64,000 bases of DNA from Basidiobolus meristosporus CBS 931.73. Lineage: Eukaryota; Fungi; Basidiobolomycota. This document shows positions 1-64,000 of the stretch, in pieces. Under the pieces are notes generated by a model. It was not told the DNA's origin. It saw only the letters and a program-made list of their open reading frames with translations, and made no database searches. Each line of letters starts with the position of its first letter. Position 1 is the first letter of the stretch. The stretch covers positions 1-64,000 of the forward strand of contig MCFE01000077.1 in assembly GCA_002104905.1 (NCBI GenBank). Reading direction: 5' to 3'. Both the position numbers and the translations under genes were made by a program.

Positions 1-40
1 ATAAAAACCTAAATACTACATAACTTCGTCTAGATGGTAA

Positions 41-1189
41 CTACTCAAAAACTTTCAGCGTAGCGGCAGTGACATCTTCGATGGAGGCATCGCCGTTAAC
101 CTGGTAGAATACATCAACAAGATAATTGCATATACTTGGTTAATATTTCAAGCTACCTTTCGCACTCGATTATCCTTCGCGTAATGCTCTACAACAGGAA
201 GACTAGCTTCTACAAAAGTAGCGATTCGCTTCTTGATTGTTTCTTCGTTGTCGTCAGCACGCCCACTTGTTTCACCACGTTTGAGCAACCTCCCAACCAG
301 GACATCATGTGGACAATCAAAAAATAGAACAAAGGTGCAATGACCGATCTAAGAAGAACAGTCAGTACGGAACCCAAGAGACTACTAAGCCATGCTTTCT
401 TACATCTCTTTCGAATTCTTCGGCTTGATCCATTTGTCTGGTAAGCGGCAGTTATTAAAAGTGATATGATACGACTACATTCTGAGCCCTACCTTGGGAA
501 GCCATCAATCAAAAATCCTGGGACATCATCGCCAGCCTTTTCCATAGCGTTGAGCAGGAGCTTCTTGGTAACATACTGCCCGCGACATTAGTTATCTATA
601 AGATATTCCGAGTGTCGAGAGGACTTACCATTGGCACCATCTTTCCTTCTTTCATAATCGCGGTAATCTCTTCGCTCAACTCTGAGCCTTCTTCAACAGC
701 ATGGCGTAGGAGATCTCCAACTGAGATGTGATGGTACTTGTACTTCTCCACAATTCGATCGCATTGCGTTCCTAGGATTCATTTTAATCCGATGAAGTAG
801 CACTATTTATTTCGCAAAACACTCACCTTTGCCTGAACCTGGGCCGCCTGGTGGGAGAAATAGATTAAATACGCCTTCTGGAGCCTGTCCCAAACCAACC
901 TTTCCTACCTAACACAAATACAATCTTTTTCCCATCGAATGGTAGCTTCTTGTTTGTCTCAGCGCTCTTGGTTTCCTTTTGTGGCTTAGCTGTGGAGTTG
1001 AAATGGAACAGGCTGCTAGACACTATCAGTTGCTTGCGCTGGCAATTGATTATTCAGCCCAGACTTGCCTTAATACGTGGGTAAAACAATTGGTGGATGG
1101 TACAGTCTCTTGTTCTTGGCTAAAGTGGGCGTCTGTTAGAACGTGTTGTCAGAAACGATAAACCAGCAAAGGGTACAGTACGTTGCCAT
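41..1189 (-). CDS. Adenylate kinase / UMP-CMP kinase family (AK1-like), multi-exon
   Basis: Spliced minus-strand translation gives [36 protein letters not shown]...GFLIDGFPR...VNGDASIEDVTAATLKVFE* (P-loop and NMP-kinase motifs). Stop TAG at 41-43. The start ATG at 1189 is less certain because the first exons are short. Confidence 0.85.
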
Positions 1190-2154
1190 TTTGATGGATT
1201 CTAACGGTTATCATTCCCTCCCGGCCATTATATATGCCGTATGGTGTAGGTTGAAATGCAATTGGGCTGCATTGGCAAGAATATATAATAAGGCAAGAAG
1301 CATGTTTGCATACTTGTACCACGCCCAGTTCAGTGGTGCACTAATTAACATTATTATCTCATTCATTTGTTGCCCTTCCAAAAGCAGCATCACTCATATA
1401 TCTTTCAGGTACAAGTTTGATTTGTTCATTAATCGACTTGCCAGCAGTGAGGGTAGGTCAAGTTCTATTGGGTAGTATCGGTGTATATACTTTACACTAT
1501 TCAAGCTACTCTAATACTAAAGCTATCCTTTTTGAACTCGACGTTGCTAAATTAACCCGGTGGAGTGTGTAAACGTTCATAGAACGAGCGCATTTTCATG
1601 TGTGTCAACTTGTTCGTTTTCTAAGATGGCAATATATTATCGACATTAAGAAGTGACGAACCCCATGGACATTTGACACATGGTGGCCTCGATAAAGAGG
1701 CCACAGAAACTACTTTTAACTGCTGAAATGTATGTTTCCGTAGGAATGAAAAAGGCTTACGCTAATTATACTCTATGTACCCATTATTCACGTAATTCCC
1801 TCCCGTGCTCCAAATGCTCTTGACAACAGCGAGAATAATGACCGACATTGTGTCGGAGTCTCGTACTGTCCTAACTGTAGATCTGTACAGGTGCTACCGT
1901 ACGAGAGAAATATTCTGATGGCTTTGTCACGTCTATTGAGCAACGGGATATTCTCTATTTCTCTATTTAGCAACGGGATATTCTGGGTGGATTTGTGTTT
2001 TGGTTGCATAGAGTTAATTAAAAGACCCTTCGATAAGCGGGAGTTACGTAAAATTAATTAAGACAAATCAATTAGAAAGACGTCACTGAAATCGAGTGAT
2101 AAATGTTTGGAGCCGCCTCCATTCATGTTGACTACGATCTCTGTTCACTTCAGA

Positions 2155-2409
2155 ATGGTAAGTATACCTTGCTACAAACCCCATACAAGCCCCATACATT
2201 CTCCTATTTACCTATGGCTTTTGTAGGCCCCCTCCCCCTGCCAGAAAGAAGCATGTGCCATTCAAGACTGTTTAATGAAGAACAACTACCAGGAAGAGAA
2301 GTGCCAGCAACTGATTCACCACCTGAAAAAATGCTGCGACCAAGTCTTAGCTCGAGGTGAGACTTCTCGCTGCTGCCCTTCTAAGGCCGCGCCCAAGAGG
2401 GCAAGCTGA
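2155..2409 (+). CDS. CMC4: Cx9C motif-containing protein 4 (CMC4/MTCP1-like), mitochondrial intermembrane space, 61 aa; not in ORF track
   Basis: ATG (2155-2157), intron GTAAGT...TTGTAG (2158-2226), then exon 2227-2409. Product MAPSPCQKEACAIQDCLMKNNYQEEKCQQLIHHLKKCCDQVLARGETSRCCPSKAAPKRAS*, which matches the PCQKxACxIQxCL...KC...L.KCC pattern of CMC4. Confidence 0.88.
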
Positions 2410-2646
2410 ATTAGTAACATGCAGTCTGGCATCGATCAATCAATAAAAAATCTTTTTTTTTCATGATTTTTTTTTGTTTCCTACACTAGTGTTGAGCAGG
2501 AAATCGCTACTACGTGACCGTAAAATCACTCCCTTGGTGGAGATATTTCTTGGTCAATTATATTTGATTTTCCGAGCGTAAAGATTTCTTTCCTCGCGTT
2601 GTTTTTGACTACGTTAGACGTTTCTCCCGAAATCTAAACCTTCAAG

Positions 2647-4221
2647 ATGTCTGCTGGTAAGAGAAAAAGAGAGGAGAGCGGCGCCGAGAAGCTCCCACTC
2701 AAGCTAGACAGCTCCGATTCCGGTGCACCGGTTTTAGGTAAAGAGCGTTGAAAAGTTTTCCAAGCACGTCGAAATCGCATATCCATATGGAATCGACCTA
2801 CGCACGAGTGCCTATTTAGCCACCTCGTTAATCCTGATCCTTTTGTCTTTAGTTACCTTCCCCGGTGTTTATCCAAGTAATCCTCAGCAGCAATTCCAAC
2901 TTTACAAGAACACCGTTTCTCGTCGTTCCAACCAGGTCGTCATTGCTGGTGAAACTGAACGCGTGGAATTCGTTGGTCAAAACTTTGGAGAGGAAGGGCC
3001 TAAGAATTTGTACTGCAAGTGGGTGCTAATTGCTGTGTTGGCTGGCCCTCGCTATCGATTAAGCTGATTGCTCCCCTTTCCAATTGCTAGATACATGGTT
3101 GGTGTATATGATAAGAAAACCAACTCGGTCACTTTCAAGGAGGCTCCTGTTTGCAAGATGACTCGTCACGTCAAGGCGCTTAAGCATCTCCAGGCGCAAC
3201 AAAGTGATAACAGTCAAGTAAGTGGCAGATTGGGCAGTTAGACTACACGATGCACGTGACTGACAAAGCATTGAAACTTCCAGGTCATGGTTGCTCTCAA
3301 TGCGCTTGGTGAGGCCTTCGGTTCCAAGAGACGTAAGGCCCAAATTCGTGCGGTCGAGCGTAATAGAGTTGATGTCGGCAACTTGCAAGATGCTGCCTCC
3401 TACATCAAGGATAACCTCGAGGAGCATGCCAACTCAGTTCCCACTCAAGGTAAACGGCCTCATGGTGACCACACCTCCAGAGGTTCCTGTTGCTAACCGT
3501 CAGAATCCATCTAGATGATATCAAAAATGAGACGGACGCAGATAGACCCATTCCCCCTTACAATCTCGAGGCCACCGAAGCCAAAGATATTTACAACTAC
3601 AACGATATTATTTCTCCAGCTGAGGTATCAGTTCTTCCCTTCACTCCTCTGTTGAAGACCGAGGCCGAAGGGGAACGTATCAAATTGCTGCCATTCCGTA
3701 ACTCGGCATATATCAAGGAACGTCTCTCATTGGCAGTCCAAAAGAAAGATAGATTCCGCGTTAAAAATCTGCTCTACATTTCTTACTTGATGCAGTTCCG
3801 CAACATGAGGGAAAGACAGCTCAATGATCCAGAGGCATTCGCCAAGATGCTCAACGATCCACCATCTATCATTGCTGAAAAGCTGTTGGAGAGATTCACC
3901 GAGGTGGTCCCTGGTCCCAACGGAAAGCCTAGCTATAGAATCACTCCCAAATGCCAGGACAAGGTCACCTGCTACATCATGGCATTGGCATTGATATTGG
4001 ACGACTTTGTAGCTTATCCAGCCGTTTTTGCCAAGGACCTCTCCATCTCCCAATCCAAGGCTGTTGAGCTATTCAAGAATCTTGGTTGTAGAGTGGACAA
4101 CATCTCCAAGGCTGAGCAGACCGCTCTTGGCCTCACGGCTTCCGATATCAAACGTATGAAGAAGGTACGTTTGGTGGCTCCACTCACCTTCCCTGAGAAG
4201 AAGTTCAGAAGATCAAAGTAA
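2647..4221 (+). CDS. RPA49: RNA polymerase I subunit A49 / PAF53
   Basis: MSAGKRKRE start. Exons encode YCKYMVGVYDKKTNSV, ALGEAFGSKRRKAQIRAVERNRVD, IPPYNLEATEAKDIY, LLERFTE, DLSISQSKAVELFKNLGC and VRLVAPLTFP, all typical of the A49 family. Confidence 0.9.
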
Positions 4222-4415
4222 ATCACCTCCGAGAGTTCAGTTTACCTCAGATTACCATGCCCGCTCCACTCCACCTCACCCCCATCCCAACCTCCAACAA
4301 CCCCGCCTCACCTTGGATGCTTATCGATTGCTCTTCATTTCATATTCTTTTGGAAGTAATATGTACGTTTTATAAGACACAATATAGATTTCTAAATTTA
4401 TTCAAAATACATCAT

Positions 4416-5582
4416 TTACTGTGAAGTGATGTGATGGTCACAATACTGCGGCCAGGCACAACGGCAGGTCAAGTCAGGGAGGATTCTACGGCAGGTGAAG
4501 GAGATTCTCTCATCCCGTTCGAATACCTTCCCATTTGGTAGCAGGTCAGTTTTGCGTTCCTTGATGCCATGCTCCCAGGCGTACCTGGACTCCTGGGTCA
4601 TAATGGCCAAAGACCGACGAGGTAGCTCTACTGGGACAATCTCGTTTGTCGAAAGCTTCTTGAAATCCATGACCACCGAGCTCTTTAGACTCAGGATGAA
4701 GATGGCTGAATCAAAGGCTGAATGGGTATCCACGTGCGACGTAATCCCTGATCCGGATGGATACTTCGAGATGGTTACTTGATCGCATCTAGGGAGCTCC
4801 CCCCAGTCTGCTGCGAACCTATCAACCAGCTTCTGCACAAATTCAGGGAAATCCACCGAGGTAGTCATGGAGGAATCACCAACATGCTTGGTCTTATAAT
4901 CATATGCGTACCCAAAATGTTGCTAAGCCGAAGTGAGTCAGGAGGCTGGCTGAAATAGAGTGACTTCAAGACATACCACATATCTCTTGTTAACGTATCT
5001 CCAATTGGGCAATGTTTCTAACTGAGCCAAAATGAACTCTTCCTCTTCCGGTGTGATATAGTCTTCGGCATACAGCAAGCCTGGAACCGTTCGGTTCTTT
5101 GATGGCTGTGTACCCACAAATGGAGTTTTCTTTTGCTCGACATACTCGAGAAACAACACCTTCCCATCAAAGTATTCGGTTGAGTGCATGTGAAAGGTTT
5201 CCTTTACTTTCTGGGCGCAATTCGAATCACGAAACCTGACAAAGGTGTACGGCTAAATGCAGGGGAGAAGAGGCGTTACTTTCTGGTGGAGAAGGGAAAA
5301 TTGTTCGTTCATACTAACTCTTCCGTAGGCACTCTGTTCTGCCCCCAAGTACCCTTCGAACTGAGCTAAGACTGTGCAGAGTTCGTTGAAATGAATACTT
5401 CCCATCGCACCAGAACCAGCATTTGCGATGCAGATGAAGGGAGTACTTTCTGAGCTGAATAGCTCTGAAACCTCCCGTTGCTCAAGTTTCGCCACCACAC
5501 CATACGAATAGTCCCGTTTTCTCTCCAACTTCAGACGCTTCTTGAGCTCGTTTTTACTTAGACCTGTTTTATCTACGGTCAT
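4416..5582 (-). CDS. ALKBH8: ALKBH8-like RRM + 2OG-Fe(II) dioxygenase, without methyltransferase domain
   Basis: RRM-like PYTFVRF segment, PGLLYAEDYITPEEE, iron ligands HVD...H (HVDTHSAF; WEHGI), RISFTCR, and a C-terminal CRCAWPQYCD zinc motif followed by a stop. Confidence 0.8.
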
Positions 5583-5804
5583 ATCTGGTTGAAATACCAG
5601 CGCACATGCTGGATGGGTGTTTTAATGAGAAAAGGGAAGTCTAGACTGGAAGGCTTTCAAAAAAAAATCCCGCTTTGGCTCTGTCTATCATTGAATCCGG
5701 GATAGACGAATGAAATCCATATAAAGGAATTATACATAGTGTACAGATGGTGAGTCCAGATATACAGTAGGATAAATAGAAATGGCTTCATTGTATGCTC
5801 GAAT

Positions 5805-8800
5805 CTATCGAGTGCCGTTGCTGCGGACCAAAGGTTTGGCCAAAGATGAACGGTCGCATGCTTGCAACTCGAGGTGTGTATTTCCCTTGGACAAACTTTC
5901 ATCGTTTCCATCCAGGTAAGCGCGACTCCTCCGGCCAAATCGAGGCCTAAGCTTGTCCAATAAACTGCCGCGTGCTCGATGCCCACTGACCTTCTCCCGG
6001 ATCCTTCTGATCTTCCTCTCATCCTTCTCCCATTCTTGGTACTTGTCCACCTCGGATGGCCAGAAGCTGCGCTTCATCACGATCAGCACCACCCGCGGGA
6101 CCAGAGCCGCAACCACCACCAGCACCAGTGCTCCCCAGAAGTCCGGATTTCTAATCATGGATTGAAACACCCCATACACCTCGTAACCATTGGTAGCGTC
6201 CTGTGGCTTATATATGAACGAAAAGACCAACTGCCATGCAAACCAGAGGCCAATCGTTCCAATGGTTGCCAGCGCAGTCACACAGGTCCAGTTGTGGCTC
6301 TCCAGCAGGGACAGTTTGATGGTAACTACCAAGACTACCGACGTGTAGACAATTACGCCCAGGAAGTAAAGCTGTGGCGAATCCTCCACATCGCCACGGC
6401 TGAAGGCACCCTGGGTGATCATTGGGATGTAGGTGATCCAGACCGATTGGACAACGCCATTGACCATCCAAGTCCAGAATATCCGCAAATTGAACATCTC
6501 GTTATTCTGGCCCATCTTGTAGAGTCCCGGGAACCTCAGCAGAGTCTCGGCGTTCAGATCCTTCTCGAACATCCCAAGGACTAAGACTGGCAGTGCGGAG
6601 AATAGTGTATTGTACACAGACAAGGTCCACTGCTCATACAGCGAAGTCCCGCTGAACCCGGTGAAGATTTGGAAGAAGAACTGGGTGAGGTAGAATGTGA
6701 CGCATTTGTAAAAAGTCCCAAGCACGAATTTTGAGATTCGGACGTAGCACCATCTACCATGAACCAACAGCAGCCGTTGCAGAAACTGGAAGCGCGCAAT
6801 GGAGTAGTCACTTGATCTAGCCGCTTGCAGCCCCTCACGGCCAGCAATCCCTATGCCTACATGGGCCTCTTGGATCATAGCAATGTCATTGCCGCCGTCG
6901 CCGATAGCTAGAGTGATTGCAGATCCGATTTTAAGGCGGATGCTACGGACAACGAGCGCTTTTTGCGATGGACTAACGCGACAACATATCACTGCACTAC
7001 TGATGACTCCGAGGTCGAGGAAGCTGCTCAGGAGAACGTGATCCTTCTCGATTACAGCTAGGGTGGATCCATCCACTACAACCACTGAGTGGCCTGTATT
7101 GGCTGCAACATTGCTCAAGGCTGCTTGGACTTGCTGGGGCAGTGGGCCCTGTTTAGGGTCGAGAATGATCACTGTTGAGGTATCCCGAATCAGCCTGCAG
7201 GAGTATCCAATGTTAATGGCAGTCTCCAGTTTATCCCCGGTGAGCATCCACAGACGAATGCCTGCCATCTGTAGCTTCTCGATTGTCTCAGGTACTCCTT
7301 CTTGTAGCTTGTCCTCAATGGCAGTGATGCCTGTGAGGGTGAGATTCTTTTCGATCAACTCAGCAGCCTCCTCGATCTTCGTTTGCCTATCGACCAGAGA
7401 TGTACAGGCTTCAGAGTACAGCCCACTCCAGCTCTGATACTCCTCTGGGTCTAGGTATTTATGCCCATAGGCCAATGTGCGGAGACCATCGGATGCAAAT
7501 TCATGGACGTGCTCCACTGCCTTCGAATAGAGATATTCCTCTCGAATACTCGTATGCTTTGCTTCAGATTCATCGCCATGGCTGGAGGTATTATTCACAA
7601 GCCTCTCGAGGATCACGGAATCGGCTCCTTTGCACAGGAGGACAATCTGATCATCTGGAAATTGATATATCACTGACATACGTTTTCTGTGGCTGCTAAA
7701 CTCGATGATGTTCAGGACCTTGAACGACTGTGGATGGCCGCCTTGTAATGGTACCACCGAGACTGATTTGCTGGTGCGGTCGATGCATGTATACCCGAGC
7801 TCGTGCACTGCATTAACGATTGCATACTCATCTGGCGACATGGATTGGTAATTCACCTCCCCCGAATTCGGCTCCACCTCTGGGACTACCGTATGGCAGA
7901 GAGCCATGGAGAGCAAAAACATATCGGCCTGTCTGCTAAAAAGGCTGTTCGGGTCGGAGACCAACCGCTCGACCATTTGCCTGGAGGTTTTCAGCTGATT
8001 CAGGCGAGATTCAGGATTCGCGTATTTATCTTCAGCAGTCAGCAGCTCGTAGCCGTCTAACTCGGAGGAGTATAATTGACTAGCAGTGTCAAGTCGATGG
8101 CGGACGATCTTCTGGTTGTTGTGGACATACGCCAGCCCGCCAACAGAGTATTTACGGAATAGCATTACGTTGTCAGTTAGCGTGCCGGTTTTGTCCGAAA
8201 ACACGTAACTGACTTGGCCCAGCTCTTCGTTGATGGTGCAGGTGCGGGCCTCAGCTGGAGTGTCGGTGTCTTGGTAGTACATCTCGAGGTCGTTGTTGAT
8301 GAAGTAGGCTTGAACTAACTTCACGATCTCCATGGTAACATAAAGTGAAATAGGAATCAGGGTGTTCAGAAGAATGATGAAGCTGAAAAAACTGCCGGCC
8401 AAATCGCGTCTGGACCCATTGAGATACCATCGATGGATTGAGCCCTTCTCCCACACCGCCGCCAACACCGTAGAAATCAACGAGAGAGTGATTAGAGCAA
8501 TGAAAACTGATATAACCGCTTTGTTGATCAACTTCTGCAGACTTGGCGCCTTTGTACGAGCATTTTTCGACGCGTTCATGCGGATCTTCGTTTCCTCGCC
8601 CGAAAAAATCACCATCCCGATCACGTTGGCTGTGTTTCGAAGGATGGTCCCGCGCAGTAGGATCTGGTTTACGGATACTGGGTAGCGAGCCGTCTCTTGC
8701 TGCAGGTAGCCATCAAAGTTATAGAGGTCCATATTTGGGTCTTCCGCCTGAAGATAGCCTAGAGTAGGAAAAATATTCTATCAGTTATGCAGTAACACCG

Positions 8801-9638
8801 CGACATTCACGATCTTGGAAAACCAACCTTCCAAGGTGGAAAGGCCACCCTCCGATTCTTTCACAAGCTCATCCGTTTCTCTCAATGCTTGCTTCTGCTT
8901 TAAATTACTTTCACCGTCAAGTGCCGCTGTCTCGACGTAGCATATGCCATCCTCTCCAGAGCTGCTTATTAGGAAAAGATCGGCAGGTATCCAATCGTTG
9001 GCGCTTACACGGACAAAATCTCCCACGGTAATATCTCTCCACTTTGCTTGCTGCCAAACACCGATGTCTCGGTTCCCGTCCCCTTCTGTATTGTCATGGT
9101 AACAGCGAAGCACCTCGACTCCTTTGTTGTTTTCAGTCTGATCTTGTCGATGCCTCCGATAATCATCATAGCCCTCACGGCCCATAGCTACGATGGTGAA
9201 TATGGAGAGTGGCAGGATGGTGGTGAATTGGCCGGTAGTTGACCACCCCGGTATCATTTGTAAGCATGCGACAAAGAGGAAATACAGGTTGGCCACCTTG
9301 GAGAATTGTGCATACAGTTGTTTCGGCAAGAAGTTCCACAGGGTGTAGCGTGCGGTGGTGATCTTGTTGGAGAGGTATGGTTTTCTTGTGTCTTCACGTA
9401 GATATGGTTTAGCTGCTGCGGCAGAGATGGGGATTTTCCGGCCTACTGGCGTGGTGCTGTGCCGAAATACAGATTGGCTTTTTCTTTTGATCCATGTGGA
9501 CATGGAGCGAGTGAGCGGTCTAGGAATTTGCTCTTCTAAAACTGTACATTCGATGGGATTCTCGTCTGAAGGTGAGCTCAATTCGATGCCTGTGCTTGGG
9601 TCAACAGCGTGGTCTTGGCTGGTGTTGCCTAAGGACAT
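5805..9638 (-). CDS. Phospholipid-translocating P4-type ATPase (flippase, DNF3-like); one intron at about 8760-8827
   Basis: NKITTARYTLWNFLPKQLYAQFSKVANLYF, DGESNLK, PISLYVTMEIVK, DKTGTLT phosphorylation site, TGDKLETA, CCRVSPSQKA, GDGGND, and C-terminal TM helices. Confidence 0.95.
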
Positions 9639-10190
9639 GAAGAAAAGGTAATAAGGAAACTAAATAATGATACAGCGGAGAGAAGGGAATAACTGGAGTC
9701 AACAAAGAAAGTGGATAACTGAAGTCAGGAGAAGGAAGGGGCTGAAGGAAATCCAATGAGATGCAGGCTGTGCAGCAAGATGAATAGCAACTAGCCTCTA
9801 AAATAGGCCATTGAGCAATGCAGCCCATGCACTGTATTAAACTTCACCATTCAATAGATTTCATATGATTCAGCGATGAGTATATACCTCTGATGAATGG
9901 ATGGAAAGTTATGAGCAGAATGCGAAAATCAATGGAGAATGTTGCCAGTCAAACGCAGATGAAACAGTTGTAATGAAAGAAAATATGCCATCCAAGAGCA
10001 TCGACTCAGCCACCAGCAGCTTTGCCCACCCAAAATGTCAACGCTACGTGACTTCGGGTTAGGATGTGATTTCTGCTGTGAAATAGGGACTCGCTGGATG
10101 GCCCCAGATATTCTAGATGCTCAAAATTCTCTGGTTAATTCTAGTGGATTATTTATCCCAACCTGAACCCTCTTTCAACTTAAACAAACA

Positions 10191-13085
10191 ATGGCCGGAG
10201 TCAAGAGAAAGCCAGACGTGGAGATCGCAGTTGCCGATGAGAATGATGTTCTTCAGATCACTGCCCTAGGGGCGGGTAATGAAGTTGGTAGATCGTGCCA
10301 CATTCTACGGTATAAGGGCAAAACGATCATGGTAAGTCGGTGTTGGAATTGAAGCACCTTGGTTTGCATACTAACTTGGAATGCATTCAGTTGGATGCAG
10401 GAATCCACCCTGGTTTGAATGGACTTGCTGTATTGCCTTTCTTTGATGAGATAGATCCTTCTACCGTCGATGTGCTCCTTGTTACCCAGTACGTATAAAT
10501 CTTTTAATATTTCCTCTGCATTCCATATTTCTGTGTTATATTCTATTGATGATATTTAAATAAAGTTTTCTTCTCAAAACCGCATTAGCTTCCACTTGGA
10601 TCATGCAGCTTCGGTCCCATATTTTATGGAAAAAGTACATTTTTATATACTGTCTACCCGAGCCAAGCGTATTAATCTTGTTGACTTGATATATAGACCA
10701 ATTTCAAAGGACGTGTGTTCATGACTCATCCTACCAAAGCTATCTACAAATGGCTACTCTCCGACTACGTAAAAGTCAGGTTAGACGGACAGTGCACGTT
10801 GCCATATACGAGCACAGTATTAAATGCCAAACGTTATGTAGTAACACCTCGGTGGACGAGATGCTCTACGATGAACAGGACTTGATCCGTAGTTATGAGC
10901 GCATCGAAGCAGTTGATTACCATCAGGAGATAGAAGTGAACGGAATTAAATTCACGGGATTTAATGCGGGACACGTTCTAGGTGCATGCATGTTTTTGAT
11001 TGAAATCGCCGGTGTAAAGGTAACGATCACTGGAAGGAGAGCCCCCTAATCAGACACTAATCGATCCTGCCCAAGATCCTCTACACTGGGGACTACTCGA
11101 GAGAGGAGGACCGTCATTTGATGGCTGCCGAGAGGCCGAAGAATGTTCAGCTGGACGTGCTCATTTGCGAATCTACTTATGGTGTGCAAAGTCACGAGCC
11201 TCGTGTTGAACGAGAACACCGCTTTACGAGTAAGTTTGCTCGATCTCTGTTGATTCTGATGTCACTATTGACGTATATTCCACAGCGCTTGTCCATGACA
11301 TTGTGACCAGAGGGGGGCGTTGTCTAATCCCGGTGTTCGCCTTGGGTAGAGCGCAGGAGCTGCTGCTTATCTTGGATGAATACTGGGAGGCGCACCCAGA
11401 ACTGGAGTCGATCCCAATTTATTATGCCTCTTCCTTGGCCAAGAAATGCATGGCGGTGTACCAAACCTACATCAACATGATGAACGCGAAGATTCGTAAG
11501 CAATTTGCCGTGTCTAATCCGTTTGTGTTCAAGCACATTTCAAATCTGAGAAATATGGAGAATTTCGATGATGTTGGCCCTTGTGTCATGATGGCCAGTC
11601 CCGGTATGCTTCAGGTAAACGACTTGGTATGGTTATGAATCACGAAGCAGGGCATTCTTGACCAAACTTCTTGCAAATCTAGAACGGTCTTTCCAGAGAG
11701 CTCTTGGAGAGATGGGCCCCCGACAAGCGCAACGGAGTAGTCATCACAGGTTATAGTGTGGAAGGAACGTTGGCCAAGGTAAGAACGCTGCAAACTAGCC
11801 CAGTCGCACACGCTTAACACGCAGCATCCCAATTGCAGTCAATTTTGAACGAGCCCGAGGATTTCCAGTCCATGTCCGGGACTAGAATACCCCTACGAAT
11901 GTCCGTTGACTACATCTCATTCTCTGCCCACGTGGATTATGCGCAGAACAGTCAGTTCATCGACGAAGTCAAAGCACCCAACCTCGTAAGAAGCATTTTG
12001 CGTTAGTTCGTGATATTAGCAATTGCTAACATGGTGCCACAGGTGTTAGTTCATGGCGACTCAAATGTGATGGGCCGTCTGAAGAGCGCTTTGCAGAGCC
12101 GATATGCAGAGCGTGATGAGGAGATCACCATCTACACGCCCAAAAACTGCGAAACCATCAGCCTGTATTTCCGTGGTGAAAAGATGGCCAAGGTAAGGCA
12201 ATCCCGTCCCCGGATTAACCAACTGCTAGTTAACCTGACCGTGAATAGACCATCGGAAACATGGCCGAGAAAACCCCCGAAGACGAGCAAACGATCTCGG
12301 GGATTTTGGTGGCCAAGGATTTCCAGTACAACATCATGAGTGCTGAGGATCTCAACGAGTTCAGCGGGTTGACCACCAGCGTGGTGTGTCAGAAGCTTAC
12401 TCTGCCGTATCACGCGGCGTTCTCTCTTCTGAAATACCATTTGGAACAAATGTATGATGATATCCAAGAGACTGTAGACGACGAGAAGGGCTCGGTTCTT
12501 AGGGTAAGCCTACCCATCCACCACCATTCAAGCCTTAGTCTAACCCGGGTTCTGTAGGTGTTTGATACGGTAGATATCAAGAGTAACGAGAAGAATCAGG
12601 TTACTCTTGAATGGATTGGTAACGCCATGAACGACATGATTGCCGATTCGGTTCTCGCGATCATCCTGAATATCGAGAGCAGCCCGGCCTCCGTCAAAGG
12701 TACGTCGTTGCAGAGAGCTTTCTGGTGCATCGGATCTAACTGTTCTCTCAGTAACCCACTCGCCCTGCCACTCACACACGCACGCACACGTATCTGTCGA
12801 AGAGAGAACCGAAGAGTTGGCACAGTTCTTGTCAAAGCAGTTTGACCAGGTCAACAGCGAGGACCACATCCTCACCGTGATGGTCGATGATCAGACTGCA
12901 TCCATTGATGCCGTTACTGGGGTAAGTGGTGGGATGATTTGGAAACGACCAACAAACTAACATCATGGATACAGGAGGTGAACTCGGAGCATGATTTATT
13001 GAAGAAACGAGTGACAAATGTGATGAACCGCGTCCAGAAGACACTACGTCCAGTGGACAACAAAGTTGAGATCAAACAGGAATAG
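10191..13085 (+). CDS. YSH1: Pre-mRNA 3'-end processing endonuclease CPSF73/Ysh1, many introns
   Basis: [21 protein letters not shown] metallo-beta-lactamase motif, [53 protein letters not shown] and [15 protein letters not shown]. Stop TAG at 13083-13085. Confidence 0.95.
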
Positions 13086-13128
13086 ACCCCAAACGAGTAC
13101 CAAATAAAATTGCTTTGTATTATACCAG

Positions 13129-14054
13129 TTATGCTACCGATTGTAATTTCAATGACATCTCCCACTGGGTGAGGGTGCTCTGAAATCCCATCTGTTCAAG
13201 GAACCGGAGAAACGGTGACTCCTCTGGTTCGTTGAAGATTTGGATTTTCTCAGTGGTGCTTTGGACTTGTGACTTCAATATTCTGGCAAAATCTTGCGTG
13301 GTCGAATGAGCGGTTATCAACGAATCCAGGATCAGCACCTCCTTGCCGTCACATTTTACGAGAAGCCCTGTTTTTGGTAAGCCGAAAGAGTCTTTGATGG
13401 ACACAACGGTGTGGTTGCCAATTCTTGTCGTGAATGCTTGACGAGGCCAGCACATAGACATGTGATTCGAAGTCCACTGAGCATTGGTCCATGAAATTGG
13501 GGTTTCGAACACTTGCTCTTCTTCGCACTCCTCAGCAAGAAGCTCTTTCACGCCTAGATGGAAAGAGTACAGCTTTCGGCAGGGAAGGAACCCAATATGA
13601 GTATACAGCTTGTAGGCGGAGGTATTCTCTAGCATGCATTCTAAGTGCAGGGTAGCTATTTCAAGAGCGTTGGCCTGGCTTATCAACTCTTTCATCAGTA
13701 ATTGGCCTAAGCCCTTCTTACGATAATCCGGGTCAATAGCAAAACCAGCCACCCAGCCCTCTTTCCCACGAACGCCCAAATTCGTAAGGCCTATCGGGAG
13801 TTTCGCCTCGTTTACTTCACAAAGAGTACAAGTCAATAAAGGCCAAGCAGTTTCCGAAGCATATGGATTCGTAACTTACACATAACCACCCCACGTGCCA
13901 GGTCCACGTCATACCCTTTGACTAAGCCGGACAGCCCAGCAACGTCTATGGTCATGTCGCGGAAATAGCCCTTCCACGCGCGGTTATTAACCTCAACCAA
14001 CTCCTTCAAGGAATACTCCGAGGTGTTTACGAAAGTGAAGTTTTCCTCTGACAT
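13129..14054 (-). CDS. GNAT-family N-acetyltransferase, two-domain, bacterial-like; one intron
   Basis: Two ORF pieces join in frame through a GTAAGT...AAG intron (GVVM-LNEAKLPIG). Acetyl-CoA motif A AIDPDYRKKGLGQLLM and motif B LECMLENTSAYKLYTHIGF. Confidence 0.85.
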
Positions 14055-14278
14055 GTAAATATGCTATTCCAGCTGTACGAAGGTATATATATAGACAATA
14101 TGGCATTCGGCCTGTACGTGGACATTATTTCCAGAAGGAAGGTGGTACATTCCCCTTGTGATGATCATAAATTTCACACGGGATTTGTCTGGAACTATAG
14201 ATAGATATTTTAATGATCAGTGTGGCTTAGAATATTATTACAGCACCACCTGCGATCCATGAGATATACAAGCATCAA

Positions 14279-15472
14279 TTACACTACTATCGAATGACGG
14301 CTATGGATGCTGGTTAGAAATGGAGAGTATTGGAATGGCTTAACAAAAACATACCATATAGGACAAGTACCATTGAGAAGCAGCCACGACCGAATACACT
14401 CGTGGTGAAAAACATGTTTGCAAGGGAGATGGGTTACCGCATCGTCGATGACAAAATCGTCTTTGCACACCGTACACTCCTTGCACAAGGCTAGGTTGAA
14501 ATTTAATTCCTGTAGGAGCACAATCCATAACACCGTCTACAAACCCATCAGGTTATGCGTTGCTAGCTTGATTGGCAAGTTATTGATTGTATCCTCTGAT
14601 GCTGGAGTGGGGGCATTCTTTCTGCAAATGGATGGTGAGCGTGTGGCCAATATTTCCAAGCTATCAAGTCGGTGTACCCGGGTTGCTCCATCAGGCGCGT
14701 CATGACATTGTCAAGTGCTCGAGTACCAAAAACATAATCGCCCGGCTCACTGTGAAGCTCAAGTAAACTCCACAAAGGATGGGTCCCACCCATCGAAGCA
14801 GCCGCACCGTCAAGAAGATGGTGTATGAAGCTAACAAGTTCTTGAGGTCAGCAATACGCTATCTACAAAAGATAGACATTCTTACTCTGTGAAGTTCTGT
14901 GGCAAATAGGCGTCACTATTGTTAGCATTATTCATGTCAAGTATGGTAGTGAATATATCTTCTCTATCCGTTACATCTTCGTGCGCCACAATATCACTGT
15001 CAGTATCAGTCTCATTCCCGTAATCGTCAAGGTCAAAATAATTTTCTCCATCCTCCTCCTCCTCCTCCTCTTCTTCTTCTTCCTCTTCTTCTTCTTCTTG
15101 AGTCTCCTGGATGCTCAGTGGAGTTTCAGGGCTTAATAGCCTTTGTAGCATGGTTTGGACTCTATCTACTACTTCAGCCCCGTTGTACAGCGAATCCCTG
15201 TCAGACTCCTCTTCAAATATCGATGAAGAGGAATCCTCAAAGAAGTATCCTAGCGCCTCATCCTAAAGAGATTCTCTAGTAAGGTAAAGTAATACTCTAT
15301 CAACAAGTAGTGAGCCTCAGGATACCTCAATTTCTTCCACAAAATCACTAGAGCAGTTGGGACAAGTTGGTAGGGAAGTGGTTGTGATGGTCACCTGGGA
15401 ATTACACTCATGGCACAAGTGCAGGCTAGACCGACTGTTTGCAAAACCAAGCGCCTCTTGAAAATTATTCAT
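14279..15472 (-). CDS. RING-H2 E3 ubiquitin ligase with N-terminal zinc ribbon (RNF115/RNF126-like)
   Basis: N-terminal CHECNSQV...TCPNCSSDFVEEIE, central PGDYVFG...LDNVMTRLME, and C-terminal CTVCKDDF...LPCKHVFHHECIRSWL..NGTCPICR (spliced). Confidence 0.88.
15051..15099 (-). repeat. (GAA/GAG)n coding microsatellite encoding a poly-Glu tract of about 16 residues
   Basis: Run of tcc/ttc triplets on the + strand inside the RING gene exon. Confidence 0.9.
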
Positions 15473-15915
15473 AAAAAGTAAGAACAGTCAACGGCAAAGG
15501 AGCTATTAGGGAAAGGAGGATAGTTGTCTAATTGATCAAGCGGTTGCATGTATTTGAGATTAAATCGCGCAAGAATCACTTCATGGTATTGCATACTGGA
15601 TTGAGCGTTGTTCACATGCATAGTTACATAATGCTGTTCACATATGCAATAGACTACCCGCTGATTATCAGTCACATAAAAGGCATACATTCAAGCTATC
15701 CAGTCATCAAATCAACCTACCATTTCAACAGATTCCAGCCGTGATTCCAGCCGTGATTCCGGCCATTTCAACTACCAGACAAAACAAATCATGAATCCGA
15801 TAAAATTGAATTCGGATTGGACGAAGCTGAATTTTGGAGTTGGCATTATTTGTTTTCGTGCAAGGACGGCTTTTTCCCTAGTAAATTGGCCATGATATGT
15901 TGGGCCTAAACTAAT

Positions 15916-18415
15916 ATGTCTCAGTTTCTACGTAAACCTTGGATATTGCAAGACTTTCTGGAACTCAAATCGTTAGAGGCAAAGATAGAACAGACAAGAG
16001 GCGTTCAAATAATCCAGGTTCATCACTTGCTTTGCCATACGATCTTTCCTACCGCTCGTTAACCCGCCCTTTGCCCTAGTTTTTGTCATATAAGAATGCG
16101 GAGAAGCCCGAGCAGATTATCACTGCAGAAATCTCCGATAAATCTACCTATGTGAAAGCCTCGTTTTCCTCTTCATGTACGCAACATTTTGAAAGGTATC
16201 TTTCCCATTTACTTCGCGGTGTCTGGCCAACGACTGATCAATGTCATTAGAGAGCGCTCGTTGACTTCGATGAAAGGGGCTCTGATCCAATTGAAAGAAT
16301 ATTATTTTCGACTGCATAGAGAATTCGGTCGTGTTGCCTGTCACATTCACGTGGAAAAATTCAATTACGTTGGCTCAGATGGCTGTATGACATTCGGAGA
16401 GCCAAATTATCTATGCAGAAACGTGTATGTCAAAGGAAGGCTGCAAAAAATAGTACAATGGTTTGGATGAAGTTCGTGTGCTGCTTTTGTTTCGCAAAAT
16501 TAACGTTCAACTGTTCCAGCGAGCAAAATAATCCGGAACTTCCAAATAATGTATCGAGTAGGGGTTTTGTTGTTCTTGAAGCAGTTGCATCGCCAAAGAG
16601 TAACCCATATTTAAGGCACAAGCAGTGGCTCGACAGAAATCCTTGAGAACATATTCTCTCCACAAGAAACCAATCCCGAAAACCCCATCAACGACACAGT
16701 TGAAGACACAACGACTATGCAAACCGAGTCGTTGTTGGGAGTAAGCATAGGATGGAAGGTAGCGTTGAAAATTCAGTTAGAGCTTTCATGCAACAACCAG
16801 CCATAACTACGGGTTTAGGAATTGACGAAGGTATCGGAAGCAGACTGCATCATTCCATTCGACCAGCAGGAACTATTGGATAATTTGACAGGTACGTTGG
16901 AGACTACTGAGCCCTTTCTGAATGTGTTCTAACCATTGATGGCAGACTGGAAGGTTGAGGAGGATATCCGAGACAACCTTGAAGATCTGGAATCTTTCAA
17001 CTGGTGTACACAGATCCGATCCACACAAACAGAGCCTCCACAGGTTCGCAATTACCCTGACCTCTTGACGAGCCACTGTAGGATTAACACCCTCATAAGC
17101 CAGGAAGCCCCGAGACCCCAAAAAGCCAGTCATCATTCTCGGTGCCTGTTGAATACGGAGAAGAAATCTACGAATCTCAGAGCGATTTCGATTTAAGCGA
17201 GGTAGCAAATTCTCCAACTACGCATCAAGAAAACACCGGGGTTGAGGAGTAAGTTTCACCCTTTTGTAGAATCAACCGATTGCCCTGACATTTGAGTCGC
17301 CAGGAACCAAACGACCGCCAGCTCCCTCTTTGGCGATAACTTTTGCTCCCAACCAATCGAGCTCCGTCTGATTCCACTGAACAAGCTGATAGAAACCAAA
17401 AAGCTCGAAACCTCCGAGGATAACAGCGATCCATTGAAATGCCGCCTCTATGAGGTCAGCTATCAAAGCTCCCCCGCCGAGTTGGCCGCAGATTTGGCTC
17501 GCTACTTGATTAGAAACGAGCAGGATCGCCAATCGCCTTCGAATACCAAGGGAGACCCATCTGCCAGGGCTCTAGACAACCCCATGCCTATGATTGTCCC
17601 GGTGTCACCGAGAATGCGCAAGAACATAGAGGAGATGGGTATTATCTCTCAGCAGGAGACGCCCGTTCCCGAAGGAAAGGGGAAAGCCCAGCAAGTCACA
17701 AACAAGGGCAAGGAGCCTAATTTGCTGGCAATTACCAGAATAGGAGAAGGGATTAAATGGAAACTCCCAGGCTATGAAAATGCGATATCGCTCAAAGACT
17801 TGGCCAAGTACAACTCCGCCAGCACTGATAACGGTAAGCAGCCTCTAATCATTTTCAATTTCTTATATTAAATGGATTTCATTTTCCCCAGATGAGCACT
17901 TGCCCATATGCCACGATACGCTCATCAGTAGTATAGAGCAGTTGAAGAAAGCCTGCGATGAATATGGCAGTGGTTTGATAAAAGACACGCAAGACCTCGC
18001 ACCCGTCACCCAAGCACTATCAACGAGATTTGATACCGCCGAGCTTGACGACGATATAGAAACCGACCCTTGTACAAACATATCTGTAGACGACATATCC
18101 TCGCAAGAGAGCTATGTGGACTCTAGTATTATGGTTGAGCCCTGCCCCGACGAGCACGAGATACTCTTCCCCCAGGCATTTGAGCCTCCGAAAACACCCC
18201 CCAGGGATGCAAAGTGCGAAGCATCATCAAAACCGAGTTCGACTCATGGCCACGGGATCTATGGCAACTCAATTTTGGACAACATTGCATCTACAAAAAT
18301 AGAGGCGACTTCTACATCCCATTGCTACCGAGAGCTAAGCAAGGTTTTCTCAGTATCTTGGCTTGCTAAAAAGCGAAAACGCGGTTCACTCACTGAAGAT
18401 ACCAACGAATGGTAA
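15916..18415 (+). CDS. TPP1: Shelterin TPP1/Est3-like OB-fold protein, multi-exon, long low-complexity C-terminal region
   Basis: Spliced N-terminus MSQFLRKPWILQDF...RGVQIIQ-FLSY...AEISDKSTYVKASFSSSCTQHFER-ERSLTSMKGALIQLKEYYF...HIHVEKFNYVGSDGCMTFGEP. It contains the PWI, VQII, ISD and GxxGxxxFGxP elements I recall for the TPP1/Est3 OB domain. Middle exons are uncertain. Confidence 0.7.
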
Positions 18416-18533
18416 TCCTTCCACCATCCCGCACCAACGAATCTTGTAATTAACGACGAACAAACCAAGATATCATTTGTTTATAACTTTATAATCTCAA
18501 CGTCATTAGAAATAAAGTCGCCTAGAGTTGACA

Positions 18534-20275
18534 TCAACGCCATTGACCAAGTATGCTCTCTTCCTTCAGTCTCAAGCGAACCGATTCTACAATCTCTTTG
18601 GGGTAATGCTCTTCTGGGTTGCTTTCGATCTTTTCGTGGGCCTTGGCTTCAGATTTGGTCATACAGACGCAGTTCTGGAAGCTTAAGGGTTTTGAATTAT
18701 CCCAGCGTGATAGTGCAAGCTTTTCCATATCACCCGATATAACGCTACGTCCACGCCATACTTCCTCGACGAGATAGCCGACATCACGCTTATCAAATGG
18801 CAGACCGTCGATCCTGTTGGGCTAATCAGCGTTTGCTGGACAGGCATCTCTACGCACATTCTCGACTTACTTGATTTTATAATTCTTGGTTTCTCTGGTC
18901 AACAAATCACGGAGGATTCTAGCGTATACTGAGTCCCTATGCTTGATAGCAAGCGGTTGGATTTCATGATCGGCCAGCTTGCATGCAACGTAGGAGGCCA
19001 TGGCCATTCCAAAGATCGCAGGAAGGGTGCCTATGTCAAAGATGGGTAAATGCGCGGACGCGCTGGTTTTGATTGACGAAGGAGCTCACCTAGTACTGGC
19101 AGAATACGAACGCGGAAATCTGGAAGTACCGCAAACTCGTCCGGCTTATCCTCTTGCGATTGCTCTTCAAAGATTAAAGGAAAGTGTTAGTCGGTCCCCC
19201 ACCTACCGAGCAGGTTCGCGCTTCTTACCTAAAGGTAGTAGCTTGACTTCGCCGGGCTTTTCGGTGGAATACACCACAGGGATTCCCTTTTCAACGCCTA
19301 GCTTGCGAATCTTCTTACGAACAGCACGAGCCAAGGAATCCTCTACATGTGATCAACGTGTTACAAACCCATCTAGCAAATAAGCAAGGTTATCAAAATT
19401 ACCAAAGGTCTCGCTAATGTCGGAGATTTGAACTTTACTAGGATCGGCCTTGGCGCCGGCCCCCATGGAGCTGATGACCTGCAAAGAGAGTGATGAGATG
19501 GATGGTTCCTGATACAGGAACGAAGGAAAGGGCGATTACCGGGATGTTGTTTTCATGACAGTATTTGAGTAGGTGTAATTTCGTATCAATATTGTCTATG
19601 CAATCCAACACGAAATCCGGCTTGCCTAGGTCAAAGAAGGAATAGAGATAAGTCGCATTGCCAACCTATAAGGGGCACGTATGCTGAACAACCTTCGAGG
19701 AGTGCCTCAGCCGATTCATCCTTGAAAAGCTCGACCCTCGCGTCGATATCCGCGTGAGGTAATATCTCTTCGAAGTGTTTCTTTAAAGCCTGGACTTTGG
19801 GTGTGCCAACATCGGCGCGAGTTGCCACAGCGTGCCGATTGAGAGAAGACAGGGTGACTTGGTCGAAATCGATTATGCGCATACGCTCCACGCCGGAGCG
19901 GAGCAGCATTAATGCCGCCCAGGAACCCACACCCCCAGCACCGACTACGATCACAAAGGACTTGCGCAGCTTCTCCTGGCCGATTTGGCCAAAGAACTCA
20001 GCATTCTTACTGAATTGCTCTTCCAGGAGAGAGAGCTCCTTCTCTGATAGTGCTTTTGGAGAAACCTTCACTTCCTTCTTGTTTGCTCGAAGATCCAGAG
20101 GGACTTCCTCAAATTTCTTCGTAGCCTTTCTTCCCGACCCATGCTGCTTCCGAGACTTGTTTTGCGAAGCCAATATAAAAGCAGCGGTAGTCAGGGAAGC
20201 GGTGACCGCAGTGAGGGTAAGTTGAACTTTCGGGTTGAGTAATATACTAGGGAGCTTCCAGTCGTTAAATGACAT
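18534..20275 (-). CDS. TCD1: tRNA threonylcarbamoyladenosine dehydratase (ThiF/E1-like)
   Basis: N-terminal TM segment, VIVVGAGGVGSWAALML.RSGV, IDFDQVTLSSLNRHA, GIPVVYSTEKP and IIPVLGTIPAIFG-like segment. Start MSFNDW at 20275. Confidence 0.9.
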
Positions 20276-20514
20276 TGTGAAATAAACGTCCAGGCCGAAC
20301 AAGAATTCCGAACTATCCACACGTTAGAAAAAACAAAATGCAAATCGATCCTGATCCTGATCACGATCCAAACTTCTCTAGGGAATTGTATTATATATTA
20401 ACTGAATTATTACTAGATTACAGGAGCACCAGTCTCAATCCGTGGTTTGTTTGCAAGAGAATTATATATGATAACGAGAATGCTGGTAATGAATGCACAA
20501 AACGGTTGGATTTC

Positions 20515-21579
20515 TTACGGACGGCTGTAAAACAGCGTGGCGGCTATCACGATGAAAGCCCCGACGGTGAACTGAGAGGAAGGCTGAAATCCGAATACGT
20601 AGAACGAGATTAGGCTTGATATTATGATGGACAAGGAGTTGGCGAATCCTTTGAGAATGTTCCCTGCGTATTTCACAACAAGGGCGACCAGTAATCCACT
20701 AAGCGCCTGATTGATCACAACCAGCCAGGTAAGTGTGTCATAGCCCTGAAGGATTCCACCCTGCATAATGGCTCTCCCGTCGCTGATGATCATGGCAACG
20801 GTGGAAAACACCAGAGCCGGGATTCCCAGTTGGATGTTTCTAATCCACATACTGGTGCCTCCTTTCTTGATGATCTTCTCAAAGTAACACCCAGCGAATC
20901 CTGATGACAAGCAGGCAGCAATAACTGCGCCAAAGCCGATCAGTGGATTTTGAAGGTTCGTAATAGATTCGTCCTCGTTCATCGTGGATGCTTCCGAGTT
21001 GGATGGCAGTTGCACCAAAATGACACCAACCATTAACAATATCAGGCTCAGCCATCTATTACGTGACAGCTGAGTGCCTAACAACATGACCGAGAACAGG
21101 GCCGTGCTAAGGATCTTAAGTTGGTAAGAGATCTGGAACGTGGCCGCCTCGAGGTTGGATAAAGCCAAGAAAAGGAGATTATTCTGAAGGGCATATAAAC
21201 CAGAAGGAACCATCATCCGCTTAAGCTCGGGCCAGTTACCAAATACTTCCTCGGACAACGTATCGAAGAAAATTGAAGTTTTTCCTGAGTTCTTGAATAG
21301 AAACAATAAACATACGATGGTCTTGATCAGTTCAGCGAAAAACACAGCAGTTGACGCGATATACATGGGCTGCTCAGGTTGGTGCACTACACGGGAGTAG
21401 CGTAACATCAGGACAAGAGTGCTGCTCTGTATGGTGAGAAAGCAGAGGCTCAAATACTTCTTAACATTACTGGTCTCTATAGTAATATTCGATTAGTGGC
21501 CATAGTAGAACGTATAGAGAGCGTTTGGAGCCTTACTGTTTACTCTACTGGTGGAGGGGGTAGGTAGCAAGGTCTTCAT
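20515..21579 (-). CDS. Nucleotide-sugar transporter, SLC35A / UDP-galactose transporter family
   Basis: Short first exon MKTLLPTPSTSRVN, then YLSLCFLTIQSSTLVLMLRYSR, VPSGLYALQNNL, ATFQISYQLKILSTALFS, SGFAGCYFEKIIK, SMWIRNIQL and VVKYAGNILKGFA. Confidence 0.92.
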
Positions 21580-22337
21580 CGCTAGCAACTACTGAGCAGC
21601 AAAGGGAGAGCAAAGTCCTTTATTACTCTTGAAGAATAGGAGAGGTAGAAGAAAGATAAGGAGGTAGAAAAAGGATAGGAATCAGAAATTAGATTAACAA
21701 ATGATTGGATCCAATGTGGAGGACAAGTCTTTAATAGTAATTAGCAATGTAATTCCTGTGGAAGCACGAAATTTCCATTCGCGGATATTTCGGTTGATTG
21801 AGCAGTATAAGAAGCAGCTAACCCGACTTGGGCCCAATCGTTTTCGAAATCTTCGAAAGATCCAAACTGCCCTCATTTGTGCCAGTTGAAGAATTCCGTC
21901 TAGGGCACAGTTACTTCTATATCAATCGATCTCTCCATATCCTTCAGCCACTGGCAGGCGATGCGGTCTGAACTTCCCTTAGGCACATACATGACGGTTG
22001 GTGTGACTTTTTGCTACAGTTAATTATGGGGATGCTATGCCCATATATATCATGTGTCCCGTACGTAAAGCCGCATATTGATCCAGATTAGTTGAAATCT
22101 CTGCATGGCTCATTTAAGGGAATTATTTGAGTGGGTCCAATATTTAACCCTAACCCCTATCTAGTTGATTTCCCTATATGCTGTATGCTATTCCCTTTAT
22201 ATTCCCTAAATGCTAAATGCTTTTCACCATCGATCAGGCATTCTGCTAAGCCATTCTGCTATTGGTATTTCAGCCCATTTGTTCCCTCACATTTCCCGGG
22301 CGATACCACCTTTTTGACTCACACCTTGTCCTCATAT

Positions 22338-23130
22338 ATGAATAAAGAGATATCCGTAGACCAAAGTATGTTGTCCCCCACTGCTGATACTGCAATGACT
22401 AGAAGGGTGTCAAGCGACTTCACACACGCAATGCTCGCTCGCTTGAGCTTTGTATTTGGCGAGGACATAAACTTGTCCGAAGAGGAAAACATGGATGAAT
22501 CTGTCCAAGTATCTTACGTCCCTGCCGCGTTACCATTTACTGGAAAGCTTCGCATCGAGCGAGACTATACCTTGGGTGAATACTGCCAATTCTCCATGGA
22601 ATACCCCTCGGTATTGCAGGAAAAGGTGCCCATGGCATTCTTCTTCCTGAAGCATGACGCATGAATACTGATATGCCCGAGTTCTCTAGATTTCTCAATC
22701 CCAGTTCCAGGAGTCGATGAGTAAAATCAACCTACTACTATACCGTGCCGAGAGCAACAGAGCTCGGCACTCACTAGATCACCTCCTTGCATGCTTGACC
22801 CTGTACACTTTTCCTCTATGCTTTGAATCTTTTTATCAAAAGGTAGGCATCGTGGCAATTACTCCATTTAATAGCAAGCTAATGCTCCAAAGCGCATGGA
22901 TGAACTCGACCAAGCTATCCAAGCCGAAAATGATCGGGTATATGCCCCTGTTGGACTAAAACTCTGGAACCCGAAGAATTACGCATTTCTTTATGTATCC
23001 TTTTGCCAAATTTACGACTTGCATATTCATCTAGAAGAATCCCTTAACGACATATATATATGTGCAGCTTGAAATAGAGTTCTTAAATCAGCCTGGTCAA
23101 TCACTCCTACACTCGTGCATTGCGGATTGA
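22338..23130 (+). CDS. ERF4: Golgin A7 / ERF4 family (Ras palmitoyltransferase accessory subunit), multi-exon
   Basis: Spliced LRIERDYTLGEYCQFSMEYPS-ISQSQFQESMSKIN...LDHLLACLTLY...FYQK-MDELDQAIQAENDRVYAPVGLKLWNPKNYAFLY-LEIEFL, matching the Erf4 family pattern. Confidence 0.85.
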
Positions 23131-23238
23131 TGCTGAGCCATTCCTCTCCTGTAGATATGCTGCCGAACTCAACAACTGTATGAGGCGATTTTGTTTTATT
23201 GGTTTTGTGGTAATAAAAATGAAAGCAATTCGTTGCGA

Positions 23239-24432
23239 TCAAGCAACATTCTCTAGGACAACTGCAATTCCCTGACCTCCGCCAATGCAGGCTGAGCCAA
23301 TGGCATACTTCTTTTGAGTACGCTTCAGCTCGTGTGTCAGGTGTGCCAGGATTCTGGATCCAGATGCGGCCAAAGGATGTCCTAGAGCGATGGCACCACC
23401 ATTGGTATTGGAGATCTCTCTATTCAAGCCCAACTGCTTCTCAACGGCAAGGTACTGAGCAGCAAATGCTTCATTTACTTCAACCAAGTCCATGTCTTTC
23501 AAACTGAGGTTGGCTTTGCGAAGTGCTTCTTTGATAGCAGGCACTGGTCCGATGCCCATGATGGTTGGTTCGACAGCAGCCACATGCCAGCTTACAACCC
23601 TTACCAATGGTTTTAGTCCATATTCCTGAACGGCCTTCTCACTTGCAACCACTACTGCGGCAGCACCGTCACAGATTCCGGAGGCGTTACCAGCAGTAAC
23701 CAAGCCGGTGTCTTTCTTGAATACAGGTGGGAGCTTGTTCAAGGATTGTATGGTGCTTTGTGGGCGAGGGTGCTCATCAGTATCAAACTTCTCAACTCCC
23801 TTCCGGGTTTTCAAATCGATGGGTGCAATCTCTGCTTTGAAACGTCCAGCTTCGTTAGCGGCAGCCCATCGCTGCTGACTTTGAAGGGCGAACTCATCGC
23901 ATTGCTCACGAGTGATACCGTTTTGGCTGCCAAGGTTCTCTGCAGTAATTCCCATTGGTGTGGGGGTGGGGTAGCGGTCAACCAATGCGGCAGCGAGGGT
24001 ATCCTCTCCTTTCAGATCAACACCGTATCTAGTACCCCAGCGAATGTTACGCAGAGCATATGGGGCTTGGCTCATGCTTTCCGAGCCACCAGTCAACACA
24101 ACTTGAGAGTCGCCAGATATGATTTCCTGCGCAGCGTTGATAACGCTCTGAAAACCTGAGCCACAAAGTCTGTTCACGGTAAGTGCTGGCACAGTGATAT
24201 CCAAACCAGCACGGTGGCCAACGTGTCTAGCGAGGTAGGCGGCGTCGTTTGAGGTTTGACAAACGTTTCCGAAAATGACCGAATCCACCTTGGTCTCCTT
24301 GGGAAGGGTTTCCAAGGCAGCCTTAGAGGCAATACCACCCAACTCGTTGGCAGTCAGCTCCTTTAGTTTACCACCAAAGGCACCGAAAGGAGTACGTTTG
24401 GCAGCTACAATGAATATGTTGGGCAAGGTCAT
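23239..24432 (-). CDS. Acetyl-CoA acyltransferase (3-ketoacyl-CoA thiolase, ACAA2-like), intronless
   Basis: KRTPFGAFGG, NRLCGSG catalytic Cys, TAGNASGICDGAAA, NEAFAAQ, GHPLAASG and SACIGGGQG. Confidence 0.95.
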   Translation of the reverse strand: MTLPNIFIVAAKRTPFGAFGGKLKELTANELGGIASKAALETLPKETKVDSVIFGNVCQTSNDAAYLARHVGHRAGLDITVPALTVNRLCGSGFQSVINAAQEIISGDSQVVLTGGSESMSQAPYALRNIRWGTRYGVDLKGEDTLAAALVDRYPTPTPMGITAENLGSQNGITREQCDEFALQSQQRWAAANEAGRFKAEIAPIDLKTRKGVEKFDTDEHPRPQSTIQSLNKLPPVFKKDTGLVTAGNASGICDGAAAVVVASEKAVQEYGLKPLVRVVSWHVAAVEPTIMGIGPVPAIKEALRKANLSLKDMDLVEVNEAFAAQYLAVEKQLGLNREISNTNGGAIALGHPLAASGSRILAHLTHELKRTQKKYAIGSACIGGGQGIAVVLENVA

Positions 24433-24934
24433 GGTCGAGAATAAAGCGGAAAAGCAAATAGAAAAACCTCGGCTACTATCAACCTCCCTTGGATGGGCCG
24501 GATGTGATGTATATATTCAATTTGGAGAACACGATCTATGACTAAGCTTATAGAAGGGGGGTCATGGTAGGTACAAATGCGTGGTGGTGATTGGCTGTCG
24601 GAAATTTGACGTAGCACCCCTTACTCTCAAGCCCTTCGTTGTATTGTTCTCTCCGGACATGTGAAAAGTCAAACAAGGACCATCTGACCCGGCTCATATA
24701 TAATCATATGAAGTAGTAAACAAATCATCACCAAAACATGTGATTCGGGAATTCATGTTATGTAATGTTTCTCACGTGTGAAGTTAGTGTAATCTAGCGT
24801 TCGGCTAGTGGATTCTTTATAATGCGGGTTCATTCTACAAATGGGTGAATGGTGGGATACATCGGATATATTTTGGGTGAACCGAAAGATATGGTTTTGC
24901 TTCTATTTCGCTTGACAGAACGGATGAACTGTGC

Positions 24935-26244
24935 TTAGAAGGTCATGCTTCTATTTCTTCTCCAGATGATGTATGGTAGCTTCCACTCACGAACCGCCAG
25001 CTTTGGGTTGAAGATTTGGAAATCCGCTTTTTCTAGCTTCTTTAAAAACACGTCGCACGGAATCTAACAAAAAAGGCATTGGTACCAGCGATAGGATTGC
25101 ATTTAGACGGCTCGATACTTACTGCATTGATGAGTGCTGGGTATGCTGCAGGTGGGAGGTTCGGAAGGAAAGTGCGGGCAGTTAAAAGATGATCATGCGC
25201 CGTCGTGGCTACCTCGAATATGGCATCACTTAGATGCTCTACTTCGCCATGACGGAATACATCTTCCTGTGAAATGCCGTGCTATCGTTGACGATATTAG
25301 TAAATGTCTGTTTCGGATATTCACTGCACGATTTCATACTTTGGCAGTAATTTCGGCGGGCAGCATCATCCTCCGCTGGCTAGCATGGAATGGAATCCCC
25401 CGTAAAAATGTGGCAATGCCACTAGCTTTGCCAATATGAGTAGCTGCATGATCAGCATGCACATCCTTAATGCCCAATGCCTCGAGTTGCAAATAAAGCA
25501 GAGCAGAGGCGGTATTTTCGGCATAGGTCTCCATATCGGCCACAGTCATGAATTGTGGATCGTCCAGATTTTTCTCCTACAACAGTGAGGCTGGGTGAAT
25601 CAAAGTGACCATTATCGAGGTGGGTAGCTCACATACTCTTTCCGAAATGACTCTCTTGAACCACATGGGGGAAAGATCACAAAACTGTAAGCTGTGGGAT
25701 AAGGCTAGTGCAACAGGTTGCTGCGGTGGTTTTCCCTAAAAAACCGATACCCCAGGTTAGTCAGCGTTACGTGGGGGAAATAACGATTGAACTACGTGCT
25801 GCGAAGATCTGCTCGATGGTGTCTTTCCAAAACATCATTTTCATTTTTCCAATGCGAGTATCACTAACGGTGTCACGAATGTGTGCCAGCTCGATGTTGA
25901 ATGCACGTATCGCCCAGAAAGCTGAGCGAGCTGGGGCGGGAGCGAACAAGGAGCATAGATAGTTCTCGTGGTCGTGTTTTCTGGAGAGTTTTCACAAGCT
26001 ATTTAGTATAGAAAAAAAGAAACGTCTCTTCACCGACGGTAGATGCTGCTTATTTCAGCGGGGTGAATTAAACACTGACATACCTGACCAACTCGCCACA
26101 GTATTGAATCGCTTTCTTGTACTTCTCAGGTGGAATGTTGGTGGTGGTCACAAAGTTTGCTCGCAACATAACCGGGCGACTATGCTGGAGTAAATGTCGA
26201 AGGGTGCTGCGAGAGCTCCCCTGGAAACAAGTGTGGAGGGCCAT
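24935..26244 (-). CDS. NDUFAF6: Complex I assembly factor 6 (squalene/phytoene synthase-like)
   Basis: Mitochondrial-type presequence, [69 protein letters not shown] and [11 protein letters not shown]. Confidence 0.9.
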
Positions 26245-26667
26245 GGTCGTCAAAAACAAAGCTGTGAGGATGTAGCTACTGGTGAGTTTGATTGAATAGA
26301 AATTTGATTTTCCAATAGTTATCTGCACGCTGAACACTTGAAATTACCTTGGTGACTTGGCTCATACAATCAACCAATTCCAGTTTTCCCCAGGAAATTC
26401 CGAATGAGTGTGGTAGTGGCTCAGGTGAGGGTTACCAATGGCATAACGGGATCTCATTGCAGTGGGATCATCGAGAAATGTAAGCATTTACTTAAAACAG
26501 GTTTACTCTAAACAACTTCAATATCCCTTGGTAAAAATGTTTAGTATGGTTAATATAACATTGTTGTGACAGCGTTAATGCTCAATCGCTGTTCCTCCTT
26601 CTATCCACAAACAAGCTAGCCCACGTTTTTGTTTCCAAAGCGGATCACCGTGGATATTCTTTAGGGC

Positions 26668-29600
26668 ATGTCATCTATAGAAAAACTGTTGATTCGAGGG
26701 ATTCGTTCCTTCGATCCTCAAGGAACGAACGTTATTGAATTCTATACCCCTCTTACCATTATTGTAGGCCATAATGGCTCCGGCAAAACGGTTGGTTCGA
26801 TGCGTTCTTCAGCAAGGAGTCTTTGGCTTTGGTTGACGTTTAGAATATAGACCATTATAGAATGCTTGAAATACGCAACAACTGGCGACCTTCCACCAAA
26901 TAGTAAAGGCGGTGCTTTTATTCATGATCCAAAAGTACGTAATTTCGTCCGGATAAACCGTTGCTTCTTGCTATATCCCACTAGTAGAATGATTTCAAGA
27001 GAGTACTACCTTGTACCGAATGGGATGGTGGGTTAACTGTCTTCAATTAGGTAGCTCATGAAGTTGAGGTTCGCGCTCAGATCAAACTAAAATTCAAGAA
27101 TGTTAATCAACGACAAATGGTCTGTACGAGATCCATCCAGCTGACACAGAAGAAAACATCGGTCATGCAAAAAACTTTAGAAAGCTTATTACTGGCCAAA
27201 GATCCAGTCACTGGCGAGGTGGATATATACTGTTCATTCTCTTTCGTATCCGAGCTTACAAACCAGGCAACTCATCTTTATACACTTACCAGCAAGTCAG
27301 CATCAGCAGTCGGTGTGCGGAGCTGGATAACGATTTGCCACTTCACCTTGGTGTATCGAAGGCGATCCTTGATAATGTTATCTTCTGCCACCAAGAGGAA
27401 TCAAACTGGCCATTGTCGGAGCCCGGTGTGCTCAAAAAGAAATTCGATGAAATCTTTGCTGCAACGCGTTACACCAAGGCACTGAACAACATCAAAGATT
27501 TACGAAAAGAACAAGCCATCGAAATTCGCTTGGACACCCAAGCTAGGGATTCGTTGAAAGCAAATACGGAAAAGGCCGAAAAGGTCCGGGCCACCCTGGA
27601 TGCTATATCGGAAAGCATTCAGTCTACCGGAAGACAAACCTCAATCCTGAGCGTACAGGAGATAGATATCGCCGAGAAAATTAACCATCTCTTGGAGACT
27701 ATCACAGAAGCGAAAGATCTTGATAGCCAAATTGCGGAACTGAAGTTCAAGAAAGAACAGAATGAAGAAATGTGCAAAGAACTTCTAGCGCAATTCACCG
27801 AATTCACCGAGTCGGATGAGGAGCTTAATGAACTACTGATAGAGCACGAACGCAAGCTTACTAATGGCATACAAGATCAAGAGACTTTCGTAGCTCAAAT
27901 CGATGAAACTTCAGCCGCCCTTACAGAAATCAGAGCGGAGCGGGATAAATGTACCAAAATGCAAGGCCGACTTCAAGGAGAGTACGACGAAAATGAAAAG
28001 CGAAAGATGGAAATGAATCAAGAGCTTGATCCGTATGAAAAACAAACTCATTTCCACTGGGCTCCACGTATCAGCCGACCCTGACAGTTTCTATGCTGAG
28101 CTTGAGACATTTTACAGAGACCGACTAGAGAGTGTAGAAAAGGTCAGACAAGAATATCGAGAGCGTGAACGAGAGATCAGCACTGAACTTGCTTCAATCG
28201 ATGGCCGGATCGCATCTTACAGTGAAGGCAGATTGGAACTCAAAGATCAGTTGGATAAGCTTAACCAAAAAATTGCAGAGCAAATAGCGGAGTTAGGAAC
28301 ACTCGATGTATCGGAGGATGTTCAAGAAGATCTCGCTCGAAAGCTTGAGCGGGAAAAGTCCGCTCGTGATGATTTGAGTTTTGAAATCCAAGCCAAGAAT
28401 TTCGCCGCAAAAATTGCTGATAACGATAAAGACATACAGCAAATCAATTACAGCATAACCAACATCGAAAAGGAGATGGATACGTTGACTTCACAAACCG
28501 ATCTCCGTTCAGAGTTTGCCGTGAAGAAATCTAATCGGGATTCTAGTGAAAATACGCTGAACAACCTTATTCAAACCAGTGAGGCTGAATTCAAGTCAAG
28601 CATCGGGCATGTACCAGCCCCTGATAGGATCAAAAATGAGGTATCAGTATACAAATGCAACAAGGAGAACTCCTTGCACGATGCTGAGAAACGGTTTGAA
28701 GCAGCCAACAAGGAGCTTTCTTCCGCTGATACTAGATTAAGCATCGCGAAGGAATCGCTGGAGAGAAAAAAGAAAGAATTGGAGGAGAAACAGCTACGAA
28801 TTGAGGCGGTTTGTGGCAATGCAGAATTTCCTCTGGTACTTCAAGAGGTTGAGAATGCGGTATCAGAGCAGATGGAAAATCTGATTCAGCTACGAAGTGC
28901 TTCTCAACTGTACACTGTATTTATTACTAAAGCCAGACAGCAGCATTCATGTCCATTATGCACTCGCGAGCTTCCTGACGAGGAAGAAATGAAGTTTATC
29001 CATCGACTTGAGAGTAAAATCTCTAAAACCCCAGCGGAAATACAAAGTGCTGAGGACGAGCTCTCCAAACTCGAAATCAAAAGAGAGAAATTACGCGCCC
29101 TGACTTCGGCCTGGGACAGCGTCGTCGAGTTGAGACAAATTCAAATCCCGGATTTGAACGACGAGATCGAAGATCATCAGAAGGAAAAAGACTCGGCAGA
29201 AAACAATAGTGAAAACATTCTATTGGAATTGGCTGCACTCAAGGCCGAATACGAATCGGCCAAGATTCTACATCAGAAAGCAGGGGAAATAGCTCGAGTT
29301 TACGAGGAGCTCAAGTCGCTGAACAGCGAATTGAAAGAACAGGAACGTCAGCTTCGACGCTCAGGCTCCACAAAGACGATTGGGGAATGCCGAAGTGAGT
29401 TGGAGCCTTTGAGGATTCGATTGCGGTCATTACAACGTGAGAATGAACGACTAAAAGAAGAACAAAAATACAAGGACAATGCTCTGCGCGAATGTGAGAA
29501 CCGGATCCGCGAAGCAGCTGGCGAAATGAACTCGTACGAAGTAAATCTGCAAAAGAAGGAGGCATTACAGAATTCAATCAACGATTTGAAACAGCAGTCC

Positions 29601-30815
29601 CAGTATTTCCTTGACCAAATAAGTAAGCATGATCAAGACATCGTACAACTGGAGCCCAAGCGCAAGGAGATCGAGAATAGCCTGTCCGAATTACAAAGGG
29701 AGGGTGACATTCATGTAGGCGAAGTTCAAAAGGAAGCCAATGTTCTTGAACAAGCACTTGGTAACATCAAGGCCCTCGAACGGAGTATTCAACGATACAA
29801 GAACGAGAAAAGAGAGGAACTTCTATTAGAGTATACCGAGCGAGTTCAAAACTGCACAAATATGATCAAGGAGAAGGAGGATGATATCGAGCAGTTACAG
29901 CAACATTCCAATTTGATCAAAACGCAGCTAAACCAGTTAGACCAGCTACGGCGCAATATTAATGACAACATTCGATATCGGCAAATAAGGCGCAAAATCC
30001 ATGATAGCGAAGCGAGTCTATCTGCGCTGTATGCGGAAAGGCAAAAATACGACGACGACTCGTATGCTGCTCAACTCCAGAAGCTCGAAGGCAAGCGCAG
30101 GAAACTGCAAGCTGAGATCTCTGGATTCGGAGGGGAGCTAAAGCAGCTTGAAGACCAGAGGAACAGGCTAATCCAGGAGCTAGATACGGATTACAAAGAT
30201 GTTGAGGAGCAGTATCGCATGCAGGTGATCAAACTAAAGACCTCCGAGATGGCAAATGCAGATCTTGAGAAATACGCCAAGGCGTTAGATAGTGCGATCA
30301 TGAAATATCACTCGCTCAAGATGGAGGAAATCAATAAGATCATTCGAGAGCTCTGGATGAACACCTATCAGGGAAATGACATTGACACAATAGAGATTCG
30401 CTCGGATTGCGAGAACACCAAGGGGAATCGGTCGTACAACTATCGGGTGGTGATGATCAAGGGAGAGACTGAGTTGGACATGAGAGGGCGCTGTAGCGCA
30501 GGCCAGAAAGTCCTAACCTCCTTGATTGTTCGACTGGCCCTGGCCGAAACCTTCTGTCTGAATTGCGGCATCCTCGCTCTAGATGAGCCGACCACAAACC
30601 TCGACAGAGCGAACATCGAGAGCCTGGCCGAGAGTCTCGCCAACATCATCAAAATCCGACGTCAGCAAAGCAACTTCCAGCTGATCGTCATCACCCACGA
30701 CGAGGACTTCATGCAGCTCCTAGGCAAATCAGAGTTTGCTGATTACTACTGGAGAGTGTTTAAAGACATTGACCAACACTCGGTGATCGAAAGGCAGTCC
30801 ATTGCCCTGCAGTGA
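26668..30815 (+). CDS. RAD50: DNA repair protein Rad50 (MRX/MRN complex)
   Basis: GIRSF, Walker A GHNGSGKT, long coiled coil, zinc hook CPLC, signature CSAGQK, Walker [12 protein letters not shown] and ITHD. There is a reading-frame break near 28030 (see findings). Confidence 0.95.
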
Positions 30816-30966
30816 ATAGAGCATTTGTGGGAGTCATCCGCGAACAACAGTTGATATGTAATTTAAGGTTTTTTCTAATAAAATTTATATGTGCAGCGTT
30901 TATACATACAATTATGTCAGTGTATGCTGAATACGAAACATTCATTGCGGGAGTCAGAAATGGTCC

Positions 30967-32413
30967 TTAAATCTGCATTGTGCCAGCGGCGGTGTTTCCA
31001 ATGTTCTGCAACGATAGAAATACGTCGCACCCATAGCCGGTAAGGGACCTTACGATCAGATCGCCGCCAAAGTACTTGGAATAGACCAGAGCCATTGGCA
31101 AACCTAGGAAGAGAGAGAAAGTCAAATCGATGTTGGTGAGTGGTTTGTGTCCATGTCAGCAACTTACCAAAACCAAGTCCAGCTAGACATCATGGCCCAA
31201 AATGCGTTAGCTCACGAAGGTTGGAAGATTATGTATGCGCTTACCGATTGGCCCGCCAACTCCGCTCTGCATCGCTAGCTGTGTTTGAACAGAGAAGATG
31301 CTGTTCTCCTCATCTTCCTCGTGCTTCACCGTAGTGTACGAGTACTGGAAAATCCCATCCTGGTGCTCCGGGGGAATGCCGCCACCTTGGTCCCTAATTC
31401 TGACCCCAACATGCTCCTCCCCACACGTGATGGTAATCTCCACTGGCGGATAGTTGATCCGGTTGCTTTTACGACTGAACTCCACCGTAGCTCGGTAGGC
31501 GTTCTTCAACAGCTCACACGCGACATACTCCAGATGCACCGGGATGTATGTGAACATCGTATCTGTCTGCCCGTTGATTATGAACTGCGGCGCAGAGCCG
31601 TATGTCATTTCGCACAACTCTTGCACATATTCGGCACAGTGCCTTAGTAGATTGCTAGGCTTCAGCTGGGTGTCAATGATCCCGATGTAAGAGCCGGAAG
31701 CAGAGTGCAAGGCCACATGCTGTTCCGCGATCAGACGGATACCGATTCGTGAGCGGATAAGATCGTCGAAGAACTTGGCTATATCCTCGGACTTCATGTA
31801 CTTCTTGCACTCCATAAAGCCTGAACTCCCAGGTTGGATCAGACACGCTTCAGGGGATGGCAACAATGGTTTGAGCCTTACCTTGGGCAAGTCTAGGAAT
31901 GGTATCAGCAAATTGTCGAGTAAGTTCCGTCAAGCTTTCGGTGTAATTCGCATCGGTTTCGGTGTCCACGGGGGTGGGGAAATTTCGAAGCTTCTCAAAG
32001 GAGTCGTAGTACATCTGGTGAACCCCCTTTATATACGGATTGGTTCCTACAATGAAGGGTAATTTCTGGAATGCTTGAACTCGTCGTGCCAAGCGTACGG
32101 GAAGCTCCGAATGTGCGTATTGGGCTGACCTGAGCAGCGCCTCCGTACTTAGCGGGGGCTTTCCGAACTTCAAAAGGTCGCCAAGCTTTACCGGGGAAGG
32201 TGGCTTATTGCAGTACTGAAAGGAGAGGCGAAATACTATTCAGACCGATGGCTGAGAAGAAAAGTCCACCGTGTAGTGGAGGTTCTGACTTACATTCGAT
32301 ACGGTGCTATCGTAAAACGAAGTAACTTGCACGTTTTCTCTGAGATTTCTTGACAGGGAGTGAAACCCTCGGGACAGCCTGAAGCGGAAGCTCGCTCCTT
32401 GATAGTGCAACAT
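30967..32413 (-). CDS. Mitochondrial pyruvate / branched-chain alpha-ketoacid dehydrogenase kinase family
   Basis: ELPVRLARRVQAFQKLPFIVGTNPYI, FFDDLIRSRIGIRLIAEQH, ELLKNAYRAT (N box), RIRDQGGGIP (G1), AGLGFGLPM (G2, on a micro-exon) and GYGCDVFL. Confidence 0.92.
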
Positions 32414-32897
32414 GACTTACTCTTAAGCAATTAATAGCTCAATGTTTGACAGTCCTTCGTTCTTGACGTTTCTGACAGGTGAGGAGTGGTGAACTGGTGA
32501 GCAGTAAGTTCAAGTCACCGCTTTCAAACAGCGTTTTTGCCTATGCTCCCACTCACTTTATACTGACACTGCAATAGCACTGAGAGTCACATGGTTTATT
32601 CATTTCCCACACCCATTCGACTGGCAATAGGCTAGAGTTTAATGGGATAAATTCAGGCTTAATCACTGAACACCTCCACACTTAACAGCCGCATATAAAA
32701 TCATGGTAAATACAAGAATATTCAATCTAATCCCTCAAATCCCCTTCTGAGATATTTAATTTATTGGTGCTTTTTTCTATCCCTTCCAAGTAGCCTCTTG
32801 CTTTCACCAGCAACCTTGAAAACTAACCCTTTAGATCCGACAGCTTCGATAGTCCCAGCATCTTCCCACACATAACGCTACTCGATTCTCCTTTAAC

Positions 32898-33815
32898 ATG
32901 CCGCGCACTGGTGAAGATACGGATCGATTTTTAGAGAGGTGAGTGCAACAGCCACCCAACTCTCCGCAGAACTAAGCATACTCACCTTGCTCCTCTAGCC
33001 AGACACGCGGGTTGACCCGCGCTGAGCAGATTCGTAACATGGCCAACCAAATTGTGTATTCTAGATTTTACACATTTCTGTATATCATAATGGCTATTCT
33101 CTCACTTATCTCCGTCGTATTGGTAACAGCCTAAACCCACCATCTAATTTGATCTGCGAATTCGACCGCTCTAACCCTCCATTGAATATTGCAACTCGCA
33201 AACGACAGTCCATCAAATATGAATGGTAGGCCGTTGTTAAACTCCACCCTGCAACCAACTTCTGACCCTTTTGCTGTACATTTAGCCCAGGGAAATTCTT
33301 TGTGGTGCTGGAAATCATCATAAACGTTACGATGATCACCGAAGTCGGGATCCGCATGTTAAGCATGGGTCGTGTAAGTCCTTGCATACTGGAGACTGTG
33401 TTGATTGCGAGATCGGTGCTAAGGCAATTGGGATAGGCATTCTGGCGCTGGTGGCTGAATATTTTTGACATCATCATCGTCTTCCTCTGTATTCTGACTC
33501 TGATACTGTTGAGCCACGGATGCTCCCGCAATGCCGGACGGGAGGAATTGGCAGGCACGATATTTTTGGTGATCCGTAACTCCATCCAATTTTTCAGATT
33601 GTTCAGTGCTCTCAGAAAGTAAGTCACCTCCACCTCCAATCCATTGCCCTAACCACTCACTCGAGCCCTCTAGAAACAAGCGTCACCTGAGCGCCAGAAA
33701 CAACACCATTGATTTTGCCGATGTCCGCAACTCCTTAGACGAAGGAAACCTTGATGCAGGTCATGCCGAGCATCCCGGGTTCATCCTGGAGGATTCCGAC
33801 GAGGAGAACCTCTGA
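32898..33815 (+). CDS. Small 4-TM protein resembling a stand-alone voltage-sensor (Ion_trans S1-S4) domain
   Basis: Spliced product has four hydrophobic segments: FYTFLYIIMAILSLISVVL, FFVVLEIIINVTMITEVGIR, WWLNIFDIIIVFLCILTLILL and IFLVIRNSIQFFRLFSALRK. An acidic tail and stop follow, with no pore domain. Confidence 0.7.
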
Positions 33816-34464
33816 TCACAAGTAACCCTCAACCCTAGCCTTTGTGCATTGGAGTATTCTAATAAAAGTGCAGTGCTATGCCAAACAATGTTTAGTTTGA
33901 TGAAGATCGCCCCATATGAGGCGAGAGTCCCACGCAGCAACATTACCGCACCTAATGGCCTTACTGAAGCAAGCGTGCGTGTTAACCAGGAGCCAGGTAT
34001 CTGCAGGAGCATGTATGGAGGAGATTATTCCAAATCACTGCATTATTGTTCAATACAATGCAGGATGACTGGTAAAGCCATCACAATCACCATAATCAAC
34101 CAATACAACCTTGATTGTTGCGGATTGACCCACGGCCTGTGGCTTTGTAGTAGCCATTCAATCGGATCATAATAAGCCCAAACACTCCTCTCACGGGATT
34201 TCCTTCCAACTGTCATGCGTTTACGTCATATCCTAAATTTAACCTCTCTGACTTGGGTTTCGAGGAGATTTTTCTGGCCGGTGATTGTGTGGTATTGATC
34301 GGATTTCCTAAAGCCAAGATGCAGGCGGGCTTAATTCGAAAGGTATAAAGCCAGCCGCGAGATCCGCTCGTTTGATCCCCACTCGCCGTTGATTTTCTTG
34401 GATTCCTGCGTCTCTACACTTGCAATCCTTTTCTCTTTACCTTTGGTTGGCTCGCTAGTTGTAT

Positions 34465-34848
34465 ATGCATTTGAACGAAGATTACAAGCAGGATGCCAAG
34501 AAATCCTCCTTTTTGAAAAAACTGCTTCGGGTGGCCAGGGCTTCCCCTGTGTCCCGGTCCAAACGGCATTCCCACACCCACTGTATAGAGCCTGAGCTTT
34601 CTTTAAAAATCATCCCTGTCTCCTCCGTGATAGCCCGTTCAATGAGTGACAGCTGTGTTGTAGGTGCTGGGCCGTTGATCTCACCCACCAACCCACACTT
34701 CCACCAGCGCTCCTTGACCAGCGTTTCCAGCTCGCACATCTCCTTCGATGATCTCCTGGAGCATGACAACTCTGAATACACGATCCGAATGTCGCTAACA
34801 CCCGAGCTGATAAGAGAACACGAGATTCGCAACGTGCTCTTCTACTAA
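34465..34848 (+). CDS. Hypothetical Ser-rich protein, 127 aa, intronless
   Basis: Clean ATG ORF downstream of a TATAAA (about 34345) and a pyrimidine-rich leader. Ends in SFDDLLE...TIRMSLTP. No family recognised. Confidence 0.55.
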   Translation: MHLNEDYKQDAKKSSFLKKLLRVARASPVSRSKRHSHTHCIEPELSLKIIPVSSVIARSMSDSCVVGAGPLISPTNPHFHQRSLTSVSSSHISFDDLLEHDNSEYTIRMSLTPELIREHEIRNVLFY

Positions 34849-35520
34849 CGCGAGCTGAGGTTGAACAGGCGTAATCCAGAAATACAGAATATCGATTCGA
34901 ACAGCCATCCCCCAGTGGCGGATATAGACAAAATCATAGACTTTTAGACTAGCCCCTTAATCACTAATAGATGTACCATTTCCCAGTACAAGTAATGTAA
35001 TATTTACCGCTCGACGTAGAGATAGAAATCGATTTAGACAGTACTCCTTACTTTTCACTGCCGGTCAAGTCAAGTAAAGATTCCACATCTGATCAAGGAA
35101 ACGCGTGTCGTGATTCGGACGCCTCCAAGGCGCTAATTTCCGACTGCATACAGTCAACAAATGGAGGGATTATGATTGGCCTCCGTGGACCAGTGTAAAC
35201 AGTCAGCCTATTGATCGATCACTGATGCAGTATGAGGCACCAAGAAACCTGATTGAAGAAACAGGATATCAGGCCTTGATGGAATGATCAACCAATTATC
35301 AGGTTGGCCAAGCGGAGAAAATGCAACTTAGTCTTACACAAGATTACACAGAATACATGCAACGAAACTTCTCGTCATTCGGGTTCCGAGCCTGTCATGA
35401 ATAAAAGGTCGTGCGCCTCTAGGGAATCGCGAGATACCTCTACTACGACGTTGTCCATTGCACTTGTCTGGAATATTGCCTTGAAACTTCGCCATGGCAG
35501 TCAGCCTAGTAACCACCACC

Positions 35521-36370
35521 ATGAAGCTCACCCTTCTTATGTCGATCATCCTATATGTTGCAGCCGGCGGGGTGATAGGCGGGTTTGGAATCTACTTTCT
35601 TCTAACTCCCTTGAAACGCAGGGCTGTTGTGTTGACGTCCGAAATGATTATAGGTGAGTAGCTCGGCCATTTCAAAGATACCCAAGCTAACACTAATCCT
35701 CACTCCTATTCGCTCTCTCACTGTAGGTAGTCTAGCATTCTTCGGCTTTGTTTTACTAACCAGCTTGATAGGGTTCTTCGGCTTCTTGAGACCACTGAGA
35801 CGCAAGGGATTGTTGAACCTCTTCATCTGGCTGATCGCCGTAGCGTTTATTGTGCACATTACTCTCGGTGGCTTGGCATATTTCAATACCCTCGATATCC
35901 CCAGGTCTTATTCGGAGAAATGGCAGCGCTGGGATTCAGCTGTGCGCGTTTCGTTTCAAGAGACGGTTTGTGCATTCCATGCTAGCGAGTCAGAATCAGG
36001 TGATCGGATGGTTGATTAAAGTGGATATGTTTAGGGACAATGCTGTGGCTACAATGACGAAACCGATTTCCCGGCTACTACCGACTTGTGCGGGGCGCAA
36101 CCCACTGGACTCCCTGGTTGTGTCGATTCGGTCCATTCCTTCGTGCAATCATATCTAAAGCCAATTTACATTGTTCTCTTTGCATTCACCGCCGTTGATG
36201 CCATCGCAGTGCTGGCTGCCTTCATGGTGATCCAAGCGAGCCGGGAAGAGCGGCGCTACGAGGAGTTCAAGCGGGCCTCACAGATCTCGGAGCTTACAGA
36301 GATTTCTCGATTGAACCTGAAGTACTTGCAAAGTTTGCACCAGGATTTACAGTCGATCCCATATGCTTGA
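35521..36370 (+). CDS. Tetraspanin-like protein
   Basis: Four TM segments across three exons. The large loop carries QCCGY, DLC and PGC; basic cytoplasmic tail. Confidence 0.8.
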
Positions 36371-36736
36371 GCCATATGAACTCCTTGGAATGTGTACATA
36401 TGTATGATAGAGAAATTGATAATAAATTGGGTGGACGAATTCTACGTCATAATCCCATTCCCATGTTTTCAATTGTAAATGATCGAATCAGAGGGTGCCA
36501 TCTCAAAGGCTCGAGGATTAACCTTGGGAAAATCATCGAATTTCCTTCATTTCCGATCCCCAAGGATGGTTTGGTTGATGGCATTGATGCTGGGAAATCT
36601 GAGCCACCTTTGAAAGAGTGTTTTCACTTGAGGCTCTACCAAGTCTAGTCACCCTTCAGTAAGAATTTCCTGACGTTGACCGTTTTCAAGAGGCTCAACA
36701 TATTCCCCAAGTACCAGATAAAGAGGACCACCAAGC

Positions 36737-38913
36737 ATGAAACGTGTAGCGCAACTTGCCTTACTCTCAACTCTTCTTACCCTTTCCCATGCCACAGTGA
36801 CCCTCAACAAGGTCGATCCACTTCTAGGGGTCCCTGAATCGAGTTAGTAACCCAGCCTTTCCTCCTTCTGTTTTCCTTATTCACCGCCCATTTTGCCTTT
36901 ACCATATAGAGAAAGCACTCTACACCTCAGTGGAGGGCACTTTCCGTTGCCTGGATGGAAGTAAGACCATCCCCTATCACTCAGTGAATGACGATTACTG
37001 CGATTGCCCTGATGGGTCTGATGAGCCTGGAACCTCGGCCTGCCCCAACTCCACCTTTCACTGCAAAAATCTCGGCCACATGCCGCTAGAGATTAGCTCT
37101 TCCCGCGTCAACGATGGGGTCTGTGACCCGGAATGTTGCGATGGCAGCGACGAGTACAACGGATTCATCGAGTGCCCCAATATATGCGAGGAGGTTGGCC
37201 GGAAATACCACGAGGAAATGTCCGAGAGAAACCGCGTTCAGTTGGAGGGAGGAAAGGTCAAGGCTGGATACATCGCTACCGGCACCAGGTTGAAGAGAAC
37301 CCGGAAGGCGGAACTCGCCCACTTGAAAAATAGGTTGGTCGAACTGACCAGCAAAGTGGAAGAATTGAAAGGTAGACGTTCGGCCCGCTTTCAACACATG
37401 CAGTACCGTCAAGGTGTACCTAACCACTTACCTTTCAGCGGTCAAGGATAAGATGGAGGAGGAGGAGAAGTACGCCAAGATCAACTGGAAGCAGAGTACG
37501 TAGTCTGGCCAGTCGCACCTTCCCCTTGTGTGCTTTCGCTGTGCTTAACCAGATAATTGACCAATCAACCCATCAATCTAGAGTATGCTCAGAAGAAGAG
37601 AAAGAGTGCAGAGAAGATCACAAGTCTTCGGGATCGGATCCAGCTTTTGGAGGGTCAGATCGACACGTTGACCGGCATCCTAAAGGACTTGAAGGAGAAC
37701 CACAACCAAAACTACCACGACCTCGCCGTGAAAAGCGCCATCTCAGGGTACGATGAGTTCACCAGTGCACAGGATTCAGCAGCCTACTTCGAAGACTACG
37801 ATTACGACGAGGACGACCTGGATGTGGTTGAACAGGAGGAAGAGGACGAGGTGGCCGAAGAATCCAATGGTAATACCGCAGTTGCTTTAATGTATATTGT
37901 ATGGGGGAACCGAGGGTAACCACTAGACTTATTCTTCGTATATCTCTCTACCGTCACTTGCGACATCATTGATAGATCATTGGTTTGGGCGACTTCTCGC
38001 GCCAGTACAGGATCAATTAAATCATGTCGCTCGTTTCGTTGGGTTGGGCTCCAAGGTTAATTTGGGTGCCTATCGTGGCAAGTTTAGCGGTGGATGATCT
38101 CTTTCTTGGTTTGGACTCGAGATTTCCGTACTCATCTAGATTTCGGTTTTTTTTCTACTTTCCAGATGCCAAGGAGGCTAGGGAGGCCTACGAGAAAGAG
38201 GACAGGGAGAAGTCCGAGGTGGAGGGCAAGATCCAGGACCTTGAGCGTAAATTGGGGCTAGATTTCGGCCTGGAGGAGGAGTTCGCCGAGCTTGCTGATC
38301 AATGCTTTGACTACAACACCGGAGAGTAAGTTCCGTACTTGGCCATGCCATCTCGGCCAATCTTGCCAGGTCTGACTGCTCTTATCTTGCTAGGTATACA
38401 TACGAAGTGTGCATGTTCGGCTCGGCCACCCAAAAGAGTAACAAGGACTTCAACTCGGTCCATCTAGGGTACGCTTGCAACGTGGCTAGATAGTCTCTCC
38501 ACCCCACTAACTCGCTTCACCATCAAGGAAATTCTCTCGTTGGAGCGACAACGAAAGCTCTCACCCCGATCATTACAAGGAGCAGGTTTATGACCAAGGA
38601 GTTAGATGTTGGAACGGCCCTGAGCGTTCCTTGAAGGTAGTCCCCCCTCTACGCCAAGCTTGTCCGTCGCAATCAGATCACTAACTCTACTCCAAAGCTC
38701 TACCTAACCTGCGGTGCTCAGAATGAGGTCACCTCGGTCACCGAGCCCGAAAAATGTGAATATCATATGCACATGCGTTCCCCAGCGGTCTGTGACACCA
38801 TCAAGGAAGCCGACGCGAAGTCCAGTCATCCTGAGGAGCCAACGAATGAAAGCGAGAGTACCGGAGCCAGTTTGGAAACCAGCTCCTCTGCAATCGAGCA
38901 TGACGAGTTGTAA
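36737..38913 (+). CDS. GTB1: Glucosidase II beta subunit (PRKCSH)
   Basis: Signal peptide, CLDGSKTIP...VNDDYCDCPDGSDEPGTSAC, VNDGVCDPECCDGSDE, coiled coil, MRH domain (YTYEVC...QGVRCWNGPERS...EPEKCEY), and C-terminal HDEL*. Confidence 0.95.
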
Positions 38914-39547
38914 ATTGTGGAGGGAAAGTTCTACGCCAGGGCCTAACCCCACCCCACCCCCACCTCTCATCTCCCACTTCCCCTATGCGCCATTCTTATT
39001 CGCATTCGCCATGCGCGGCTGTTGCTTCTTATTAAACCAGGATTCACCACGATCCGAATCTCCCATTAGTGAACTGTATGGCGCATTCCCATGCGTCGCC
39101 TGATCTGTCTATAATAAATGAACCAAATGAACGGAATTCGGTTAGATGGCTGTACCACGGGTGCGTCATATTGGCCAGGAATCCACACAGACGAGGTCGG
39201 GTGAGACAAATTGGGGTTTCAAGTGTGGAGGAGCAGCTGAAATATCTACGACGCTTCTCGGTGCGTAAGGTTGCCTAAGGTCTAAGGCCCCATGCGTATC
39301 TCTCCATGGTCGGAGCACGGAGATCCCCGTTGATCATCAATTGGGCCATTTCCGGTCCTAGCCGCACCAAAGAGTGCGATGCAGGAGTTGAGAGCGAGTT
39401 TGTTGCTGATAACGCCGTGTGATAAGGGATTGTTCGATGGAGTGGTTTGACGTCGAAGGGAGCTTATAAGAGGCTACGTCCCCCGGTGGCCATTACTCAA
39501 CCAAAACACCTACTCTAGGGGCATCTCGTAGCTAATCTTGACGAACT

Positions 39548-39907
39548 ATGGATTCTGACTGGTGTACTGTATGCGGTCAGCATGTGGAGACCCCGGGACA
39601 CTTGTATTGCAGCGCGAATTGCCGGGAGAAAGATCAGGTGCAGTGGGTCAACATCTCCTCGAATCCCCACCCCCATACCGGCATGACGGCTACCACGCAG
39701 GCGCGTTCCGATCTACGCTTCCATATAAACTACCATCTCACCCAACCACAATCCCACCTCCAGCTGCAACTTCAACCCCAACCCCAACCTTCACCTCTAT
39801 CGCTGGATTCCCCGTATTTCCAACTGAAGCTCTACAAGAAAACCACGGCGTTTCGATCGGTGGATCTCCATCTAAGGGGCCACACCGCGAAAGCGGTGGC
39901 CCGGTAA
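39548..39907 (+). CDS. Ecl1/2/3-family zinc-binding protein (lifespan regulator-like)
   Basis: MDSDWCTVCGQHV...LYCSANCREKD (Cx2C...YCSxxC) followed by a low-complexity Q/P tail. Confidence 0.7.
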   Translation: MDSDWCTVCGQHVETPGHLYCSANCREKDQVQWVNISSNPHPHTGMTATTQARSDLRFHINYHLTQPQSHLQLQLQPQPQPSPLSLDSPYFQLKLYKKTTAFRSVDLHLRGHTAKAVAR

Positions 39908-40006
39908 TCTATCCGAATCCCAAGCTACCCAACCCAAACCCAAACCCAAACCCAACTCAATGTAAATAAACCGATCCGTTTACTTCGTTCTCACAATACA
40001 TCGGGC

Positions 40007-41185
40007 TCACTTCAAATAAAAACTGGGCACCCAGTACTCGTCCTCCGGCTCCGCCTGGCTATCCACCCAGCAGAGGCCATCCTTGAGTAAGTTAGACTGC
40101 GAAAGGGTTAGTCGGGGAGAGGGGAAGGTGGCCCGGTAGGGTTATGCGACATGAAGGCTTACCATGACGCTGGTTACTCGCTCCTTGGGCCAACCGAAGA
40201 TATTCTCCACCGCCGACGCGTTCACGTGGGAGGATTCCTGCAAACTGGGTGAACACCTTGATACCCACCGGGCTGGCACTACGCGACACAGCTTACCTGG
40301 GCCAGGGCCAGCACTTCCGACTGGTCCTTATTGAGTTCCCGGGGAATGGACTGTACCATCTGACGTTCTCCGATGCGTATGATCCCAAACCCACTGCCGA
40401 GTGGGCTAAGAGTCTTGATGGCACGCACGATATCCTCCCTGAGGAAGGGGAAGGTGAGAGGGTAGGTGGGTGAGTACACTCCTAAGGGGCGCGAGCGGAG
40501 GTGGGTTGAGATGACTTACTTGGTGATCTCCTGGCTGTTCTTTCCCCTAGACTGTTCGACCATCTTCTGAAGCTCTTCCAGGTCTATCAGGCCCCCGTTC
40601 ATGTCCCGAGTCGCCATGCAGGCTTGAATGATCTGAATTCCCAATTCGTAGTAGAAGTCGCCCACACCGAGTAGCTCGCCCCAGAAACCCTTGTTGGCTG
40701 AAGGGATAGGTGGTGGGTTAATGGGTTGGTTCCAGTTAGGGGAGAACCCCGTTACGAAACAAACGTACAAGCCAATGGGTCGATCCCGATGTTGTTGCAC
40801 ATGCGTTGAAAATGCATACGAAAGGTCGGGTCTTTTCTTATATCTTTGCGGTGCTTGTGTGCGAATTCCTCCAGGTTCGTCCTAAACAGCTCCAACTGGC
40901 TTTGCATCTTCGACCGTCTGGTGGTTAGTGTGGTTTTGGGTAGGGGGTCGGTTCCCCCGGTAGGTCAAAGCTCGTCACTACCTGTTCGATTTGGTTGCTC
41001 GCGATCACGTTACCGACCTCCCGAAATTGTTCCTGGTGGGGAGAGAAGGGGTAGTTGAGCAAACACGTATTTCTTCCCCCGTCTTCTCGAACCTTTCCTC
41101 TTTCCACCCCTCCGTTGCCCTAAAGGCTTACCTTGGTTTGCGCTTGTCGCTGCAGACCTGAGATGCCGACTCCACGACGACGCAT
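40007..41185 (-). CDS. SNF8: ESCRT-II subunit Vps22/Snf8
   Basis: MRRRGVGISGLQRQ, NKGFWGELLGVGDFYYELGIQII, NGGLIDLEEL, DIVRAIKTLSPLGSGF, QSIPRELNKDQ, GLCWVDSQ...YWVPSFYLK*. Confidence 0.95.
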
Positions 41186-42139
41186 ATTGTTCTCCCCGTT
41201 TGCTGCTGTCAGTGCTACCTTTGTCAGAGGGGGCCACCCACCTCGTTTAAATAGGTACCGAAATCGTTGGGTCCACCACCCAGCCCTTCGTTGGTGATTG
41301 GTTGTTGCGTCCCTCGTCCCTGCTTCCGATCTCAATTTGGTGATTAAGGTCGTTTCGCTGCCAGGCGTGATGGGTGGATTTCGTTGAAGCTTGCGTAGGA
41401 TACCTACACAGTTACATTTGACGGAAGCTTCTTGAGAGCACGTCACCATTCAATGGCACCAGTACCAACCATTTGTACCACCAATAGACTGTATAGCTAT
41501 ATTGTGCCTCAAGATATATAGACAATGCTATGCTCCAGAAATCTCTTCTACACTAATACTAATCTCATCCTTACCCTTGATACATGGCCAGCTGCATAGC
41601 CATCCTGTTGTGTTTATAGCTCCTGTTGTAGAGGTGTGGGATTGGAGGGGGGCAGTGCTTGAAACTACCAGCTGCTTATCAAAGATTGAGATATGTTCTA
41701 TGACTGGATGCCTTACCCACCATTGTCCATGATGAATAGTTCACCAAGTTTGGTTTTTGGAAATGTTCCAGATTGCCAAAACAACCCATATCGCTGGAGA
41801 GATGGTGGAGATCAGAGGCTGAGATGGAAATTGACTAAAGTGTGAGAGGCGGCCACGAGCGGGGAAGGCTGTTGCCTCTTTACCTGTAACCCTAATATCG
41901 TCTCCAGAGCAGGCGAATGCAGAACTTGTACTATTGATCATCGTGTTAAGTGAAAAAGGAGGAAAAGTATAGGCTAGCGGCACGCAGACATTGTAACAAA
42001 GAAAAGCTGGCATGGTTCTTAGTCTGGCTTTATTCGAAGGCACATGGTGTTCAAACGGGATAACAGCACAGCGTGTGGAATTGAGCGAGTTTGAAAAAAA
42101 CGTGGACACGAATGCCCATGACTGCTGGGTAACCGGCTA

Positions 42140-43378
42140 CTATGCGCAAACAGGTTGGGCGTCTGGGAAGAAATCGGTACAAGTGTTGCTACAGCATAAC
42201 CAGGGTCTCCACTTTTCACAAGGACCACCGCTCGGTGTACACGACGGTACTTGGCATTTGCCAGACACACATACGTTACCATCACAGCAACCGATGTCGG
42301 AAGAGCTATCACAAGGATTACCGAGTGATACGCACAGCACTCGGCATGTTCCCCACAAACATGAAGTGTCCCCACAGCAACCAATGTTGAAAGGCCCACC
42401 ACAGAAACCACCATCTGGTGCACATGGCACCTGACATTTACCAGACACACACGTATTGCCATCGCAGCAACCGACGTTGGATGAACCGCCGCAGGAACCA
42501 CCGGCTGGAGAACATGGCGCTTGACATGTACCAGATACACATTGGTTGTCGTCGCAACAACCAGTATTGGAAGAACCGCCACAAGAGCCCCCGGCTGGAG
42601 AACATGGCGCTTGACATGTACCAGATACACATTGGTTGTCGTCGCAACAACCAGCATTGGAAGAACCACCACAAGAGCCCCCGACTGGAGAACATGGCGC
42701 TTGGCATTTACCAGACATACATATATTACCATCACAGCACTTTTGCTTGGGACTACAGGACTGGCCGAGAGGAGAGCATGCTGGTTGGCACTTGCCAGAC
42801 ACACACAAGTTGCCATCACAACACTTGTTTTTGGAGCTACAAGACTGACCGAGAGAAGAGCATGCCGGTTTACACTTACCGGACACACACAAGTTACCAC
42901 CACAGCACCAGTGGTTCGAACTGCAAGACTGGCCGAGAGGAGAGCATGTTGGTTGGCACTTGCCATACACACACGAGTTGTCATTACAGCACTTCTTTTT
43001 GGAGCTGCAAGATTGGCCGAGAGAAGAGCATGCCGGTTTGCACTTCCCGGACACACACAAATTGCCACCACAGCACCTACGGTTAGAGCTGCAAGACTGG
43101 TCGAGAGCAGAGCATACCGGTTGGCACTTGCCCGACATGCATGAGTTACCGTCACAGCACTTCTTTTTGGAGCCACAAGGCTGTCTGAGAGGAGAGCATG
43201 CTGGTTGGCATTTACTAGAGACACAAATAATATCCTTGGTGCATGGTTTAAGTGTGCCCTTGAAATAACATGCACCGTTGATGTTCAAGCACGGCTCTGA
43301 GGTAGATGCTGAGGCCTGCAAGGCGCTGACAGCCCAAACCCATACTGTTACTATGACAACACGGAGGTGGATCCTCAT
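42140..43378 (-). CDS. Secreted tandem knottin-like repeat protein, paralogue 1 (412 aa, 13 modules)
   Basis: Signal peptide MRIHLRVVIVTVWVWAVSA, one 5-Cys degenerate module, six 28-aa modules C-x6-C-x5-CC-x4-C-x4-C, five 30-aa modules C-x6-C-x7-CC-x4-C-x4-C, and one terminal C-x6-C-x7-CC-x3-C-x10-C. The ATG was chosen by conserved context with the paralogues; the ORF track's upstream start is a TTG. Confidence 0.9.
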   Translation of the reverse strand: MRIHLRVVIVTVWVWAVSALQASASTSEPCLNINGACYFKGTLKPCTKDIICVSSKCQPACSPLRQPCGSKKKCCDGNSCMSGKCQPVCSALDQSCSSNRRCCGGNLCVSGKCKPACSSLGQSCSSKKKCCNDNSCVYGKCQPTCSPLGQSCSSNHWCCGGNLCVSGKCKPACSSLGQSCSSKNKCCDGNLCVSGKCQPACSPLGQSCSPKQKCCDGNICMSGKCQAPCSPVGGSCGGSSNAGCCDDNQCVSGTCQAPCSPAGGSCGGSSNTGCCDDNQCVSGTCQAPCSPAGGSCGGSSNVGCCDGNTCVSGKCQVPCAPDGGFCGGPFNIGCCGDTSCLWGTCRVLCVSLGNPCDSSSDIGCCDGNVCVSGKCQVPSCTPSGGPCEKWRPWLCCSNTCTDFFPDAQPVCA

Positions 43379-43563
43379 ACCGTCGACTTGATTTGTGATG
43401 ACAAGTTGAGTATGCGGCACTATAAAGATCAGCGCAGTTAGCAATAACAAAAGAAAAATACGGCCGATGTTAAACGCCCTATGGACAGGAGGATGATGGA
43501 TCAACTAGGGTTTAGCGTGATGGTGTGCTGTGAGCTCTTGTGGAATTGGCAGAGTTTGGGAGA

Positions 43564-43749
43564 CTTTTTTATAGGAATCGTTGGGAGATTCTCTATGGAG
43601 TAGGGAAGTGGAATGCCCAACTGGTTTATAGCCAAGATGTAACGGTTGAAGGGAAAAAACCGTCTAGACATGGACTAACCGCCTTTGATCTAACCATATT
43701 CCCCTACTAACGACTTGATGGGAGACAGACCCGGTTTTGAATCTCGATT
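43564..43749 (-). promoter_or_regulatory. Putative promoter of paralogue 1: TATA box plus conserved upstream block
   Basis: TATAAAAAAG on the minus strand (43564-43573). The block AACCGC.TTTGATCTA.CC...CCTACTAA.GAC...GGTTTTG.ATCTCGATT (43677-43749) is shared with the paralogue 4 upstream region. Confidence 0.6.
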
Positions 43750-44329
43750 TTGTGTTAGCCCGTGTTGGTTTGTATCCGGAGTCAGCTTCAATTAGGTTGA
43801 TTACCAGCGGAATGGAGACGAAAACTGGGTACGCCAGCAAAGGTCATCTAAATCATCAAGGGGGGGGGGGCATCCTCCTGGTTGGAAGGGACGTGGTACA
43901 AATTTAACGCTTAAAGAATCCGATTTGGGAAAACCAATATCAATGATGGGTTGTTGACTGAATCAAGTTGGGGAGGGACCACTAGGGTGTATGTTGTAAC
44001 TGTAGTCCCCGTCTTACAGGCGTAAGATTGTGATCTAGTCTATGACTGGAAGCCTTACCAGTCCTTGCCTGTAAAAATATGGTACGGTTGATGCGTGAAA
44101 TCTAGTCCTTAGTGCTAGCAATCCGTCGCAATTACGGGACAAGATGCCAATTCCAATAGCCCCTGCTGATTATTTGTCCATTATCCTCCTGGCCACCTTC
44201 CCACTAAAAGTCCTTTTTGTACTCCAATAATCAACCGGAATTTGGTCTTCTTTCTCAACAGTGTAGAGCCAATATAGTTGACAGACTTACTACACCCCAC
44301 CCAGATCCCTGATTATGGAACGTTGAACA

Positions 44330-44971
44330 TGCGCCGGGATCTCCCAAATCACAAGGACCGCCACTCGGTGTACACGTGACTTGACATGTCCCCGACACAC
44401 ATATGCTACTACCATAACAACCGATGTTAGAACCACCACCACACGAGCCACCGGCTGGTGCACATGGCGCTTGGAATTTACCAGATACACATGTATTGCC
44501 CTCACAACACTATCGTTTGGAGCCACAAGCCTGGCTTAGAGCAGAGCATGTCGGTTGACGTTTACCAGGCACACAACTGTAGCCATTACAGCACTTCTGT
44601 TTGGTGCTACAAGTATGACCGAGAGAAAAGCATGCTGGTTGGCGCTTTCCAGACATGCACAAGTTGCCATCGCAGCACTTGTTTTTGGAGCTGCAAGACT
44701 GACCGAAAGGAGAACATGCCGGTCGGCACTTGCCAGACACACAATGGTAGCCATCACAACACTTCTTTTTGGAGTTATAACACTGGCCGAGAGGAGAACA
44801 GACTGGTTGGCATTTACCAAACACACACAAGTTGCCGTCGCAGCACTTGTGATTGGAGCTGTAAGGCTTCCCAAGCGCAGAACATGCCGGTTGGCATTTA
44901 CTAGAAGCCTCCAAAGCGCTGACAGCCCAAGCACATACTGCTAATATTACAACAAGGAGGTGGGCCTTCAT
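44330..44971 (-). pseudogene. Knottin-repeat paralogue 2, pseudogene
   Basis: Signal peptide MKAHLLVVILAVCAWAVSA. In-frame TAG at 44510-44512 where paralogues have a Lys-type codon, and the frame continues with B and terminal modules. Several framework Cys are replaced (Y, R, R, F, Y) and the last module breaks off after GACS. Confidence 0.85.
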
Positions 44972-45058
44972 ACTGTCGACCTGATTTGCGATAGCAAGCC
45001 GAGTATGCGACACTGTAAAGAGCAGAACTATTAGTAGTGATCCTATTAACAACGGACA

Positions 45059-45240
45059 AAGGCTGTTACTGCTTTATGTATAGCCTTAGTACCATCTTCA
45101 GGGCAGGGGACTGCTTGATTCGTACCATTGATCATCATATTGTCAAGTGAAAAAGGCCGTAAACTATAGGCTAGCACCATGTAGATTTTATAAAAGCGAA
45201 AGGCTAGCATATTTCTTAGTCTGCCTTTATTTAGAGACGT
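45059..45240 (-). terminator. Conserved 3' flank of the knottin genes, including an AATAAA poly(A) signal
   Basis: Homologous to 41865-42040 and partly to 46960-47040. AATAAA (minus strand) occurs at equivalent positions 42029-42034, 45226-45231 and 47025-47030. Confidence 0.55.
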
Positions 45241-45290
45241 GGATTTCAAAAGGGATATCGGCACAGCATGAGGAACTGAGTGGGCTACTA

Positions 45291-45806
45291 TCAGGCGCAA
45301 ACAGGTGGGGCAGGAGGGTTGAAATTGGTGCACGTAAGGCTGCAGCACGCCCCGGGGTTGCCCAAATCACAAGGACCACCGCTCGGTGTACACGGTGCTT
45401 GACATGTACCAGATACACAAGTGTTACCACCACAACAACCGATGTTGGAAGGGCCGCCACAGGAGCCACCAGCTGGTGCGCACGGCACTTGGCATGTACC
45501 AGATACACATTCGTTGCCATCACAGCACTTACTATTGGAGGGACCACCACAGGAGCCACCGGTTGGTGTGCATGGCACCTGACATATACCAGACACACAT
45601 GTGTTGTCTTCACAGCACTTGCGTTTGGAGCTACAAGATTGGCCTAGAGGAGAGCATGCTGATCGGCATTTGCCATACATACATGAACTGCCCTCGCAGC
45701 ACTTGTGTCTAGAGTTACAAGAATGACCGAGGGAAGAGCATATTTCCAAAGCGCTGACAGTCCAAAGACATACGGCCACTATCGCAACAAGGGAATAAAT
45801 CTTCAT
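45291..45806 (-). CDS. Secreted tandem knottin-like repeat protein, paralogue 3 (171 aa, 5 modules)
   Basis: Signal peptide MKIYSLVAIVAVCLWTVSA, then 2 A, 2 B and 1 terminal module; all framework Cys intact. Confidence 0.88.
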   Translation of the reverse strand: MKIYSLVAIVAVCLWTVSALEICSSLGHSCNSRHKCCEGSSCMYGKCRSACSPLGQSCSSKRKCCEDNTCVSGICQVPCTPTGGSCGGPSNSKCCDGNECVSGTCQVPCAPAGGSCGGPSNIGCCGGNTCVSGTCQAPCTPSGGPCDLGNPGACCSLTCTNFNPPAPPVCA

Positions 45807-47091
45807 ACTATCGACTTATTTGTGAAGGAATAAGGAGCTAGACGATGGAAATGAAGAGGACTCTATGTATTGAAGTGGAGAGTTTCGGCGACTCATTTAT
45901 AGTGACTATCGGGAGGTTTTTCATGCAAGTGGAATATACGATCATTTTCTTGCTGCTGTGCAGGTGCAAAGATTCAAGGGTGACAGTATTGTCATTGTAC
46001 AGCCTCTTTTGATCCAACCCTTTTTTGCCTACTAATGACTCAGGAGACCAAACTAATTTTGCTTTGGTGCTATCCCACAATCTTTCATGCATTGCTCCCC
46101 AGGTTTTCGGTAACATGGTGTAAGCTAGATTCAGGGGAGGGTTTTTCGATAATAAAGATATGTTACTAGTATTGTTCTGGGAGTGAAATGTCCGCATACT
46201 CTCCCTGATTGTTACCCACGTATTATGGTTTCGTACCTTCGCGGGATTGTTGCTATGCCAAATGCTGTCCTTAACATTGTTGTAGACGCTCATTGATCCT
46301 ACGCTGTGGGATACCCCCAAAGACCATGGTGACCAGCAATATTTTTTTCTGAAGCATATTGATTCGTTAAGTATACAGGCCCTCATATATTCTTTTTCTC
46401 TGTAAAATTCCAACTTGATCAACCCTATAATATTCACAAAAGTGTTAAGCCTAGCCATCATCTATTCGAAGAGTCTTCAGCAAAGTAGAATTTGTGCTGG
46501 TTTTTTAACGGAGCATTATGAAGCATATTGCAAAGAGATGAACACTACCAGAAAATCCAAGAATAATCAGATTCTGAAGCTTTCAATAGAGTATACTAGG
46601 TGCTACACAATCCGAAAAAAATCCCTAAATTTTGAGGAGACTCAAGAGCAGGAGCAGCGATGACCAAGCGTGATAGGACTGCTGCAGGTTAGCTTTCGGA
46701 TGAAGATCAATTACCAAGCATACGGCCAATGCAAAGTGGTTCAGAGGTGCTAATACCAAGCCCAGAGCTCTGGTGCAGTTAGTCAAGAACTCAGGTTTGA
46801 GGAGCTGTAATTAGCTTATTTTGATAGCTCCAGTCGTACAGGCATGAGATCCAGGCACTATCCAGTTGACCAAGCATCATACACCTCTCCACATACCTTA
46901 ACTTAAGTATCTTCAATAAAAGATGCGGATTTCACCCTTAGTCAATTAAAAAAGGTCATAAACAATAGGCCAGAGGTGCACAGGTTCTATGAAAAGGAAA
47001 GGCTAGCATGTTTCTTAGTCTGTCTTTATTTAAAGACATATGGATTCCAAAAGGGATATCGGCACAGCATGAGGAACTGAGTGGGCTACTA

Positions 47092-47775
47092 TCAGGCGCA
47101 AACAGGTGGGGCAGGAGGGTTGAAATTGGTGCACGTAAGGCTACAGCACGCCCCGGGGTTGCCCAAATCACAAGGACCACCGCTCGGTGTACACGGTGCT
47201 TGACATGTACCAGATACACATGTGTTACCACCACAACAACCGATGTTGGAAGGGCCACCACAGGAACCACCGACTGGTGCGCATGGCGGTTGGCATTTTC
47301 CTGACGCACATGTATTTCCATCACAGCACTTTTGTTTGGAGCTACAGGTCTGACCAAGAGGAGAGCATGATGGTTGGCACTCACCATACACACATGAGCT
47401 GCCGGCACAACACTTGTGCTTGGAGCTACAAAACTGGCCGAGAGGAGAGCATGCTGGCTGGCACTTGCCATACACACATGAGCTACCGTCACAGCACTTG
47501 TGCTTAGAGCTACAAGACTGACCGAGAGGAGAGCATGGCGGCTGACATCTACCAGAAACACACCGATTTCCATCACAGCACTTGTTCTTTGAGTCACAAA
47601 AACGACCGAGCGCAGAGCATACCGGCTGGCATTTACCATAATTGCACAAGTTTCCATCACAGCACCTGTCTCTGGAGCTACAAGAATGACCAAGTGCAGA
47701 GCACGCTTGCTGGTATCTTCCAGACACAGTCCAAAAGCATACCGTCATTACTACAACAAGGAGGCAGAGCTTCAT
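47092..47775 (-). CDS. Secreted tandem knottin-like repeat protein, paralogue 4 (227 aa, 7 modules)
   Basis: Signal peptide MKLCLLVVVMTVCFWTVSG, then 5 A, 1 B and 1 terminal module; all framework Cys intact. Confidence 0.9.
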   Translation of the reverse strand: MKLCLLVVVMTVCFWTVSGRYQQACSALGHSCSSRDRCCDGNLCNYGKCQPVCSALGRFCDSKNKCCDGNRCVSGRCQPPCSPLGQSCSSKHKCCDGSSCVYGKCQPACSPLGQFCSSKHKCCAGSSCVYGECQPSCSPLGQTCSSKQKCCDGNTCASGKCQPPCAPVGGSCGGPSNIGCCGGNTCVSGTCQAPCTPSGGPCDLGNPGACCSLTCTNFNPPAPPVCA

Positions 47776-47860
47776 ACTGCTGACTTGATTTGAAACTAGA
47801 GGTTGAAAGTGTGGAAGATTTGTATGCGATGGATTGAAGAGGTTGTGAGTTCGTGCATCT

Positions 47861-48027
47861 CTTTTATAGTAAATTAAGAGATCTCTTATGCAGGCCGGGG
47901 GGGGGAAGAGTGTGCAACCATATTTTAGCCAACGTGCAACAGGTAAGAATGAGCAACCGCTTTTGATCTAGCCAAGTTTGCCTACTAATGACCGGATTAG
48001 AGACCATTTGGGTTTTGGATCTCGATT
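47861..48027 (-). promoter_or_regulatory. Putative promoter of paralogue 4: TATA box plus conserved upstream block
   Basis: TATAAAAG on the minus strand (47861-47868). The block at 47955-48027 is homologous to 43677-43749. Confidence 0.6.
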
Positions 48028-49080
48028 AATCTTTTGGTTGTGGCGAAGATTCCAATGGCAGTATCCTCCGAGACATATGCAGTCTAATTTGATGTAGGTG
48101 GAATTGAGGAAACTTAATGCGAATGATATCTTGGGGTTATTGGTTTGTGAATGCTACGTAGACTGGCGCCATATTATGTATGATTGCTATTGGCGAAACT
48201 GCATTTGTTGTCTCAAACCTCACATGGTGGCCGCCAGGACAAATACTGTCCTGTGAGTAATTCAGGTGATGCAGCAGTCATCCTTGAAAATTTCGCCCTA
48301 TAGGCTAGCCGAAAGAAGTTGGAACGACTGTTACCATCAGAAACCAATGAAACTGTATTTCTAGGGCTATCGGTGTGTTCATTTACTGACTGTTATATGC
48401 CACCCAGGTTTCACAGCGCCTGGCTTAAAACATGCTACAACACATTGCTATCTAGCATGATATATGCATAGGCCTAAAGTGATTGAACGGAATACCTTTA
48501 TTCAACCTAATTTGTGATAGTGTCGCAGGCTAACCATACATATACTTGCAAAGATGTGATCGACATCACATTCACACCGAAGAGCTCAGTGATCAGTACA
48601 TAAGGCAGTACTCTATTTAATACCTCATTGTCGGATCTCACATGATATCCTGCTGGTATTCAGCTGGTGTTTTCCCTTATTCTGTTAGTTGCAAATACTT
48701 GTAGGAGTAGTGAATAGCTGATTACCAATTTCGGTAGGTGGGTCATTACCCTTACTACCTCCTTGACAATGCGTCTTCTTGCTAGCCAAATAGCTAAAAC
48801 CCAAGATACTAGAAGTTGTGATTTGACCAGGCTTGGACTTATGATCATTTAATGCTGTCATTCTACTGACCTTTGGTTAGTTTCCTTTTATAGGGAAATA
48901 AGAAATATCATGTTCCTCATTATAACAATGACCCCAGCTCTTTTAAGAAATCCTCCCATTTTACTTTCAAATAATGTTGTTGGCTGCTTGCTTCCTCCAG
49001 ACATCTGTCATAGCTGATAATATGTACATATTAGACTTGGTCTACTGGATAGTCCCACATAGTTGCAGGCAGTCTATACA

Positions 49081-52000
49081 CCCTATGAAGAGTAATTGCA
49101 GTGATTCTGTCAAAAGGCTGTTACAAGATTTGAATCCCATGACTAAGAGGTAGTGATGCTATCAGGATACTGCGCAAAAACAATCAGAAAAAACTAAACC
49201 TCAGATCTCACAAAAACCTTAGTCAAAGTTTTTCATTGTAGCAGTCCCAAGGTTGCCTTTAATTGGTCACTGCCATTTCTCCCACTTTCTGATTCCTGAC
49301 ACTCAATCATCTCTTAAATTTGTTTACATTGATTGGCAATTGCCTCTTTTGACACTGCTTATTTCCTGACTCGGCTAGTGTGCTTACTTTTCATGCATTA
49401 AATTGTTTACTTATGTTGCATCTGTAGTTGTGACTCAATTGTAGACTGCACTGACCTATACAAGTTCCAACACCCAACACTAACATTAGGCCCAACCACA
49501 CACTCAATCAGTAACTCCATAGGAATATACTGTTGAAGATGCACCTCTGCCATAACATCCTTTGCCCAAGACTTTGATGGGAGCCCTGTGGCAATATGTC
49601 ATTATTAGTTCACTGGTTCTTCTACATCCTGGTCTTCAGCCAGCACTGCAAGGCTTAGCAGTTCATTGGCAAGTCTAGGTTAACAGCACTAATTGGTCAG
49701 AACTGCAGCTTTTTCCTCATGCTTCTCTGTTTCTGGCTTGGGTAGGCTTTTTCTCCTATACCTATACCTTTATCATTGCCAGGTCTTTCATTGCTACATT
49801 GACTGATTGATTCTTGTATAGTGCTCTGTTTTCTCCTTGATAAATGCTGCACTGGTGCATCTGTTTGGTCTGCTTGTTGCTTACCAGCATTCTTCTAGCT
49901 ACTTGACATTTTGATGCCACATGCTATGAGATTTCAGCCATGCTTGTGACAGGTTCCTGAGGAAGCTGCTGATTTTTATTGCTGCCAGGTCCTTTACCAC
50001 TGTTTTGACTGAGTGCTTCTGGAATTGTACTTGCTTTTTTCTTTGTTAAGTGCTGCACTGGGGGATCTGTTTCTGCCTACTTGTTTCTTGCTGGCACTCC
50101 TCTGGCTACTTGATGTTTCTCTACCACTTAATTGGAGCTTTCAGCACTGCTTGTAATGGGCTCTTGAGAAAGCTGCTGGTCTTTAGCTGAGAAACCCTTG
50201 TTCCTCTACCTTTGATAGTTTCTACTATTGTTGAGTTATTTACTGATAAGCATTCTGTCCTGACCAGGCTTCTTGTTGGAATTTACTTGGAACATCTTCA
50301 CCAAATTATCAGGTACTCAGATTATGATCTTTCTCAAAGTTGTCCAAAGCCCTCCAAGCTTTGCACACATATTCTTGAGACCTTCCTTAACAGACTCTGC
50401 ATATTTGTTTGCCCTACTTTATCAAAAGTATTAATATCATACCTTTGATCAATAAATCTACAATCAAATAAAATGTAAATCCTCTAGTTCTCCTCATCAC
50501 TTCCAATACTCCTTAGAATATTGCAACAACCAACACTGGTGGTGGTAATGATATAATAGACTTGTTCCATTGGATAGTGCCACATTGAGTCATGAGTGCC
50601 AAATGATGCCATAGTGTGCCAGGGAGGCCAAATGAGCCTATATGTAGCCACAGAGTGTGAAACAGAGCTCTGCATTTTGATGCAAAGCTGCCCCTGTGTT
50701 TCACTCATTGTGTTGGAGATAATCCATTTTTTGACCTTTTTTTTTAGGTCAATGTTGTGCAGGATGTGTAAGAGCATAGAAGAACTGAAGACATGCATCA
50801 TGTACTCAATACCCATGACACTCTGAATCTAGCTCCTGTGGCTTGTAGCATGTCACAAAAATGTATGGCACTATCTTGGTCCACTGGTACTATCTGGTAC
50901 TATAATTGCTTTGTATGAATCTTACTTTAGGGCAAATAATTACAATATAGTGCCAGATAGTACCAGTGGACCAAGATAGCGCCATGCATTTTTGTGACAT
51001 GCTACAAGCCACAGGAGCTAGATTCTGAGTGCCATGGGTATTGCATAACTGATGCATGTCTTCAGTTCTTCTGTGCTCTTACACATTCTGCACAACATTG
51101 ATCCCCAAAAAAACATCAAAAAAATGGATTGTCTCCTACATCATAGGTAAAACACCGGGGCTGCTTTGCATGAAGATGCAGAGCTCTGTTTCACACTCTG
51201 TGGCCAAGTATAGGTTCATTTGGCCTCTCTGGCACACTATGGCATCATTTGGCTCTCATGGCTCAATGTGGCACTATCCAACAGAGCAAGTCTAATAGTT
51301 GTTGGCCATTCTTGCATTGGAGGTACTGCATTTGCTACATTCTCATCTGAATGAGCATTGTGGTCAGCTTGCAGCTCCACAGAGACTCTCAGTTACTTAA
51401 TTGGCCAAGTGTCCAGAGGGGTCCACATTACTATATTCAGTGAGAACACTGTCAACATGGCCTTCTTGGATGTAGTCCTACTAGTTGCACTCAGTGTCAT
51501 ATTACTCTCTGGCTGCTGTCTGCAGCAAGGTTTGGTTGGAAACCAGGCAGCTTTGGGTTGTTTTTTGGTGGCACATATATAGAAGCAGGTCAAACCAAAG
51601 GGGAAGTGGTGATGCATATATGCATGGATGTAAAAACACAGCTTTGTCTATAATGCTTACTATTGTTGGACACCATTGAATCCTACACTCATATAGGTAT
51701 AGATCTCTCAAATACAAGACTATCCCAAGCTTGCATTGATATTCACAAATATGTGATGTAAGAGTGTTATGTTGCTGAATATCCAGCTTACCAACAGCTT
51801 GATACATCTATCTAAGCACCTAACCACACTGATCACCTTGCTCAGACAAGATCAAGTGAGTTTGTGATGTCTTTTGGCTGCCTGCAGCCTTCTAAGCATG
51901 GCCCATACAGTAGCAGCTCTAAAGAAGAAGGCTCACTAATGCATTGAGAGCTTATCTCCCCACATAAGTGTACCAACCTTGAGACCATTCAAGTCCTAAT

Positions 52001-52560
52001 ATGTGATGAGACAAAACCCATGACTGAAAATGCCAAGGATACCTAATGGAATCAAGTTACCCTAGTGATCCATTTACTGGTGAGTGACTCAATACTGTGG
52101 CTAGAGAAGTGGAGTGCTTCCACTAATATCAGTAATGGAGGCATTGAGAATTTACTGTTACATCTTGCTAACATCATTTCAGGATGCAATGTACCATGCA
52201 TATGTTAGGTATAGACACAAGGCAGGAAGAGTAGAGCTATGCAGGGCAGGACTAGGAAAAGACATGTGTATTGATCAACAAAGTAAAGCTGTTTATTCAA
52301 GGCCTGTGTTTATCAGACTGAGGGATGCACAATGGGAGTTTGGACTATATCTGCCTTTTGGAAATATGGTTACCAAAAGATGTTTGATGTCCAGTGGGGA
52401 TTGTGTTTCAAGCCCATATAATAGTGAGCCTGCTATCACATTTCTTCCCACTTACCATATGATTGGTGACAGACTCAGGTTGATGAGTGTTAGTGACTGG
52501 CAGTACTTAATGCCTGATTATTACTGAGTGTGACACTTTATTGCTTGAAAATATCTGTTT
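49081..52560. mobile_element. Degenerate CACTA/CMC-type transposon copy: left end, second-ORF remnants, N-terminal transposase remnant
   Basis: Starts CCCTATGAAG. 49081-49700 is homologous to 61533-62300, 51310-51800 to 55500-55980, and 51850-52400 to the transposase 5' part at 56230-56750. Interrupted by the foldback element. Confidence 0.7.
50559..51292. mobile_element. Foldback / MITE-like element, 734 bp, with about 346-bp inverted arms
   Basis: 50559-50904 is the reverse complement of 50946-51292 (mostly transition mismatches) around a 41-bp spacer. Termini GACTTG...CAAGTC, flanked by TAATA on both sides. Confidence 0.85.
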
Positions 52561-52930
52561 GACTGCATCAAATCTTTATGTATGGTATTACTAGAGCATA
52601 TATGGAATATGAAACACATTTTCTTCTGTGGAGGTATCTTTTTACTAATTAAAGATATTGTAAAGAAGCAATGTGCACTCTATTTATATCACACAAGTAC
52701 TGACACATCCCAGTTTCAGAATGCTCTTCAAGAGATATAGTGCCTACTGCATTATTTGCTCTTTATTTGTATTGTGTAGGTGGTAAGTTGCAAACCAGAA
52801 TGACTTTTACAAAAAGCAACGCTAAATTCTGAAGCCCCCATCACTGATAAAGGTGGAACAGCTTCACTTCTCTAGCTGGTACACCATATCAAGGACCAAC
52901 CCATGGATTACTATGCCCACTTGGCTCTAT

Positions 52931-55155
52931 CCCTATGAAAGATAATTTGGTCCCACAGACAGATTCAGTCTGGATCAGCTGTCAGGATCCTCTTCAGAGA
53001 CAATCATAATGCCAGCAACTTGAAATTAGTGACCCTCTTGATGATCTTGTGATGGAATCACATCAGCATTTTGCTGATTTTATTGCCATATAAAGTTATA
53101 AAACTTGATGGGGTTTGATTGGTGCAGTGACAATAATTGCATGGCATTGTTGTGGTCTTGATGCTATTTACAACTATCTTCAATGGATCTAACCAGCCAG
53201 GACATCCAATTGCCCTATATGGCAAAAAACTAGATGGTATATTAACAGCCACAAAGCAAGACTCTGATGACATAATTGCAGTGGTATAGCAGCCTAGAGC
53301 TAGTTTGGTATAATGCTACCATACCAATTTACCAAATGGTATTTCCTTTTTCTACCTCCCCTTATGCAATTCATATATTTCACTGTAGAATCACCCCTCT
53401 TTATTAGCTTACCCACTACTATCTTGGGTATTCCACATATAGTTCCCTATGAAAAATAATTGGGCCCCACAGGTGGATTTAATTTGGATCAGCTGTCAGG
53501 ATGCTGTTCAGAGACCATCATAATACCAGCAGCTTGGAATTAGTGACCCTCCTAACAATCTTATAATGGGATCATGATGGTGTTTTGCTAATTTACAACC
53601 AAATAAAGGGATAAAACTTGACAATATTTTATTGGTGCTGTAACAATCTTTGCATGGTATTGTTGCAGTCTTATAGTGCTCTACAACTATATTCAGTGGA
53701 TCCAGTCAGCCAGGACATCCAGTTGCCTTATATGGCAAGAAACCTGCTGGTATTTCAACAGCCTCACAGCAAGACTCTGATGGCATTATATTGGCAGTGT
53801 GACAGCCCACTGCTGTTTCTGTAGAATGCAACCATACCAACTTACCAAATGGTATTTCCTTTTCTACCTCCCCTTGTGCAACTCATATATTCCATTGTAG
53901 AATCACCCCTCTCTATTTACCTACCCACTACTAACTTATGTATTCCACATATAGTTTGAATCAAAAAAAAACTATGGCCTCCTGCTTACTAACCTCTACA
54001 AACACGCACACCTGCTGCAATTGACATACTTCTATCACTTCAACTTTACAGCTTTATAGTGTGATACTTACAAAGTTGCCAGTTACCTTGTACTGCTGGT
54101 AACATATACATTTTGCAAACATATGCTTGGTTGCTGCTGCTTCTGCTATGAATACCTCCTGAACATCTGCAAAGAACTTCCTGGTATTGAGCCAATATAT
54201 TCCTCCTCCCTGCTGGATTCTAGTCCCCCTTATGGATGTGCTCTGGCTTTTGTTTGTGTGAACCCCATATTAAATGGTGTAGAAGTTGGCTTATGAGTAT
54301 GAGAAATACAGCATATATTGGTAGAGTGTTCCTTATAGAAATTAGTTGCTTGTTGCACCCAACCCAACTTTGCATTACCTAACTAATTACCCATGCATTG
54401 GGGCTGCTTAGCTTCCTAATGCCATAGGCATAGGTGTCTCCAGGTTCACATTTGTCCTCAGTATTTCCCAACTTTTCCTAGCTGTCCTCCATGTGCCAAC
54501 TCATCACATCCATGATGGACTTGAAGGAAATATTCTTGATGAGATAGGGATATGGTAGTACCTGCAACTTGACTTGTCTTCCTATCTCCCCACACATTGC
54601 TCCAAAAGAAACTGCCAAAAGGTGAGGTAAGGTCCAATATTCTCCACACACCATGCAAGATGGAGTAGAGAATGGATACAGTAGCAGCAGAGATCTACAT
54701 GTTCAGCTTTATGCTTGTAGTATAGCCGCTCAAATCTCATCACAAACTCCTCACACAGCAGCTGTAGATGCGTCAAGTTGGCATTGGTGATCCACTTCTG
54801 AATAAATAATCCTACAATGTCCATATATGACTCCCAATGCTTCCAATGTCCTCTTGGGAGGAATGGCTTCAAAACACCACTTGAATAAATACATATCCAG
54901 CTCATCCAGTCCTTGCATTTGTATTCTGTATATGCATATGAATATTAATTGGATCCCATGCGAGGTACTTAAGGTAGCGGATACTCTGTAATATCTTGCC
55001 AATTCTTTCAAATTTCTCCGGTATCTCAAAAGACTCATTTAGCTTTAAATGCCCCATATACAACTTGGTCATCAGTATAGGGATATTGTTGAAAAGAAAA
55101 TGCATTGCTCCCAGTGGAAAGCTTTTGCTCCAACAAATACCTTCTATCTTAAGTC
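52931..55155 (-). mobile_element. Two nested minus-strand right-end fragments of the same transposon family, including the transposase C-terminal (DUF4218-like) part
   Basis: CCCTATGAAA termini at 52931 and 53445. Translation FVMRFERLYYKHKAEHVDLCCYCIHSLLHLA..VENIGP. Reverse-complement match to 57430-59498. Confidence 0.8.
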
Positions 55156-55178
55156 TATCTGAGGCTTATCTTTGGGCA

Positions 55179-55772
55179 CTATTGTTGTGCTTCAATGACT
55201 GAATGGTGTTCCTTTGATGTTACATTAGGAAATAGCTCAATTCTTGGCTTTGAAATTAAGCTACTTGGGTTCCTTCTTTGCAGCAAAAATACTGCTTTCT
55301 CTACCTGAGATATTGATGGCCCTATATGTAATATCTGCTCATCCTGTTTCTGGACTATTTCCTGAATTCTCAGGGCCGTTGCATCTATCCTAACTGCCAC
55401 TGCACCTAATTGCTTCATTAATGCTTTGGTATGAGCTGACAAAATACTATCTAATATGGGTGGTGGTGATGTTATTATGGCCACTTGCTGATCTTCAACT
55501 GAGGGTACTGCATTTGCTACATTCTCATCAGCCTGAGCATAACGGTCAGCTTGTGGCTCCATGGGGGTTATCAATTGCCTACTTGACTGAGAGCCTGAGA
55601 AGTCCGCATTATTACCTTCAATGGGCACACTGTCCACAGGGCCTTTTTTGGATGTAGCCCCACTTGTTGCACTGAATGTCAAAGCAAGCTGTTGTCCAAC
55701 AGTTCTTCTGTTGCCATCAGCAATGGGGTTTGGTTGGGAACCAGACAACTTTGCTTTATTTTTTGGCAGCAT
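55179..55772 (-). pseudogene. Second (accessory) ORF of the transposon, divergent from the transposase
   Basis: 197-codon remnant with a coiled-coil-like segment. Homologous minus-strand remnants occur at about 51300-51600 and 63200-63900. Confidence 0.55.
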
Positions 55773-55987
55773 ATATGTGGAAATGAGTCAAAGCAAAGGG
55801 GAAATAGTGTTACATGTGCATGTGTATGTGGTGCCACAACTTTATCTATAATGCTTGCTATAGCAGGTCATCATTGAATCTTACATTCATTTAGGTGCAA
55901 TGTCTCAAATACAAGACTGTCTTAAGTTCATGTGAGTATTGACCAAAAAGTGATATAACAGCATCACATTGTTGAAGGTCAAACTGT

Positions 55988-58900
55988 TTGCACCATGGAC
56001 AACACTATTTGATTCAATGCTGCAAGAGAAGAGAAAAAAGACCATGTGGCTATTGTTGCAGGCCTCTCAGCCATGAGGCATGCAGACAGTATAGGAAGTA
56101 TTACAAGGATCACAACCAGTGTTTTGCCACCCAAGTCATATCTGACCACTCATTGGTCACTACAGTACCAACATCATCTTGCCTGCCAGTTGATACTTCT
56201 GGTTGTCTTTCTAACCTTGTGCAAACAGAGTCAGGTGAGTTTTTGATGCCTTTAGGCTCACCTCAGCCTTCTGAATATGGCATGCAGAGTGATAGCTCTG
56301 ACAAAGAAGGTTTACTGATGGATTCTGAGCCTATCTCTCCTAACAACAGTTCCACATATGATCCCAGTCAAGTCCCTATATGCAATGAGACAACACCCAT
56401 GGAATCAAGTGCTAAGAATACTTTATGGAGCCAAGTGAGTCCAGTAAGCAATCTACTGGTGAATGATGTAATGTTTTGGCTAGAGAAGTGGTGCATTTCT
56501 ACTAATATCAGTAATGGGGGCTTTGAGGACTTATTACTACTTCTTGCCCAAAACATACTGGAATGTAACTTACAATGTACATGGTACAAGTGGACAACCA
56601 TCATGTGGCTGGCAATGTATTATCCAGAGACTGTCCTGATTGCAGCATGTGTTAACAGTTGCATTGCATTCACATACAAGAATCCTACCATTGTAACATG
56701 TCCAAATTGTCAGAAATCCACCACCATTAAGGGAAAACATTGTTCACACTCTGGATGTATTCTGGTTATACCCCTTCTGAGGAAGCTGATGCAGTTCAAA
56801 AAATATTGCAAACCTATTTGGTACTGCATTCAGTTTCAATCAAGTGCAAACATATCCAATGTAATTGATGGCAAACATTACAAACAGCCAAGAAGCAAGG
56901 GCTACTTTGAAGGTATGTATGACCATGCCTTTGCTTTAGCACTTGATTGATTCTCATTAAACAAGTACTCTACCAGCACATCCTGCTGGCCACTGATTCT
57001 CATTGATCTGAATATACTGCCCATCTTACAGTATCAGAGCAATAATCTGATGGTAGTCTCACTAGTGTCTGGGCCTAAATGACCATCCAACCTGGATAGC
57101 TACCTATATCCATTGCTGGATGAGTTTTATATGCTTTCCAGCAGGGTAACAGTAAATAGCCATCATGTAACAGCACATATTATTATTTGTATTGGAGACA
57201 CCCAGCCATCAGCAAGATAGCAGATTTTTCCGGGCACAATGGATGATATTGCTGTCAAGTGTGTAAGATCCAGGGGACTTACTCCATAACTCACACACAT
57301 TATTATTACCCAAGCACCAGCACTAAGAACATCATCTTTCCACAGAGAGAACATACAGAAGCCAGCATGCAATTACAGCAAAGTTGGCAAGTTATCAGCC
57401 ATTGGCCAGAATATGGAATCAATGGAAACTAGGGATACTTAAGATGTAAGGTATCTGCTGGAGCAAAAGCTTTCCACTGGGAGCATGGCATTTGCTTTTC
57501 AACAATATCCCTGTACTGATGACCAAGTTGTACATGAGGCATTTCAAGCTAAATGAGCCCTTCAAGATACCAGAGAAATTAAAAAGAATTTGCAAGATAT
57601 TACAGAGTATCTGCTACCCTAAGTCCTTCTTATGGGCTCCAATTAATATTCATATGCATATGCAACAACTCAAATACAAAGACTGGATGAACTGCATATG
57701 TATTTATTCAAGTGGTGTTCTGAAGCCATTCCTACCAAGAGTACATTGGAAGCATTAGGAGTCATGCATGGACATTGTAGGAATATTTATCCAGAAGCAG
57801 ATCACCAATGCCAACTTGACGCATCTACAGCTATTGTGTGAGGAGTTTGTGATGAGATTTGAGCGGCTATACTACAAGCATAAAGCTGAATGCATAGATA
57901 TATGCTGCCACTGAATCCATTCTCTACTCCATCTTGCACAGTGTGTGGAGAATATTGGGCCTTGCATCAAATTTTGGGATTTTCCTATGGAGCAGATGTG
58001 TGGGGAGATAGGAAGACAAGTCAAGTTGCAGGTACTACCATATCCCTATCTCATCAAGAATATTACCTTCAAGTCCATCATGGATATGATGAGTTGGCAC
58101 ATGGAGGACAGCTGGGAAGAGTTGGGAAATGCTGAGGACAAATGTGCACATGGAGACACCTATGCCTATGGCATTAAGAAGCTAAGCAGCCCCAATGCTT
58201 GGGTAATCAGTTAGGAAAAGCAAAGTTGAGTTGGGTGCAACAAGCCACTAATTTTTATCAGGAAAACTCTACCAAGATATGGGGGATCTCTCATGGCCAC
58301 AAGCCAACTTCTACACCACTCAACATGGAATTCACACAAACAAAAGCTGGAGCACACCTATAAGGGGGACTAGAATCCATCAGGGAGGAGGAATATAGTG
58401 GCTAAATACCAAGAAGTGCTTTGTGAATATCCAGGAGGTATTCATGGCAGAAGTGGCAACAACCAACCATATGTTTGCAAAATGTATATGTTACCAGTGT
58501 TGTAAGAGTCTTGGAGATATTGGAAGTGATTTGGAGAACAAGTAGATTATGTGATTTTCACTTAATGATTTATTGAATGTAAAAGTAGTATTTATACTTT
58601 TACCTGGTCTTGGCATTACAAACACGTAGAGTAGGTTAAGGAAGATCCCAAGAACACGTGTGCAAAGTTTGGGGCTGTTTGGACAACTTTGAGAATTTTT
58701 ATGTTCTGGGTACCTGGTATTTTGGTGAAAATATTCTAAGTAAATCCCAACAAGGAATTTGGTCAGTATTCTCTAGGATTTAAAGGTGATGATCTAAGTG
58801 ACTAAGTTAGGTGAACATTTAGGTGGAATTATGAATTTTTACAACAACCAGCACTACAAGGTATATGGCAACTTTGCAAGTATCACACTAAAAAGCCGTA

Positions 58901-59498
58901 ATGTTGAGGTGATAGGAGTATGTCAATTGCACAGGTGTGTGCATTTGTAGAGGTTAGTAAGCAGGTGGCCATAGTTGTTTTGATTCAAACTATATGTGGA
59001 ATACCATTGGTAGCAGTGGGTAAGTAAATAAAGAGGGGTGATTCTACAGTGGAATATATGAGTTGCACAAGGGGAGGTAGAAAAGGAAATACCATTTGGT
59101 AAGTTGGTACGGTAGCATTCTACAGAACCAGCTGTAGGCCGTCATACTGCTGGTATAATGCCATCAGAGTCTTGCTGAGAGGCTGTTGAAATACCATCAA
59201 GTTTCTTGCTATACAAGGCCATTGGATGTCCTGGCAATTGGATCCACTTAAAATAGCTATGGAGCACCAAAAGACCACAACAATAGCATATAAATATTGT
59301 CACAGTACCAATAAAATCTTGTCAAGTTTTATCCCTTTATATGGTTGTATATTAGCAAAACACCGTCATGATCCCAACATAAGATTGCTAGGAGGGGCAT
59401 TAATTCCAGGCTGCTGGTATTATGATGGTCTCTAAACAGGATCCTGACAGCTGATCTGGAGTGGGTCCACCCATGGGACCAAATTATTTTTCATAGGG
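55988..59498 (+). mobile_element. CACTA/EnSpm-like Tnp2 transposase pseudogene and right terminus
   Basis: ACVNSCIAF...TCPNC...IPLLRKL...ISNVIDGKHY...ALALD*FS...CWPLILIDLNILP...SGPK*PSNLDSYLYPLLDE...IGDT, then IHSLLHLAQCVENIGP...FPMEQMCG. Ends AATTATTTTTCATAGGG at 59498. Confidence 0.85.
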
Positions 59499-59559
59499 CT
59501 GTTTCTCTTACTTCTCATACATACTAATTGATTTATTTCCGTTGATACTTTAGTTGTAC

Positions 59560-60500
59560 CTAAATTGCCAATTATATAGACCTAAGCAAGTCCATACACT
59601 CTACACTAACATACATTATTATTACCCAAACACCAACACTAAGAACATCATCTTCCCAGAGAGAGAACATGCAGAAGTCAGCATGCAATTGCAGCAAAGC
59701 TGGCAATCTATAAGCTGTTGGCCAGAATATGGAATCAATTGGAAACCAGAGATACTTAAGAAGGAGGGTATCTGTAGAGCAAAAGCTTTCCACTGGGAAC
59801 AATGCATATTCTTTTCAACAATATCCCTATACTGATGACCAAGTTGTACATGGGGCATCTCAAGCTAAATGAGCCCTTCACAATACTGTAGAAATTTGAA
59901 AGAATTGGCAAGATATTACAGTGTTCTGACAACCCTAAGCACTTCACACAAGCTCCAATTAACATTCATATGCATATGTCAAAATACAGGGGCAATTACG
60001 GATGTGCTGGATAAGTATTTATTCAAGTTAGCAAAATGCTATTGTAATCTGGTAATAAGATTGTCAAGAGGACCACTAATTCAAAGCTGCCGGCAATTTG
60101 ACAGTCTGGATACAGGATCCCTAGAGCTGGTCTGGATCAGATCCACCAGCCAGACCAAATTAGTTTTCATAGGGGAAGTGATTGGGAGAACAAGTAGATT
60201 ATATGCCTTTCAACAAGTAATTTATTGAATGTAAAAGTAATGTTCATACTTTTATATAGTCTTGGCATAGCAAACATGTAGAATAGATTTAGGAAGGCTC
60301 CACTAACATGAGTGCAAAGTTTGGGGCTGTTTGGACAACTTTGAGAATTTTCATGTTCAGGGTACCTGATATTTTTGAAAAAATGCTCTGAGTAGTTCCC
60401 AGCACAGAATTTGATCAGTATTCTCTAGGATTTGCAGGTGATGATCTAAGTGACTAATTCAGGTGAATATTTGGGTTGAATCACAAATTTTGCAACAAAA
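59560..60500 (+). mobile_element. Internally deleted further copy or copies of the same family
   Basis: 59560-60030 is homologous to 57250-57720. Right terminus TTTTCATAGGG at 60174, followed by sequence homologous to 58525-58850. Confidence 0.75.
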
Positions 60501-61532
60501 TATACCTCCCACAGACAAATTTATCTTATAAGTATTATGGTGCACTTATCCATATTTTATTTAGCAGCCTTATCCCATTCTTTTTTACCCATATTATTAA
60601 TATGATCCATATATGATGTTCACCCTGATTAGTTATTAGTATTAGTTGTCCCAGATGCTATTTATCATTGCAATCAGTATATGTGTCTACATTAGGCATA
60701 TACCTGCATCAGTACCTGTGACACCTGACCTAGGTCTGTGTAACCATCCCTACCATTTCAATACCATATATGGTATCTCTATGATACACACATTTCAGGC
60801 TACTTATCCTTGATTGGTTGGAAGTGCTGTGTATTTTAGAACCTTCCAGGCCCTTTTTAGATTGTTTTTGGCCTGAAGTGATGTCATTGAGAATTCCACT
60901 AATGCCTGGATCATCTAGAACCTTGCCATTAGTAAGCACTTGGTAATCAGGAAAAGTATTCAAGGGAGATCAGTCCCATATCAGTAAGTCATCCTTTCTA
61001 TCAGTAATACTTTCACCTTATTGATTGGCAGTTCATCACTGCACCTACCTTGAACATTTACACCTCAGACCTGCCAACAAGGTGCTTTTCAGGGTAGTGC
61101 ACAAGACACACAGAGGTTTTTGGAGACACTTGGGGAACCTAGGAAGCTAGAGAAGCAGGTGCTTCTACCACATGGACATAGTGATAATGACAACAGCTGT
61201 TAAGGCGCAAAAGTGATTGCACCCATCAGACGCCTCAAACACCATAAACTGTGAGCTTCTCCCAGAAATACTTCTCACCACCACACTTCCTTTTCTTCCA
61301 TTGCCATGAGCTCATCACATATCATCTTGCTGGTTGCATACTGGATACAGCTGTGAGAGGAATTAGACATATAAGCCATCAATGAGCCTTGGTTGTAGGA
61401 GCTATTGTTGTATGTGTCTTTTTTGGAAGGCTGAGGTGAAATATAAGATGCTCAGATTCACCCTGCTCAGCATATGCAAGGTCTCACATGTGGGTAGGTG
61501 ACATTACAGAAATATCATGCGGACAACATTAT

Positions 61533-64000
61533 CCCTATGAAATATTATTGTGATGATCTTGTCAAAAGGCCATCACAAATTTAAAGTCCTGTGACTAAGA
61601 GGTATTGATACCATCAGGACACTGTGCAAAGACCATCAACAAATAATTACACCCTAGATATCACAAAACTTAGTCAAAATTTTTCATCACAACATTACAA
61701 AGTGGCTTTTGATTGATTCTCTGCCAATCTTCTCACTTTCTGATCCTGGACACTGTATCACCTCCTATGTTTGTGTGCATTGATTGGCTAATGCCTCTGT
61801 TTCACACTCCCTACTACTTGACTCAACTGTTTCTCTTACTTTTCATGCATGCAAGTTGATTTATTTTTGTTGAAGTTACAGTTGCACCTCAACTGCCTAT
61901 TGTTTTGACCTTTACAAGTCCCTAGGCCCTACACCAACATAAGCCCAACCCCACACTCATCAAGTAACTTCATCAAAATCCACCACTCCATAAGTATTTC
62001 TGATGTCATGCTCTGTTTCCATGACTTTGGCTGGAACCTTACAGCTTTATGCCACTGTACATTCACTGATTCCCATATGTCATGGTCTTTAGCTAGCACT
62101 GCAAGGTCTAGTTCCTCACCAGCCAGTCTTTGCAATAGGTCCTTGCAGTATTCACCACTCAATAAGTATTTCTGATATAGTGCTCTGTTTCCACAAATTT
62201 GGCAGGAGCCCAATGGCTTCATGCCACTATTCATTCACTGGTTCCCACACATCCTGGTCTTCAGGCAGCACTGCAAGGTCTAGCACCTTATGTACCAGTC
62301 TTGGCAGTAAGTCCTTGCAATATTCAGGTGCATTTTTTTGAGCACTGCTCTTGAAGAAGCGCTGCAACCTCTTGGTGTACCTATTAATGTTCCAAAGCTC
62401 CTCTGAAGGCATTGTGATAGTCTTTCAAGTTCTTGACATTGTTGCTTTGTCAGTCTGTTAGGTCTCTACTTGGTCAATAATGAATGATATGGAGGCTGTG
62501 GTAGACAAGTTGTCTTTCACTGCAAACTCATCTACCTCTCTGGAGTTTAGCCCAACTGGCTGCACTTACAACTCTTGTGAAAACAGTGGCTTTCTTGTTG
62601 GTAATTCTTGGCTACAATGAAATTCAGTATGCTCTATGCATACACCATTAATTAGCAAGAACTGCAGCTTTTTTCATATACTTCTCTCTCTCTAGTTTGG
62701 GCAAACATTTCTCCTTTTACCTTTTTGTTTATCACTGTCAGGTCATGCACTGTTACTTTGACTGAGTGCTTCTTGAGGGGAACTATTCCTTTTCCTTTAT
62801 AAATGTTATGCTGCTGTATCTGTGTCTGCCTGCTCTTCACCTATTAGTACTTTTCCAGCTACCTGGTGTCTCTTTGATGCTTGTTTTGAGCTTTTGGCTC
62901 AGCTTGTAATGGGCTCTTAAGGAAGCTGCTGATTTTTAGCCATTGCACCTTGTTCTTCTGCCTTGAAAGTTTCTGCTATTTCTGAGATACTCTCTCAGCA
63001 TAAAAATGCTGGCACAAAGTATGCTTGCCTGTTTAAGCCAGGAAAATGCTCATGGAATAAGTCAAGCACATTCTGCTTTGCCTTGAATAACTGATTCTCA
63101 CATGGAATGCCAGCCTTAAGGTGTTGGCATGCTAGACTTCCAACAGCCTCTGGAATATTAGCCCACTCTGCATTATTGCACTCAATAGCTTCACAGATAT
63201 CCAATTTCTATTGATTTGTAGGCTATGGTATACACACCACATTGTCTCCCTCCCATGCTGTGATAGGCTTTTCTGTGGGCTTTATACTTGGGCACTGTTG
63301 GCGTGCTTCAAAGACTGTACAGTGTTCTTCTGCTGTCACATTGGAAATTGCTCAATTCTTGGCTGTGATATTGAGCAACTTGAGTTCCTTCTTGGCAGCA
63401 AAGATACTGCTTTCTCTACCTGGGACAGTGAATGCTCTACTCAAATTTTCACTTCATCCTGTCTCTAAAGTACTTTAGGACTTCACTGGGGAATTGTATC
63501 CATTCTATCAGCCACTGCACCCCATTACATGATTAATGCGCTGGTATGAGCTGATAACACACTTGCTAATACTGATGGCAATGCTACTGAAATGGCCATT
63601 TGCTGGTCTTTTGCCAGAGGTACTATGCTGACTGCATTCCCATCTGCCTGAGTGTTATAGACATGATGTTGTTCCACATAGAGTCTCAAATGCTTAATTG
63701 ACTTTGAGCCTGAGGAGTCCAGAATACTACATTCAGTGAGTAGTATGTGAACATGGCCTTCTTTGGACACAGTGCTGCGTTTTGCTTTGAATATCAAAGC
63801 AAGCTATTGTTCAATTGCTTTTCTGCTGCTGTCAGCAGTGGGGTATGGTAGAGAACCATACAACCATGTCTTATTATGTGGTAGGATATATATAGATGTG
63901 AGTTAGATCAATGGGTAAATAATGCTATATATACATGCTTATGTAGTGTCACAACATTACTTCTAATGCGTGCCAAGATAGGTCCTCATTAAACTTTACA
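61533..64000. mobile_element. Left arm of another copy (second-ORF region), running off the window end
   Basis: Starts CCCTATGAAA. Homologous to 49081-50200 and, at 63200-64000, to 55160-55900. Confidence 0.75.

What the first reader, a model, noticed from the sequence alone, without database searches (positions are those of the whole stretch)
42140..47775. Tandem cluster of secreted multi-knottin (ICK-like) repeat proteins: candidate undescribed fungal toxin, adhesin or effector system
Seen: four co-oriented, intronless paralogues in an otherwise intron-rich genome. Each has a signal peptide followed almost entirely by six-Cys modules joined by 3-residue linkers (QPA, QAP). Module counts are 13, pseudogene, 5 and 7. 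Established: C-x6-C-x5/7-CC-x3/4-C-x4/10-C is the inhibitor-cystine-knot framework of spider and cone-snail toxins, and a tandem bivalent ICK toxin (DkTx) gains avidity from linked knots. Inference: these are multivalent disulfide-rich rods that bind a repetitive or oligomeric target such as arthropod or nematode ion channels, membranes, cuticle or chitin, or that act as a spore adhesive. I recognise no named fungal family with this architecture. The cluster lies at the border between housekeeping genes and a transposon nest, a typical effector location.
Basis: partly seen in the sequence, partly recalled or inferred. Interest (0 to 1): 0.88.

Follow-up and report, generated by a model that had tools for sequence, protein, structure and literature searches.

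The report
Fungal string-of-knots secreted protein family
A Basidiobolus fungus carries three intact genes and one broken gene for proteins made of 5 to 13 small cysteine modules in a row, predicted to be secreted strings of cystine knots that likely grip microbial or gut surfaces at many points rather than act as nerve toxins, and their last module is also found, up to 88% identical, in bacteria and other fungi.

Summary
On the minus strand of a Basidiobolus window lie three intact, intronless genes (412, 171, 227 aa) and one broken copy. Each has a signal-like start and then six-cysteine modules in a fixed order: cationic A knots, Gly-rich B knots, one terminal T knot. Knottin (ICK) folding is well supported but only predicted. 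The Pfam Dickkopf_N hit covers just the half of that domain that is itself a solved ICK. The genes are under purifying selection (dN/dS about 0.3-0.4 without cysteines) and keep TATA and poly(A) signals. No close relative was found among 1.84 billion representatives, so they appear unannotated. The neurotoxin reading is weak: the modules are almost free of tryptophan and are not hypervariable. Arrays with the same spacing are common in bacterial proteins with lipoprotein-, Tat- or sortase-like signals. The surprise is the T knot: 79 relatives in bacteria and fungi, nearly always at the C-terminus, including fusions to PqqD/RRE leaders. Best reading: a protease-resistant, multivalent surface-binding protein (0.45). 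It is a new, unnamed variant of the known class of secreted cysteine-rich repeat proteins. Expression and function are untested.

The parts
42140..43378 (-). Gene 1, intact, 412 aa: signal-like start, five-Cys lead module, 6 A knots, 5 B knots, 1 divergent T knot; 77 Cys (odd number)
43205..43288 (-). Five-Cys lead module of gene 1 (one Cys predicted unpaired); the same five-Cys module is in homologue P0258
42704..43198 (-). A block of gene 1: six cationic modules C-x6-C-x5-CC-x4-C-x4-C
42254..42694 (-). B block of gene 1: five Gly-rich neutral to acidic modules C-x6-C-x7-CC-x4-C-x4-C
42146..42241 (-). Terminal T module of gene 1 (C-x6-C-x7-CC-x3-C-x10-C), diverged from those of genes 3 and 4
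44324..44971 (-). Gene 2, broken copy: in-frame stop at 44510-44512, each of its seven modules has lost or displaced a cysteine or is cut off, and it lacks the upstream block shared by the intact genes
45291..45806 (-). Gene 3, intact, 171 aa: signal-like start, 2 A, 2 B, 1 T
45297..45392 (-). T knot of gene 3; same protein sequence as in gene 4; member of a family shared by bacteria and fungi
47092..47775 (-). Gene 4, intact, 227 aa: signal-like start, 5 A, 1 B, 1 T
47098..47193 (-). T knot of gene 4
43568..43573 (-). TATAAA upstream of gene 1, aligned with those of genes 3 and 4
45896..45901 (-). TATAAA upstream of gene 3
47863..47868 (-). TATAAA upstream of gene 4
42029..42034 (-). AATAAA downstream of gene 1, aligned with those of genes 3 and 4
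45226..45231 (-). AATAAA downstream of gene 3
47025..47030 (-). AATAAA downstream of gene 4

Best explanation
These genes encode chains of 5 to 13 six-cysteine modules, predicted to be secreted, uncut strings of cystine knots that likely work as multivalent surface-binding proteins (agglutinin, adhesive or coat) in the protease-rich gut, dung and litter where Basidiobolus lives. Shown: the module order A(n)-B(n)-T, the charge of each block, purifying selection, and a conserved terminal knot. Predicted: signal peptide, ICK fold, one chain. Inferred: the Lys-rich A knots hold on to polyanionic surfaces (bacterial envelopes, mucus or the fungus's own wall) by avidity; the Gly-rich B knots act as a spacer; the T knot is the specific binding head. 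The spare cysteine of gene 1 would allow dimers or covalent tethering.
For: The order A-B-T is the same in all four copies. A modules have a mean net charge of +2.2, B modules -1. 24 of 24 full modules keep all six Cys while synonymous sites diverge (dS 0.83-0.93); dN/dS without Cys is 0.29 for A (bootstrap 0.15-0.50) and 0.39 for B (0.21-0.68). No dibasic pair lies in a linker, and gene 4 has none at all. In 67 of 78 scorable relatives the last T-type knot starts within 45 residues of the C-terminus; it follows a Thr/Ser/Pro-rich stretch in 11 of 48 non-RRE cases. A small Cys domain on a stalk is the layout of binding modules (established knowledge). Arrays with A/B spacing sit in proteins with lipobox-like (40 of 138), Tat-like (14) or LPxTG (7) signals by rough patterns, i.e. 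proteins likely displayed on surfaces. Basidiobolus is described as an insect-dispersed herptile gut symbiont and litter saprotroph (PMC9391592, passages).
Against: No ligand is known for any of the three modules, and no characterised homologue was found. The modules lack the aromatic platform of known sugar-binding knots (11 aromatics in 21 A/B modules). There is no GPI or membrane anchor: each protein ends one residue after the last Cys. The divergent, Trp-containing T knot of gene 1 shows that the head can change. Conservation inside the T family is partly an artefact of searching with its own profile. Pairwise dN/dS values are not independent.
Confidence: 0.45

Rival explanations
1. Antimicrobial knottin array: the cationic knots kill or stall competing bacteria or fungi in gut and dung, like plant and arthropod antimicrobial knottins.
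For: The A block is cationic. The T-knot profile weakly matches a plant antifungal knottin (1dkc, E 1.3), and antimicrobial knottins appear among fold matches (2dcw Z 2.7, 2mfs Z 2.3). Fungal knottin-like effectors have been proposed to act against microbes (PMC9632046, passages). In 2 of 2 bacterial loci scanned, the RRE-fused T knot lies beside an HprK-like kinase and a nucleotidyltransferase, as in peptide natural-product cassettes.
Against: Little hydrophobic surface for membrane insertion; the B and T knots are neutral or acidic. Synthetic single-module peptides of the mussel MgCRP-I family, which also has tandem forms, showed no antimicrobial activity (PMC4558851, passages).
Confidence: 0.2
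2. Multivalent toxin against arthropod or nematode ion channels, like DkTx or Hi1a.
For: Most fold matches are venom knottins, including the double knots DkTx and Xt3a. The T-knot profile matches omega-atracotoxin-Hv1a at E 0.003 over profile positions 5-28 of 39. Pfam Conotoxin_I2 passes its cut-off in 2 of 4 sequences. The fungus is insect-dispersed.
Against: All fold scores are weak (no E <= 0.001; Z <= 4.2), and the PDB's knottins are mostly venom peptides, so this shows fold only. The atracotoxin match covers only the N-terminal scaffold. There are 2 Trp in 21 A/B modules, whereas gating-modifier toxins rely on aromatic patches (recalled). Selection is purifying. There is no acidic propeptide, and 5-13 domains far exceed the two of the characterised bivalent toxins (PMC9885460, passages). 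The T knot is just as conserved in soil bacteria and mycorrhizal fungi.
Confidence: 0.12
3. Multi-headed inhibitor of host digestive or microbial enzymes (proteases, amylases) that helps the fungus survive gut passage.
For: The top fold match of the T knot is the spinach trypsin inhibitor SOTI-III (Z 4.2, rmsd 1.8, 33 aligned), with an amaranth amylase inhibitor lower down (Z 2.2). Tandem disulfide repeats often act as multi-headed inhibitors (PMC9885460).
Against: Z 4.2 is tied with toxin rows (within 1). The long last loop of the T knot has no Lys or Arg, and the usual reactive position of loop 1 in A modules is Pro, Ala or Ser (reactive-site positions recalled).
Confidence: 0.1
4. A decaying or silent cluster beside a repeat nest, with no present function.
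For: One of four copies is broken. The proteins are absent from the protein collection although a neighbouring gene is in it.
Against: Purifying selection, 24 of 24 intact Cys frameworks, and aligned TATA and poly(A) signals in 3 of 3 intact genes. A full-architecture homologue, 50% identical, exists in another source.
Confidence: 0.08

Closest known systems
SCREPs, secreted cysteine-rich repeat proteins (ScrepYard, PMC9885460; passages seen)
   Same: Signal peptide, tandem homologous disulfide domains, short fixed linkers, presumed avidity.
   Different: The fungal examples named in the passages are chitin-binding and CFEM domains; no fungal ICK array was seen there. Here three knot types lie in a fixed order.
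multi-MgCRP-I of Mytilus (PMC4558851; passages seen)
   Same: Tandem six-Cys modules 2-4 residues apart, in one exon, cationic, gene-duplicated, function unknown.
   Different: 2-4 modules, a propeptide and positive selection there; synthetic single-module peptides folded 1-2, 3-4, 5-6 and were inactive. Here 5-13 modules, no propeptide, purifying selection. No homology shown.
Bivalent ICK toxins DkTx, Hi1a, Xt3a
   Same: Predicted ICK domains in tandem on one chain.
   Different: Two domains, venom products, channel targets. These proteins are aromatic-poor and have up to 13 domains.
Dickkopf CRD1 C-subdomain (Pfam PF04706; PMC6078440, passages seen)
   Same: Identical spacing x6-x5-CC-x4-x4 to the A module; solved disulfides C66-C80, C73-C85, C79-C90; basic surface.
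   Different: No four-Cys N-subdomain and no CRD2; not a Wnt regulator.
Fungal single-knot effectors Avr9 and MLP124266 (as cited in PMC9632046)
   Same: Secreted fungal cystine-knot proteins.
   Different: Single domains from plant pathogens; no sequence match was found in the searches run here.
Unnamed bacterial Cys-repeat exported proteins (Myxococcota clusters in the ESM Atlas; MXAN_6577-like family NF041328, matched below cut-off by P0023)
   Same: Long tandem runs of the same six-Cys spacing; some end in a T-type knot (P0260, P0063).
   Different: Lipoprotein-, Tat- or sortase-like signals; about 30-50% identity driven largely by Cys and Gly; uncharacterised.
Marasmius oreades E1B28_013768 (P0247)
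   Same: Signal-like start, two cationic knots, then the same T knot (42% over 77 columns).
   Different: Only three modules; hypothetical protein, unstudied.

Membership tests
Inhibitor cystine knot (knottin) | Six-Cys framework C-C-CC-C-C with loops of knottin length | tested here: met
   24 of 24 full modules
Inhibitor cystine knot (knottin) | Knottin backbone fold with a C-terminal beta-hairpin | tested here: inconclusive
   AlphaFold models (pLDDT 66.9 and 83.0) match ICK peptides at rmsd about 1-2.5 A over 26-35 residues, but no E <= 0.001 and Z <= 4.2
Inhibitor cystine knot (knottin) | Disulfides I-IV, II-V, III-VI forming a true knot | not testable with these tools
   The tools print no disulfide pairs. 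Inferred from the identical spacing of Dkk4 CRD1; the framework alone can mislead
SCREP | Signal peptide | tested here: inconclusive
   Hydrophobic 19-23 residue start in all four copies, judged by eye; no predictor run
SCREP | Two or more homologous cysteine-rich domains in tandem | tested here: met
   Modules of one type are 61-97% identical in DNA
Dickkopf proteins | Full ten-Cys CRD1 and a CRD2 | tested here: not met
   Best matches cover only profile positions 21/25-51 of 51
I2-superfamily conotoxins | Eight-Cys framework (recalled) | tested here: not met
   Six Cys per module; the match covers positions 1-32 of 38 and runs into the next module
Bivalent ICK channel toxins (DkTx, Hi1a) | Activity on ion channels | not testable with these tools
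   Needs electrophysiology
Bivalent ICK channel toxins (DkTx, Hi1a) | Aromatic-rich membrane-binding patch (recalled) | tested here: not met
   2 Trp and 11 aromatics in 21 A/B modules
Hevein/CBM18 and CBM1 sugar-binding knots | Three conserved aromatic residues per module (recalled) and a Pfam match | tested here: not met
   0-2 aromatics in 20 of 21 A/B modules and 3 in one; no such Pfam family at E <= 1
Mini-granulin fold | All inter-cysteine loops only 2-4 residues (PMC11035057) | tested here: not met
   Loops of 6 and 5-7 residues
Kex2-processed repeat proteins | Dibasic cleavage sites between repeats (recalled) | tested here: not met
   K/R pairs occur only inside modules; none in gene 4

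The most novel reading that the evidence does not exclude
The T knot is an undescribed knottin family shared by bacteria and fungi that recognises one ancient, conserved target. Bacteria deploy it as the core of RRE-leader peptides beside HprK-like kinases and on stalked surface proteins, and Basidiobolus mounts it as the head of a long cationic multi-knot scaffold to capture or control microbes in the gut and dung.
Probability: 0.25. Interest if true: 0.75.

Novelty: new variant of a known kind. Interest (0 to 1): 0.5.

Why it matters
If the fold is right, these are long natural knottin arrays in an early-diverging fungus and a ready-made model for how many knots fold and gain avidity on one chain. 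They seem to be missing from the public gene set. The terminal knot matters more: a 32-residue knottin kept at up to 88% identity between bacteria and fungi points to a conserved target, while knottins are usually described from animals, plants and fungi only (PMC6078440). It is small enough to synthesise and test directly. For Basidiobolus biology it gives candidates for the gut-survival, microbe-interaction or sticky-spore proteins.

Tried and rejected
No whole genome is held for this window, so copies elsewhere in the genome and synteny were not examined. No RNA holder was listed; this says nothing about expression. A metagenome scan with the full protein found 51 pattern matches and no confirmed relative. 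Viral contigs (15 pattern matches, none confirmed) and plasmids gave nothing for the T knot. The ESM Atlas gave only leads under 0.9 (best 0.84 and 0.85), with no structure search. NCBIfam had no family for P0001 or P0003. The PDB sequence search of P0003 gave one weak hit (E 0.094). Horizontal transfer from bacteria was considered and is not supported: best T-knot identities are 28 of 32 for hits from unnamed sources against 27, 26 and 25 of 32 for Dentiscutata, Racocetra and Rhizoctonia; GC is 0.52-0.53 against 0.46-0.51 and GC3 0.45-0.47 against 0.49-0.61 in four flanking genes; no tree was built because 32 residues carry too little signal. dN/dS for the T knot (3 sequences, 0.77-1.16) is uninformative. 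A spore-glue role was looked for in the literature: 2 papers listed, neither read. No complex prediction was run, as no partner is known. Literature searches for a described family found none: (open-licence library only; listings seen; supplements not read, and supplements of ScrepYard or zygomycete secretome papers could list these proteins).
Full report
What is there. The minus strand holds three intact single-frame genes at 42140-43378 (412 aa), 45291-45806 (171 aa) and 47092-47775 (227 aa), and a broken copy at about 44324-44971 with an in-frame stop at 44510-44512. After a hydrophobic start of about 19-23 residues (judged by eye), each protein is made of six-cysteine modules joined by 3-residue linkers. 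There are three types in a fixed order: A (C-x6-C-x5-CC-x4-C-x4-C; 13 copies; mean net charge +2.2), B (x6-x7-CC-x4-x4; 8 copies; Gly-rich; mean -1) and one terminal T (x6-x7-CC-x3-x10). Gene 1 has an extra five-Cys lead module, so its Cys count is odd. All 26 pattern matches in the window lie in this cluster; 100 shuffles gave none.

Organism and setting. The thiolase at 23239-24432 is 94% identical to that of Basidiobolus ranarum and at most 79% to any other listed hit, so the window is from a Basidiobolus. To the left lie Ecl1-, EAP30- and PRKCSH-family genes. To the right is a low-GC block of decayed repeats with no Pfam match above cut-off. The thiolase is in the public collection; the three knot proteins are not, and a full HMMER read of 1.84 billion representatives gave no hit at E <= 1e-30. 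I infer that the public annotation missed them.

Are they working genes? Probably. All 24 full modules in the intact genes keep six cysteines while synonymous sites have diverged (dS 0.83-0.93). dN/dS without cysteines is 0.29 for A and 0.39 for B, with bootstrap ranges 0.15-0.50 and 0.21-0.68 (pairs are not independent). The three intact genes share an aligned TATAAA upstream and AATAAA downstream. The broken copy lacks the shared upstream block and has a damaged framework in each of its seven modules. A partial homologue from an unnamed source (P0258) shares the signal and the five-Cys lead module at 50% identity over 113 columns. Expression could not be examined.

Fold. Pfam gives Dickkopf_N above cut-off in 3 of 4 sequences and Conotoxin_I2 in 2 of 4, each over only part of the profile. 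The matched half of Dickkopf CRD1 has the same spacing as the A module, disulfides C66-C80, C73-C85, C79-C90, and is described as structurally homologous to ICK toxins (PMC6078440, passages). The single-sequence model of gene 3 (pLDDT 66.9) shows a hairpin in each A and B module and matches knottins weakly (for example protoxin-1, rmsd 1.1 over 28 columns, E 1.8; none at E <= 0.001; Z <= 4.0). The T-knot model from 50 sequences (pLDDT 83.0) gave 48 matches at Z >= 2 among 48,161 chains, mostly ICK peptides, the best being SOTI-III (Z 4.2, rmsd 1.8, 33 aligned). The rival mini-granulin fold goes with loops of 2-4 residues (PMC11035057, passages), which these modules exceed. ICK is therefore likely, but the disulfides were not read out.

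Relatives. The T knot has 79 relatives at E <= 0.01: 8 named fungal proteins (Glomeromycotina, Basidiomycota, Ascomycota), 2 named bacterial ones, 15 with a precomputed PqqD domain, and the rest unnamed or hypothetical. 12 GTDB loci came from Chloroflexota, Rhizobiales, Pyrinomonadaceae, Binatia and others. In 67 of 78 scorable hits the last knot starts within 45 residues of the C-terminus; best identities are 28 of 32. In fungi it follows a signal and often a Thr/Pro-rich stalk. In the two RRE-type loci scanned (L003, L011) it neighbours an HprK-related kinase (below cut-off) and an NTP_transf_5 protein; a third RRE-type locus (L008) showed no such neighbours by eye and was not scanned. Arrays with A/B spacing are also common: of 138 new hits, 40 have runs of four or more modules, and rough patterns find lipobox-like, Tat-like and LPxTG signals in 40, 14 and 7. 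Of 10 hits looked up, 3 clusters carried a name: Marasmius oreades, a spittlebug and an amaranth member. The Marasmius protein has two cationic knots followed by a T knot.

How it likely works. The chain is probably not cut, since no linker carries a dibasic site. A string of stable knots with a cationic front, a neutral middle and a conserved head at the end fits a multivalent surface binder suited to gut, dung and litter, the habitats reported for Basidiobolus (PMC9391592, passages). I put this at 0.45. Killing microbes (0.2), channel toxicity (0.12), enzyme inhibition (0.1) and decay (0.08) are the rivals; about 0.05 is left for other roles. Against the toxin reading: 2 Trp in 21 A/B modules, purifying selection, no propeptide, and equal conservation of the head in soil bacteria and mycorrhizal fungi. 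For it: an E 0.003 profile match to the N-terminal part of omega-atracotoxin-Hv1a. Against my own reading: no ligand, no aromatic sugar platform, no anchor.

Comparison and novelty. The proteins fit the SCREP class (PMC9885460, passages) and resemble mussel multi-MgCRP-I in layout (PMC4558851, passages). They are not Dickkopf proteins, I2 conotoxins, hevein or CBM1 lectins, or Kex2-processed repeats. Searches of the open library found no description of this family or of the T-knot motif; supplements were not read. Verdict: a real, apparently unannotated family, a new variant of a known kind, interest 0.5. The cross-kingdom T knot is the part most worth following.

Noticed in passing
L003:2353-3102, L006:2575-3105, L011:2638-3102, L008:2551-3189: Bacterial genes that fuse a PqqD/RRE domain, a twin-arginine-like leader and one to three T knots; in Mesorhizobium and Devosia they neighbour an HprK-like kinase and an NTP_transf_5 protein, suggesting a peptide-modification cassette with a knottin core. 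No paper found.
   Followed up: partly
proteins P0030, P0009, P0021, P0054, P0044, P0051, P0058, P0081: Small fungal proteins (Rhizoctonia, Gigasporaceae, Pisolithus, Sphaerosporella, Podospora, Tothia), 7 of 8 with a signal-like start (P0021 is partial), most with a Thr/Pro-rich stalk and a single terminal T knot; all hypothetical.
   Followed up: partly
window 45142-45741 and 46941-47536: Genes 3 and 4 share the same T-knot protein sequence and an 83% identical 3' block including the flank, which points to recent duplication or gene conversion.
   Followed up: partly
window 43379-43450 and 44972-45045: The 5' regions of genes 1 and 2 share about 65-70 extra bases, absent from genes 3 and 4, that read in frame as a second hydrophobic stretch without an ATG; possibly a remnant of a duplicated signal or just a T-rich UTR.
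   Followed up: no
window 49000-64000: Decayed multi-copy repeats with long inverted arms (for example 54096-54597 and 57996-58497, 90%) and a hairpin at 50554-51297; weak DUF4218 hint, possibly CACTA-like (family link recalled).
   Followed up: partly
window 13129-13875: A single open frame of 248 codons that looks by eye like a tandem GNAT acetyltransferase of bacterial type among housekeeping genes; not scanned.
   Followed up: no
protein P0263: A contig from an unnamed source encodes what looks like a frameshifted relative of these genes.
   Followed up: no
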